From: Bugula neritina | Taxonomy: Eukaryota; Animalia; Bryozoa | Assembly (NCBI GenBank): GCA_964035545.1 | Contig: OZ037769.1 | Coordinates: 3,949,929-4,013,928 of the forward strand | DNA length: 64,000 nt | Direction of reading: 5' to 3' | Shown: positions 1 to 64,000 of the stretch, piece after piece | How positions within the stretch are numbered: the stretch's first letter is position 1 | Layout of the letters: every line of letters starts with the position of its first letter | The notes under the pieces: generated by a model | Databases searched by the model: none | Seen by the model: only the letters and a program-made list of their open reading frames with translations | What the model was told of the DNA's origin: nothing | Made by a program: the position numbers and the translations under genes

Positions 1-85
1 TTAGCAACTGTAAATAACCACTAAACTAACAGGTCTATGAACTTCTTATTCCTTCGGCATTCTAAAGCTAATCTCTCTGTTGTAG

Positions 86-1064
86 TGCTGACTCCAACAC
101 GGCTGCCGGAACAGCTGCTCTCAAGCTATCCGCGCTGACACAACTCATAATGCAGATAGTAGGGGATGCCATATCCGATCTAGTCTTTGTCGAAGCTATA
201 CTTACTGACCTTAACATGACCTTGAGCCAATGGAATGACCAATACACTGATTTACCGAATGTCCTTTGTAAAGTTTCTGTGAGTTGATGGATTTTTAGAA
301 TTGAGCTTTGAAATTACCATTTAAATCCCCAACAAATTTCTCGGGTGATTATCATTGAGGACGAGATTAATAATTTGCATTTATTTTCACGTCTTTGTAA
401 GGAAATCAGTTGAATGTGTTGAGGAACTGATGTTTTCTAACTACTAGATTTGGATTAAAGTATTTCTGTAACCTTATGAACTTTATATAGGTAGCTGATA
501 GGCAGGTAATAAAGACTACTAATGCTGAACGAACAGCCACTAGTCCTATTGGTTTACAGGCAGCAATTGATGAAGTCGTGTTGAAAGTCAGCAAAGGAAG
601 GTCGTTTGTTCGGTAGGTCTGCCTAGTGACATCATAGTTTCTAAGTGTGAAGTTGGGTGAAGGTTATAATATTGTTTAATTTCAAGCAGTTTAGTCATCA
701 ATAGATTTCAAATGTGGTGCCTGGGTGTTGAAATAATTTATTATATTGTCACTCTTTTTATATTAAAATTCTTGCACTGCAGCATTTTGGTAACAGATAA
801 GTTGGTTTTCGAGATTTTTTAATTTTCAAGTAACTGTATAATGTCAGACTATCCATTAACTGATCAGAATGGCAAATGGGATCTAGTATTGTGTACTCAT
901 ATTCTGCTTTTCTATGCACACTTTATATCAGGCCATCGGGAACAGAAGATGTTGTTAGAGTCTATGCGGAAGCTTCAACTGTAGAAGAGGTGAAGCAACT
1001 GTCGTTGGGAGTTGCTTGCCTTGTATATGATATGTGTGGTGGTGTTGGAGAAAGACCAGTGTGA
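86..1064 (+). CDS. PGM3: Phosphoacetylglucosamine mutase, last three coding exons (5' part lies outside the window)
   Basis: Exons 86-278, 491-612 and 932-1064 have AG/GT ends and splice in frame: ...QIVGDAISDLVFVEAIL...WNDQYTDLPNVLCKVS/VADRQVIKTTNAERTATSPIGLQAAID...GRSFVR/PSGTEDVVRVYAEA...GGVGERPV*. GDAISD and RSFVRPSGTEDVVRVYAEA are PGM3/AGM1 motifs. Confidence 0.95.
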
Positions 1065-1746
1065 AAAGAGCTTTAATTATACTGTATGTCGTATGCAAAA
1101 CTGCAATTTTCATACAAAAGTGTATTTATTTTTATAAATTGTACACATTTTAAATACAAATTTTTCAACCTACCAGTTATATTCAAGACCAAGCATTTTT
1201 TCCTGTTTACCCTTCTTGCTCAGTAAATTTTATAATCATTTGTGTAATCTATGCAATGCTTCTATAGCAATAATATATTTACTTAATGTAGCCATGATAA
1301 GTTAAGTCAATTTTCACATCAACCCACAAATGAATTTTAGCAATATCATCGGAATTTACTTTTATGCCAACTATTCATTTTACCATAGAACCAATGAATG
1401 AAGTGTATTTTAATTTTTTGTGATCACATACTTATTTTCGTTTCAAGTCATTTTTACTTAATTTAAAAAACTTTTATACTTGAGAGTAACTTCACTTATT
1501 CAAGAATCTCGAAAATGAATAAAACGTATCTAATATATTTGGATTTGTGTGAATAACACCCTCTTGTTTAACAGATATTAATGAAAAGCCTTATAACTTC
1601 ATACAGTTATTGTTAAAGCTGTTCTTGAAATGTGGGAAAACCAAAGTTGATGAAAATCCAAAATTGTTAGACATGATGGCAAACTACCAAACAACACAAA
1701 CTCAGTAACAAAAAAATATTTATTTGAATAGTTTGTCTTAGTTCAA

Positions 1747-3906
1747 TTATTTAGCAGAGCGTCTTGTACGTTTATCCCAAGAAAAGTTGGCTCCATAAGA
1801 TTTAGCTCTGATATATTTGGTTCTAGGTTTCTCAATGTGATAATTCCAGCCTGTAATAGAATCCATATATTCAAATAAAGTGAAGACATTTACTCAAACA
1901 CTTTAAATGTTAATGTGAAAGGCAATAAAAATTAAAACATTGTGAAGACTGATTATCTAATAATATACACTGAGATACCTTATAAAATGCATACTACAAA
2001 CATACTTCATTAGTTAAATGGAAGTGTTACATAATAAACTAAAAATAATCATTAATGATTAATACTTTGCAGAATATTTCTGCATTAATTCATCAAACAA
2101 CCCACCATTTTTTTCACAAAACGCTGCTGCAGATTCGGCATCAGGAAAGTCTAGGACCATGTTAGACAAAGGGTCAGCACTAAAACAGCAACAACAGGAG
2201 TATAACATAATACAGACATGCAAGTTATATCTAATTTATGAGTAAACTAGCTAGAGCAATATAGAAACATTATTAAACATAGTGATTATAACATTGTATT
2301 CAATACATTTAGTGCAACAGACATAAGAAATATAACACAATATTTTGTATTAGCCACGTGTAAAAAATTGAATAATCGGTTGCAACGTAAATTGACTACT
2401 TCATTTTATACAGTAATTATCTGTTAACTAAAATACTGACGTGGATGCCCAGCCCATGAGGTGATTCTCCCATCGTTCCCGAGTATCGAACTCCAATTTC
2501 CACTTATGAGTTTGATTGGTTCCCGACTGAGCAGCAGATCTGGCCGGCATGTATATACGGACATGGCGCTTCGAAATGTGCTCTTCCGGTACGCCAGAGA
2601 TAGCTTTGATACTCATCTGCAAGTAAGATATTTGCTGTCTGAAATGTATAGTTTTTATCATTTAATTAATTGTTACTAAATAGGTAGGAAGAACAATGTC
2701 AGTAGTTCGAATTCCGTAAAAATACCTTTTCATCCGGGGTTTTGATAGGAGTAGCGACTAAAAACCCACATGAGTTTGTTTTATAAAGCACTCTTTTTGT
2801 TTTTCATTCTCATTACACAGTATACAAGCCTCTAAACAACTAACACAGCACATACCTTTCTGAAGGAAGGATATAAACAAGTGATGGTTTCACCAACAGT
2901 TAAGTATATTCAGACCCTTAAAATAGAAACTGTTATGATATATAGAGAAACTACAAGATAAAAACAAAGAGTGAGGCTTACTGGTTCATTCACTCGTACA
3001 GTCTCCACACTGGTCAAGTGTTTATTTTGTAAAGCAGAACCATCATGCTGAACAATGTCATCAATAGTTGACTTTTGTACAACACATGACGTACTCAGAG
3101 CCCTAAAATCAAGTAGGTTGTACAATAAGAGATTTAATACCAGTACAACTGATAGATAGAAACAAACTTTATATATTATCTCAAAACAGTAAAAGGCATT
3201 CTCTCAAAATAAACAGTATGAGTAGGACACATTTTGACAGTACACAAAATATTATGCTGGCTAAAATCAAGAAGTATAAAGCTGTCTAATAAGATAAAAA
3301 AGTGTTGGGTGACAAAAGATAACGATAAAAATAAAGTTTTAATTTTTTTAATAGCACTGCTAAAAGTAATTTGTATTTTTAGAGTAAATTTCAGTAAATA
3401 TCAATGACTTGAAGTTAAAGTCAATATAAACGTCATTGTCAAACTAATTGAATATAACTGAATTCAATTTGACTACTAACACTAATATTAATTGACTAAT
3501 ACTAATAGTAATACTAATAGTAATACTAATAGACAATAGACATAGTAATACTAATACTAATAGTAATAGTAATTCACTCTCAAATTCAACATCAAACTCA
3601 ATTCAACTGTAAACCACTGAACGTGAATCACAACTAGAATGAGAATCAAAATGTGACATTCATAATCATCATCACCATGACCATTATCATGATGATCATG
3701 ATGATCATAAAATTAAAAATAAATGATTCAACTTTAGCTTTTAGCAGTCAAAGGTTTATTAAATACTTCCATTTTGCTTTCATATTATTTGCAAAAATGT
3801 CTACTAAAATTATAGATAAGTTTATGAGTTACCTAGATGCTGATCTAAGGTATAACGCCGAGTTTGAACAGAATGAGAGTCTCACAAAATTCTGTAGCAC
3901 CGACAT
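1747..3906 (-). CDS. NDUFS4: NADH dehydrogenase (ubiquinone) Fe-S protein 4, mitochondrial complex I 18-kDa subunit
   Basis: Five exons 3906-3833, 3102-2982, 2616-2441, 2179-2106 and 1850-1747 splice in frame. Transit-peptide-like [12 protein letters not shown]..., then [26 protein letters not shown]...[28 protein letters not shown]...[18 protein letters not shown]. Confidence 0.97.
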
Positions 3907-4273
3907 TTCAGTTTCGGAGTTTAGCCGTAGCCGTGTTTTGTAGCCTAAAAACTTTACGAAGTTGAAGCATTTAGCCGTGAAGCCTAAATTGTAATGATTT
4001 TATTGATGCGACAAGCTATCCGCACCTTCTTTTGCCTGTGCAATGTTCATCTGAAACTTTAAATAGTCAAAATTCTAAGACATGCGATATGTCTAAGAAA
4101 AAACGGAATAGAACCACCAATTATTTTTCCGTTTACATTTATAAAAGGTTTCACGAATCCAGCTCAATAATTTGTAAACGCTTTGCTCCCGCTGCTCTAT
4201 CAAGGCACGACTAGACAACAGTTGTTATCATTATGATTATGATGGTTAATTATTAACTATTAATGTTAATATT
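3907..4273. promoter_or_regulatory. Probable bidirectional promoter shared by NDUFS4 and MLH1
   Basis: Only 367 bp separate the divergent ATGs (3906 minus, 4274 plus), and the interval is richer in CpG than the flanking introns. Function is inferred from geometry. Confidence 0.7.
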
Positions 4274-7200
4274 ATGGCTGCAACCATTAGACGTTTAGAG
4301 GAAGCAGTTGTTAACAGAATAGCTGCTGGGGAAGTAATACAACGGCCTGCTAATGCTATTAAAGAAATGATCGAGAACTGGTAAGAGTCAGAGTAACTGT
4401 AAGACTAAGAGTAAGAGTAAGACTCTAATTCTAAGAGTAAGAGTAACTCACTAACTGTTAGTGTAAGACTAAGAGTGAGAGCAAGTAAGTAAGAATTTGA
4501 ATTAAAATGTTATTTGTGTTGATGAGTTACTGTTGGTGTTAGTGTTGAGCTTTTCTTGAGGCAACATAATATTAATAATGCTAATTTTAATAATATTAAT
4601 TATAATTATAATAATTGTCCTGCTAGCACTATAATATTAGTATTACTATTATAATACTAAAACTAATAGTCATGGTAGTACTAATTTATCTAAAGTTAAT
4701 TCACTTCCAAGGAAGTGTATTTTAATACTAATAGTAATAGTAATAGTAATGATTAAATACTTACTGTTGGGTTTTCTAAGAGTATAAACTAAAAGTAAAC
4801 AGTTTGGTGTATTTGCTTATCTTACACTGACAGTCAACATTTTGATTTAGATTGTTATTATATTGATATGCCTATGGTCCTCTGTTAGTGTTATGTTTAG
4901 ATGTTTCATTTTTTGGGCGTTTGATAACTCAATATGATTTATGATAATGATATTTTAGTTTCTAAAAATGGGTGAGTACACCTAAATGGTATGCATATTT
5001 ACTGATTTAGTCTTAGTGCATATATAGATAAATCAATGTTTGTTGCTTTTCTGAAACTGCACGTATATGTTTTTAGCTTAGATGCTCAATCTAGCTCAAT
5101 TCATGTGACAGTAAAAGATGGGGGTCTAAAGTTAATACAAATTCAGGATAATGGCACAGGAATACAGGTAAACATAGACTAAGCTATAAGAAGTGTTTCA
5201 TACCTGTCATAGAAAATACAAATCTTGCACGTTCTTAGTTTCTGTAGGATCCTTTATGGTAAGTATTTTAGGCGCTAGATGTAGCGGAAGAGTAATTATT
5301 GGGAGAGGCTTTTACTGACGCCATCAATGATTCTGTTGGATTTTGATTCACCAGTCTAACATATTTTTTGTCCTATTAAACCAGTGCCTTTAACCTTTCC
5401 ATCAGAGGTTCTCACAAGGGATGGCAGCTATAAACCTGCATGAGTTTTTTAACTACTGGAGCATTCTGTATTTGAATTGCATAACAAAACACTATTCATC
5501 TACAGATTTACTTGTTTAAGTAACGTAATTCTAAGTATCGTTTCGATTTGTTTGGCAATTACTTATACTTTTTATAACTGTTATGGAAACAGAAGAAAGA
5601 CATGGAAATAGTGTGTGAAAGATTTACCACCAGCAAACTGGCAAAGTTTGAAGATTTGAATAATATAAATACTTACGGATTTCGAGGAGAAGCCTTAGCC
5701 AGTATCTCACACGTCGCTCATGTCACTATCATGTCTCGCACTAAGGATTCTAAATGTGCCTACAAGTATGTGCTGACTCGCTGTCAGCAGGCTTTCTATC
5801 TGCTTATGGAAAGTCAATAAATATTTTATAATTTGAAAAATAATTGTGTGAATAGAGTTTTGGTTTCTTTAAACGATTTTTTTATGAGTTGAAAATAATA
5901 AGCATTTGATTAAAAAAGGCTTTATTTGAACTATAAAACAACCTATTCATGATTATATAACTGTAAGTGGTTGCAACACTATTCAATATCAGATACATTG
6001 AGTAATGGTGCAAATAATGCTATTCTAGGGGTTGTTATAATGATGGGAAACTTAAAGAATCTGTGAAACCATGTGCTGGGAATCTAGGCACTATAATATC
6101 CGTAAGTAATGCTTTCAATCTTCTATTTAGTGTATTGTAATACACAAACATTGTATATATTTAAACTATAAATACACATGATATATACAAATCTACTACA
6201 CTGTTGCTTTTTGCTGTTTGTAATATTCTCTTAATTTGAACATTTTGTTACTATAAAAATACTAGTTGATAGTATTTTAAGCTTATTAACTCAGAATCTC
6301 TGTGCTGATTAGAATTTTTTTTAAGAGCCAATGTGTAAATGTGGGTTTTGTTTTAGGAGTTGTCCAACTAATGTTAGATTTGTGTATGATATTGCTAAGG
6401 TGTTTTGTTTCTAGGCCGAGGACTTGTTCTACAATGTACCCACAAGACGGAGGACTCTGAAGAACGTCGCTGATGAATACAGTAGAATAGTGGACGTGGT
6501 CAGCAGGTTAGACTTGTTCAGTATGAAGTGTTGAGTTGGTCTTGTGGTGCATCGAGTCACTGTTCAAGTCGCCAAGTTGCATCCTAATAATTTACTACTC
6601 GAAAAATTAAGTAGCAGCAGCAAAGTTTTTTGTAAAATCAATCATATGTTTCGGTTTCCACAAATCTTTGTTTATATTGTTTGACTTTTGCTCTCTTAAC
6701 ATTCATATCTTCTGGATGTAGTCTAGTTATGTTATAAATGGTGTAACTATAATGTATGCCGATGCTTACAGATACGCTGTTCACAACTCAACTGTTGGGT
6801 TCTCGTTGAAGAAACATGGAAACCCTGCAGCAGACGTTAAAACTACAATGAGCTCTAACACAGTTGACAATATAAGAATAATATACGGTCCTTCTATTGC
6901 AAAGTAAGTGCAGTTTAGTTCTTTCAACACATGCAGAAAATACATTATAAGTAGTATTGCATCTCATAAGATTGTTTAATGTGGCTATGACGCTAGGAAA
7001 TTTCTGTTCAAGAGATATGTGCATGTATTCAAGTAAATTCTTCAAGGTTCACGCGATACACACAGTTTCATCAACAATTTACTTTATAGTGCATTTGAGC
7101 TTTAACACTTGCATGTATTTTATTATTCTCGATATAATAAACTTATTTTTTATATCTGGCCATCTATTTTTACACAGAAATGCCAATAGAAGTTTATGTC

Positions 7201-10200
7201 AGCTTTTGCATTGTATGTGACTAAATAATATTGACATTTTCTGCAATACCAATCTGGAAATAAATCATGTACTCATAACAGACATTTTTATATGCTATTT
7301 AAGTTATCATGTTTTTAAATTAAATACCTACTTTTTGACTATCATTCCAATGACCCTGCTTGTGGTAAGAAAAGCTATTCATTTTATAGTCGTTTAACTT
7401 TATTCTTGACCTGTTATGCTGTGTCCCAGGGAGCTGTTGGCAGTGAAGGATGAGGATCCTAGACTAGGAATGACTTTATCTGGTCACATCACCAACGCCA
7501 ACTACTCCATGAAGAAGGGGATATTTTTACTCTTCATAAATGGTCAGATATATATTGGTTATTTGTTTTATTGCATTTCTTTTTCTTGTTTTTTACTTAA
7601 AATGCTAATTCACGTTTCTAAATAAAAGTAAAGTTGATTGTATTTGTTATATAATATTAATAATAATTAATAAAGTTAAGTGCATTACAGAAGTATATTC
7701 CATGCTGCCATATACTATCTGGTTACAGTGTGGTCATAGTGATTATTTTATTATGTTTCTGTTGGACTTTGTGTATTACAGAGAGGCTTGTAGAGTGTAT
7801 ACAACTCCACAAAGCTCTAGACTCTGTCTACAGTACTTACTTACCAAAGGGTTGCTCTCCTTTCCTTTATCTCAGGTGAGTGAGTGAGTGTGAGTGAGTG
7901 AGTGAAAGAGTGTGAGTGAGTGAGTAAGTGAGTGAAAGAGTGTGAGTGAGTGTGAGTGAGTGAGTGAGTGAGTGTGAGTGAGTGAGTGAGTGAGTGTGAA
8001 TGAGTAATTGAGAGAGAGTGAGTGAGTGTGAATGAGTAATTGAGAGAGAGTGAGTGAGAGAGTGAGTGAGTGAGTGAATGAGTAAGTGAGTGAGTGTGAG
8101 TGAGTGAGAGAGTTAGTGAGTGAGTGAGTGAGTCAGTCAGTGAGTGATGAACGAGTGAATGTGAGTGAGTTAATGTGATTTAGCATGAGTATGTGACTGA
8201 GTGAGTGTGGGTTGATTGGTGAGTTAATTTGTTGCGCCACTTTGTTATAATTTACATGTAGTATTTTATAAGCAATTTGGATCTAATATATGTAGTATAA
8301 ATGATAATACATGCTGCTTACAACGTGACGCAACTGTTTTATCTTCAGGTCATGAGAATGTATACTAATAATTTAATTATATGACTAACTTTATACATCT
8401 TTAAAATCTCTTAGGATTGTAGTCAAATATGAAGCTTACATTTGCAATGTATACCCAAGTGTCTATACTTTAATCCATTCAAGGTTTTCATGTTCCCCCA
8501 TCTTATAGCAAATTTGCAAAATCATCGCAATCCAAAAAATTGCAACACGGTTTTCTTCTTGGTTGTACGGAGTTGTGTTGCCCTTGACTTTTAGTCTAAA
8601 GATTGCCCCTCACAACATTGATGTGAATGTTCACCCTACAAAGTATGAGGTGCATTTCCTGCACCAAGAGCAAGTGATAGAGAGAATACAGAAGGCTGTG
8701 GAGCAATGTCTACTTGGCTGTAACTCCTCCCGCACTTTTTACACTCAGGTTTGTTAGTTCCTCTGCTAAGACTTGTTTACTCAGTGAATATTCCTGACTT
8801 ATAGTTTTGACTTGAGAGTTATGGCTTTATAGGGTAAAATAAGTCAAATTGTTTATCTACACCTTGGTATTTATTTTGTTTTCAGTACTTATTTTTATGT
8901 TTTAAATGCGTTATGTCAATATAATTTATGATTTAACATTATTGATAACAGTGACTGTGATCATACATGAATATGCTGCTCTGTTATTTATCTAGACGCT
9001 GATAGCGCTGCCTAAGTCTAGTCAGAAAGAGGCGTCTGGTCAGAAAGAGGCGTCTGGCACTAATGAAGAAGCTAAAACATATGGCTATAACATGGTAAGG
9101 ACAGACTATTCGGAGAGGAAGTTAGATCAGTATCTGCAGGTGCAGACGCAGCCTTCTGCACCAGTTTCTACGTCTGCAGCAGATAAAGAGAACACAGTGC
9201 CTGCTGCAGCTTCTACCGCAGATGACCAGTTGGCTACTGGAACACCAGCGCCGTGAGTATCAACTGTTAAGTAAAGTATTTATGACTTCCGGAAGCGTCC
9301 TAGGAAATAAATTGTTAAAATATTAGAGCTCGCTGCGCTTTGCAAATTGTGTTGACATGCTTTTGATATGCTGTTTTATTTTGTAGCTATTTTTAAGACT
9401 TTCTAGACTTTACTGCCATTGATAACTTTTAAACTATCCAATAATGCTTAGCCAAGCTATGATTTTGATGCTGTATCTATGAATTCAGTTGCATAGGTCT
9501 GCAATTGCCAGTCTCATGTGTATTGACAGTGTTGACTGTTTTGCAGTTTGTTTTTACTACATTTTAACTTATAGCCTAGCATTTATCCATAACTATTTCT
9601 TAAAATTCAAGCCCTACAAATATTGAAAAATTCCAATTAGGTTACATACAAAAGATGCTAGTTTTGGTGAACTCGGTTGTTTTTTAAGCAATCTTTTAAA
9701 ATATAGAATTACACTGTCTATAAATTTTTGTATATTAGTACGATTCTGCTATGAGTTATGCTATGACTCATAATACGACTCATCCGTTGATTGTGATAGC
9801 TGACTCAGTGATAGGCTGTCTTTACATTTAGGAAAAGACAGCGTAAAGATATGGAAGAAAGATTTCCTGGTAACAGATATAAAGTCACTCTGTCTAGCGT
9901 ACTTCAGTTACAGAGACAGTCTGAGAAAGCAGTTCATGAAAGTAATGTTTACCTGCTATCTTATTACTGTGGCTAATGTGATGTATCAGTACTTTTGATT
10001 GGTCCAAATTCTCCCATTAATTTTGATGCTTGAATTAAAAAAAGCAAATTTTACAAAGTTTATCTCCACATGGAGAGAATAAATTTAAAAACACTATTGT
10101 AGCTTTCTTTCCAAACTTTGCACCTTTTTTTAAGAATTTACCATTTTGTAGAATGTAGGTACCAAAGCACTAAAATTGATGGTTTGAATTAGTGATGATA

Positions 10201-12362
10201 TTCATATTTGATTTTTTTTCTACTGTTGTGTGGATTTTTTTGTAGAGTTGAGAGAGATAATTCGAGAACACACATTCGTCGGGTGTGTTAACAAGTCTTT
10301 CAGTCTGATACAACATCAGACTAAACTCTATCTTATCAATAACAAGAATCTCACGTGAGTATATCTACACTGTGTCTGTTTCCTTTATAGTCTTTACTTC
10401 CAACTGCAGGTTTTACGGTCTTTAATTTGGTTGCGTGGACGTGATGCTTTTTACATTACGCCTGCACAACCAAATTTACTAAAACATTAGGATAAACATA
10501 GAAAATCATTCAATATTAAAAAACACTTGCTTATTCAGATGTATATATGTTAATATTTTATCAGTTTATTGCAAGAAGCTATGTACATTAGCTGCTAAAC
10601 TGTGAAAAACAGCTAAAAACTAGAAATATTAGTGTGTACTAAGTAAAGTAAAATAGCCCACATATACTTTTTCAAGTTTAATTTGAAAATGTTTTTAGCT
10701 AGTTGAAATTTTTTATTGTTGCAACCGAAATGCCTGCTCTTTCTTTGTGCAGCAGCTACTGTCTTAGAAGACACTGTCGACTAACAGCTTGGTATGCTAT
10801 CCTCTCTAATGTGATTTGTAGGCAGGAGTTATTCTATCAAATTATGCTGTATCAGTTTGGAAATTTCGGCATGCTCAAACTGTCGGTGAGTATTTAAACA
10901 ACTCATGTGAACACAAATACAATCATACTTCTGACATGACAAACCATGATACGCGTCTGCAATGTTTCATCTGTGTAGTAGATTAATTATAATTTATTAT
11001 AAAAGTTTATCTGCCTTTTTATTAGTATTATATTGTATTATGTGTGTATGTCTCTGTGCTGCAAGTGTGGATTTATATTTTATATCATTGTTTAAGCTGT
11101 GTTTTTGTTTTGCTTTTTGGAGTTGCCTCATCATCAGAACACTCTACAGCTGCTACTGTGTTCTTTTAAAGGAGAAAACAAGCATACAGGAATTGGCTCT
11201 CTTAGCCCTAGATCTACCGGAATGTGGATGGACTCCGGAAGACGGGGATAAAGTCGATATTGCCAAGTACGCATGCCAATTTCTTATATCAAAGGCCGAG
11301 ATGTTGTACGAATATTTCAGTATAGAAATTGATAAGGTGGGTTGCATGTGGTGGTTGTGTGCAACAGTTGCTCAAATTGCTTTTATAATGTTTCACTTGT
11401 TTCATTTATTTTTGTAAAAATTACAAAATATAATGTTATAGTCAGTTATGAAACCTTTTTGTTGATTTTTTTTTATTCTAAAGCGTTTCAGAAATAATTT
11501 CTGCTGTACAGATATCATTAGTCAAATATTTTTGCAGTAATATATTCACAGATGTGGGCGCATTGATTAAATATTTTTTTGCAATAAGCACATTATTAAT
11601 CAATTTCACTAATTGTTGGCTACCACAAAATATATTGTACAAAAGTAGCTGAGAGCACAACTCCTTTTTCAGGATGGAAATCTGTGCTCTTTGCCCTTGC
11701 TGCTGGAAGGTTATATCCCAGAGCTGGAAAGAATACCCTTGTATCTAGTCAGATTAGTCACTGAAGTTGAATGGGATGAAGAACAGCGATGCTTTCATGA
11801 CATATGTAAGGAAACTAGTCTATTTTACGCTCTACAGAAGGAAATCCTTCCTGTCCCTTCTTCTCAACAGGTATGTAATATGTATGTTCTAGCTTTTAGG
11901 GCGTAGTTGGTGATTGTCTTTCCACTGGGAAAATTGATCAACTGTAATTAGCTCACAATATGAACACTAGTCACAATATAATATAGATTGTAAGCTCACC
12001 AAAAAGAGTAACTTAGTAGTTTGAACACTGCTGCATTGTGCTTCGTTTTTCAGTTTTCTAGCTAGTTTTTAGTGAATAGTAGTGCATAGTAGAGTATGTT
12101 CTTTGTTAAAAATTGTTTTTATTTTCCTTGATTTAGCTAACTATACAGTCACTGCCTTCTAAGTTGTATCTATTTGTTTTATTTTTTTTACTGTTTTTAT
12201 TAGTCAGAAGAGGAAGAATTGAAATGGAAAAATATAACTGAACATGTAATATGTCCAGCTATGAGAATGACTTTACTACCTTCTCTTCAAAGAGCGGAAG
12301 ATGCTACATTTCTTGAAATTGCTAATTTGCCAAATCTTTACAAAGTATTTGAAAGGTGCTAA
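4274..12362 (+). CDS. MLH1: DNA mismatch repair protein MLH1 (MutL homolog), multi-exon
   Basis: Exon 1 (4274-4380) reads [35 protein letters not shown]. Later exons give [75 protein letters not shown] and PLLLEGY. The protein ends with the MLH1-diagnostic LYKVFERC* (TAA 12360-12362). Confidence 0.98.
7876..8170. repeat. Imperfect (GAGT)n/(GTGA)n microsatellite in an MLH1 intron
   Basis: Starts at the splice donor GTGAGT (7876) and runs about 300 bp. Confidence 0.95.
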
Positions 12363-13199
12363 TATTTTTACGTTGTAAGCTTAGAGTTCAAGGACAAATT
12401 TGTTATTTTTTGCTCAAAAATCGAAAGTTACCCCGTTATATTTTTTATTCTGAGTTGTTATATTTGCTTAGTTCAATAAACTATTTTATGTTATACTGGG
12501 TTAATTTAATTTATCTAAAAGTCTTCAAAACCTGTTGTTTTCCTTTGCAATGTGAGTGAGAGAAAGATATCTCTGAACCATTTTAATTGTGCTTTGAAAT
12601 TATTTTTCAGTTTTTACAGTTCAACTTTTTGCATAGTTCAAAGTACCAATGTTGAAAAAGGGCCCCTAGCTCATAGCTATACTTCTGCTTTCACAGTACA
12701 CTCACATCTTGAGATTTGCCTATTGAGTATTCCAACTTCTCATGAATGTGAGTAAAACTGCTGCTAGAAAATCAAGGTGGTGGAGCATATAGCCTCATTT
12801 TGGTAATAGAGATGTCCTTACTTATACACGCAATAGTATGTAATAAGAACGGAGTACTTAGATATTTTTGCAATAACATGAAAAAATAACCTGCACTAGC
12901 GTTTATTCGCAGTTAGCTTGTTATATCAATATTATTTTGTAAAGCAGAAGTTGTCTCGTCCATAGGGTTAAAGTTCACGCTGAACGATGTTGAATACGAC
13001 TCGCTGAAGCAATGTGTAGTTAAAGCCTATGCGCGCCAGTCAAGGAGTAACGGAGATAATATTATTTATTCAAATTCGCTAAAACCGAGTAGCACAGGCC
13101 TTAGTTCTGGAAAAAGTCTATATATTTTTATGTTCATTTTGCTAAGAGTCATAATCATAATGATAATATGACCTGTACGGAAGATTCATCATCATAATT

Positions 13200-14607
13200 A
13201 TGGAAACTGAATCATGTATTGAAGCTGCTACAGAGTTCAGAAAAAAGAGAGAGTTTGTCAGTGCCATAAATTTATTTACACAATGTATAACTCAGTGCAT
13301 AAGACAAAATGAAAACTCATCATCGCCATGCAAGTAATGAATTATTAAATTAATTATTACAATTATTGTAAGTTGAACTTGATGCATTATGATTATTAAT
13401 ATTAGTTATCACTTTATGATTATGATCAACCCACTATGGTTATCGGAATATCACTGTTACTGTTGGTAATTAGAAGAATAATTACAGGTCAAAGCCAGTG
13501 TCACTGCCATTCTACTTGTTGAGTTGTTAGCTATGGTGGTAAACTGTAGTGTAAAGCATGGTGGCGATCTAGTGATTAAACTTGATCACTATTAGTATTA
13601 GGGATACTCATACTGATTATGAAGTTTAATAATTACATTATGAATGTGTAATTAACTACAATATGTAATGACACAGACTTTGACTTGTGAGTAGTAGACA
13701 AACCCAATCATCAGTCTAATGGTTAACTGAAAAAAATTACTGTGAAACTTATGGTAATACTAATACGCGCTAACAGTTACAGTAAATGAGTAAGTACTTG
13801 TACAGTTGTACTAACAGTAGCACTAACACTCTTACTTTTAGTAACAGTGTTAAAAAATAACTCACAGCTTTAATACTGCTACTAGTATTATTGTTGTACT
13901 AGTAATAATAAGTGTCATTGTATGAGCTATATTAACGCTACTAATTGTACCCATTGCAATTTAAAATTTAACTCATCATCATCATCATTATTTCATTACC
14001 ATTTGAATATTTTCATATTTTAACTTGAACTCGGGATCCAAGTTTTAGTCACCATTATATTTTTGTCTACTGCTTATTTTATTGTAGAGTGTAGTTTGAT
14101 AATAGTATAATAGCTGTGGCATAATATCTGTTGGGTTATTATAATTTTCACTTGTTGCCACTTTTTTGAGAATTTATATGTGTTATATTATACTGTTGAT
14201 TATAGCAATGAGATGTTGGCTTCCTTGTACAATGAAAGAGGGTTCACCAAGTATTTGTATGTAGACTTCAATGGTGCTATTGAAGATTACACTAAGGCTC
14301 TTGGTCTCTATCAGTCTGCTACATACTATTATAATAGAGGACTAATACACTATCGACTAGGTGTGTATTATATTTGACTACGGTATAACTTTGTAAACTT
14401 TCAAGGTAACAGAAATGAATATGAGTTTGCAGGTTAACACGTTAATTTGAATACAGTTAGTAAAAGAAAATCAAAAGCTTTTCTGTTTTGAAAGGGAGAT
14501 TTCGTGAAGCAGTTCATGACACTTCTGAAGCACTCCGAATTCAGCCTGATTTTACTGATGCCCTGAAATGCCAGCAGCAATCGATAATAGATGGTAAGCT
14601 TGGTTGA
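13200..14607 (+). CDS. TTC32: Tetratricopeptide repeat protein 32-like
   Basis: Exons 13200-13333, 14206-14360 and 14495-14607 splice in frame: METESCIEAA...LASLYNERGFTKYLYVDFNGAIEDYTKAL...YYYNRGLIHYRLG/RFREAVHD...IQPDFTDA...GKLG*. This matches the TTC32 TPR pattern (YNNRGxxKYxxVDF; YYNRGLIxYRLG). The 3' end could alternatively splice at GTAAG near 14594. Confidence 0.85.
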
Positions 14608-15833
14608 TAAGTTTATTTGTAACCTGAGATCTACCATGAAATAAAGTAGAAACTAGGCTCTTCAGACTTAGCTTTGGTTTGCCAATGCTGTTTTATCAAG
14701 TCATGAAAACCATAGGTCTATTTTATGTTGGCAGTCATAATTCTTTCTGTTATATTCTGGAGTTGTCCTACCTAATTCACCCGGACTTGCAATGAATAAG
14801 TCAGCTTTTCCTAAGTCATTTTTTCTTTTAAATAATTAAACTTGCAAAAGAGAATTTATGAAACTTTTTTTCTTGTTCTATAAGTTTTCTATGTTTTTCT
14901 TTCAACGCAAGAGGCTAAATTATGTACAAAGAAACAATGTAAATAGTGTATTAAATTAATACAAATATATTTGCATGGATAAATAACTATATGGCATGCA
15001 AATGGACATATTACTACATTTTTTCCTTCTGTAGCCTAACTTCAAATGTTCTAATTGTATTTCTGTTATATATATTTGTAACAAAGGAGTATTCTGTTAT
15101 CTATGTCTTTCAATGATGAATAAATCATATAATTCTAAAACCAACAGGTTCCTTGTGTTCTAAACTATAAGGCATGGTTCATTGATGTTCCAAAAATATA
15201 TTGTATTACAAAAATACAAGTTTCTTATATAAAGTTTCTAACACATCTAGAAATAACTTACACCATTGTATTATAATAATTATTATACAATTGACAATGC
15301 ATAAGGAATTCAACTGGGTTGTTTGTTTAATAGTATTGGCCATTCATCTGCTCTTGAGGACAAGTTTATTCTAGACATGAAAAGAATTTCAACTGCTTGT
15401 CATTGCAATATCATTGTAGAAATGTTTCAACATCCGTAAAGAATTTAATTTTCCTTTAAAACTTGTGACATCTAATATCTAATTTTGCTTTGAATACAAA
15501 TATACTCACAAAATATTATTGAAACAGTAAAATTATAATTGAGTGTCAATATGATCTTGGGTATATAATACAGCTGTGGAAATTTAACTTTTTCTAAATG
15601 CTAAATTGGGTATTTGCACTATGCACTACTAATTTAGTGCGATTTTTTTTTAATTTTTCAAATAAAAAATATTGTCTCAATCAAATAGAGTCAGTTGGCA
15701 CAAGAGAAATTCCTAAATTTATTCTTAGTTACCATTGTAAAGGGCAACCATATCATTCGGAGAAACTCATTACTTCAAAATGACTGTTGGAAGTTGGAAT
15801 TAACTAGAACCGGTATGTACGCACGGAAGCGGT

Positions 15834-18672
15834 TTACGCATGCTCAGACTTGAAGAACTTGTGATAAATTAAAACAAATAAAATTGGAACAATAATGACT
15901 AAGAAAGCAAGAGAAACGAGTAAGCATGGTACTGACAGGTTGATGGTGGACAGGCAGTTTCGAGGACGCTGACTTATCGTAGTTACTAAACTGGCATCAG
16001 TCATAAAAGCTGCCATATCTCGAGACCCATTGGTCTGCTGTTGCACCTTTTCCGATATAGCTTTCAGTTCTTCGTCTTTTCGAGATATTATTTTATCAAA
16101 TTTCTTTTTCTCTCGCTTACTGTCATTGGCCGTTTGTTGCTTATGATTAGACCAGTCTCTGTCTAAAAGAGCGTACGACTCCGAATCCTCGGGGTCGCTG
16201 TGTAATTCTATCATGTCCAGCACTGATTGGTTGCTTGCTGCAGCTAGTCCTGCTCCCATTTCCTCATCTTCACTAGTCTCCTGCTTCAATAAACAGTCCA
16301 AAATAAAACACACACAAGTACAACAATGACAGGGGATATATGATACACAAGTATTTATTTAAGGACAATGCCTCTTGAGTATCTAACTAAAACGCTGCCT
16401 ATATGAGACAGATGTTACCAGTTCAAACAGTGAAAAGTAGCAGTTTATATCTAGCATAGTATATTGGATAGCAATGTGGCATGAATCTTTGAATCAAATG
16501 ATTCAAAAGACTATAAGTTAAACTCATGAAATGCAGTAAATTTAAAGTGTAAACGTAGATTAATACCCATGAGTCAAGTTTGAATTCAATATTGTGGAAG
16601 AATTATTGTTTTAGAACATCATGATTATTATTGATTTGATGTTAAAAAGACACAAGTTTGTGTTCCTGAAGACTGTTCATTTAAATTATTAAATAAGTAG
16701 GTCTTCTTTAAACAATATTCAAAACAAGATTTTCAATTTTAAAAATCTGTGACAGTACTGTGATGAAATAAATTCTGTCTTACAAAAAATTTTGAACTTT
16801 ACAAATCCAACATTATCACCTAATTTAATGATGCCATCGATACAAGCTTCATATTTTATCAACAATCAACATTAATTAAACAGTTAAACCAACTCGAGAC
16901 CTGGCCCCCAATATATTGATGAGGAGATACTGCTACAATCTCTCTGTTACTAGTTCACATACATGATGTAGAGCGGATGTAGAAAGTTAAAAGCCAGGCC
17001 AGTCTACAAGAACTACTCTAACAATTTGTTGAACCACAGGCTTTGTAAGTTAACAGCTACCAGCACAAACTTGCAGTTTCTTATGCAGGTATCACATGCT
17101 GGTATTATTTAACACCACTCTGCCTATATAGCCTACCATGTTGAGCTCTTACAGGAAGAGATATGAAAATAATGACATGTCTCAAAAAGAAACCATTTTC
17201 TCAAGCAACAAATTCAGGTCCAGTAAATTTTCCACCTGTCAAAAAAACCTCAACATATTCTGAAGAATTTCCTTATTAATTAAATGCATTATTCATGCAA
17301 TTAGGAAGAGCTTTATGACTGGAAAGACGACTGTGAGTCCATGCCAACATAGTTTGGTTACACGTGATTTCAGCAGTGTAATTATGCTTTAAAATGTGAT
17401 AAATTACCTCCAAGTCACTTCCCTTTACCTATAACTAACGTGCCAGCTTATTTCTCCAAATGCATAAAAAGACGTGGCTCTGTATCATAATGAAGTGCAA
17501 ACTAGTAGTAGATATTTCAACATATGCAAGTTTTGAGAGATCAATTTGTCAATTAAATTAAATACTACAGAATATTTTCATGATTTCTCACAAAAAGCTA
17601 TAAGCAGATAAAGAAGTTACAAAGAATGAGCTAGAATCAGACCAAACATCTTTTGATTCTTTCATTTTGTGAAGGCTAAACTAGTTTCACAGATCCTAAA
17701 TTTGAAAGACACTCCTTTACTTTGTATACTACTTGAGCTGGAATTTGGTTATAGGTTATGGAGATATTAGTTATAGCGGATCAACTTTAGGATAAATTTT
17801 GACAATGTGATTGCAGTTTAATTCTGGATAATCATTAGATGATTTATTATTCTCTTACTTCCTCTACTTTATACAAAACCAAGACTTTTATTATCCGTAG
17901 AATAGAACTGCCACTTACACTGCTTACGATATCAGCTGTACACCGTTTCTTAGTTACAACTGCATCTTCTCCTGAGGTTAAACGGCTTTTAGCAACAGTT
18001 TCTAACTCTTGCTGTAGTAATCGCTGATGTGAACGTATAGGAATCTTAATAGAAGTCAATGCGTAGAACTCCTGGTCATTGTACAGTTTGTTGATTCGCT
18101 TAAGCTCTGGTATCTAAAACAAAATCAGAAAAATAAAACAAAAACTACTTTATTAGAGGGTTTTTAGTCAGTGTTGAACTAGAGAAATACTATCCCAATT
18201 ATATTATTTTGCACAAAAATGAAGAGTGTTTAACTGTAAATTATGCATGCTTAGCTTCACTTACTGGACATCTAAACTTGATGGATAAACTCTGGAGGGT
18301 GTCTGTTTTATGGAGTGGTATCTCTTTGGTGATAATGTCATCGAATTGACTAGACGCCATGGTTTTATAGGATCGCTGAGACTGACTGTCACCTGGTAAT
18401 GCCGTCCCTCTACGCGTCATCTGCGTTAACTCAACAGTTTCATCCTCCGTATCTGCTATCGTGCCGTCACTAAACACATACACTTTCTTGCTTTTCACAT
18501 TCTGCATTTGTCCTAATTGTTTGGCTCTATCTTCAGTTAATATGTTTGATTCTGTCTCGTTGCTATGACTACAATGGCGCTGTTTTCTTTTGTCTTTATC
18601 ACCATCTTGTGTAGAATAGCCATTATAATTGTCTGATGAGTCCAACAATTTAGTGTAACCTTTTTTACTCAT
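15834..18672 (-). CDS. LYSMD3: LysM domain-containing transmembrane protein (LYSMD3/LYSMD4 family)
   Basis: Coding exons 18672-18265, 18113-~17919 and 16280-15834. The LysM domain is split by an intron: KEIPLHKTDTLQSLSIKFRCP/IPELKRINKLYNDQEFYALTSIKIP. A hydrophobic C-terminal TM segment follows (LLVSLAFLVIIVPILFVLIY). A probable 5'UTR exon donor lies near 20030. LYSMD3 versus LYSMD4 cannot be resolved. Confidence 0.88.
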
Positions 18673-21600
18673 CTTCAGCAAACTTGTCGGATTAACTGTA
18701 CATAAAGCTAATTAAAACAAAATTTACTTTCTGTGTAAAGATTAGTAAAAAATCTCATAAAACCATGGTCCAGGAAAAGGGGCATCAGTAGTATGATCGC
18801 CAAAACATCTACAAAGAAGTAATTCTAATGAAAAATTAAAACTTTATTAATACAAAGTCCATTTTACAAATTCGAAAAATTTTAAAATTAGTTTAAAACA
18901 TAAACATAGTAATGCATATTTATATATTTTGATCAGGCTAGGAATAGTAATGTAAGATCTTCCACCTCTATTTAATTAAAGACAATGTAAGTTCACATTA
19001 TACATATTTAACTCACATTGTGTTTGAATGAAAAGCACATTTCATAACTTCAATGATTCATCTACATGTTATAAAGTACTTCCATGAAAAGCACAGTCTT
19101 TGAAACTAACTAACATGAAATCAGAATTTAGATAGTGATGGTATTTCTCTTGAATGTTCTGTTGAGTGTAAGAATTTGAGTACCCTCATCTGTACAGAAC
19201 AACTATTGCATGATATTTATGCCCACAGTGAGCAGTGTAAAAAGATGCCTTTTCACGCCGAATATACACTGTTTAGCCTATCAGAATACATCAGTTTAGG
19301 ATATATGTGTAACAAGATATTACTAAACATGCAAGATGAAAAAAGCTGAATCAGATTAATTAGTTACTGAAACATCTAACTAAAGACATACCTTAACATA
19401 CATATTTTCAAAAGTAAAATTCATCAAATATCTATAAGACATAGGTGATTCCTGTAAAGCAAATGTAAATATATTACTTGCTGACTCAACTGGTTTTACT
19501 TAACAGTGACAAAATTTGTTCTACAGATATCGGTCTGACCACTGGCCCTAGACAATCACAATTGCAATGGGTATGGCTGTTTCACAATATTAAAATTTTG
19601 TAGCTTATTTGAATTTTATCTATGATCTATATTTCAATTTGTATCATATTATAAACATTGAAGTAATTGCAATCAGTATAACTATAAGTATTAGAATAGC
19701 TATAGATATATATCACTATTATATAAAGTGCTTCTAATTAAAATTATCATAATCATAATCATTTTTTATTACCATTATGATCACGATAATAATGATAAAA
19801 TCACAAAGTTAAACTTGAAAACTTTTGTTCTGTGAATTAGCAGCATTTTCAGAAAAAAAAGGTTTTCAAGTTTAAATAATCGTAAAACTAAATGTTGATT
19901 TTAATACCGATTACAAAAATCAAAATTTAGTTTTACAATTACTCGAATTCTCACTCTCACTCTGTCTTTTACCCCTGCTCCAGTATTCATAGTCTTAATC
20001 TTACTCTTGGGAAAAACTAAAAAGACTTACTTTTGGAGTTACAGTTAGACTAGTCTAAATTTCATCTAATTTAAATTAACTACACTTGATCATTATTTAA
20101 TTGCATGGTTTATCATTATGATTATAATTATGATACTAATACTAATAGTAATACTAATAGTCATAACCATAATGATACTCATAAAACTAAGTCATATGAT
20201 AATCAAAAAATAAATATAGTATTAGTTATTTAGTATAACTATAAGTATTACTATTACTATTAGTATTACTATTACTATTAGTATTACTAGTAACTATTAG
20301 TATTACTATTACTATTACTATTAGTATTAGTATTAGTATTATATTAGTATTACTATTAGTACAAGACAATAAGTATAATAACTATAATTTAAAGGAATAG
20401 TATGACTGCAGTAACAAGTGGTATATCATATTATAAACCATTGCATTGATCAAGAAAAAAAGTTGAAGAGTAATAAAATATCCACAATCACGATGACAAT
20501 CACAATAAGTGAATAACTGAATAACATTGATCACTACGATTGGCGTTGGAAATTGAAGGCTTTGCTTGACACATTGCAATTAGTGGCAAATCAGCCAGCT
20601 CAAATTGTACGGTGCGGGGCGAGTACCGCTCTTTTCACATAGTAAATGAGTCTAAAGTTAAAATCTCTCTAACGCAGTTATTATCTATAGATGTGTTTCC
20701 TATGTTAGCGAGCCATTTGAGTAACTTGAACACCCAATATCCGCTATTGAGTTGGGCAACTATCAGATCTATCACCTTCACTATCTGAATGAATAATCGT
20801 AATCGTAATATGATAGTACTAGTAGTAATACTGAATTGTTTTACATTTAGTGATAATATGAGTTGCAACATGAAAATTGGCTATAGGTGTGCATTGTCAA
20901 CTATAATTTGTAACTGTCAAAATGATGTTGCAATTGCAAGTCACACGTGTGACTACGTCTACTGACACTACTGAAAGTGAATACAAGTCGTACTCGTAGT
21001 ACAAACACTGAGACAGTAACACTTAGACTTACAGTAACAATGACTTATGGCTAGTCTAGTTTATCCAAATATAGTAAAATACATTGTGTGGTGTATATAT
21101 ATTAATATATGTAATTATGGTAAATATCACTTCAAGTTCATTGTTATCAAGCAATCACAATGTGAATGTGAATAGTATTAATAAATTTAGTTTTAAATTT
21201 TTAAGCAAGTGTCATTAATATGTAAAATAAAAACATCTAGAAAAGTCCTATACTTTTATAGTTATAACCATATGTATCGTTGTAGTTATCTACTGTTTCA
21301 ATTATGCAGTAAGATTTATAGTTGTAAGACCTAAAGCATAAGTATAAGTTATAGGTACTAAAAGTTAAAGTTAAATTATAAATGACTATTAGTATTGGCT
21401 AGTAGAAGAAATTCAAAAGATTTACACCAAATTAATAAAATGTCTCAAATAACTTAGATTTGATAACTGTTAGTCGTTTTCAAATACTTAAGTTAGCAAG
21501 TCAACACTGAAAATAAATTTATTTGTTGGTGGTAGACGTGGTTAAATATTTAATAATGACTATAAAAGTATTTGCTTAACTAAATACATCATCATACCTA

Positions 21601-21707
21601 CATGTTCTAATCTATTTATAGATAATGGGAAGTTGATCTTTTGGACTCTTTTCACTCTTCAATCATTTCAGCTTCTTCAGACTTGGAAATAAATTTTGAA
21701 CATTAAA

Positions 21708-24700
21708 ATGGCTGCTGACTGTTCTAAAAGGTTTGAATAAAATTGAAATGTCCTTTAGAGAGTACATTTCATATTGACATATTCACTAAATATTGTTTTG
21801 TTTTTTCATAGTAATGCATAAATATTTTTTGTCGTCGATCTTTTGTTACTTTATGGAGATTAACCTTTCCTATTCTGTATTTCAGCAAGTGTGCGATACT
21901 GTTTGCTAAAATAAAGGAGTTGAATAATGACGTCTGGCCAATCGTCTACTCTCCAAATTACAATATCACTTTCTTTGGTATGGAAAAACTTCACCCTTTT
22001 GATTCGACAAAATGGGGCAATGTTTTTCGATACCTGCAAGGTTAGTGATCACTAGCCTACACTATACATGACAATCTAGTATTATAAACCAAGCGGAGAC
22101 ATATTGCTTTTCTCTTTCTTTGTCCCACTAAAAAGCTGGAAACTTAATATTTTTATTCAAAATATTGTTTTGTTCTTTGTAAAGAATATATTCTGATTTG
22201 TAAGACATTAATATGTTGTTGTTTGAAAATTGAATTTTCTGTGTTTTACCATTATTTCAGACTCTTGGTTTACATTTGATTTTTTTTAAAAAGTTGTGAA
22301 GTTTAATAAAGAAAAATAAATAGGTTCTTGCAATATTTTCTGTTTGATTAAATTATCTTCTTTCAATAATTAATTTTTTGTGGCAACAGTGAACAGAAGT
22401 AAATGCTTTTTTTTTGTTGATTTAGCAACATCAGCAAAATTATGTTAGGTTCAAATTCAAATATTGTATAGACTTTTCTAGAAGTGTCCTTGCTTTAATT
22501 TTTTTCTCCTATTTGTGCATAGAGCACAAGTAGTCTGTGAATCAGGAAAGATAAAATTGTCAGCATTGGACAGTTTCACTCTAGCTCAACCAATCAAAAG
22601 TGAGGACGCGTTTTATTGGATAGTGATATACTCATATATAAATGCTGTAACATATTTATCTTTATTACAGATAGCAATATGATTAATAAAGACACAGTTG
22701 TATGCCCTACAGAGATCAGCAAAGAACAACTTTTAGAGTTTCACACTGAAAGATATATTTCAAGTCTAAACGTACGAGTACCTTATAATAAATAAGCATT
22801 GCGTAATTCTGTCAGAACATCTTTAGATAATCTTCAGATTTGATCTGTTGAAGCGATTTTATTAGAAAAACCTGTCATTAAGCAGCTTCAAACATAGCAA
22901 TCCTGGTCAGCATATCATTATATAGCTTACAGTGTGAATGTTTTGGAACTGTGCAGAACTCGATTGCATTGGTACATCATGAAATTGATTTTTCAGTGGC
23001 ACATATATTATTGCTGCATGAATTTAACTAATGTCAAACTTTGTGTTGGTGTTTATAAAACAGTGCTTTGCATGGAATTACTCTTAAAGAATATTGTAAA
23101 ACTGATTATAAGTTAAAGCTTGGGTCTACAAAGATTACACAATTGTGAATATTTGTAATCAACTTATAAGTAGCAAATGCATATTATTATTAGGAATTAT
23201 TTATTGTTGATGACTTTCTTACTAAATTCTCATTTTTTACCGCCATGTCCTGAGCAAGTGGCGGGAAAACTTTATAGTCATTTTCCCTGTGAAAACCCTG
23301 GTGGAAATGGTTTTTTAAATTGGGCTAAGGACTTATTCATATGTAGCACAGGAGCAATTATGACTGGATGCTCTTCCTTACATCACCAATGACCTTTACT
23401 GGAGTTTGAACGCATGACTTCGGGTTTACTAAGCCAAACACTTCAACCCCAGAGCACTGCTTTCCTACTAAATCGCAATGGTTATTATTGTACTTTTAGT
23501 GGTCATCTAAAGTAGCAGTGATTACAGAGGTCCCACCTGTAGCCTGTCTTCCTAACATTGTAGTTCAAAGACGTCTGCTGAGTAAGCTGAGGCTACAGAC
23601 TTCAGGCACCATTATTGTAAGTTTCTCTCAATAATTTTTCATTTTGAAGTCTACTAACAATAATCAGTTTGTTCATAATTTGACAAACTGTTGGTTAGCT
23701 AAACACAACTCAATATTTCTGGTCATGTGACTCTACCTTCATATTCTAGCAATATTGTGTTTGATATTGTTCAGCACACATCTGTGGTCTGCTATAACTA
23801 TCAAGAGACTTTCTTAGCTTTTTAGAACTTAAGTCTTAGGCAAACAAGAGTAAAATTGAGTGACTGTTTATTACAGAATATTTAAAATTTTAAATATATC
23901 CTGTAATTTAAATCATATGGTGCCCTATATTATATGGCATATACTGAAATACTGCTCTTTCTATAGGCTGCCCGTTTAGCATTACTGAGACAATGGTCAA
24001 TTAACTTGGGCGGTGGGTTCCATCACTGCTCATCCGACAAAGGCGGTGGTTTCTGTGCCTATGCTGACATCAGCGGTGCTCTAAAGACTCTAAAGACAGA
24101 AGGGTTAATCAACTCGGCTCTTATAATAGATCTGGATGCTCATCAAGTAGGTCCAGTACCGTCTAATGAATCACAACTTTAGTGTGTCAAGTGCTGAACG
24201 TATTTCGTGAAATCCTGCTTAATATGTAACAGTATGCACATGTTGAAAGGATTTTTATGTACAAGTAGTTTTTTTTTAAATTTTTGATATATTGTTATCT
24301 TTTCAGTATTGTGGGTTAGTGTGCAATCGAGTGACTTGCTATCGTGTAAGCTAGATCAATTTCACCAGTGAGATTTGAATTATAAGAATATATTTGATAC
24401 AATGATACACAATCTAAAAACTACATCTATCAGAATACATCAACAGCTACTCAACACAGTGTCTACAGTTTGCCAGACTATTCCTAACTGACTGCTACGC
24501 TGGAAGCCACAGCTACTAATAATAGTTCATGATTCCTATTGGTGGGTTGCTGTCTCGGGTCATCTTCTTAAAATACTTAGTGACTCCGTGCTGCACTTAG
24601 GAAAGAAGTAACATTCCCCCCTCCCCCCCCCCCCCCCCCCGTTATTACGATGGTAGCTCCACGAGTCACCACAATATGACACATGCTGTCAGCTTGGTGC

Positions 24701-27178
24701 TTTTTTGACACACGCTGTAAAGTGAGTGTTTCATGACATTTTGACACAGAATGTGTGGTCAGTGTTCTATGATATTTTGACACACTGTCAGGTTGGGGTT
24801 GTGTCACTTTTTGACACACACTGTAAAGTGAGTGTTCTGTTATGCATGCTGTGTGCTCTATGTTGTGGCACACACTGCACAGTGTCTGTTTCAACATGTG
24901 ACTGTAATTATACTCTCTTTGTTCTTGTGTAGGGAAATGGCCACCAGAGAGATTTCAAAGATACTGATTGGGTTCACACACTAGATGTATATAATGGTAG
25001 CATCTACCCTGGTGATTATAAAGCCAAAGGTTAGAAGTTGTTTATTGTCGATACTATGGTTTACAAAGTGGGCCTTTATCTAGACACCCTTATTATTATA
25101 ATATCAATAAAATTTGGCTAATTTTGTCAAAGTCCTAAGTTAGTTTAAGATGCTTTGAAGTCTACTAAGTTCCTCCATAGTTTCTTTAAAGTCTGTTTTG
25201 TATAATTTTAATTTCAAAAGATTTTTATGAGGTTATGAAATTCATAAAATCAGCCGAAATAATCTAAAGCTACCAGTATGTTTTATTAAGAATTGAAAGC
25301 TGGAACAAATGGTATTTTTCTGCTGCCTCTAAATCACATGATCAAATTACCTGCACATGTCATATGAAAATACATCATTTTACCTGCAAATGCTAATCAC
25401 TTTGCTTATCTTAGCCAATTTAAATGTCTTTCTATTTTCTAGTTTTATCATTTCAGTCGATTTTAAAGCATGTTTGTTGTTTTGGAGCAAATTAATATGC
25501 ATTTAAAACAGAGTAATGACTGTTTTGTATAAATTATGTAGTTTAATTTCACAATTTGTTATCTATATGCATCATTACTTAGGTGAAAGTCAAACATATT
25601 TTTATTCAATTAGTAATCGTTTCATATATTTCTTTTTTCACGTTTTCAGAAATGAAAAATCTACTAGCCATTGAGCTGCGTTCATTTACCGCTGATGAAA
25701 AGTATTTGGATAAAGTTTCCAAGTAAGATGTTAGTAGTATATGTGGAGGATTTGGTACCCCATCTCTGTGGTACACTCCTAGCATCCCTGTGGTATGCTC
25801 CTAGCATCCCTGTGGTATGCTCCTAGCATCCCTGTGGTATGCTCATAGCATCCCTGTGGTATACTCATAGCATCCCTGCAGTATACTCCTAGCATCTCTG
25901 TGGTATGCTCATAGCATCCCTGTGGTATGCTCATAGCATCCCTGTGGTATACTTCTAGCATCCCTGTGGTATACTCCTAGCATCTTTGTGGTATACGCCT
26001 AGCATCCCTGTGGTATGCTCATAGCATCCCTGTGGTATACTCCTAGCTTCTCTAATAAAACATATAACAAACAATTCTAAAGTGTTGATTTCATTCCAAT
26101 GCCAATTCAACTTCTACTTTGGTTTTAGTGGATTAGATAGAATATTTTCTGTGATGGGACAGAGTCCTCCAGATATCATAGCCTATAATGCTGGGACAGA
26201 TTGTATGGTAGGGGACCCCTTAGGACAGCTTAGCATCAGCCCACAGGTATCTTGACTCAGCAAAAGTTACTTGCAATTTTTTTCTTTTCCCATAAAAGTT
26301 GTTGGCAGATTTAGTCAGTAATCAAGCATTTTTCTCTTCTAGCTATGTATCTTGTATTAGTAACACTACGAGTTTATAACTTGTATTAGTAACACTGTGA
26401 GTTCATATCTTGTATTAGTAACACTACGAGTTTATAACTTGTATTAGTAACACTGCGAGTTTATATCTTGTATTAGTTATACTGCAAGTTTATATCTTGT
26501 ATTAGTAACACTGCAAGTTTATATCTTGTATTAGTAACACGCAAGTTTATTTATTCCAACCTTTTGTACAATAATTCGTTTTAAAGACTGATGCTTATCA
26601 AGCTTGATACTTTTGAAATTTGCTAAATCATGAAATTTAAGTTGGATTTTACAAAAATAATCAATTAGTATGGTTTTTAATATGATTGTCATTCACAGTG
26701 GTAATAAATATGGCATTCAGGAGATATTTTGCCAACTTTCTCAAAACTTAAACTATTTAGGAGAAAATCTTGAGCTGGAAGATGGATCGTGAGACATTAC
26801 TAGCTTTGTACTAAAAGTATTTAGATCTAACTTTAGATTTGACTTATCACGTTATATTGTCTCGCAGTGTACACACAATACAAATTTAAAATGCAGTACA
26901 TGAATGAGCTACAAATAGCTTTCCAATGTTTAATTTATTCTTTTTAATTTCTAAAGTTTTGAATACTTTTTTGTTGTGGCAACATTTAAAGCTCTTACTG
27001 TTTTACACAGGGCATCATTAGACGAGACGAGATGGTTTTTAGACTGGCAAGAGAGAGAAAGATACCCATATTCATGGTACTCAGTGGTGGGTATCAACCT
27101 CAAACTGCTCAGGTCATCGCTGACTCTATTCTAAATCTAAAAGGTCAAGGTCTTGTAGCTCGAGAACTTAACTTATAG
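21708..27178 (+). CDS. HDAC11: Histone deacetylase 11 (class IV HDAC / lysine defatty-acylase)
   Basis: Nine coding exons (21708-21730, 21886-22040, 22671-22771, 23500-23616, 23967-24146, 24933-25029, 25650-25722, 26129-26246, 27011-27178) splice in frame. Motifs: WPIVYSPNYNITFFGMEKLHPFDSTKWG, INLGGGFHHCSSDKGGGFCAYADI, IIDLDAHQ/GNGH, YNAGTD, SGGYQ...IADSILNL. The start exon is less certain. Confidence 0.96.
23255..23460 (-). mobile_element. tRNA-derived SINE, degenerate copy in a HDAC11 intron
   Basis: Its reverse complement aligns by eye over about 190 bp with 41594-41790 (gtttggctta..agtcatg.gtt..aac..cagtaaagg.cat.ggt.atgt.a.gaagagc.tccagt.ataat..ctcctgtgc.ac...ccttagc). B-box-like GTTCAAACTCC. 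Confidence 0.75.
24700..24895. repeat. Degenerate ~35-bp minisatellite (TTTGACACAC.CTGTAAAGTGAGTGTT...) preceded by a poly-C run at ~24615-24640
   Basis: About 5-6 recurrences of (t)tgacacac at roughly 33-38-bp spacing inside a HDAC11 intron. Confidence 0.7.
25761..26047. repeat. 22-bp minisatellite TAGCATCCCTGTGGTATGCTCC, about 13 copies
   Basis: Head-to-tail copies with no spacers, in a HDAC11 intron. Confidence 0.95.
26348..26550. repeat. 29-bp minisatellite TTGTATTAGTAACACTGCGAGTTTATATC, about 7 copies
   Basis: Head-to-tail copies in a HDAC11 intron. Confidence 0.92.
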
Positions 27179-28034
27179 CATGAGAATTGCAAGTATTGAA
27201 GAAATACAAGTGTCCTCCTCAGATCATTTTAGTAGACTTTATTGAACATTATTTACTATAATCTGTACTGTGATAGGAAATTTATTTTTGTTATATTTTA
27301 GGCTACACTGAAAATAATGTACTGTATTTAAAATATGCTATAAGTTGATAAAGTGTTTTATTTTACAAACTAAAAGCATCATTGATTAGTCGTTTGCTTC
27401 AAGTACTGCAACTTTGCTTGAACTTCACAAATAAACTGCTTTCAATTGATAAGTCATTCCTCATTACTAACTCCTAACTCTGGGTTTATCAATCACTTTT
27501 CTATGACACCTAAACTTGTGTGAACCAGTGCACCTTCAAACCTACACTTGCGTTGTCAACAGCTGCATTTTATGGCAAACATCAGAAATTTCTCTAGCAT
27601 TAAGTTAAGAGTTGCAGAAGGTATTATATGCCATCTATTATGGTTGAAACAAGAACATAAAAATAAACTCTATGTGGATAGTTTTTGTGTGAATTTTAAT
27701 AATTTGCATCTAACTTTTGAGATGACTAAGCCTGTATTTTTTATTCTCCTTGACCAGTTGCAAGGTTTTTTGGTGAAACAGTTTCTAATACTAATTATAA
27801 AATTTCAGAATTTTAAAACCATTAAATGATTCTTGAGCTGTAACAATAAGTTCAGTTAGTAATATGTTGCCAGAGTAATTCTAAATAAATAGATGTAAAC
27901 ATTTATAATGTTGCTTGTTTTTCTGCTCTGAAAATTTGAAATATGATAATGGGATTTTTTATGAGTTACATGTAGCTAATTTTGTTTTTGTTAGCCAAAC
28001 AGCAATTCATCTCAAAAGGAAAGCTGACAAAACA

Positions 28035-28040
28035 TTTATT
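28035..28040 (-). other. Polyadenylation signal AATAAA of the peptide-precursor gene
   Basis: TTTATT on the plus strand, 70 nt downstream of the stop codon at 28110. Confidence 0.65.
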
Positions 28041-28109
28041 TTATCAACAAAACCAATTCACAAATAACATTACAAAATTGACCATCAAGCAAGATATTTC
28101 TATTGGATT

Positions 28110-31100
28110 TTACCCAAAAAACTTGTCCCAGACTTTTTTGGCTCCAGCAGCCAGTGCCTGACTACCTGCAGCTACAGCAGCACGGCAAGCAGAACTGCCA
28201 AGGCATGCTTTGAATGCAGCTGTTCCTGCAGCTATTGCTGTAGTAACTGTAAATACAATGACATCAACTTATTAATCTGTGGTAAAGCAATTACTTACAT
28301 TACACCATAATAAACCACTGTAATGAGTAATATTATACTTGTTAGTACTTTCTATTTATTAAACAATCTTTTTTTTCTATTTTTGTTCGCATTTCGAATC
28401 TTTTTACCTCTACTAATTTTAAAATAGCAAGCTTTAAATAAGCTTTATAGAACTTACTAAAATGTTAAATATTTATATATATTCACTCTTTTAAAACAAA
28501 AGTGAGAGTGTCTTTGTTACCTGATGCACATAATGCTCAAAATAAAAATATTTACACACCAACAGCTCTCTTTCCCCAGAGTTTGCCCCAAAGTTTCTTA
28601 ACTCCACCAACAACTGCATTAACACCATCTTTCACAATTTCTTGGCACTTTCCACTGGCAGCACATGCTTTAGCTGCAGCTGTTCCTAGAGCCACTGCTG
28701 TAGTAACTGTAAATATCATGACATGAACATTTTTAATATTTGATACAAGAAAAGTTACTTACATTACTGCATAATGGCCCACTGTAATGTCCAGTATAAA
28801 ACTTATTTTTATTCCTTTTATAGTTTAATACGTGTTTGTAACTCCACTAATCATAAATTCTATGAAAATTCAAGAAAAGCTCATAACTTTTTCATCATTT
28901 TTAAAATTTTGAAACACGATTGTTTTAAAATAAAATTGCATTTTTACCAAGCTTTTTGAATCTTAAGGTTTGTGAAAAAGAGCAATGAAATACTGATATT
29001 TTGTAAAAAGAACAATTTGAAGGTTTTACAATATAAACATATATAAACAGGACTGTTGTTTTCTCCTGTAAAATTGTCATGATTAAAACCACTTTTTCCA
29101 AGTCACCTGAGAGCAAATGAACTTCAGTTAACATTTTCTTACAACACATTTAGTGATCATGCCTATTCAACACTCAGCTGAGTCATCTAGTTTCACATGA
29201 AAATCTTTTTAATACTATAGCGAAGAACAAAAAAAACGAGAAAAAATATTTTTAGTTGTTTTCCAACAAGCCTGTTCCACAATGACCCCCTTCAACAACT
29301 TGGTTTAACATCTATAGCTACAACATGAAGAAAAACAGTGCTGACACTGTTTTCACTCCACCTAATGCTACTGTATTTTTGATAATCTTTCAGAAACATG
29401 TTTGTATAGTTAGAACAGTGTAATACTAATAAATATAAAATTTAATGGTTTTTTTATGAATTTTAAAGTTGCTAATACAATAAAGCTGCAATGAAGGTAT
29501 GCAATAACTGAAAAATATGTTCCTGTGATATTATCACCAACATGATATTCTTATACTTTAAGGCCAAGTGACCTGAGAACAGATCAAGCAGTTTTGAGAC
29601 ATAAGAATAGATAATTCCACTGATTATTTAATACTATTATATAGGCAATGATATTCAGCTTAATTAATTCCACATAATTAAATACTCTACATCTAATTGT
29701 GTGACAAAGACGGTTCAATACTAATAAATGTAAACTATATGCACACTCTCTATATAATGAGCTAGAATAATTCTATATTCTCTCAGTTAACAATTTTGTA
29801 TACTCAAAGTAGTTTACATACCAACAGCTCTCTTTCCTCCAAACCTGCTGGTAAGTTTATTCCACAAGAACTTGGCTCCTTCAGCAATTTTCTTAGCACC
29901 TGATTTCACAGCCTTAACACACTCACTACTAGCAGCACATGCTTTAGCTGCAGCTGTTCCTAGAGTTACTGCTGTAGTAACTGTAAATATCATGACATCA
30001 AGTCATTACCATTTAGTAAAACAACTGCTTACATTACAGCAAAATGATTTACTGTAATAACCAATTTAGTACTTGGTGCTAGTCTTTGCTTATATAATAA
30101 GGCTTTTCACATATCAACAGGTTGTTTTCCAACAAGCCTGCTCCACAATGACACCCCCCCCCCCCCCAACAACTTTGTTCAACATCTATAGCTACAGCGT
30201 GAAGAAAAACAGTGCTGACAGCACATGTTTTTACTCCACCTAATGCTACTGTATCTATGATAATCTTTCAGAAACATGTTTGTATAGTTAGAACAGTGTA
30301 ATACTAATAAATATATAATTTTATGTTTTTTTATGAATTTTAAAGTTGCTAATACAATAAAGCTGCAATGAAGGCATGCAATAACTGAAAAATATGTTCC
30401 TGTGATATTATCACCAACATGATATTCTTATACTTTAAGGCCAAGTGACCTGAGAACAGATCAAGCAGTTTTGAGACGTAAGAATAGATAATTCCACTGA
30501 TTATTTAATACTATTATATAGGCAATGATATTCAGCTTAATTAATTCCACATAATTAAATACTCTACATCTATTTGTGTGACAAAGACGGTTCAATACTA
30601 ATAAATGTAAACTATATGCACACTCTCTATATAATGAGCTAGAATAATTCTATATTCTCTCAGTTAGCAATTTTGTATACTCAAAGTAGTTTACATACCA
30701 ACAGCTCTCTTTCCTCCAAACCTGCTGGTAAGTTTATTCCACAAGAACTTGGCTCCTTCAGCAATTTTCTTAGCACCTGATTTCACAGCCTTAACACACT
30801 CACTACTAGCAGCACATGCTTTAGCTGCAGCTGTTCCTAGAGTTACTGCTGTAGTAACTGTAAATATCATCACATGAGCATTTTTAATATTTGATACAAG
30901 AAAAAGTTACTTACATTACTGCATAATGGCTTAGTCTAATGTCCAGTATAAAACTTATTTTTATTCTTTATTAAGTTTAATGCCTTTTTGCAACTCCACT
31001 AATTATAAATGCTATGAAAATTCAAGAAAAGCTCATAACTTTTTCGTCATTTTTAAAACTTCCAGAAGCACAATTGTTTTAAAATAAAATTGTATTTTTT

Positions 31101-34100
31101 TACCAAGCTTTTTAAATCTTAAAGTTTGTGAATAAAAGGCAATGAAATACTGTTAAATTGTAGAAAGAACAGTTTGAAGGTTTTACAATATAAACAGGAC
31201 TGTTGTTTTCTTCTGTAAAACTGTCATTAAAACCACTTTTTTCAAGTCACCTGAGAGCAAACCAACTTTAGCTAACATTTTCTTACAACACATTAAATGA
31301 TCATGCCTATTCAACACTCAGCTGAGTCATCTAGTTTCACATAAAAAGTGATTTTAATACTATAGCAAAGAACATTAAAAACGAGAAAAAATATTTTTAG
31401 TTGTTTTCCAACAAGCCTGTTCCACAATGACGCCCTTCAACAACTTGGTTTAACATCTATAGCTACAACATGAAGAAAAACAGTGCTGACACTGTTTTCA
31501 CTCCACCTAATGCTACTGTATCTATGATAATCTTTCAGAAACATGTTTGTATAGTTAGAACAGTGTAATACTAATAAATATATAATTTTATGTTTTTTTA
31601 TGAATTTTAAAGTTGCTAATACAATAAAGCTGCAATGAAGGCATGCAATAACTGAAAAATATGTTCCTGTGATATTATCACCAACATGATATTCTTATAC
31701 TTTAAGGCCAAGTGACCTGAGAACAGATCAAGCAGTTTTGAGACGTTTACGAATAGATAATTCCACTGATTATTTAATACTATTATATAGGCAATGATAT
31801 TCAGCTTAATTAATTCCACATAATTAAATACTCTACATCTAATTGTGTGACAAAGACGGTTCAATACTAATAAATGTAAACTATATGCACACTCTCTATA
31901 TAATGAGCTAGAATAATTCTATATTCTCTCAGTTAGCAATTTTGTATACTCAAAGTAGTTTACATACCAACAGCTCTCTTTCCCCAGAGTTTGCCCCAAA
32001 TTTTTTTAACTCCATCAACAGCTGCATTAACACCATCTTTCACAATTTCTTGGCACTTCCCACTGGCAGCACATGCTTTAGCTGCAGCTGTTCCTAGAGC
32101 CACTGCTGTAGTAACTGTAAATATCATGACATGAACATTTTTAATATTTGATACAAGAAAAGTTACTTACATTACTGCATAATGGCCCACTGTAATGTCC
32201 AGTATAAAACTTATTTTTATTCCTTTTATAGTTTAATGCGTGTTTGTAACTCCACTAATCATAAATGCTATGAAAATTCAAGAAAAGCTCATAACTTTTT
32301 CATCATTTTTATAACTTTGAAACACAATTGTTTTAAAATAAGATTGCATTTTTTACCAAGCTTTTTGAATCTTAAGGTATGTGAAAAAGAGCAATGAAAT
32401 ACTGATATTTTGTAAAAAGAACAATTTGAAGGTTTTACAATATAAACATATATAAACAGGACTGTTGTTTTCTCCTGTAAAATTGTCATGATTAAAACCA
32501 CTTTTTCCAAGTCACCTGAGAGCAAATGAACTTCAGTTAACATTTTCTTACAACACATTTAGTGATCATGCCTATTCAACACTCAGCTGAGTCATCTAGT
32601 TTCACATGAAAATCTTTTTAATACTATAGCGAAGAACAAAAAAAACGAGAAAAAATATTTTTAGTTGTTTTCCAACAAGCCTGTTCCACAATGACCCCCT
32701 TCAACAACTTGGTTTAACATCTATAGCTACAACATGAAGAAAAACAGTGCTGACACTGTTTTCACTCCACCTAATGCTACTGTATTTTTGATAATCTTTC
32801 AGAAACATGTTTGTATAGTTAGAACAGTGTAATACTAATAAATATAAAATTTAATGGTTTTTTATGAATTTTAAAGTTGCTAATACAATAAAGCTGCAAT
32901 GAAGGTATGCAATAACTGAAAAATATGTTCCTGTGATATTATCACCAACATGATATTCTTATACTTTAAGGCCAAGTGACCTGAGAACAGATCAAGCAGT
33001 TTTGAGACGTAAGAATAGATAATTCCACTGATTATTTAATACTATTATATAGGCAATGATATTCAGCTTAATTAATTCCACATAATTAAATACTCTACAT
33101 CTATTTGTGTGACAAAGACGGTTCAATACTAATAAATGTAAACTATATGCACACTCTCTATATAATGAGCTAGAATAATTCTATATTCTCTCAGTTAGCA
33201 ATTTTGTATACTCAAAGTAGTTTACATACCAACAGCTCTCTTTCCTCCAAACCTGCTGGTAAGTTTATTCCACAAGAACTTGGCTCCTTCAGCAATTTTC
33301 TTAGCACCTGATTTCACAGCCTTAACACACTCACTACTAGCAGCACATGCTTTAGCTGCAGCTGTTCCTAGAGTTACTGCTGTAGTAACTGTAAATATCA
33401 TCACATGAGCATTTTTAATATTTGATACAAGAAAAAGTTACTTACATTACTGCATAATGGCTTAGTCTAATGTCCAGTATAAAACTTATTTTTATTCTTT
33501 ATTAAGTTTAATGCCTTTTTGCAACTCCACTAATTATAAAGGCTATGAAAATTCAAGAAAAGCTCATAACTTTTTCGTCATTTTTAAAACTTCCAGAAGC
33601 ACAATTGTTTTAAAATAAAATTGTATTTTTTTACCAAGCTTTTTAAATCTTAAAGTTTGTGAATAAAAGGCAATGAAATACTGATAAATTGTAGAAAGAA
33701 CAGTTTGAAGGTTTTACAATATAAACAGGACTGTTGTTTTCTTCTGTAAAACTGTCATTAAAACCACTTTTTTCAAGTCACCTGAGAGCAAACCAACTTT
33801 AGCTAACATTTTCTTACAACACATTAAATGATCCTGCCTATTCAACACTCAGCTGAGTCATCTAGTTTCACATAAAAAGTGATTTTAATACTATAGCAAA
33901 GAACATTAAAAACGAGAAAAAATATTTTTAGTTGTTTTCCAACAAGCCTGTTCCACAATGACGCCCTTCAACAACTTGGTTTAACATCTATAGCTACAAC
34001 ATGAAGAAAAACAGTGCTGACACTGTTTTCACTCCACCTAATGCTACTGTATCTATGATAATCTTTCAGAAACGCATGTTTGTATAGTTAGAACAGTGTA

Positions 34101-37100
34101 ATACTAATAAATATATAATTTAATGTTTTTTTATGAATTTTAAAGTTGCTAATACAATAAAGCTGCAATGAAGGCATGCAATAACTGAAAAATATGTTCC
34201 TGTGATATTATCACCAACATGATATTCTTATACTTTAAGGCCAAGTGACCTGAGAACATATCAAGCAGTTTTGAGACGTAAGAATAGATAATTCCACTGA
34301 TTATTTAATACTATTATATAGGCAATGATATTCAGCTTAATTAATTCCACATAATTAAATACTCTACATCTAATTGTGTGACAAAGACGGTTCAATACTA
34401 ATAAATGTAAACTATATGCACACTCTCTATATAATGAGCTAGAATAATTCTATATTCTCTCAGTTAGCAATTTTGTATACTCAAAGTAGTTTACATACCA
34501 ACAGCTCTCTTTCCTCCAAACCTGCTGGTAAGTTTATTCCACAAGAACTTGGCTCCTTCAGCAATTTTCTTAGCACCTGATTTCACAGCCTTAACACACT
34601 CACTACTAGCAGCACATGCTGTGGCTGCAGCTTTTCCTAGAGTTATTGCTGTAGTAACTGTAAACATCATGACATCAAGTCATTACCATTTAGTAAAACA
34701 ACTGCTTACATTACAGCAAAATGACTTACTGTAATAACCAATTTAGTACTTGGTGCTAGTCTTTGCTTATATAATAAGGCTTTTCACATATCAACAGGTT
34801 GTTTTCCAACAAGCCTGCTCTACAATGACACCCCCCCCCCCCCCCAACAACTTTGTTCAACATCTATAGCTACAGCGTGAAGAAAAACAGTGCTGACAGC
34901 ACATGTTTTTACTCCACCTAATGCTACTGTATCTATGATAATCTTTCAGAAACATGTTTGTATAGTTAGAACAGTGTAATACTAATAAATATATAATTTT
35001 ATGTTTTTTTATGAATTTTAAAGTTGCTAATACAATAAAGCTGCAATGAAGGTATGCAATAACTGAAAAATATGTTCCTGTGATATTATCACCAACATGA
35101 TATTCTTATACTTTAAGGCCAAGTGACCTGAGAACATATCAAGCAATTTTGAGACGTAAGAATAGATAATTCCACTGATTATTTAATACTATTATATAGG
35201 CAATGATATTCAGCTTAATTAATTCCACATAATTAAATACTCTACATCTAATTGTGTGACAAAGAAGGTTCAATACTAATAAATGTAAACTATATGCACA
35301 CTCTCTATATAATGAGCTAGAATAATTCTATATTCTCTCAGTTAGCAATTTTGTATACTCAAAGTAGTTTACATACCAACAGCTCTCTTTCCTCCAAACC
35401 TGCTGGTAAGTTTATTCCACAAGAACTTGGCTCCTTCAGCAATTTTCTTAGCACCTGATTTCACAGCCTTAACACACTCACTACTAGCAGCACATGCTTT
35501 AGCTGCAGCTGTTCCTAGAGTTACTGCTGTAGTAACTGTAAATATCATCACATGAGCATTTTTAACATTTGATACAAGAAAAAGTTACTTACATTACTGC
35601 ATAATGGCTTAGTCTAATGTCCAGTATAAAACTTATTTTTATTCTTTATTAAGTTTAATGCCTTTTTGCAACTCCACTAATTATAAATGCTATGAAAATT
35701 CAAGAAAAGCTCATAACTTTTTCGTCATTTTTAAAACTTCCAGAAGCACAATTGTTTTAAAAAAAAATTGTATTTTTTTACCAAGCTTTTTAAATCTTAA
35801 AGTTTGTGAATAAAAGGCAATGAAATACTGATAAATTGTAGAAAGAACAGTTTGAAGGTTTTACAATATAAACAGGACTGTTGTTTTCTTCTGTAAAACT
35901 GTCATTAAAACCACTTTTTTCAAGTCACCTGAGAGCAAACCAACTTTAGCTAACATTTTCTTACAACACATTTAGTGATCATGCCTATTCAACACTCAGC
36001 TGAGTCATCTAGTTTCACATAAAAAGTGATTTCAATACTATAGCAAAGAACATTAAAAACGAGAAAAAATATTTTTAGTTCTTTTCCAACAAGCCTGTTC
36101 CACAATGACCCCCTTCAACAACTTGGTTTAACATCTATAGCTACAACATGAAGAAAAACAGTGCTGACACTGTTTTCACCCCACCTAATGCTACTGTATC
36201 TATGATAATCTTTCAGAAACATGTTTGTATAGTTAGAACAGTGTAATACTAATAAATATATAATTTCATGTTTTTTTTATGAATTTTAAAGTTGCTAATA
36301 CAATAAAGCTGCAATGAAGGTATGCAATAACTGAAAAATATGTTCCTGTGATATTATCACCAACATGATATTCTTATACTTTAAGGCCAAGTGACCTGAG
36401 AACATATCAAGCAGTTTTGAGACGCAAGAATAGATAATTCCACTGATTATTTAATACTATTGTATAGGCAATGATATTCAGCTTAATTAATTCCACATAA
36501 TTAAATACTCTACATCTAATTGTGTGACAAAGAAGGTTCAATACTAATAAATGTAAACTATATGCACACTCTCTATATAATGAGCTAGAATAATTCTATA
36601 TTCTCTCAGTTAGCAATTTTGTATACTCAAAGTAGTTTACATACCAACAGCTCTCTTTCCTCCAAACCTGCTGGTAAGTTTATTCCACAAGAACTTGGCT
36701 CCTTCAGCAATTTTCTTAGCACCTGATTTCACAGCCTTAACACACTCACTACTAGCAGCACATGCTTTAGCTGCAGCTGTTCCTAGAGTTACTGCTGTAG
36801 TAACTGTAAATATCATGACATCAAGTCATTACCATTTAGTAAAACAACTGCTTACATTACAGCAAAATGACTTACTGTAATAACCAATTTAGTACTTGGT
36901 GCTAGTCGTTGCTTATATAATAAGGCTTTTCACATATCAACAGGTTGTTTTCCAACAAGCCTGCTCTACAATGACACCCCCCCCCCCCCCCCCCCCCAAC
37001 AACTTTGTTCAACATCTATAGCTACAGCGTGAAGAAAAACAGTGCTGACAGCACATGTTTTTACTCCACCTAATGCTACTGTATCTATGATAATCTTTCA

Positions 37101-39281
37101 GAAACATGTTTGTATAGTTAGAACAGTGTAATACTGATAAATATAAAATTTAACGTTTTTTATGAATTTTAAAGTTGATAACACAATAAAACTGCTAAAT
37201 GCAATGAAGGCATGTATTAACTGAAAATTCTTTTCCTTGTAAAATTACCACTAACATAACATGTTCAAACTTTAGGCCAAGCCACCTAAGAACAGCTAGA
37301 TCAATTTTTGAAAACCTTTTACTTGAATTTTTTCTATAACCACTATATTTTAATTTTTCTTATCACATGTCGTTTCACATGAAAGCAGTTTTGAGATGAG
37401 AGCAGATAATTGCACCAAAATTAAAATGCTACTAGTATATGTGGTTGAGGTCTTTTTGACAAAAAGCACGTTTCAGCTAGGAAATTAATAAAATGCTGAA
37501 ATGAACTCGCTTTGCTTATATTGGTGAACTGATAGAGTATATTATTTAATATCTCAAATATGTTTATGAAAAAATATACTGATAAATATTAAACTTTCAG
37601 TTTGCTATTTGTTGGTGATAGTTTTTCTCAACCAGCTCTCGTATACTCAAAGTAGTTTACATACCAACAGCTCTTTTTCCCCAGAGTTTGCCCCAAATTT
37701 TTTTGGCTCCATCAGCAACTGCTGTAGCAGCTCCAGATAAGACACTTTTGCAAGTTGTGCTACCAAGACATGCCTTTCCTGCAGCTAATGCTGTTCCAAT
37801 AACATCTACTCTTTTGTCTACGAAACAAGAAGCTTTCTAATTTAGCAGTCATATGCAGGTTACATGTATTGAGTAGCAGACTAGTAACAACAAACTTTAA
37901 AACTAAATACTAATAAGTCTGCATTTTTGATTATTCTTACGGTATAAAGTTTTGCATGCCTGCAGTTTTTTCAATAGACTTTTTACAATCTTTGTTTTGC
38001 AGCCACTATGAATGGTCAAACTTCAAAAATGTTGTGCAGTTGATTTTGAAAATGTTTAAGTGCTTAAAAAGTAGTTTTTAATAAAAGGCATTTTTTTGCA
38101 TTTCAATTAGTTGCTGACTTTAGTCTTACCAGTGGCAGCTTCAAAAACTTTGTTGACAACTCCATGCACAGCCTCTTTGCATTGATCATTCTGAGCACAG
38201 AATTTTACAGCATTTGAGAGAACCTGCTTCACCTTGTCAAACTCTTCATCAACAAAGTCTAGTTTGTCAGCTGTAACAATAGATTCGATTTATAAGGCGA
38301 CAGTTAATCATGAGATGACAACTCTGAACTCAAATATAGTTATATAAGGAAGAATCTGAAAGTCTTTCTATGTGAACTGATAGTTGTAATTGCTTAGGCA
38401 GGTAAAACTAACGTATATTCTGTAAATCTCATAGGTACTTACCTACAAGTTCTTTAGCATCAGCCAGACCATTTCTAGTAGACTCTGAAATATTGATATA
38501 GTTTTGTTATTAGAATGCTACAACTGTGTATACATACAGCTCATATATATCTTATTATATGCAATATATTATATTCAAAGTTGATAGACCAACAAATGTG
38601 CATATAAACATGAAAAATTAGTTGGAAAGATACAAGAATTATTTGGTAATTGCATAGATCAACAAATGTGCATATAAACATGAAAAATTAGTTGGAAAGA
38701 TACAAGAATTATTTGGTAATTGCATAGATCAAAATTCAAAAATGTATGACTCACTATTGACCTAAATTTGTTGTTTATAGTTAAAATTTTAGCCATTGTT
38801 TGGTTATGTAGGTTTATGAATTTTAAAAATGCTATGACACTTGGAAATTGTGAGAAATCATTTTTCTGGCATGTGCAAAATTGAATGTTCAACATTTGTG
38901 CAGTTTAATGGCAAAATTGAATAAAAACCTGTGTTCTATACTACTATAAATGAAGCAAAAAGCGATGTTCTCACAAAAATTTCCAACCAAATTTTACCAC
39001 ATCTTTTAGCAAAATAAAAAGCCTGGGTGATATCTCAATTTCCTCACTGTTGCAACTAACTGAAAGCTTTATTGTAACTAAGTGTTGCATTTCTATGGCA
39101 TAATACAAATTCAAACTGAGTATATTGAACTTAACAACTTGTCATTAATCAAGCTATTATTTAACATTATTTACAAACCTTTGAAGATGTCTAGAAGAGA
39201 ATGGACTCCTTCTTCAACATGTTGGAAAACATTTGCGTTGGCGACGGCAACAGCCAGGAAAAGGATTGCAAGCACTTTCAT
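28110..39281 (-). CDS. Secreted multi-copy peptide precursor (607 aa): signal peptide, acidic pro-region and ten KR-delimited, amidation-signalled, C-X5-C cationic peptides; putative antimicrobial/cytolytic polyprotein
   Basis: Thirteen coding exons: 39281-39179, 38484-38443, 38270-38130, 37817-37665, 36803-36645, 35535-35377, 34657-34499, 33388-33230, 32114-31968, 30857-30699, 29980-29822, 28706-28560, 28246-28110. All introns are GT..AG and phase 1, and the internal exons are 42/141/153/159/147 nt. The total of 1824 nt has no internal stop. The protein starts MKVLAILFLAVAVANA, repeats end in G-KR, and the last ends DKFFG*. The structure is read from the sequence; the function is inferred. 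Confidence 0.9.
28550..37720. repeat. Tandem array of exon+intron units (about 877, 1262 and 1269 bp) with near-identical introns
   Basis: Successive exon 3' ends at 28560, 29822, 30699, 31968, 33230, 34499, 35377, 36645 and 37665 give spacings of 1262, 877, 1269, 1262, 1269, 878, 1268 and 1020 bp. A shared ~550-bp intron block recurs in the units (diverged in the last one). Confidence 0.97.
38591..38730. repeat. Perfect 70-bp tandem duplication in intron 2 of the peptide-precursor gene
   Basis: 38591-38660 is identical to 38661-38730 (aacaaatgtg...tgcatagatc). Confidence 0.95.
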
Positions 39282-39570
39282 CTTCAGTTCACTACAAAAT
39301 CATATATCAGTTCACATATTATATTATATATTATATTATACTACGGACTACAGCATGCTGGATAAGTGTAATATTACCAACACAAACTAAGATTTTATCA
39401 TGGTTACTAATTATCATTTTAACATGATGTCCGTTGCAGCAACACTTAGTGAAAATGTTTAAAACATTGAACAAGATGCAAGCTAAACATGAATTGAAGA
39501 AATTGTTTACTGCAAAATACTAATTTTATAAACAAGTGCTAAAAGTGAGTATTAGAGAAGAATATATTAC

Positions 39571-39690
39571 CTGAATGTGAGTCTATATGGATGAAAGTCA
39601 GGTGAGTTGTGACTGATGAGTTATCGGAAAGCACCAACTTTTATACCCTTGGAGGCACCATGTGTTGGTTCCCATCGCCACACTGACGTA
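39571..39690 (-). promoter_or_regulatory. Core promoter and non-coding exon 1 of the peptide-precursor gene: TATA box, Inr, CRE-like site
   Basis: On the minus strand, TATAAAA (39645-39639) lies 31 nt upstream of the A (39614) of an initiator TCAGTC. Exon 1 (39614-39571) ends CAG|GTAAT and can splice to the acceptor at 39291, 10 nt before the ATG. TGACGTA lies at 39684-39690. Confidence 0.78.
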
Positions 39691-41593
39691 TGCAGAAATT
39701 CTATTATATTTTAGACTAAGATTCAAGAATATATCAAAGTTTCTAAGTATGTGTTATAAGTTAAATTTTTCTAATGCTTACGGTTTGGGTCCCAGAATGG
39801 AGCTCTCTATGTAATGCATGCATCTCTAATTACTATACAGTAATACTGCTTAAATATTGTTGCATCATATCATGGCAAGGTTTTTATATTTTCCAATGTT
39901 TTGCTCTAATGGTGCTTGTTTTCTGCACTTTGTAAGAATACACATTTTATTCTTAAGCTAAGATAAACACTTCGAATTTTTTAAGAACCAATCTGGTTCA
40001 AAGAATTAGATCCCTGAAACGTAAATGTTATTACGACCATCACTATTTAAGTATTTATGAAAAGTTTTATTTTTTAAAACTAATATTAACATTGTAAAAT
40101 TCTTGTTATAAAAGAACTTTTTTAAATTTTTAGCTTCTCAAACTACTGATATATGTCTGTATAGGTTATTGGCTAGGTACGTAAAATCCATGTGCATATC
40201 TACTGCATATACACACTAATTAAAAGGTTTAACAATTAGCTTCAAGCAGAGCTTTTCTCACATCATAATTCTGGCCTCCTTGAGAACTTTTAATTTTTAT
40301 ATATAAATTCATTAAATTGCTCTGTTTTTTTTTAAATTTTTGTAATTGTGTATGACTTTGTCATCTACATGTTGAAATATAAACATCTTACTATAGATAA
40401 AGTTTTCATTTGCTCTCATCTTAACTATAAGCATGTAAAACAAGCTATACAAATTGTTGTCATGGCATTTGTTTTTTAGCTTTAGTATTTGACTTCATCT
40501 ATAGACATAACTTTGATATATATAGTAACAGAAAAAATTTCAACTTTTAATTATACTGCTTATATATACCACTAGTTAAAAAATAAAACCTTAATATATA
40601 AAATGGTATATATAACATAAATTTTAGTCATGACCAATAGATAGTAATGCATATTTTTCAGTAAAACTGTCTTCTTGTATATAGCAGTTAAGGTGCAAAT
40701 ACTGTCCTGGTGCATTCTTAATGTATAGCTATAAGGAATAGCTGCCAATAGGGGGTGTTTATTATTTACCCAAGACAGAATATGTTTGTTACAAACCCAT
40801 AAAATAGGGTGAGAACTTAGGCTAAAGGATTGTAATTTAGATGTCCTTTGTTTTTACCACATTCCAAAAAGTGTTAAATGGCAAACCTGAAAACAAATGA
40901 TAAATTAAACAGCAAACAAAATAATTAAAGTTAATAAATAATACAATAAACTGTTTGGCAAACTGAATGAAAACTCAAGCGAGTAAACTAAAGGGCGTTT
41001 ATCTTCTGAAATTTGAGAAATAGCAGATGGCTGATACTATAATGTATTTAATTTATAACATGAACGTTATCTAAAACTTTATTATATAACATATTATTAT
41101 TATCAGTGATGCTTTATAGGCTGTTTATAACTGACACTATGTTTTATATTCTAGCTTACCATGAGAACTGCCAGAAGTTTATAAGCTAATACAGCAGACT
41201 CTTTATTAGTGAATCGATGTCTCCTTAAAGATAACACTTTCGTGTTGGCTGTTGGCAGGTGAAGAAAATTATATGAGTTTTAACACAAAAGATCAAAAAA
41301 GGCTGGTCCTTATTGAATCTGTGTTTATATAAAACATAAAAATTGTGGTGGTTACTGAAAAGTAAAAGAAAAGACCTAGCCAATCTAGCATTTATTTTTT
41401 GACTGTTTCATTGGATAAACTTTTAACATTTGCAAGCTTTTCCCTCTCTTAAACACTGATACGTTCATATTAGGATTGCAAAATTTCTTTTGCCAACCTA
41501 CAACGTTTATTATGAGAGTTAAATAACATAAAACTATTATACTTCGTACAATACAATACTCATTATGATAATTTTAGGAAAAAACCTGCCCCT

Positions 41594-41790
41594 ATAGGCC
41601 TGATGGTTAGACCGTTTGGCTTACTAAGCATGGAGTCATGGGTTTGAACCCAGTAAAGGCCATAGGTAATGTTATGAAGAGCTTCCAGTTATAATATCTC
41701 CTGTGCCACGTATAAATATGACCTTAGCTTGCTTCAAAAACTCTTTCCTTCAAGGGTTCTCACGCCCAGGGTGATGATAAACTTGCACGA
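41594..41790 (+). mobile_element. tRNA-derived SINE
   Basis: A-box-like TAGGCCTGATGGTTAG and B-box-like GGTTTGAACCC, followed by a non-tRNA body homologous to the copy at 23255-23460. Confidence 0.75.
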
Positions 41791-42879
41791 GTGTTTTTTT
41801 TTATAATGATTTTTATGCAATAGCTTGATTAGAATGAACTTGAAGGTCTGATCCCATAATGCAGTTGAATAAACAATTACCCTCAATTTATATTCATATA
41901 TAAAAGGAAAATTCAAGTAAATGAACAGTTTTATCTTGCCTTGATTTGACAGAAAAAACAATAATATTTTTTGAGGAAATAAAACCAACTAGTTTATCTA
42001 GCTGCTTTATACCAAATTGAACTTTTAATACCAATACAGTATAGGATAATAGGTAAAATCTAATTTGAATCTTAAATATCAAAGTAAGACTTTTAATTGC
42101 TAATCAGTGTTTTATTTCTAACAGGCAACAGTTTTTTCCAATTACATATAAAGCAGTATTTTAGTTTGAATTATACATATATGCATGCTGTCCCTTTCCA
42201 GATTAAGTGATCAACATTAAACCGCATTCAGGCAGTTGACTACAACGACATAGTTGACGTGGGCACATATCTAATCTTCATCCCTGAGAGCCAGCATTTG
42301 GAGAGTTGAAAAGTGAGAGTAAAGTTTAATCTCTGGTATAATGAATTCTCAGACAGGCCTTATAACGGGAACTATAGAGTTCACAGTAAAGACATCAATG
42401 CCAGATAGCAGTTGCTGCTTCCGCATGCAGAGTTATACATGCAAACACCTGAAGGGTTTAAGACTTTACATTTCATACAACTATTATAATACACGTGCCT
42501 GCATAGATTATAGTCTTTGCTCAATTTATATTATCGATTCATAAATTAAACCCAACAGCTTACAGCAGGGATGGGCAAATGTTTTTGAAATCGGGCCAGA
42601 TCTCAAGATTTAAGGCGTAAGAAGGACCTGGTTTGTTCATTGTAAATTCAAGGTATACAATGCTGCATTACCAAATGCAAATACAAATTGCTTTTTTTTC
42701 GTTTCCTGGGCTGAAAATATGAATTGCAGAATGTTGATGCAGAATACAAAACATATGACAGTTTATTAATTTAACAACAGGTTATATATAGTTCACTAAG
42801 CAAGAAAACAGCGAAAACCTTGATTGGGTACACTTATAGCACTGTAATTAGTGAGACATATGAAAACACTTTTAGCTCT

Positions 42880-43068
42880 AATGTCACTGTTAGTAATGGG
42901 TTCATGTTTGGCTACTCGAAGCAAATCTTGCAGATGCTCATTGGTAAGCTGTGTTTTATTACTAATTTTTATACGGTTCATGCTAGAAAATATGCATTCA
43001 CATTTATAAGCATAACCAAATATGCTCAGTACTCTTAGTCCCAGTTTAGCTAGTGTAGGGTACTTCTC
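42880..43068 (-). pseudogene. hAT transposase C-terminal dimerisation-domain remnant
   Basis: The minus frame reads EKYPTLAKLGLRVLSIFGYAYKCECIFSSMNRIKISNKTQLTNEHLQDLLRV. This fits the Buster/GTF2IRD2/EPM2AIP1-type pattern YPxL...LSxFGSTYxCExxFSxMxxxK...RxxLTxEHLxxxLR. Confidence 0.85.
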
Positions 43069-43278
43069 ACTGGTTCATGGTGAAGTGTAGAAGCTAACGG
43101 TTGTTGTTGCAGCAATAGGGGATTGATCTGCTACAGCAGCAACATCACATAACTCAAGTTTATTAAATCTGCTATACTTAAGCTCACTGAAGCGTGATTC
43201 TTAGTTTTAGTAGCTATACATTGGCCAGAATCTTCTTATGAGTCATGCTCATGATTGGCCAGTGTTGCTTAGTACACA

Positions 43279-45317
<2,039 letters not shown>

Positions 45318-47160
45318 AGTACACACATTGTATGAATGATTAAGAAACCAATGAAGTTCTTAGAATTACTAGTGATTGGCTGAAGGCCTGACTGAAACAG
45401 CTGTAGGAAGGCCTGATGTGGTCTGCGGGCGCCATTTGCCCATCCCTGGCTTACAGGTTTGAAATTTTCATTCCATAAAATTTTTTGCCACATATTATGT
45501 ATGTCGGTAGTTAAGTTGGCAAATAGTATTCTTGTAAATGATTAATTTTTTAAAAATCTTGTCAAAGCTGTGAATTCTAGTGAGAGAATTAAATTTTTTA
45601 TGTATGGTTTAAACTTTAAATAATAGAACTTATACACCAATTACATGCATGCTTATTGGTCAATTATATGCGTGCCTATTGGCTGTAAACTAATAACATA
45701 AAGGCTGATATTACTTAGGGTTGAAGTATCACATGCTGAATCTATTAAACAAGTGAAACAGCAAACGTAGCCTGATGACATCAAACTTCTCAGACTCAGA
45801 CTACATCTAGCCTTCTAAATAACTTAAAGTTATTCAAATATATATGACTGTAGTTTCGACATGTGCAGTGCCAAGCTAAACATAGCTATAGGCTTATAAT
45901 TCTACACTCTACAGCTCCTGAACTTACAGTTACAGCACAACTGTTTTTGGCCAGATCTGCTATTGGTAGCTGAGGAGTTAGATGTTTTTAAGCAGACCTT
46001 CAAATAAACAGTATATTTTAATAGATGAAAAATGACAATCACAAAGTTATTTGCAATTGTCATTATTATTCTACTAACTTTTTAGAAACCGGCTTGCTTT
46101 GAATCTGAAGAGAATCCTGTCACTGCCAACAAGTTAGGTATTGCCCAGCTTCTTCAAAGTATATAGCTGACAATAAGGTTCATCCACATTGTACCCAGCA
46201 CATTGTATCCAGGACAGGTGGAGTGAAGACAAATTGCATTTCATTGCATTGCCATTTAAGGAATACTTTTAGCAACTTGAAGACATTTTGTACGAGATTC
46301 ATTAATTTTGTGACATTGATATTGTACTTACTTAATAGACAAAATCAAGAACTAGGTGCAAGGTGCTTAATAAAAAGTTGCAACAGAAGAGGTTGTGTAC
46401 AAGTATAAGTATTAGAGTATCCAGTTAGCAGCTTACCATAGGCCATTATATTTGCTGCTTGTAGTGACAGGTGTGTTTATATTGCTGCAGAGGAATTAGA
46501 CTTTAGAGTATAAATAATTGAAATATTTGTACTTCCATCAACTCATGAGAGATCAAAGTGACTAGCTGATGGTGTAGAAGATTACTTAAAGAATGCTTGC
46601 TCCATTACAGAACGTAAATATACCAGATATAATAATTATTGGCAAGCAAATGAAATTTATTTCTATAGGTTAATAGCAAAGTATTTAAGAGCAAAAAGGT
46701 ACGCAAGACTTTTTATCAAGAATATAGTTAATGTCATACACATACTTCATTACGATAAAGGTCTCACCTGGATGGTATAACATGATGCATACAATGACTG
46801 TAGAACTTTACAAGGCTTTCGGTATATGCAAACATTTTTCTAGCCAACAGTTATGCAATTAATTTGGTTTAATTATTACTTTTAATTTATTTATTTTGGC
46901 TTCACAAGCTACCATAACAATCCTTAATTACAAGCTCAATCACATAAATTAATATTGACACAAGAATCGTGGTAACAAAAACTTTATTTGATATTCAACA
47001 CAAATTAGCATATCATAGTATATAATAAAGAGATACAATTGCAGTATACAACAATCAAACTGTTCCAAGCTAGAGAAGTTGGTAGAGCTTTTCTTTGTTA
47101 GTTACGGATATTCATCAGACGTATTGCTAGTAGAGTATGTATATTATAAGCGCACTTGGT

Positions 47161-49592
47161 TTAGAAGCCGTGAACCTGTAAACACAAAAATACCAGATAT
47201 TTTAAACTATTTATTCACTAAGTCCTACAAACAACACGCTTTAAAGTTTGTTAGCATCAGATTAGAGTGTCCGTAGTCCGTACCAATAGATTATTCAGAT
47301 AAAATTAGAAGTTGCACACCTTTTCACAACCTATGCACATGTATACACAACTCCAACAAACTAAACTACATCACTAGTCAAATAAAGGTTCAACAAAACT
47401 GCTGAGCAGTGGGTTCATAGGATAATGCATCCCTCTTTCCACTGTTTGTACTGTAAACTGTCAACTAATAGTTATGCTAGTATTCATTTACTATAATAAA
47501 TACTTCATTTACCATCACAAGTAAAACTTGTGTAGTGAATAGATTATTTACATAAACTAAATTATACAAGCACCTAGACCACCTCTTCCTTTGATGGATA
47601 AAAGGTTGAGATTTCGCACTAACCTTGAGCTGCGATTCGTCAGCCAGATTCATTCTTAAAAGGAAGTCTTTGATGGACATTCTCTGATCACCCTGTAGCT
47701 GTATAACCTCCCCCCACTCGGCATGCTCCACCACTGTACCATTGCAGGCAAACTCCTACACAAGTACATGTGTGTACCTACACTACACAGCAACTTTACA
47801 CAAGCTTCACGGAGCTTACGCCAGATAAGTAGCTGATGTTTAATTGAAGCAAATGTGTCGAGTAGATACTACGTCTAGTTTTATAAATTGAACCACAGGC
47901 TAAATAGAAAACCACTAAGGTACCTTTTTGCATGTTTTCACAATCTTTTTTAAATCGTATTTAGGATTAATTCCTTGCACAGTGGTTAATGTCTTTCGTC
48001 CATTCCTTTGCTGAATTCTTATGTGAATGAAGTCTTCACCATGTGCTCCACCCTTGTCATCCTTAGAAGCATCAGCAAACGGGTCTACAAATTAGAAAAC
48101 AAACTCTCATTGATAAAGATTACTATACCCATTGTCTATAATATATTTAGCCATATTTGGATGTAATTGTTCACTCAAAGCTAAATACTGGCAAAAATAA
48201 ATATCATCTTGCAGATTTCTTACGCAAACGAAAAAATTAGTCAACTGTTGAATATTTACTGTGAATATAGCAATAAACAAACTAAAACCAAGAAAATAAG
48301 AAAATCAAACAAATAACTTAAACTTTAAGTATAGTACTATTATTATGCATCAATATTAATTTAAGTAAAGAGCTGCTGCTACATATTAAACTTCAAGTCA
48401 AATCTTTTGCTAGCCACAGCCCTATCTATCACTGTCACATCAATAAATTATAATCATAATCATATTGCTAATATCAGTTATACTTCTATAACTTATTATT
48501 ATTAGTTATTAGCATGCATTTGATGTAGTATAAGTTTTAATTTTAGTCTGTCACTATTACTAGTAGTAGCATTACTAGTACAATAGTATTAATCAACAAC
48601 CAACATGAATAGACATAGGCTAGTATTACTATTACTATTGGCATTAGTAGCTTAGGATCACCGCAAGTATAAATATAAATAAGTATAAATAAACATGGCT
48701 CAATGGCTGACTAAATTCAGATTGTTACTCTTACTCTTACTATTAACAAATATTACTATAACACTAAATGACTAATAAGTAATAGTAATACTATTACCTA
48801 CTATTAGTAAAATCATTGGTAACAATTTACTTTAGTGAGTCATACTCATGCTCCTATTGATAATATTAATACATAATGTTGCATAATGATACTATTAGTA
48901 TTACTAACAGTAATACTCATACTATGACATTTAATAATTACCAAAGTAGTCAGTAGAGACTAAATCGCTATGATATTGATAGCAATACTAATAGTAATAG
49001 TTATAGTTTAAATTATCAACACTAGCCTAGTCTAGTCACACTCATAGTGATAGTGAATATTCATAATTATAATAACAACCTGAAATTGAAAGTTAAACTA
49101 AATAACAATCGTAGCGATAATAATAATGATAGTGATACTGATAGTTCACAGTACTGGTACATGTACTAGAAGTAGTAGACGTACTCGGTTCTGTACTCGT
49201 AGTCCAAGTTATAATAATAATTATAATCATGATAATGATTCATTGATTGATGATCATTATGATAATAAAAATCATACTCATAGTGATGGTGGTAGTCAAC
49301 TGTCAATGTCATAGTGACAAACAATTTGAATTTGAAGTTTTAATTACAATTTGAATTATTGATAATAATTTACTGATAATCAATATCATAAAATTAAATT
49401 ATAATAATAATCACACTGATAATGTTTAATTTATAATTAATTTATCTTTAAAAAAATCTATAATATTAATTATAAATTAAAATACGAATATTGGAATAAT
49501 CAAAATGAAAATGAATTATTTTAATTTTATAAATATATTATCAATTATAATTATTAATTACCGAAAGTGGTGAGATTTTGGATATTGGACAT
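47161..49592 (-). CDS. EIF1: Eukaryotic translation initiation factor 1 (SUI1)
   Basis: Exons 49592-49562, 48084-47924, 47755-47624 and 47175-47161: MSNIQNLTTF/DPFADASK...IHIRIQQRNGRKTLTTVQGI...KK/EFACNGTVVEHAEWGEVIQLQGDQR...QLK/VHGF*. Confidence 0.98.
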
Positions 49593-51768
49593 AGAAATGA
49601 TGGATGCTGACTCCTTTAATATTAAACTGGTTTAAGATGGTTTAGTAAATGCGACGAAGAATGACCAATTTTACTTAAAGCAGTCAAGAATATCAAGATA
49701 GCTAATTGAACTTAGATGGAAACTTCAACTTGTAAAGTAAGTTAAAATGCACGTTAGTAGAATTGAACAATACCGGAAATGAAAATTTGACCAAAATGTA
49801 GTTTGACTGCATATTACTATTTTAAAAATAGTAATGATCGTAATTCTAAAATTTATAAAAAAAATTTTGCAAATTTAAAAAATATAATTCCATTTCATGA
49901 CATATTGATAATCTGTGAACAACTGGAAGAAAAAATAAATTTGGAATGACAACCCCATATAAGTTTTATAAAAAAGCTATTGAAGGCAAATTATACATCA
50001 GAAATCTGACACTTAAGAACTTTTTAACTTTGTATGGTTATTGAGTTTTTCTCCACACAATTAAAATACGTGATGTTGTAATATTTGCATTGGCTGGTGT
50101 CCTGAAACACATTATTATGTAGTTTGCATTATTTGTTATTCCATAATATAGCTCAATTACATACAATTAATTTATTGACCACATGGTCTGTTGACTAACG
50201 GTGATATTCATTATCATATTAGTGTTTAGGTTTTGTAGTAAAAGTTAGCTTATTTTTGCTGATCAAAAATTATGACAGATCTTCATGTTGTATTACTCGT
50301 AATTAACCTTGTTATGTCATATAAAAAGTAATACTGCATGTGACTATGTTAGCACAATCCGTTGCATGCAGCATGCTGACACTATGCTTTTCAATTAATT
50401 TAAATTGACACTATCATTAAATAGATTTAATTAATTGGAATAAATATTTACAGCATCTTATAACAAAATTTTTTAAAAATTTTTTTTTATAAATTCTTGC
50501 ATTAACTAATTCCAGTTTTATTGTTCTTCAACGTAAAAGTTTATTATAAAATACATATAAAAAGTACAACAGTTACTGGGAGGATAACTCTAAACTTTGA
50601 ATATAAAATATTCGAGGCTTATAACATGAAATCATTATTTATAACAGACACAGAATCATTAGATGAAGAAACATCAAATTTTCTCAAAGTAAAAATGTTT
50701 ATTTATCACCAGTTAAATTTTGTTTTATTCTATATCAATGGATGACCTTCACATGGCCACATTGACCATAATTTTACACTGTGAGTGATAAATTGCAATT
50801 TTGAAGAAAAAGAAAAAGCGTTACACAGGATTATTTTATATCAAAATGTAAATAGTGCCCTGCTTTATTGCTTGTATTATTTGCAATGTTTGATATACCA
50901 GAATAAGTGAATATATATTATATATAAAATAATTATGTTCTGATCGTTAATCTAATATGATAAAATAATAACCCAGACTCAAAATACAGCTGGGTATAAC
51001 ACAATAACCACATTATATTTGGTGAGCAACTTTGCGTTGTAACCTAAAGCAGTATTGGTTCACATAATAATTGATTTTCTAACAATGGTTTTGATCAAGT
51101 TAACTATTTCATTATAATCATATATCATGATTGTTAACCTTAATGCATCATGCTTACTGTTAACTTTGGAGGGAGCCTATAGAGATAAGAACAATTAAAC
51201 ACTCTTTTTCATAGAATGCTTGGAAACATAAACGTAAAAACCTGATTCTGTTATTTATAATAGAATGTTTGGTAAGTCAAAGATTAGTACGCTTCTACAC
51301 TTGGACTTAATTACTATAATAATGATGCAATTAATCATTAATAAACTATTCAGTAATAGGCTAATAGCAATAGGCCTACTGATAGTAATAAACTAGAAGC
51401 TGTAAACTATAGTTATGTTTATACAATGTGAACTTTTAAAAACTTTACATGCTTTAAATTGCTTTAATGTCAAAAGATTGCCTGTCCCTTTACTTAACCA
51501 TATTATAGTTCAACAAACTAACTCATGTGTTATAATAATCCCTTTGAGGTTTAACTACTGTATAGAAATACTTTACCAAACATTTCCAAATCTGCACCAT
51601 ACTTTATTACATCATTCCCAATTAAAAAATAACAAATGATAATAATTTCTACTAAAATTATGTCATGTTGACAAAGTTGTTTAAAAATTACCTTTATAGT
51701 TTAAATCATAAATAGTTTACTCTTTGTGTTACTACATTAACTGCCTGGATTAATAGTTTGATAATATT

Positions 51769-63460
<11,692 letters not shown>

Positions 63461-63469
63461 TGTTTGTAC

Positions 63470-63855
63470 ATATGTTAGTAGCATATGACACATGTCAGTA
63501 GTATGACACATGTCGCTAATATGACACATGTCACTAATATGACACATGTTAGTATAGTATGACACATGTCACTAATAGGACACATGTTAGTAGTATGACA
63601 CATGTCACCAATATGACATATGTTAGTAGCATATGACACAAGTCACCAATATGACACATGTCAGTAATATGACACATGTTAGTAGTGTGACACATGTTAG
63701 TATAGTGTGACACATGTCACTAATATGACACATGTCAGTAGTATGACTCATGTCACTAACATGACACATGTCAGTAGTGTGACACATGTCAGTAGCTAGT
63801 GTGACACATGTCACTAATATGACACATGTTAGTAGTTTGACACGTGTCAGTAGTG
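63470..63855. repeat. 18-bp minisatellite TGACACATGT(C/T)A(C/G)TA(A/G)TA, about 20 copies
   Basis: Head-to-tail copies around an ACATGT palindrome. It generates the spurious DMCH/TCVI ORFs. Confidence 0.93.
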
Positions 63856-64000
63856 TGTAGTAGTGGCAGGTGTAAGTGTAGGTATAGGTGTAGGTATAAT
63901 CACAGGTACAGCAATTATATATAGTCTGTTTAAGGGCAGTCAATCAATTTTTGAGCTATTTTTAATAAAGTTAACGAAAGAAAATAAAGTAGGCTACTTT

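Follow-up and report, generated by a model that had tools for sequence, protein, structure and literature searches.

Tandem peptide-encoding exons are known from the magainin/caerulein genes of Xenopus laevis and from the apidaecin genes (PMC3731216, PMC3415428). The Xenopus genes are reported to derive from cholecystokinin, to encode magainins of 23 aa and to carry duplicated exons of near-zero divergence (PMC3731216), and the apidaecin and hymenoptaecin genes of honeybee and ant are described as yielding many antimicrobial peptides per gene by dibasic release, the peptides being separated by EAEP-type spacers, with one peptide per exon and variation between individuals for apidaecin (PMC3415428). 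Spider cupiennin, oxyopinin and lycosid precursors combine a signal and an anionic, partly helical propeptide with cationic amphipathic peptides, often amidated and numbering up to 13 or more (PMC7889660, PMC8290080), which, as described, always have anionic iPQM/PQM linkers between them, cut after Arg (PMC8290080). Among single peptides, cecropins are described as two hinged helices without Cys, a basic/amphipathic one first and a hydrophobic one second (PMC5706684), and big defensins, known from the transcriptome of the bryozoan Flustra, as having a hydrophobic N-terminal domain that confers salt-stable activity (PMC7203481).

In a 64,000-nucleotide stretch of Bugula neritina DNA (the window), we analysed a gene with the magainin/apidaecin design, a signal followed by tandem peptides between convertase sites, which is kept in a Watersipora subatra protein (XP_067930520.1, hereafter P0003); one peptide is encoded per tandem exon, and RNA joints agree. 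The original prediction likened the layout to magainin and spider precursors, which holds for the signal, the anionic pro-piece (net −7; −10 for the first segment of P0003) and the tandem peptides, but not for the linkers: the iPQM/PQM type is absent, G-KR alone separates the peptides and, unlike spider propeptides, the Bugula pro-piece is paralogous to the peptides of its own gene. Compared with Xenopus, four types (P1, B, C and D) that are 34–59% identical coexist, and the peptides are twice as long and contain a Cys pair. Apidaecin and hymenoptaecin are Pro- or Gly-rich; the Bugula gene has neither Pro nor spacers, and has an amidation Gly and a Cys pair instead. The two predicted hinged helices recall cecropins, yet two Cys are present in 13/13 peptides, the helix order is reversed, the hinge would be Cys-stapled and no sequence match to cecropins was found. 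Each module has two Cys and an all-helical model, and lacks the C-terminal six-Cys beta-defensin domain of big defensins. Rana-box peptides of the brevinin or oxyopinin 4 type carry a C-x5-C ring at a terminus of one cationic helix; the x5 spacing agrees, but the Bugula ring lies centrally, between two modelled helices. The peptide family appears to be new, and its precursor layout is already known.

Structure and transcription of the gene

The analysis confirms the B. neritina gene originally observed in the sequence, which is spliced and transcribed and codes for a predicted secreted ten-peptide precursor. Thirteen coding exons on the minus strand, on which all features below lie, total 1824 nt, corresponding to 607 codons and a stop; all 12 introns start with GT, end with AG and are in phase 1, and each of the 11 inner exons has a length divisible by 3. 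Upstream, motif scans place a putative TATA box (TATAAAA, 39639..39645), a putative initiator-like TCAGTC at 39616 and a putative CRE-like TACGTCA at 39690, and a pattern scan of 1 kb upstream of the gene found no kappaB-like site. A predicted non-coding first exon (39571..39614), followed by a GT donor, lies outside the RNA contig cover. Coding exon 1 (39179..39281) encodes a hydrophobic 16-aa predicted signal peptide and the beginning of the pro-region; its exon start is probably at 39291, with RNA cover from 39266. The pro-region continues through exon 2 (38443..38484), with RNA splices on both sides, and exon 3 (38130..38270), which encodes an acidic module with C-x5-C. Exon 4 (37665..37817) encodes KR, peptide P1 (43 aa, +3) and G-KR. 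Then follow exon 5 (36645..36803; peptide B, 50 aa, +6), exon 6 (35377..35535; B, 159/159 identical to exon 5), exon 7 (34499..34657; B', four base changes and three residues from B), exon 8 (33230..33388; B), exon 9 (31968..32114; peptide C, 46 aa, +3), exon 10 (30699..30857; B), exon 11 (29822..29980; B), exon 12 (28560..28706; C', 46 aa, +4) and exon 13 (28110..28246; D, 46 aa, +4, with Gly then stop), before a likely polyadenylation signal (AATAAA, 28035..28040). The first reading is borne out for the hydrophobic 16-aa signal, for the 80-aa pro-region with D-KR at its end, for the peptide order (P1, B, B, B', B, C, B, B, C', D), for G-KR between peptides and for the terminal G-stop.

RNA contigs of public run X1 carry splice joints of this model, so the gene structure is not a chance arrangement. 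In a 466-nt contig, exons 1-2-3-4 run on into a B-type exon, four introns with canonical ends having been removed, as in the predicted transcript in which the signal exon is linked to a repeat exon. Another contig spans a B-to-B junction, a 75-nt contig differs from B at four bases and matches the B' pattern, and further contigs are of C type. The RNA evidence comes from one run of one study. Among its contigs, exon 13, the C'-D joint and the non-coding exon at 39614-39571 are absent, which proves nothing about these parts, and no B-C joint has at least 31 letters on each of its two sides; exon 13 was found in DNA run X2.

Peptides, acidic pro-module and bryozoan relatives

Recomputed peptide lengths (43–50 aa) and net charges (+3 to +6) agree with the prediction. 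Five residues (C, C, K, W, K) are invariant in all 13 distinct peptides of the window and its relatives, with C-x5-C and K-x-x-W-x-K kept. The bryozoan family pattern, A-A-x-x-A-C-x5-C ... G-x-K-x-x-W-x-K-x-x-G-KR, occurs in the window, in P0003 and in an unnamed environmental fragment (P0004), its three Ala and its Gly each in 12/13 peptides. W-x3-W is confined to P1, C and C', the other peptides having a single Trp, and P1, C, C' and D have a KK six residues ahead of their C-terminal end. Peptide C is modelled as a helix-turn-helix (H2-15, H18-46; pLDDT 65), with the Cys ring between the two helices; across the peptides the ring begins 14–19 residues in. Hydrophobic faces are clean, and the hydrophobic moment of the C-terminal arm exceeds that of shuffles in B, B', C and C' (p 0.008–0.026), is borderline in P1 (0.06) and is not above shuffles in D (p 0.33); the N-terminal arm exceeds shuffles in no peptide. 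The proposed helix-loop-helix shape is predicted with modest confidence, and most types have an amphipathic C-terminal arm.

The pro-region is acidic as claimed, but only moderately so, at net −7 compared with about +70 across the repeats. Exon 3 scores above 4969–5000 of 5000 shuffles against each of the five repeat types, identifying its product as a paralogue of the peptide repeat without the Trp/Gly-KR tail. Two pro-modules of the Watersipora protein are similar to it (E 1e-5 and 4e-5) and group with it at support 97/96, a grouping that involves long branches and skewed composition in a module tree with 9 of 13 inner branches open. The model of exon 3 has helices H2-26 and H28-45 (pLDDT 75), and 11-mers of the pro-region reach hydrophobic moments of 0.59–0.61. 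Judged by these alignments, the pro-region houses an acidic version of the repeated peptide, and Watersipora has one too. The acidic-paralogue nature of the pro-piece goes beyond the original prediction, as do the lack of acidic linkers and the divergence of B and C exons inside similar introns.

HMMER searches over 1.84 billion representatives returned two relatives, P0003 (E 3e-57; annotated 'uncharacterized protein') and P0004, both missed by word-indexed searches. Like the Bugula precursor, P0003 has a signal, an acidic pro-region with C-A-x-x-D-x-C and KR-separated peptides of 44–55 aa with C-x5-C and W-x-K-(L/I)-F-G-KR, and it also contains near-identical repeats; exon 1 is identical to its start at 19/34 positions (E 0.49 when aligned alone). 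Real processing is supported by the orthologue from Watersipora, in which the signal, the KR sites and the G-KR sites are all conserved. Its peptides differ in being 30–45% identical to those of the window, mostly +1 and with His; since 5/7 complete Watersipora peptides have a net charge of +1, strong positive charge does not hold throughout the family. The P0003 model has, in addition, a second pro-block that lacks a signal, as well as an acidic repeat tail, and therefore may fuse two genes. P0003 is listed on a contig of 77,133,738, the same value as for Watersipora MLH1 (about 10% by chance). A Pfam Con-6 assignment of P0003 (E 5e-8, above the cut-off) was read as summed weak repeat hits, as no stretch passes singly.

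The family had been called unrecognised; no described family fits in HMMER, Pfam, NCBIfam or PDB, but the bryozoan orthologue was already in NCBI and had been overlooked. Pfam gave nothing for five of six single exons and three weak rows (E 0.12–0.15) for exon 3, NCBIfam matched 0/7, and literature searches directed at bryozoans found no description of the peptide family. Foldseek of the peptide model against the PDB gave no match, VIA-align gave no Z of at least 5 (best 4.6, rmsd 2.4 over 48 aligned, generic helices), and in the ESM Atlas peptide C reached 0.80 at best, a low recognition, and exon 3 gave nothing. Sequence searches of the PDB reached E 1.2 and 0.96 at best, with an ESAT-6-like chain that was not accepted. 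Pattern searches with B and P1 in metagenome contigs and with C in prokaryote genomes gave 599, 598 and 601 matches, none confirmed, and therefore no sign of a bacterial source.

Turnover of the repeat array and candidate functions

Exon and intron repeat together as tandem cassettes of 877–1269 bp with near-identical introns (28707..36644). All five B exons agree at 159/159 bases, and matched introns are 98–99% identical. Between B and C, 25% of the exon bases are different, inside introns only 3–7% apart. A search within the window recovered the 11 known modules only (next best E 0.42). Contigs from sequencing runs of other individuals contain additional peptide variants, and in DNA run X2 exons vary more than introns (7/126 against 4/334 sites, p 0.012). 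The X2 contig depth is about 440–480 on shared intron parts and about 110 on unique flanks; this might point to fewer repeats, but such depth is no copy number and was given no weight. Positive selection is not shown, because dN/dS between peptide types is about 1 (0.69–1.42) and 14 non-synonymous versus 4 synonymous recent changes fit the neutral expectation (p 1.0).

We consider it probable, with real room for doubt, that the predicted secreted 607-residue precursor is cut at KR into ten amidated, one-disulfide, likely membrane-permeabilising host-defence peptides. Of the original interpretation, gene structure, transcription and the absence of a described family are supported. That the protein is secreted and cleaved, and that its peptides are amidated, disulfide-closed and antimicrobial or toxic, is inferred. 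The signal peptide would send the precursor into secretory granules, where the acidic, non-amidated pro-module likely aids folding, sorting or masking; prohormone convertase would cleave after KR, a carboxypeptidase would trim, and Gly would become the amide. The released peptide would begin with an Ala/Val/Thr helix of almost no charge, turn at a C-x5-C staple and close with an amphipathic helix that ends in the invariant K-x-x-W-x-K. Its Lys/Trp/amide end could bind anionic membranes, and the hydrophobic helix could insert or drive self-assembly, which would preserve activity in seawater. One peptide per symmetric phase-1 exon would multiply the dose per transcript, and unequal crossing-over in the near-identical introns could reshuffle peptide types with the frame intact. 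Rapid turnover is typical of defence peptides, and the fast turnover of this gene, seen in the divergence between types, their dN/dS, the individual variants and the X2 exon variability, speaks for a defensive role. Against it stand the low charge of most Watersipora peptides, the C-terminal arm of D and the N-terminal arms, the neutral pattern of recent changes and the missing kappaB-like site; moreover, the pro-region is unable to neutralise about +70 by charge alone, and receptor ligands, too, show an invariant amidated C-terminal motif.

It is rather unlikely that the same processing and membrane mechanism serve against eukaryotes, as cytolytic antifeedant, antifouling or allelopathic peptides directed at grazers, settling larvae or neighbouring colonies. 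Long (43–55 aa), hydrophobic, weakly charged peptides suit neutral membranes, ten copies amplify the dose, spider multi-peptide precursors give cytolytic peptides (PMC7889660, PMC8290080) and frog peptides are reported to serve both roles (PMC3731216); the +3 to +6 of the window peptides, however, favours anionic microbial membranes.

Similarly doubtful is a bryozoan neuropeptide or hormone precursor, giving long helical amidated ligands, comparable to multi-copy DH44/ELH, or short W-containing amides cut at the internal KK. Signal, KR and G-KR are prohormone grammar, K-x-x-W-x-K is invariant ahead of the amide, and the promoter has its CRE-like element. Calcitonin has a C-x5-C ring with two Cys near the N-terminus and a C-terminal Pro-amide, and the Bugula ring resembles it in spacing; it begins well inside the peptide, however, with no terminal Pro and no calcitonin/DH31 match in Pfam. 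Among lophotrochozoan prohormones, those of Platynereis include two-Cys calcitonin and DH44 precursors with 13 and 16 amidated copies, and DH44 is described as hard to detect (PMC3890597). None of six single exons matches a hormone family in Pfam at E 10, and differences from the Platynereis precursors are the central Cys ring, the Trp/Lys tail and the fast divergence. The W-x6-7-W-amide pattern given for MIP/Wamide peptides (PMC3890597) is absent, KK is not so placed in B, the Watersipora peptides or P0004, and outside the conserved motif the peptides evolve at a dN/dS of about 1 and differ from one individual to another, which most receptor ligands do not.

Quite improbable are non-defensive surface-active peptides, that is, lipid-binding, surfactant or adhesive parts of the cuticle, of the cement of larvae or of secretions around eggs and brood: all-helical, Ala-rich amphipathic modules, pro-region included, and a high copy number would suit a bulk product, but such material needs no amidation Gly, Trp/Lys motif or rapid exon divergence, and the adhesive signature (Tyr, Pro, Ser/Thr-rich) is absent, with no Pro or Tyr among the counted codons. 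That assembly of the near-identical 0.9–1.3 kb cassettes has in part inflated the number of repeats, the true gene having fewer, is very hard to credit, for although the B exons and introns are so alike and no single RNA or DNA contig spans the array, every matched intron pair differs (6–16 mismatches in the closest pairs), three intron types occur in non-periodic order, and the RNA B-to-B joint and the Watersipora repeats also speak against it.

Possible implications for bryozoan chemical defence

Bryozoan chemical defence is known mostly as small molecules. By term search, the word 'peptide' is absent from the main text of a review of bryozoan biomedical potential (PMC7230173), and in the printed sources consulted the Flustra big defensin (PMC7203481) was the only bryozoan defence-peptide gene met. 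As host-defence peptides, the products described here might, though we regard it as a somewhat remote prospect, form the first defence-peptide family restricted to bryozoans: mirror-image cecropins with a disulfide-stapled hinge, accompanied by an acidic copy of the weapon that would predate the Watersipora split and act as antidote or folding template, with homogenised introns shuffling old peptide cores into colony-specific cocktails. The gene illustrates a pro-piece built from the module of its own product, and divergent exon cores kept within homogenised introns. A highly amplified family of predicted amidated, Cys-stapled peptides from a fouling animal of seawater is a possible source of antimicrobials or antifoulants that may tolerate salt.

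Gene structure, transcription and neighbourhood

A recount of exons and introns reproduces the original prediction of the gene base for base. Specifically, 13 coding exons on the minus strand, running from 39281 to 28110, sum to 1824 nt, which corresponds to 607 codons and a stop; all 12 introns are GT-AG and in phase 1, and the lengths of all 11 inner exons are divisible by 3. Peptides B, C and D take their opening residues from the 3' end of the previous exon, after G-KR, so gain, loss or skipping of any inner exon would leave the reading frame intact. Additionally, a minus-strand motif scan predicts a TATA box at 39645 and an initiator-like motif at 39616, which, with a predicted GT donor after 39571, would predict a non-coding first exon upstream of the coding exons. 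An AATAAA, a candidate polyadenylation signal, lies at 28040 on the same strand.

The proposed splicing of the signal exon to the repeat exons is likewise seen in RNA: a 466-nt contig from the public RNA run X1 joins exons 1, 2, 3 and 4 to a B-type exon, with four introns removed at canonical ends. A second X1 contig contains a B-to-B joint, and a third departs from B at four bases, just as B' does. C-type exons are transcribed too, and two C-type RNA variants carry 14 and 16 differences over 121 nt. This evidence comes from one study (run X1, of the two runs given by the sequencing-run search), and its contigs reach neither exon 13 nor the predicted 5' exon, nor the junction of C' with D. X1 RNA differs from the P1 of the window at three bases in all, and those at 37698 and 37712 both change a residue (Ile to Val and Asp to Gly). 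In a 94-nt RNA contig (depth 8), 64 bases of a C-type exon (28587-28650) are duplicated at a short microhomology; the duplication would shift the frame and represents either an artefact or a damaged allele.

The surrounding window contains the MLH1 gene (4274-12359, plus strand), of which 16 pieces match Watersipora MLH1 at 37-97%; one neighbouring MLH1 exon matched 2 proteins among 41 candidates, from Watersipora subatra (74%) and a sea anemone (54%). These MLH1 matches suggest that the host is likely a bryozoan, though not W. subatra itself. HDAC (21815-26255, plus strand; presumably resembling HDAC11), TPR (14114-14377, plus strand) and SUI1/eIF1 (47477-47755, minus strand) are ordinary housekeeping neighbours. 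Three long exon-like ORFs (15834-18711, minus strand), resembling a LysM-domain membrane protein of the LYSMD3/4 kind, have no Pfam match, and neither do the large multi-exon gene(s) at 51769-63568 (minus strand), whose long exons (361 and 176 codons) are of low complexity. A hAT transposase remnant (42796-43074, minus strand), a 1.2-kb TA-rich tract (43709-44876) and 22-, 29- and 18-bp minisatellites (25761-26047, 26348-26550 and 63468-63854) are also present. No immune cluster was found among the window neighbours, where 5 of 20 ORFs were matched, HDAC, TPR, SUI1 and the hAT remnant included.

Relatives and the acidic pro-module

A HMMER profile built from seven exon translations matched two proteins among 1.84 billion representative sequences: W. 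subatra XP_067930520.1 (P0003), whose sole annotation is 'uncharacterized protein', and an unnamed 137-aa fragment (P0004) with two complete peptides in a single frame. P0003 has a signal peptide similar to that of the window gene (19 of 34 residues identical across exon 1), an acidic pro-region and seven complete peptides of 44-55 aa, KR-flanked and Gly-ended, with two more truncated. XP_067930520.1 and Watersipora MLH1 are recorded on contigs of equal length, which agrees with chromosome 2 in PMC12902671; the probability of coincidence is about 10%. Residues 368-467 and 562-679 of P0003 hold a second pro-block, which lacks a signal peptide of its own, and a terminal acidic five-residue repeat; this model probably fuses two tandem genes or has a mis-predicted last exon.

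With duplicates and truncated segments set aside, 13 distinct peptides remain: 6 from the window, represented by their exon-encoded part, 5 from Watersipora and 2 from P0004. Every one of them has the two Cys and K-x-x-W-x-K; three Ala positions and the Gly preceding K-x-x-W-x-K are each conserved in 12 of 13. Watersipora peptides share 61-91% identity with one another versus 30-45% with window peptides, which is consistent with the peptides having expanded or been homogenised independently in the two lineages.

Exon 3 shares the phase, the C-x5-C spacing and the helical pattern of the peptide repeats, and its alignment scores with them are equalled by 0-31 of 5000 protein shuffles and 0-29 of 1000 DNA-level shuffles. 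The exon 3 module is acidic and has neither the Trp tail nor the amidation Gly. These alignments indicate that the pro-region contains a copy of the peptide module. The acidic module is matched twice in the Watersipora protein (E 1e-5 and 4e-5), and exon 3 clusters with both copies (support 97/96, with long-branch and composition warnings). Because Watersipora has it twice and all three group together, we infer that the acidic version separated before the two lineages split and was then retained. The net charge is -7 for the pro-region versus about +70 for the peptides, and the pro-region could not mask all peptides on charge alone. In spider precursors, according to PMC8290080 and PMC7889660, anionic linkers always lie between the peptides, whereas the window precursor has no linkers.

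Turnover of the exon array

The repeat cassettes span 877-1269 bp, with introns 94-99% identical within type. Alignment of a B exon with a C exon shows 37 differences in 147 bases, and 35 of these fall in exon positions 49-130, namely the loop and second helix. The 700-bp flanks differ at 49/687 and 19/697 positions in one B/C pair (p 4e-14) and at 48/687 and 60/677 in another. Synonymous sites have diverged too between types (dS about 0.4), which points to peptide exons being old cores kept within recently homogenised introns. In X2, a DNA run of another individual, the exon preceding D shows 7 substitutions relative to C' in 126 bases, altering five residues, versus 4 in 334 bases outside (p 0.012). 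No signal of positive selection was found in dN/dS between types (0.69-1.42) or in recent changes, which at 14 non-synonymous versus 4 synonymous equal the neutral expectation. These comparisons suggest rapid turnover of the peptide exons round a fixed scaffold. Magainin and caerulein genes have nearly identical tandem exons (PMC3731216), and apidaecin has a single peptide per exon and variation between individuals (PMC3415428). X2 DNA contigs diverge into unlike sequence at 27913, 30997, 32021, 39404 and 40337; these places may mark insertions, or the contigs may come from related copies at other genomic loci.

Peptide shape, predicted action and novelty

The helix-loop-helix shape claimed originally is recovered by AlphaFold2 as two-helix models, at modest confidence, for peptide C (helix 2-15, turn, helix 18-46; pLDDT 65.5, pTM 0.33) and exon 3 (pLDDT 75.4). 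The N-terminal arm is hydrophobic, with almost no charge and no amphipathic character. Most of the charge sits in the C-terminal arm, which scores as amphipathic for B, B', C and C' (p 0.008-0.026) and as borderline for P1, but not for D. This reverses the arm order of cecropins, which are Cys-free with the basic helix first (PMC5706684).

On balance, we favour a mechanism in which the precursor would be cleaved at KR, then trimmed and amidated, and the peptides would attach to anionic membranes through Lys, Trp and the amide, with the hydrophobic helix driving insertion or aggregation. The processing steps are established prohormone chemistry (PMC3890597), and in big defensins a hydrophobic N-terminal domain confers salt-stable activity (PMC7203481). 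Counting against this mechanism, Watersipora peptides have a predicted charge of mostly +1, and a pattern scan of the 1 kb upstream of the gene found no kappaB-like site. It is unlikely that the products are cytolytic or antifouling peptides aimed at eukaryotes, and a neuropeptide precursor is equally unlikely. In favour of the latter, Platynereis DH44 precursors hold 13-16 copies (PMC3890597) and the conserved part of the peptides is the amidated end; against it, no hormone family matched. A surface-active secretion is less probable still, and an inflated repeat number is highly improbable.

In line with the original failure to recognise the family, no match was found in Pfam, NCBIfam, PDB sequences, PDB folds or the ESM Atlas, and the HMMER relatives are only uncharacterised or unnamed. 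Among the matches listed for bryozoan antimicrobial, host-defence and neuropeptide literature, drawn from a collection with few subscription journals, no such family is named, and term searches of PMC7230173, PMC5856950, PMC6152195 and PMC12902671 showed none; an existing description could thus have been missed. Taken together, the gene is real and its precursor design is already known, and it apparently represents a bryozoan peptide family new to description, with an unusual paralogous pro-module and a predicted function.

Follow-up and report, generated by a model that had tools for sequence, protein, structure and literature searches.

A bryozoan gene encoding ten candidate amidated peptides on symmetric phase-1 cassette exons

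INTRODUCTION

In pipid frogs (Xenopus laevis magainin and caerulein) peptide exons occur in tandem, and unequal crossing-over, gene conversion and dose amplification have been discussed for them (PMC3731216). The hymenochirin genes of the frog Hymenochirus have repeated peptide exons as well, with possible alternative splicing under discussion (PMC3899252). The gene described here, from the bryozoan Bugula neritina, is frog-like in having a signal peptide, an acidic propiece and several copies of a mostly amphipathic, predicted amidated peptide, encoded by tandemly duplicated peptide exons of near-zero divergence with dibasic sites and a Gly amide donor. A frog repeat, however, consists of two exons including an acidic spacer. 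In Bugula each peptide has a single exon and no spacer, the intron interrupts the third codon of the peptide that follows, and the peptide contains an internal C-x5-C ring (a predicted disulfide). Descent from frog cck-derived precursors was rejected, since neither a profile search of 1.84 billion representatives nor Pfam gave any homology. The phyla also differ.

The apidaecin and hymenoptaecin precursors of insects carry many copies of one defence peptide that are set free by processing, in numbers that vary by gene and species, and this has been read as dose amplification. To our knowledge such insect multipeptide repeats do not have one exon per peptide, and spacer or dipeptidyl-peptidase motifs lie between them; the sequences are unrelated to the Bugula peptides. 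Patthy's exon-shuffling rule reportedly concerns class 1-1 symmetric exon modules in secreted animal proteins. The Bugula gene resembles these in that its junctions are all phase 1, its exons can be duplicated or shuffled in frame and its product is predicted to be secreted, but the module is a short processed peptide rather than an autonomously folding domain, and is duplicated within its own gene alone, shuffling into other genes not being found in a six-frame genome search. Calcitonin-type hormones have an N-terminal 7-residue ring and a C-terminal Pro-amide, while the ring of the frog 'Rana box' is C-terminal. The Bugula peptides share the C-x5-C ring and a helical segment with both, and the predicted C-terminal amide with calcitonin; a calcitonin/CGRP-type identity was rejected because the first Cys is at residue 14 or 17, Pro-amide is absent and there is no sequence match.

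Symmetric duplicated exons, unequal crossing-over and dose amplification are already established in frog skin-peptide genes, and the architecture alone is not new. Bryozoans are known mainly for symbiont-made bryostatins, and what is new is an undescribed bryozoan peptide family that carries the frog-type design. Taking the evidence below as a whole, we consider it likely that the locus is one gene for a secreted prepro-polyprotein, with cassette peptide exons, recent growth by recombination, and constitutive splicing as its default.

GENE STRUCTURE

The window, the whole stretch of DNA that was analysed, is 64,000 nt long, and the positions below refer to it. The gene lies on the minus strand and has 14 exons: a 5′UTR exon, a signal-peptide exon, two acidic exons and ten peptide exons. 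Its introns are all GT..AG, every coding junction is in phase 1, and the reading frame is open, with canonical splice sites, in each of the 13 coding exons. Conceptual splicing of the minus-strand exons gives a predicted precursor of 607 codons.

A TATA-like box with a TATAAAA core (39638..39648, minus strand) was read from the sequence 5′ of the putative transcription start, where it would direct expression, and a TATA-like motif aligns at the equivalent spot 5′ of both genes found in the bryozoan Watersipora (see below). The non-coding 5′UTR exon E1 (39571..39614, minus strand) has an approximate start, placed from the TATA position; the end of the exon and its donor (ATAGACTCACAT.CAG, then GTAA) are kept in both Watersipora paralogs. 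The signal-peptide exon E2 (39179..39291, minus strand; ATG at 39279-39281) encodes a leader of 16 hydrophobic residues ending A-N-A, starts the propiece and ends in phase 1; its Watersipora counterpart has a similar signal peptide and the identical phase. The propiece exon E3 (38443..38484, minus strand; 42 nt, as in its Watersipora counterpart) and the acidic exon E4 (38130..38270, minus strand; 141 nt) are both symmetric, phase 1-1. The products of E2–E4 are acidic, E4 having a net charge of -3 and a C-x5-C of its own. An hhalign comparison of the E4 alignment with the peptide alignment (E 5.4e-5, probability 66%, 26 columns) bears on its origin; E4 probably arose from the peptide module by copying and divergence, and its ortholog is present in Watersipora. 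At the other end of the gene an AATAAA polyadenylation signal (28035..28040, minus strand) lies 72 nt past the stop. We count the TATA-like box, the signal peptide and the AATAAA, as canonical gene signals, in favour of one gene. The locus is single: a six-frame search of the whole 216-Mb genome found the module nowhere else.

PEPTIDE EXONS

Peptide exons, all on the minus strand, were located by pattern search and exon-by-exon translation. Exon A (37665..37817; 153 nt) encodes D-KR, a 43-residue peptide ending in W, G-KR, and A-V-G up to the exon end. The six B exons have 159 nt each. Five of them are identical, B1 (36645..36803), B2 (35377..35535), B4 (33230..33388), B5 (30699..30857) and B6 (29822..29980), their peptide having a net charge of +6 and ending R-F-G before the G-KR; B3 (34499..34657) is 4 nt off the others (V>I, T>K, K>T and one synonymous change). 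Exon C1 (31968..32114; 147 nt) is B-like in its 5′ third, and its final 40 nt match the 3′ end of exon A at all but one position. C2 (28560..28706; 147 nt) differs from C1 at 5 nt (3 amino-acid changes, 2 synonymous). Exon D (28110..28246) encodes the last peptide, which ends F-F-G before the TAA at 28110-28112. The array order is A-B-B-B-B-C-B-B-C-D, and the B:C ratio of 6:2 is as the sequence-only reading had counted it. That reading's repeat exons of 147, 153 or 159 nt with phase-1 ends were likewise borne out by the per-exon translation.

Internal exons start with the 2 bases that complete a split codon and end with 1 base of the next, and the combination of 1-1 symmetry with a length divisible by 3 holds for E3, E4, A, B1–B6, C1 and C2 (42/141/153/159/147 nt). 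The content proposed earlier (the peptide body, Gly-Lys-Arg, Ala-Val and then the G of the next Val) was found in each internal exon. The intron lies 7 nt past the KR codons in phase 1, and an internal exon is therefore a symmetric 1-1 cassette that includes an entire cleavage site. The splice boundaries are as uniform as had been claimed: TTTACAG stands directly 5′ of every B, C and D exon, which then starts TTACTACAGCA, and AGAGCTGTTG ends every A, B and C exon, after which the intron opens with GTATGTAAAC, but with GTGTGTAAAT after C2.

With such exons, duplication, deletion, reordering or skipping leaves the frame and the cleavage sites intact by construction, as the sequence-only reading stated. 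Its further point, that the mature N-terminus is kept too, hinges on the choice of acceptor, because all B, C and D exons have a second in-frame AG 9 nt into the exon (TTACTACAG, then CA). Phase symmetry is in any case a precondition for the survival of any exon duplicate and not evidence of tuning.

THE WATERSIPORA ORTHOLOG AND THE PEPTIDE FAMILY

A profile search of 1.84 billion representatives found two related sequences: XP_067930520.1 (E 1e-56, 9 stretches) and an unassigned Tara metatranscript fragment (E 5e-25) with three back-to-back peptide units. Beyond these, that search gave one bacterial match, which was spurious. The peptide family is real and is transcribed elsewhere. Pfam gave no family for the four exons queried at E up to 10, and for the Watersipora exon only a stretch-less match to the Con-6 repeat. 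The best PDB match (E 0.65) was not significant, and the best ESM Atlas score (0.80) was below the level of a lead. In the literature searched there was no matching peptide and no gene-encoded defence or signalling peptide of such a kind in bryozoans. Judged by these searches, the family is restricted to bryozoans and previously undescribed.

XP_067930520.1 is an "uncharacterized protein" of Watersipora subatra (locus L011). By sequence and position the Watersipora gene is a true homolog and the positional ortholog of the Bugula gene: HDAC11 adjoins the peptide gene tail-to-tail in both, and the 5′UTR exon, E2–E4 and their phases are conserved. The ortholog also has the C-x5-C ring, the aromatic tail (predicted amidated) and propiece exons of 42 nt and ~141 nt, both phase 1-1, and the Gly-stop ending of the last peptide is common to Bugula and both Watersipora genes. 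Unlike Bugula, Watersipora has two tandem genes, with 6 and 3 peptide units, each set within one terminal exon, and the positive charge of its peptides is much lower. The two tandem genes, the second of which has an in-frame stop in the signal exon, are fused in the RefSeq model. A 330-nt block of two peptides is duplicated in Watersipora with 4 mismatches. The ring, the predicted amidated aromatic tail and the adjacent HDAC11 can serve together as a marker of the family.

PREDICTED PEPTIDES AND THEIR FUNCTION

Behind the signal peptide and acidic propiece follow ten back-to-back peptides of 43-50 residues without spacers. G-K-R follows nine of them and Gly-stop the tenth (predicted cleavage and amidation sites); cleavage at Lys-Arg would release each peptide, and the Gly in front would provide its amide. 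The genome of Bugula has loci for Cu2_monoox_C and for a proprotein-convertase P-domain. The C-x5-C, a 7-residue ring if the predicted disulfide forms, is in the peptide centre (residues 14-20 or 17-23), the first Cys being residue 14 in peptide A and 17 in B, C and D. The conserved tail is W-x-K-[LIF]-[FW], to which the B type adds T-S-R-F-G; tails before the amide donor end in W, F or G. The peptides are predicted to be helical: AlphaFold gave two helices with a break at the ring (pLDDT 64, low confidence). Most carry an amphipathic stretch, the maximal hydrophobic moment being 2-4 SD above shuffles for most units (2-3.4 SD for most Bugula peptides, but 0.5 SD for peptide D and 1.7 SD for peptide A). 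The locus offers ten candidate peptides ready for synthesis.

We infer that the peptides are probably membrane-active host-defence agents, although the net charge of +3 to +6 in Bugula falls to only +1 to +3 in Watersipora, which weakens a classical cationic antimicrobial reading. A receptor ligand, too, might be expected to have an amidated tail as strongly conserved as this one, and the peptides could be neuro- or endocrine signals, or a settlement or metamorphosis cue, instead of membrane-active defence, a proposal that we find rather doubtful. Across the three taxa, conservation is highest in the ring and in the tail, W-x-K-[LIF]-[FW]-amide as predicted, a pattern typical of receptor-binding epitopes; in Watersipora the units are near neutral, and a disulfide ring with a C-terminal amide recalls calcitonin-type hormones. 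Yet the ring is central rather than N-terminal and Pro-amide is absent, and Ala-rich, amphipathic peptides of 43-54 residues, packed back-to-back without acidic spacers, speak against signalling, as do the acidic propiece ahead of a cationic cargo and a lineage-restricted family whose peptide bodies diverge fast.

GROWTH OF THE ARRAY AND COPY NUMBER

The nine inter-peptide introns (28707..37664, minus strand) comprise three recent types of about 1110 nt (three introns), 1115 nt (two) and 718/719 nt (two), plus one of 861 nt (A to B1) and one of 313 nt (C2 to D). They have no match in Rfam. Within a type, the introns and the exon+intron units of 0.88-1.27 kb show 98.6-99.5% identity, whereas between types the units are mosaic. 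Three kinds of acceptor-side block are combined across the array with one common donor-side block, and exon C is itself a mosaic of B-like and A-like parts. The near-identical mosaic units fit recent unequal recombination, and the array probably grew by repeated unequal homologous recombination among these units. Unequal crossing-over, which the sequence-only reading had named as the motor, gains support from the intron identity, the block mosaic and the mosaic exon.

Recent duplicates stay open by default, so that intact repeat exons are by themselves no proof of selection. There are 0 differences among the five identical B exons, against 3.6% variable sites in the 500 nt downstream of them, a rate that predicts 5.8 variable B-exon sites (Poisson P(0) = 0.003). 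Purifying selection, gene conversion or both may hold the B exons identical.

Near-identical 1-kb repeats are difficult to assemble, and the second Watersipora paralog has its in-frame stop, so that we considered whether assembly had expanded or collapsed the array, or whether the locus is a decaying pseudogene. We give this very little credence. Between units the introns diverge by 1-7%, and the non-periodic order of the units is easily anchored by HiFi reads; none of the 13 coding exons is interrupted or lacks canonical splice sites; and the older exons A, D and E2–E4 are conserved with another genus. The copy number, which comes from one assembly, could still differ in other individuals or be slightly misassembled.

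Between related species, copy number at the HDAC11-linked locus does differ (6 + 3 units on the two tandem genes of Watersipora). Since the Watersipora peptides vary in number within single exons, cassette exons permit such variation and are not required for it. Regulated use of the cassettes, with B and C exons skipped or chosen to give isoforms that differ in peptide number and B:C ratio, is in our judgment clearly unlikely. Identical donors and acceptors on symmetric exons put any donor-acceptor pair in frame, with no premature stop from skipping, and frog Hymenochirus hymenochirin transcripts with 2-6 repeats have been read as exon choice (PMC3899252). But the splice sites of the array are uniformly strong (GTATGT donors), and nothing points to weak, regulated exons; in the Watersipora ortholog a single exon contains all units, so that splicing is not available to it; and near-identical exons add little diversity via splicing (Roelants et al., PMC3731216). 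Constitutive splicing as the likely default would yield a fixed 1 A : 6 B : 2 C : 1 D per transcript, and copy number would shift over evolutionary time by recombination rather than by regulated splicing.

ORIGIN OF THE PEPTIDE INTRONS

The orthologous Bugula and Watersipora genes differ by nine introns. One intron per peptide may be ancestral, in which case Watersipora would have lost all of its 3′ introns at once and kept the 5′ ones, for example by recombination with reverse-transcribed mRNA; we put the chances of this at about even. Watersipora retains exactly the 5′ introns (E1–E4, same phases) without any introns further 3′, which is the pattern expected of reverse-transcriptase-mediated loss, 3′-biased in the established model. 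The intron position is common to the diverged exons A, B/C and D and is therefore old within the Bugula lineage, and both species have E4, probably a diverged module, as a 1-1 exon. Against ancestral introns, the E4 boundaries fail to correspond to those of the peptide exons, the tree of peptide units is without clear branching, and the comparison covers two species, Bugula and Watersipora.

Alternatively, a single phase-1 intron was gained in a multi-peptide exon of the Bugula lineage, and unequal crossing-over between the flanking homologous peptide exons would then have made hybrid middle exons, with a copy of the intron on each side, which were later amplified. We find this quite possible, if a little on the doubtful side. 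One event is enough, and the middle exons are D-like at the start and A-like at the end, as the hybrid-exon model predicts, C also ending like A. In the intron-split peptides the first Cys is residue 17, compared with 14 in peptide A as well as in the Watersipora peptides and the Tara fragment, and the 3 extra residues match the 9-nt TTACTACAG, which resembles a duplicated acceptor. Intron gain, however, is rare in most animals. The array intron DNA has no other copy within the 216-Mb genome, so that no introner or transposon source is visible, a scan of the introns for decayed peptide coding found no remnant, and the likeness of the intron ends to coding sequence extends over only 6-7 nt.

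A fuller reading, in which nine-fold intron copying or a 3′ purge in Watersipora goes together with a copy-number-polymorphic, perhaps splice-variable dial in Bugula for the dose and mix of a new class of defence peptide with a ring and an amide, seems to us rather improbable. As a natural comparison of a repeat-peptide gene with and without an intron per repeat, the Bugula and Watersipora pair is a test case for how introns spread through tandem arrays or disappear from them, and for whether intron-separated cassettes change copy number faster than repeats within an exon.

Structure of the peptide gene

The peptide gene lies on the minus strand and has 14 exons: E1-E4, then the peptide exons A, B1-B6, C1, C2 and D. 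We located the peptide exons by searching with two boundary motifs, and translated each exon on its own. TRF left the array undetected, the period exceeding 500 nt, so pattern search and self-BLAST were applied in its place. All searches were run exon by exon, not on the joined precursor. The window is AT-rich, with ~31% G+C.

Upstream sequence gives a TATA-like box at 39638-39648 and a non-coding exon E1 ending at 39571, both on the minus strand. E2 (39179-39291, minus) carries the ATG (39279-39281), encodes a 16-residue hydrophobic leader and ends in phase 1. It is followed on the same strand by E3 (38443-38484, 42 nt) and E4 (38130-38270, 141 nt), the latter with a net charge of -3. The intron between E2 and E3 holds a 70-nt tandem repeat (38584-38732; 2.1 copies, 98% identical). 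Exon A opens with D-K-R, so a dibasic site also stands ahead of the first peptide. Exon D terminates in Gly-TAA, with AATAAA 72 nt further on, and the exon lengths sum to 1821 coding nt, or 607 codons.

The peptide exons follow in the order A (153 nt), B1-B4 (159), C1 (147), B5 and B6 (159), C2 (147) and the terminal exon D. All array introns are GT..AG, with donors reading GTATGTAAAC (GTGTGTAAAT after C2) and acceptors reading TTTACAG. The B, C and D exons start with TTACTACAGCA, and the A, B and C exons end with AGAGCTGTTG. Internal exons have two bases of a split codon at the start and one at the end, which makes both ends phase 1 and the length divisible by 3. Each carries a peptide body, then Gly-Lys-Arg, then the Ala-Val-G| that belongs to the next peptide. 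The sequence-only reading had described the array in these terms (repeat exons of 147, 153 or 159 nt with phase-1 ends, common starts and ends, and the cleavage site and next N-terminus on each exon), and motif search and per-exon translation bear out every element.

A second in-frame AG lies 9 nt inside every B, C and D exon, which begin TTACTACAG|CA (for example 36795-36803, and 28238-28246 in D). This 9-nt stretch looks like a second acceptor. Splicing there would shorten the peptide by three residues, so that the first Cys would again stand at the 14-residue distance found in peptide A, Watersipora and the Tara fragment.

A C-x5-C also occurs in E4, and hhalign finds a weak alignment between this exon and the central part of the peptide module (E 5.4e-5, probability 66%). 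From this likeness, the acidic propiece probably derives from an old, diverged copy of the module.

Recombination in the array

The array is of recent date and recombinant. Intron identity is 98.6-99.5% within a type and 85-95% between types. The intron between A and B1 is 66-79% identical to the remaining ones, and that between C2 and D is essentially unalignable with other array introns. A donor-side block of ~570 nt is common to all repeat introns, which are distinguished by three acceptor-side blocks: one of ~540 nt ahead of B exons, a 95% variant of it always ahead of C exons, and one of 140 nt ahead of B1, B3 and B6. Block by block, the best partner switches at or near exons, which requires several separate exchange events; the identical exons are likely the crossover sites. 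Exon C, too, is a mosaic and resembles B in its first third. At their 3′ ends, C1 (31968-32007) and exon A (37665-37704) share 40 nt with one mismatch, whereas their middle parts have diverged strongly, which indicates that sequence was exchanged or converted between exons that are not adjacent. Unequal recombination, the route by which the sequence-only reading supposed that peptide dose and the B:C ratio can be tuned, is well supported as the motor of the array by the same-type intron identity, the block mosaic and the mosaic exon.

Five of the B exons are identical, while 3.6% of sites vary across the 500 nt downstream. At that rate 5.8 variable B-exon sites would be expected and none is observed (Poisson P(0) = 0.003), which suggests that purifying selection, gene conversion or both have acted on them. 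The exception, B3, has four differing sites that make three amino-acid changes, one a charge-preserving T/K swap.

The array intron DNA has a single location in the genome, this locus. A search of 27.5-40 kb with an E-value limit of 0.1 matched no Rfam family, so the conserved introns host no known RNA. Each of the three short-type acceptor-side blocks includes a homopolymer run of varying length, ~12-20 nt (30140-30170, 34820-34850 and 36975-37000), which reads C on the plus strand and G on the gene strand and is likely to be especially prone to length polymorphism and sequencing error.

Relatives of the peptide family

The Darwin Tree of Life assembly of Bugula neritina amounts to 216.00 Mb (PMC11480708). 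We found the peptide module at one locus in the genome (216,009,554 bases searched). An exhaustive profile search covering 1.84 billion representatives returned three matches. The strongest (E 1e-56, nine matched stretches) was XP_067930520.1, which is recorded as an 'uncharacterized protein' and comes from Watersipora subatra, a cheilostome bryozoan. The next was a 137-residue fragment from the Tara Oceans metatranscriptome (E 5e-25) with three back-to-back units, a unit being one peptide module with its C-x5-C ring. The third, a bacterial repeat protein, was judged spurious. Pfam, PDB sequence profile and ESM Atlas searches gave nothing meaningful. A word-index protein search with exon B, confined to targets of 29-91 aa, was blank, and one with the Tara fragment returned only the fragment itself, candidates being swamped by poly-Ala words; the contig behind this fragment gave no record in an exact look-up. 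Among JGI metagenome contigs, the unit alignment produced 383 pattern matches, none of them confirmed. The peptide strings had no match as literal text in 8.4 million papers, and a literature search found no description of bryozoan peptides of this kind; the family appears to be undescribed.

The Watersipora ortholog

At the Watersipora locus coding XP_067930520.1 (L011), the peptide locus is followed downstream by a histone-deacetylase gene in tail-to-tail orientation. In the window, Hist_deacetyl exons occupy 23955-27160 on the plus strand (23.9 to 27.2 kb) and a SUI1/eIF1 exon 47477-47734 on the minus strand, in agreement with the HDAC11-like and eIF1 flanks of the sequence-only reading. 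The HDAC11-like gene ends ~1 kb from the 3′ end of the peptide gene, and the SUI1/eIF1 exon is ~8 kb upstream. Because the HDAC arrangement is alike in both species, the peptide loci are orthologous. Further left in the window are MLH1-like (5602-5820) and NDUFS4-like (2428-2661) exons, both identified by eye only. Between the peptide gene and eIF1, 43600-45000 is very AT-rich with TA-rich simple repeats (18.7% G+C in 44-46 kb).

The two species agree in the 5′UTR exon end, the signal exon, the 42-nt exon, the acidic C-x5-C exon of ~141 nt and the phase-1 junctions of all shared 5′ exons. They differ in that Watersipora has two tandem genes (W1 and W2, ~7% diverged) where Bugula has one, and in that all peptides of a Watersipora gene sit in one unbroken terminal exon, whereas each Bugula peptide has its own. 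The open frame of W1 runs over 330 codons to a Gly-stop, holds six units and includes a duplicated 330-nt two-peptide block with four mismatches between copies; W2 has three units. The signal-peptide exon of W2 (L011:17453-17512) is interrupted at codon 20 by an in-frame TAG (17510-17512). The RefSeq model (L011:10001-31162) skips this exon and joins W1 and W2 to each other and to a low-complexity exon (30911-31159) from within the HDAC gene, so XP_067930520.1 as recorded is a chimera.

Gain or loss of nine introns

The nine introns may be ancestral and have been removed in Watersipora. Retention of 5′ introns with absence of all 3′ introns, as seen there, is what cDNA-mediated intron loss classically leaves behind, and in Bugula the intron position is common to exons A, B/C and D, diverged though these are. 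Alternatively, Bugula may have gained a single intron in a two-peptide exon, which unequal exchange between the flanking homologous exons then multiplied. That model directly yields middle exons that start like D and end like A, as observed. It is also favored by the number of residues up to the first Cys, which is 17 in the intron-split peptides vs 14 in peptide A, all Watersipora units and the first Tara unit; the three extra residues correspond to the 9-nt TTACTACAG. A phylogeny of the units, which bears on whether unit types predate the species split, gave no resolution, the sequences being too short. Two other sources of the introns were rejected: an introner or transposon, as there is no other genomic copy, and an intronised decayed peptide unit, as no intron frame holds a coding remnant (all scores <5 bits).

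Cassette architecture and known systems

The sequence-only reading held that symmetric phase-1 exons let peptide number and order vary. On an evolutionary scale, copy number and unit mix do vary, as that reading predicts: both differ between the species, where copy number has changed, and between the paralogs W1 (six units) and W2 (three). The argument that such exons are frame-neutral is correct, but any exon duplicate has to be frame-neutral to survive; the property is not in itself evidence of tuning. The in-frame repeats within one Watersipora exon vary too, so one intron per peptide is not required for variability. The uniform strong splice sites, together with the intronless Watersipora ortholog, argue that exon skipping is not the main point of the architecture.

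The array is of a known kind: the same architecture, with the same ideas, has been published for the Xenopus magainin and caerulein genes (PMC3731216) and for the Hymenochirus hymenochirins (PMC3899252). Here it carries an apparently undescribed peptide family, and two bryozoan genera give an informative contrast in intron presence.

The peptides and their likely role

The peptides have 43-50 residues, 19-38% Ala and an invariant C-x5-C, and the tail W-x-K-[LIF]-[FW]-Gly is kept across three taxa. Bugula peptides carry a net charge of +3 to +6, against +1 to +3 in Watersipora. Most peptides contain an 18-residue window with a hydrophobic moment 2-4 SD above shuffles, and a low-confidence AlphaFold model (pLDDT 64) has two helices with a break at the ring. 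We infer secretion, KR cleavage, amidation and a disulfide. With modest confidence, we favor membrane-active host-defence peptides, given the acidic propiece ahead of a cationic amphipathic cargo, the multi-copy dosing and the lineage restriction. A signalling role is rather unlikely, and owes the weight it has to the amidated tail being the most conserved part. The genome encodes domains of the amidating-monooxygenase and proprotein-convertase types.
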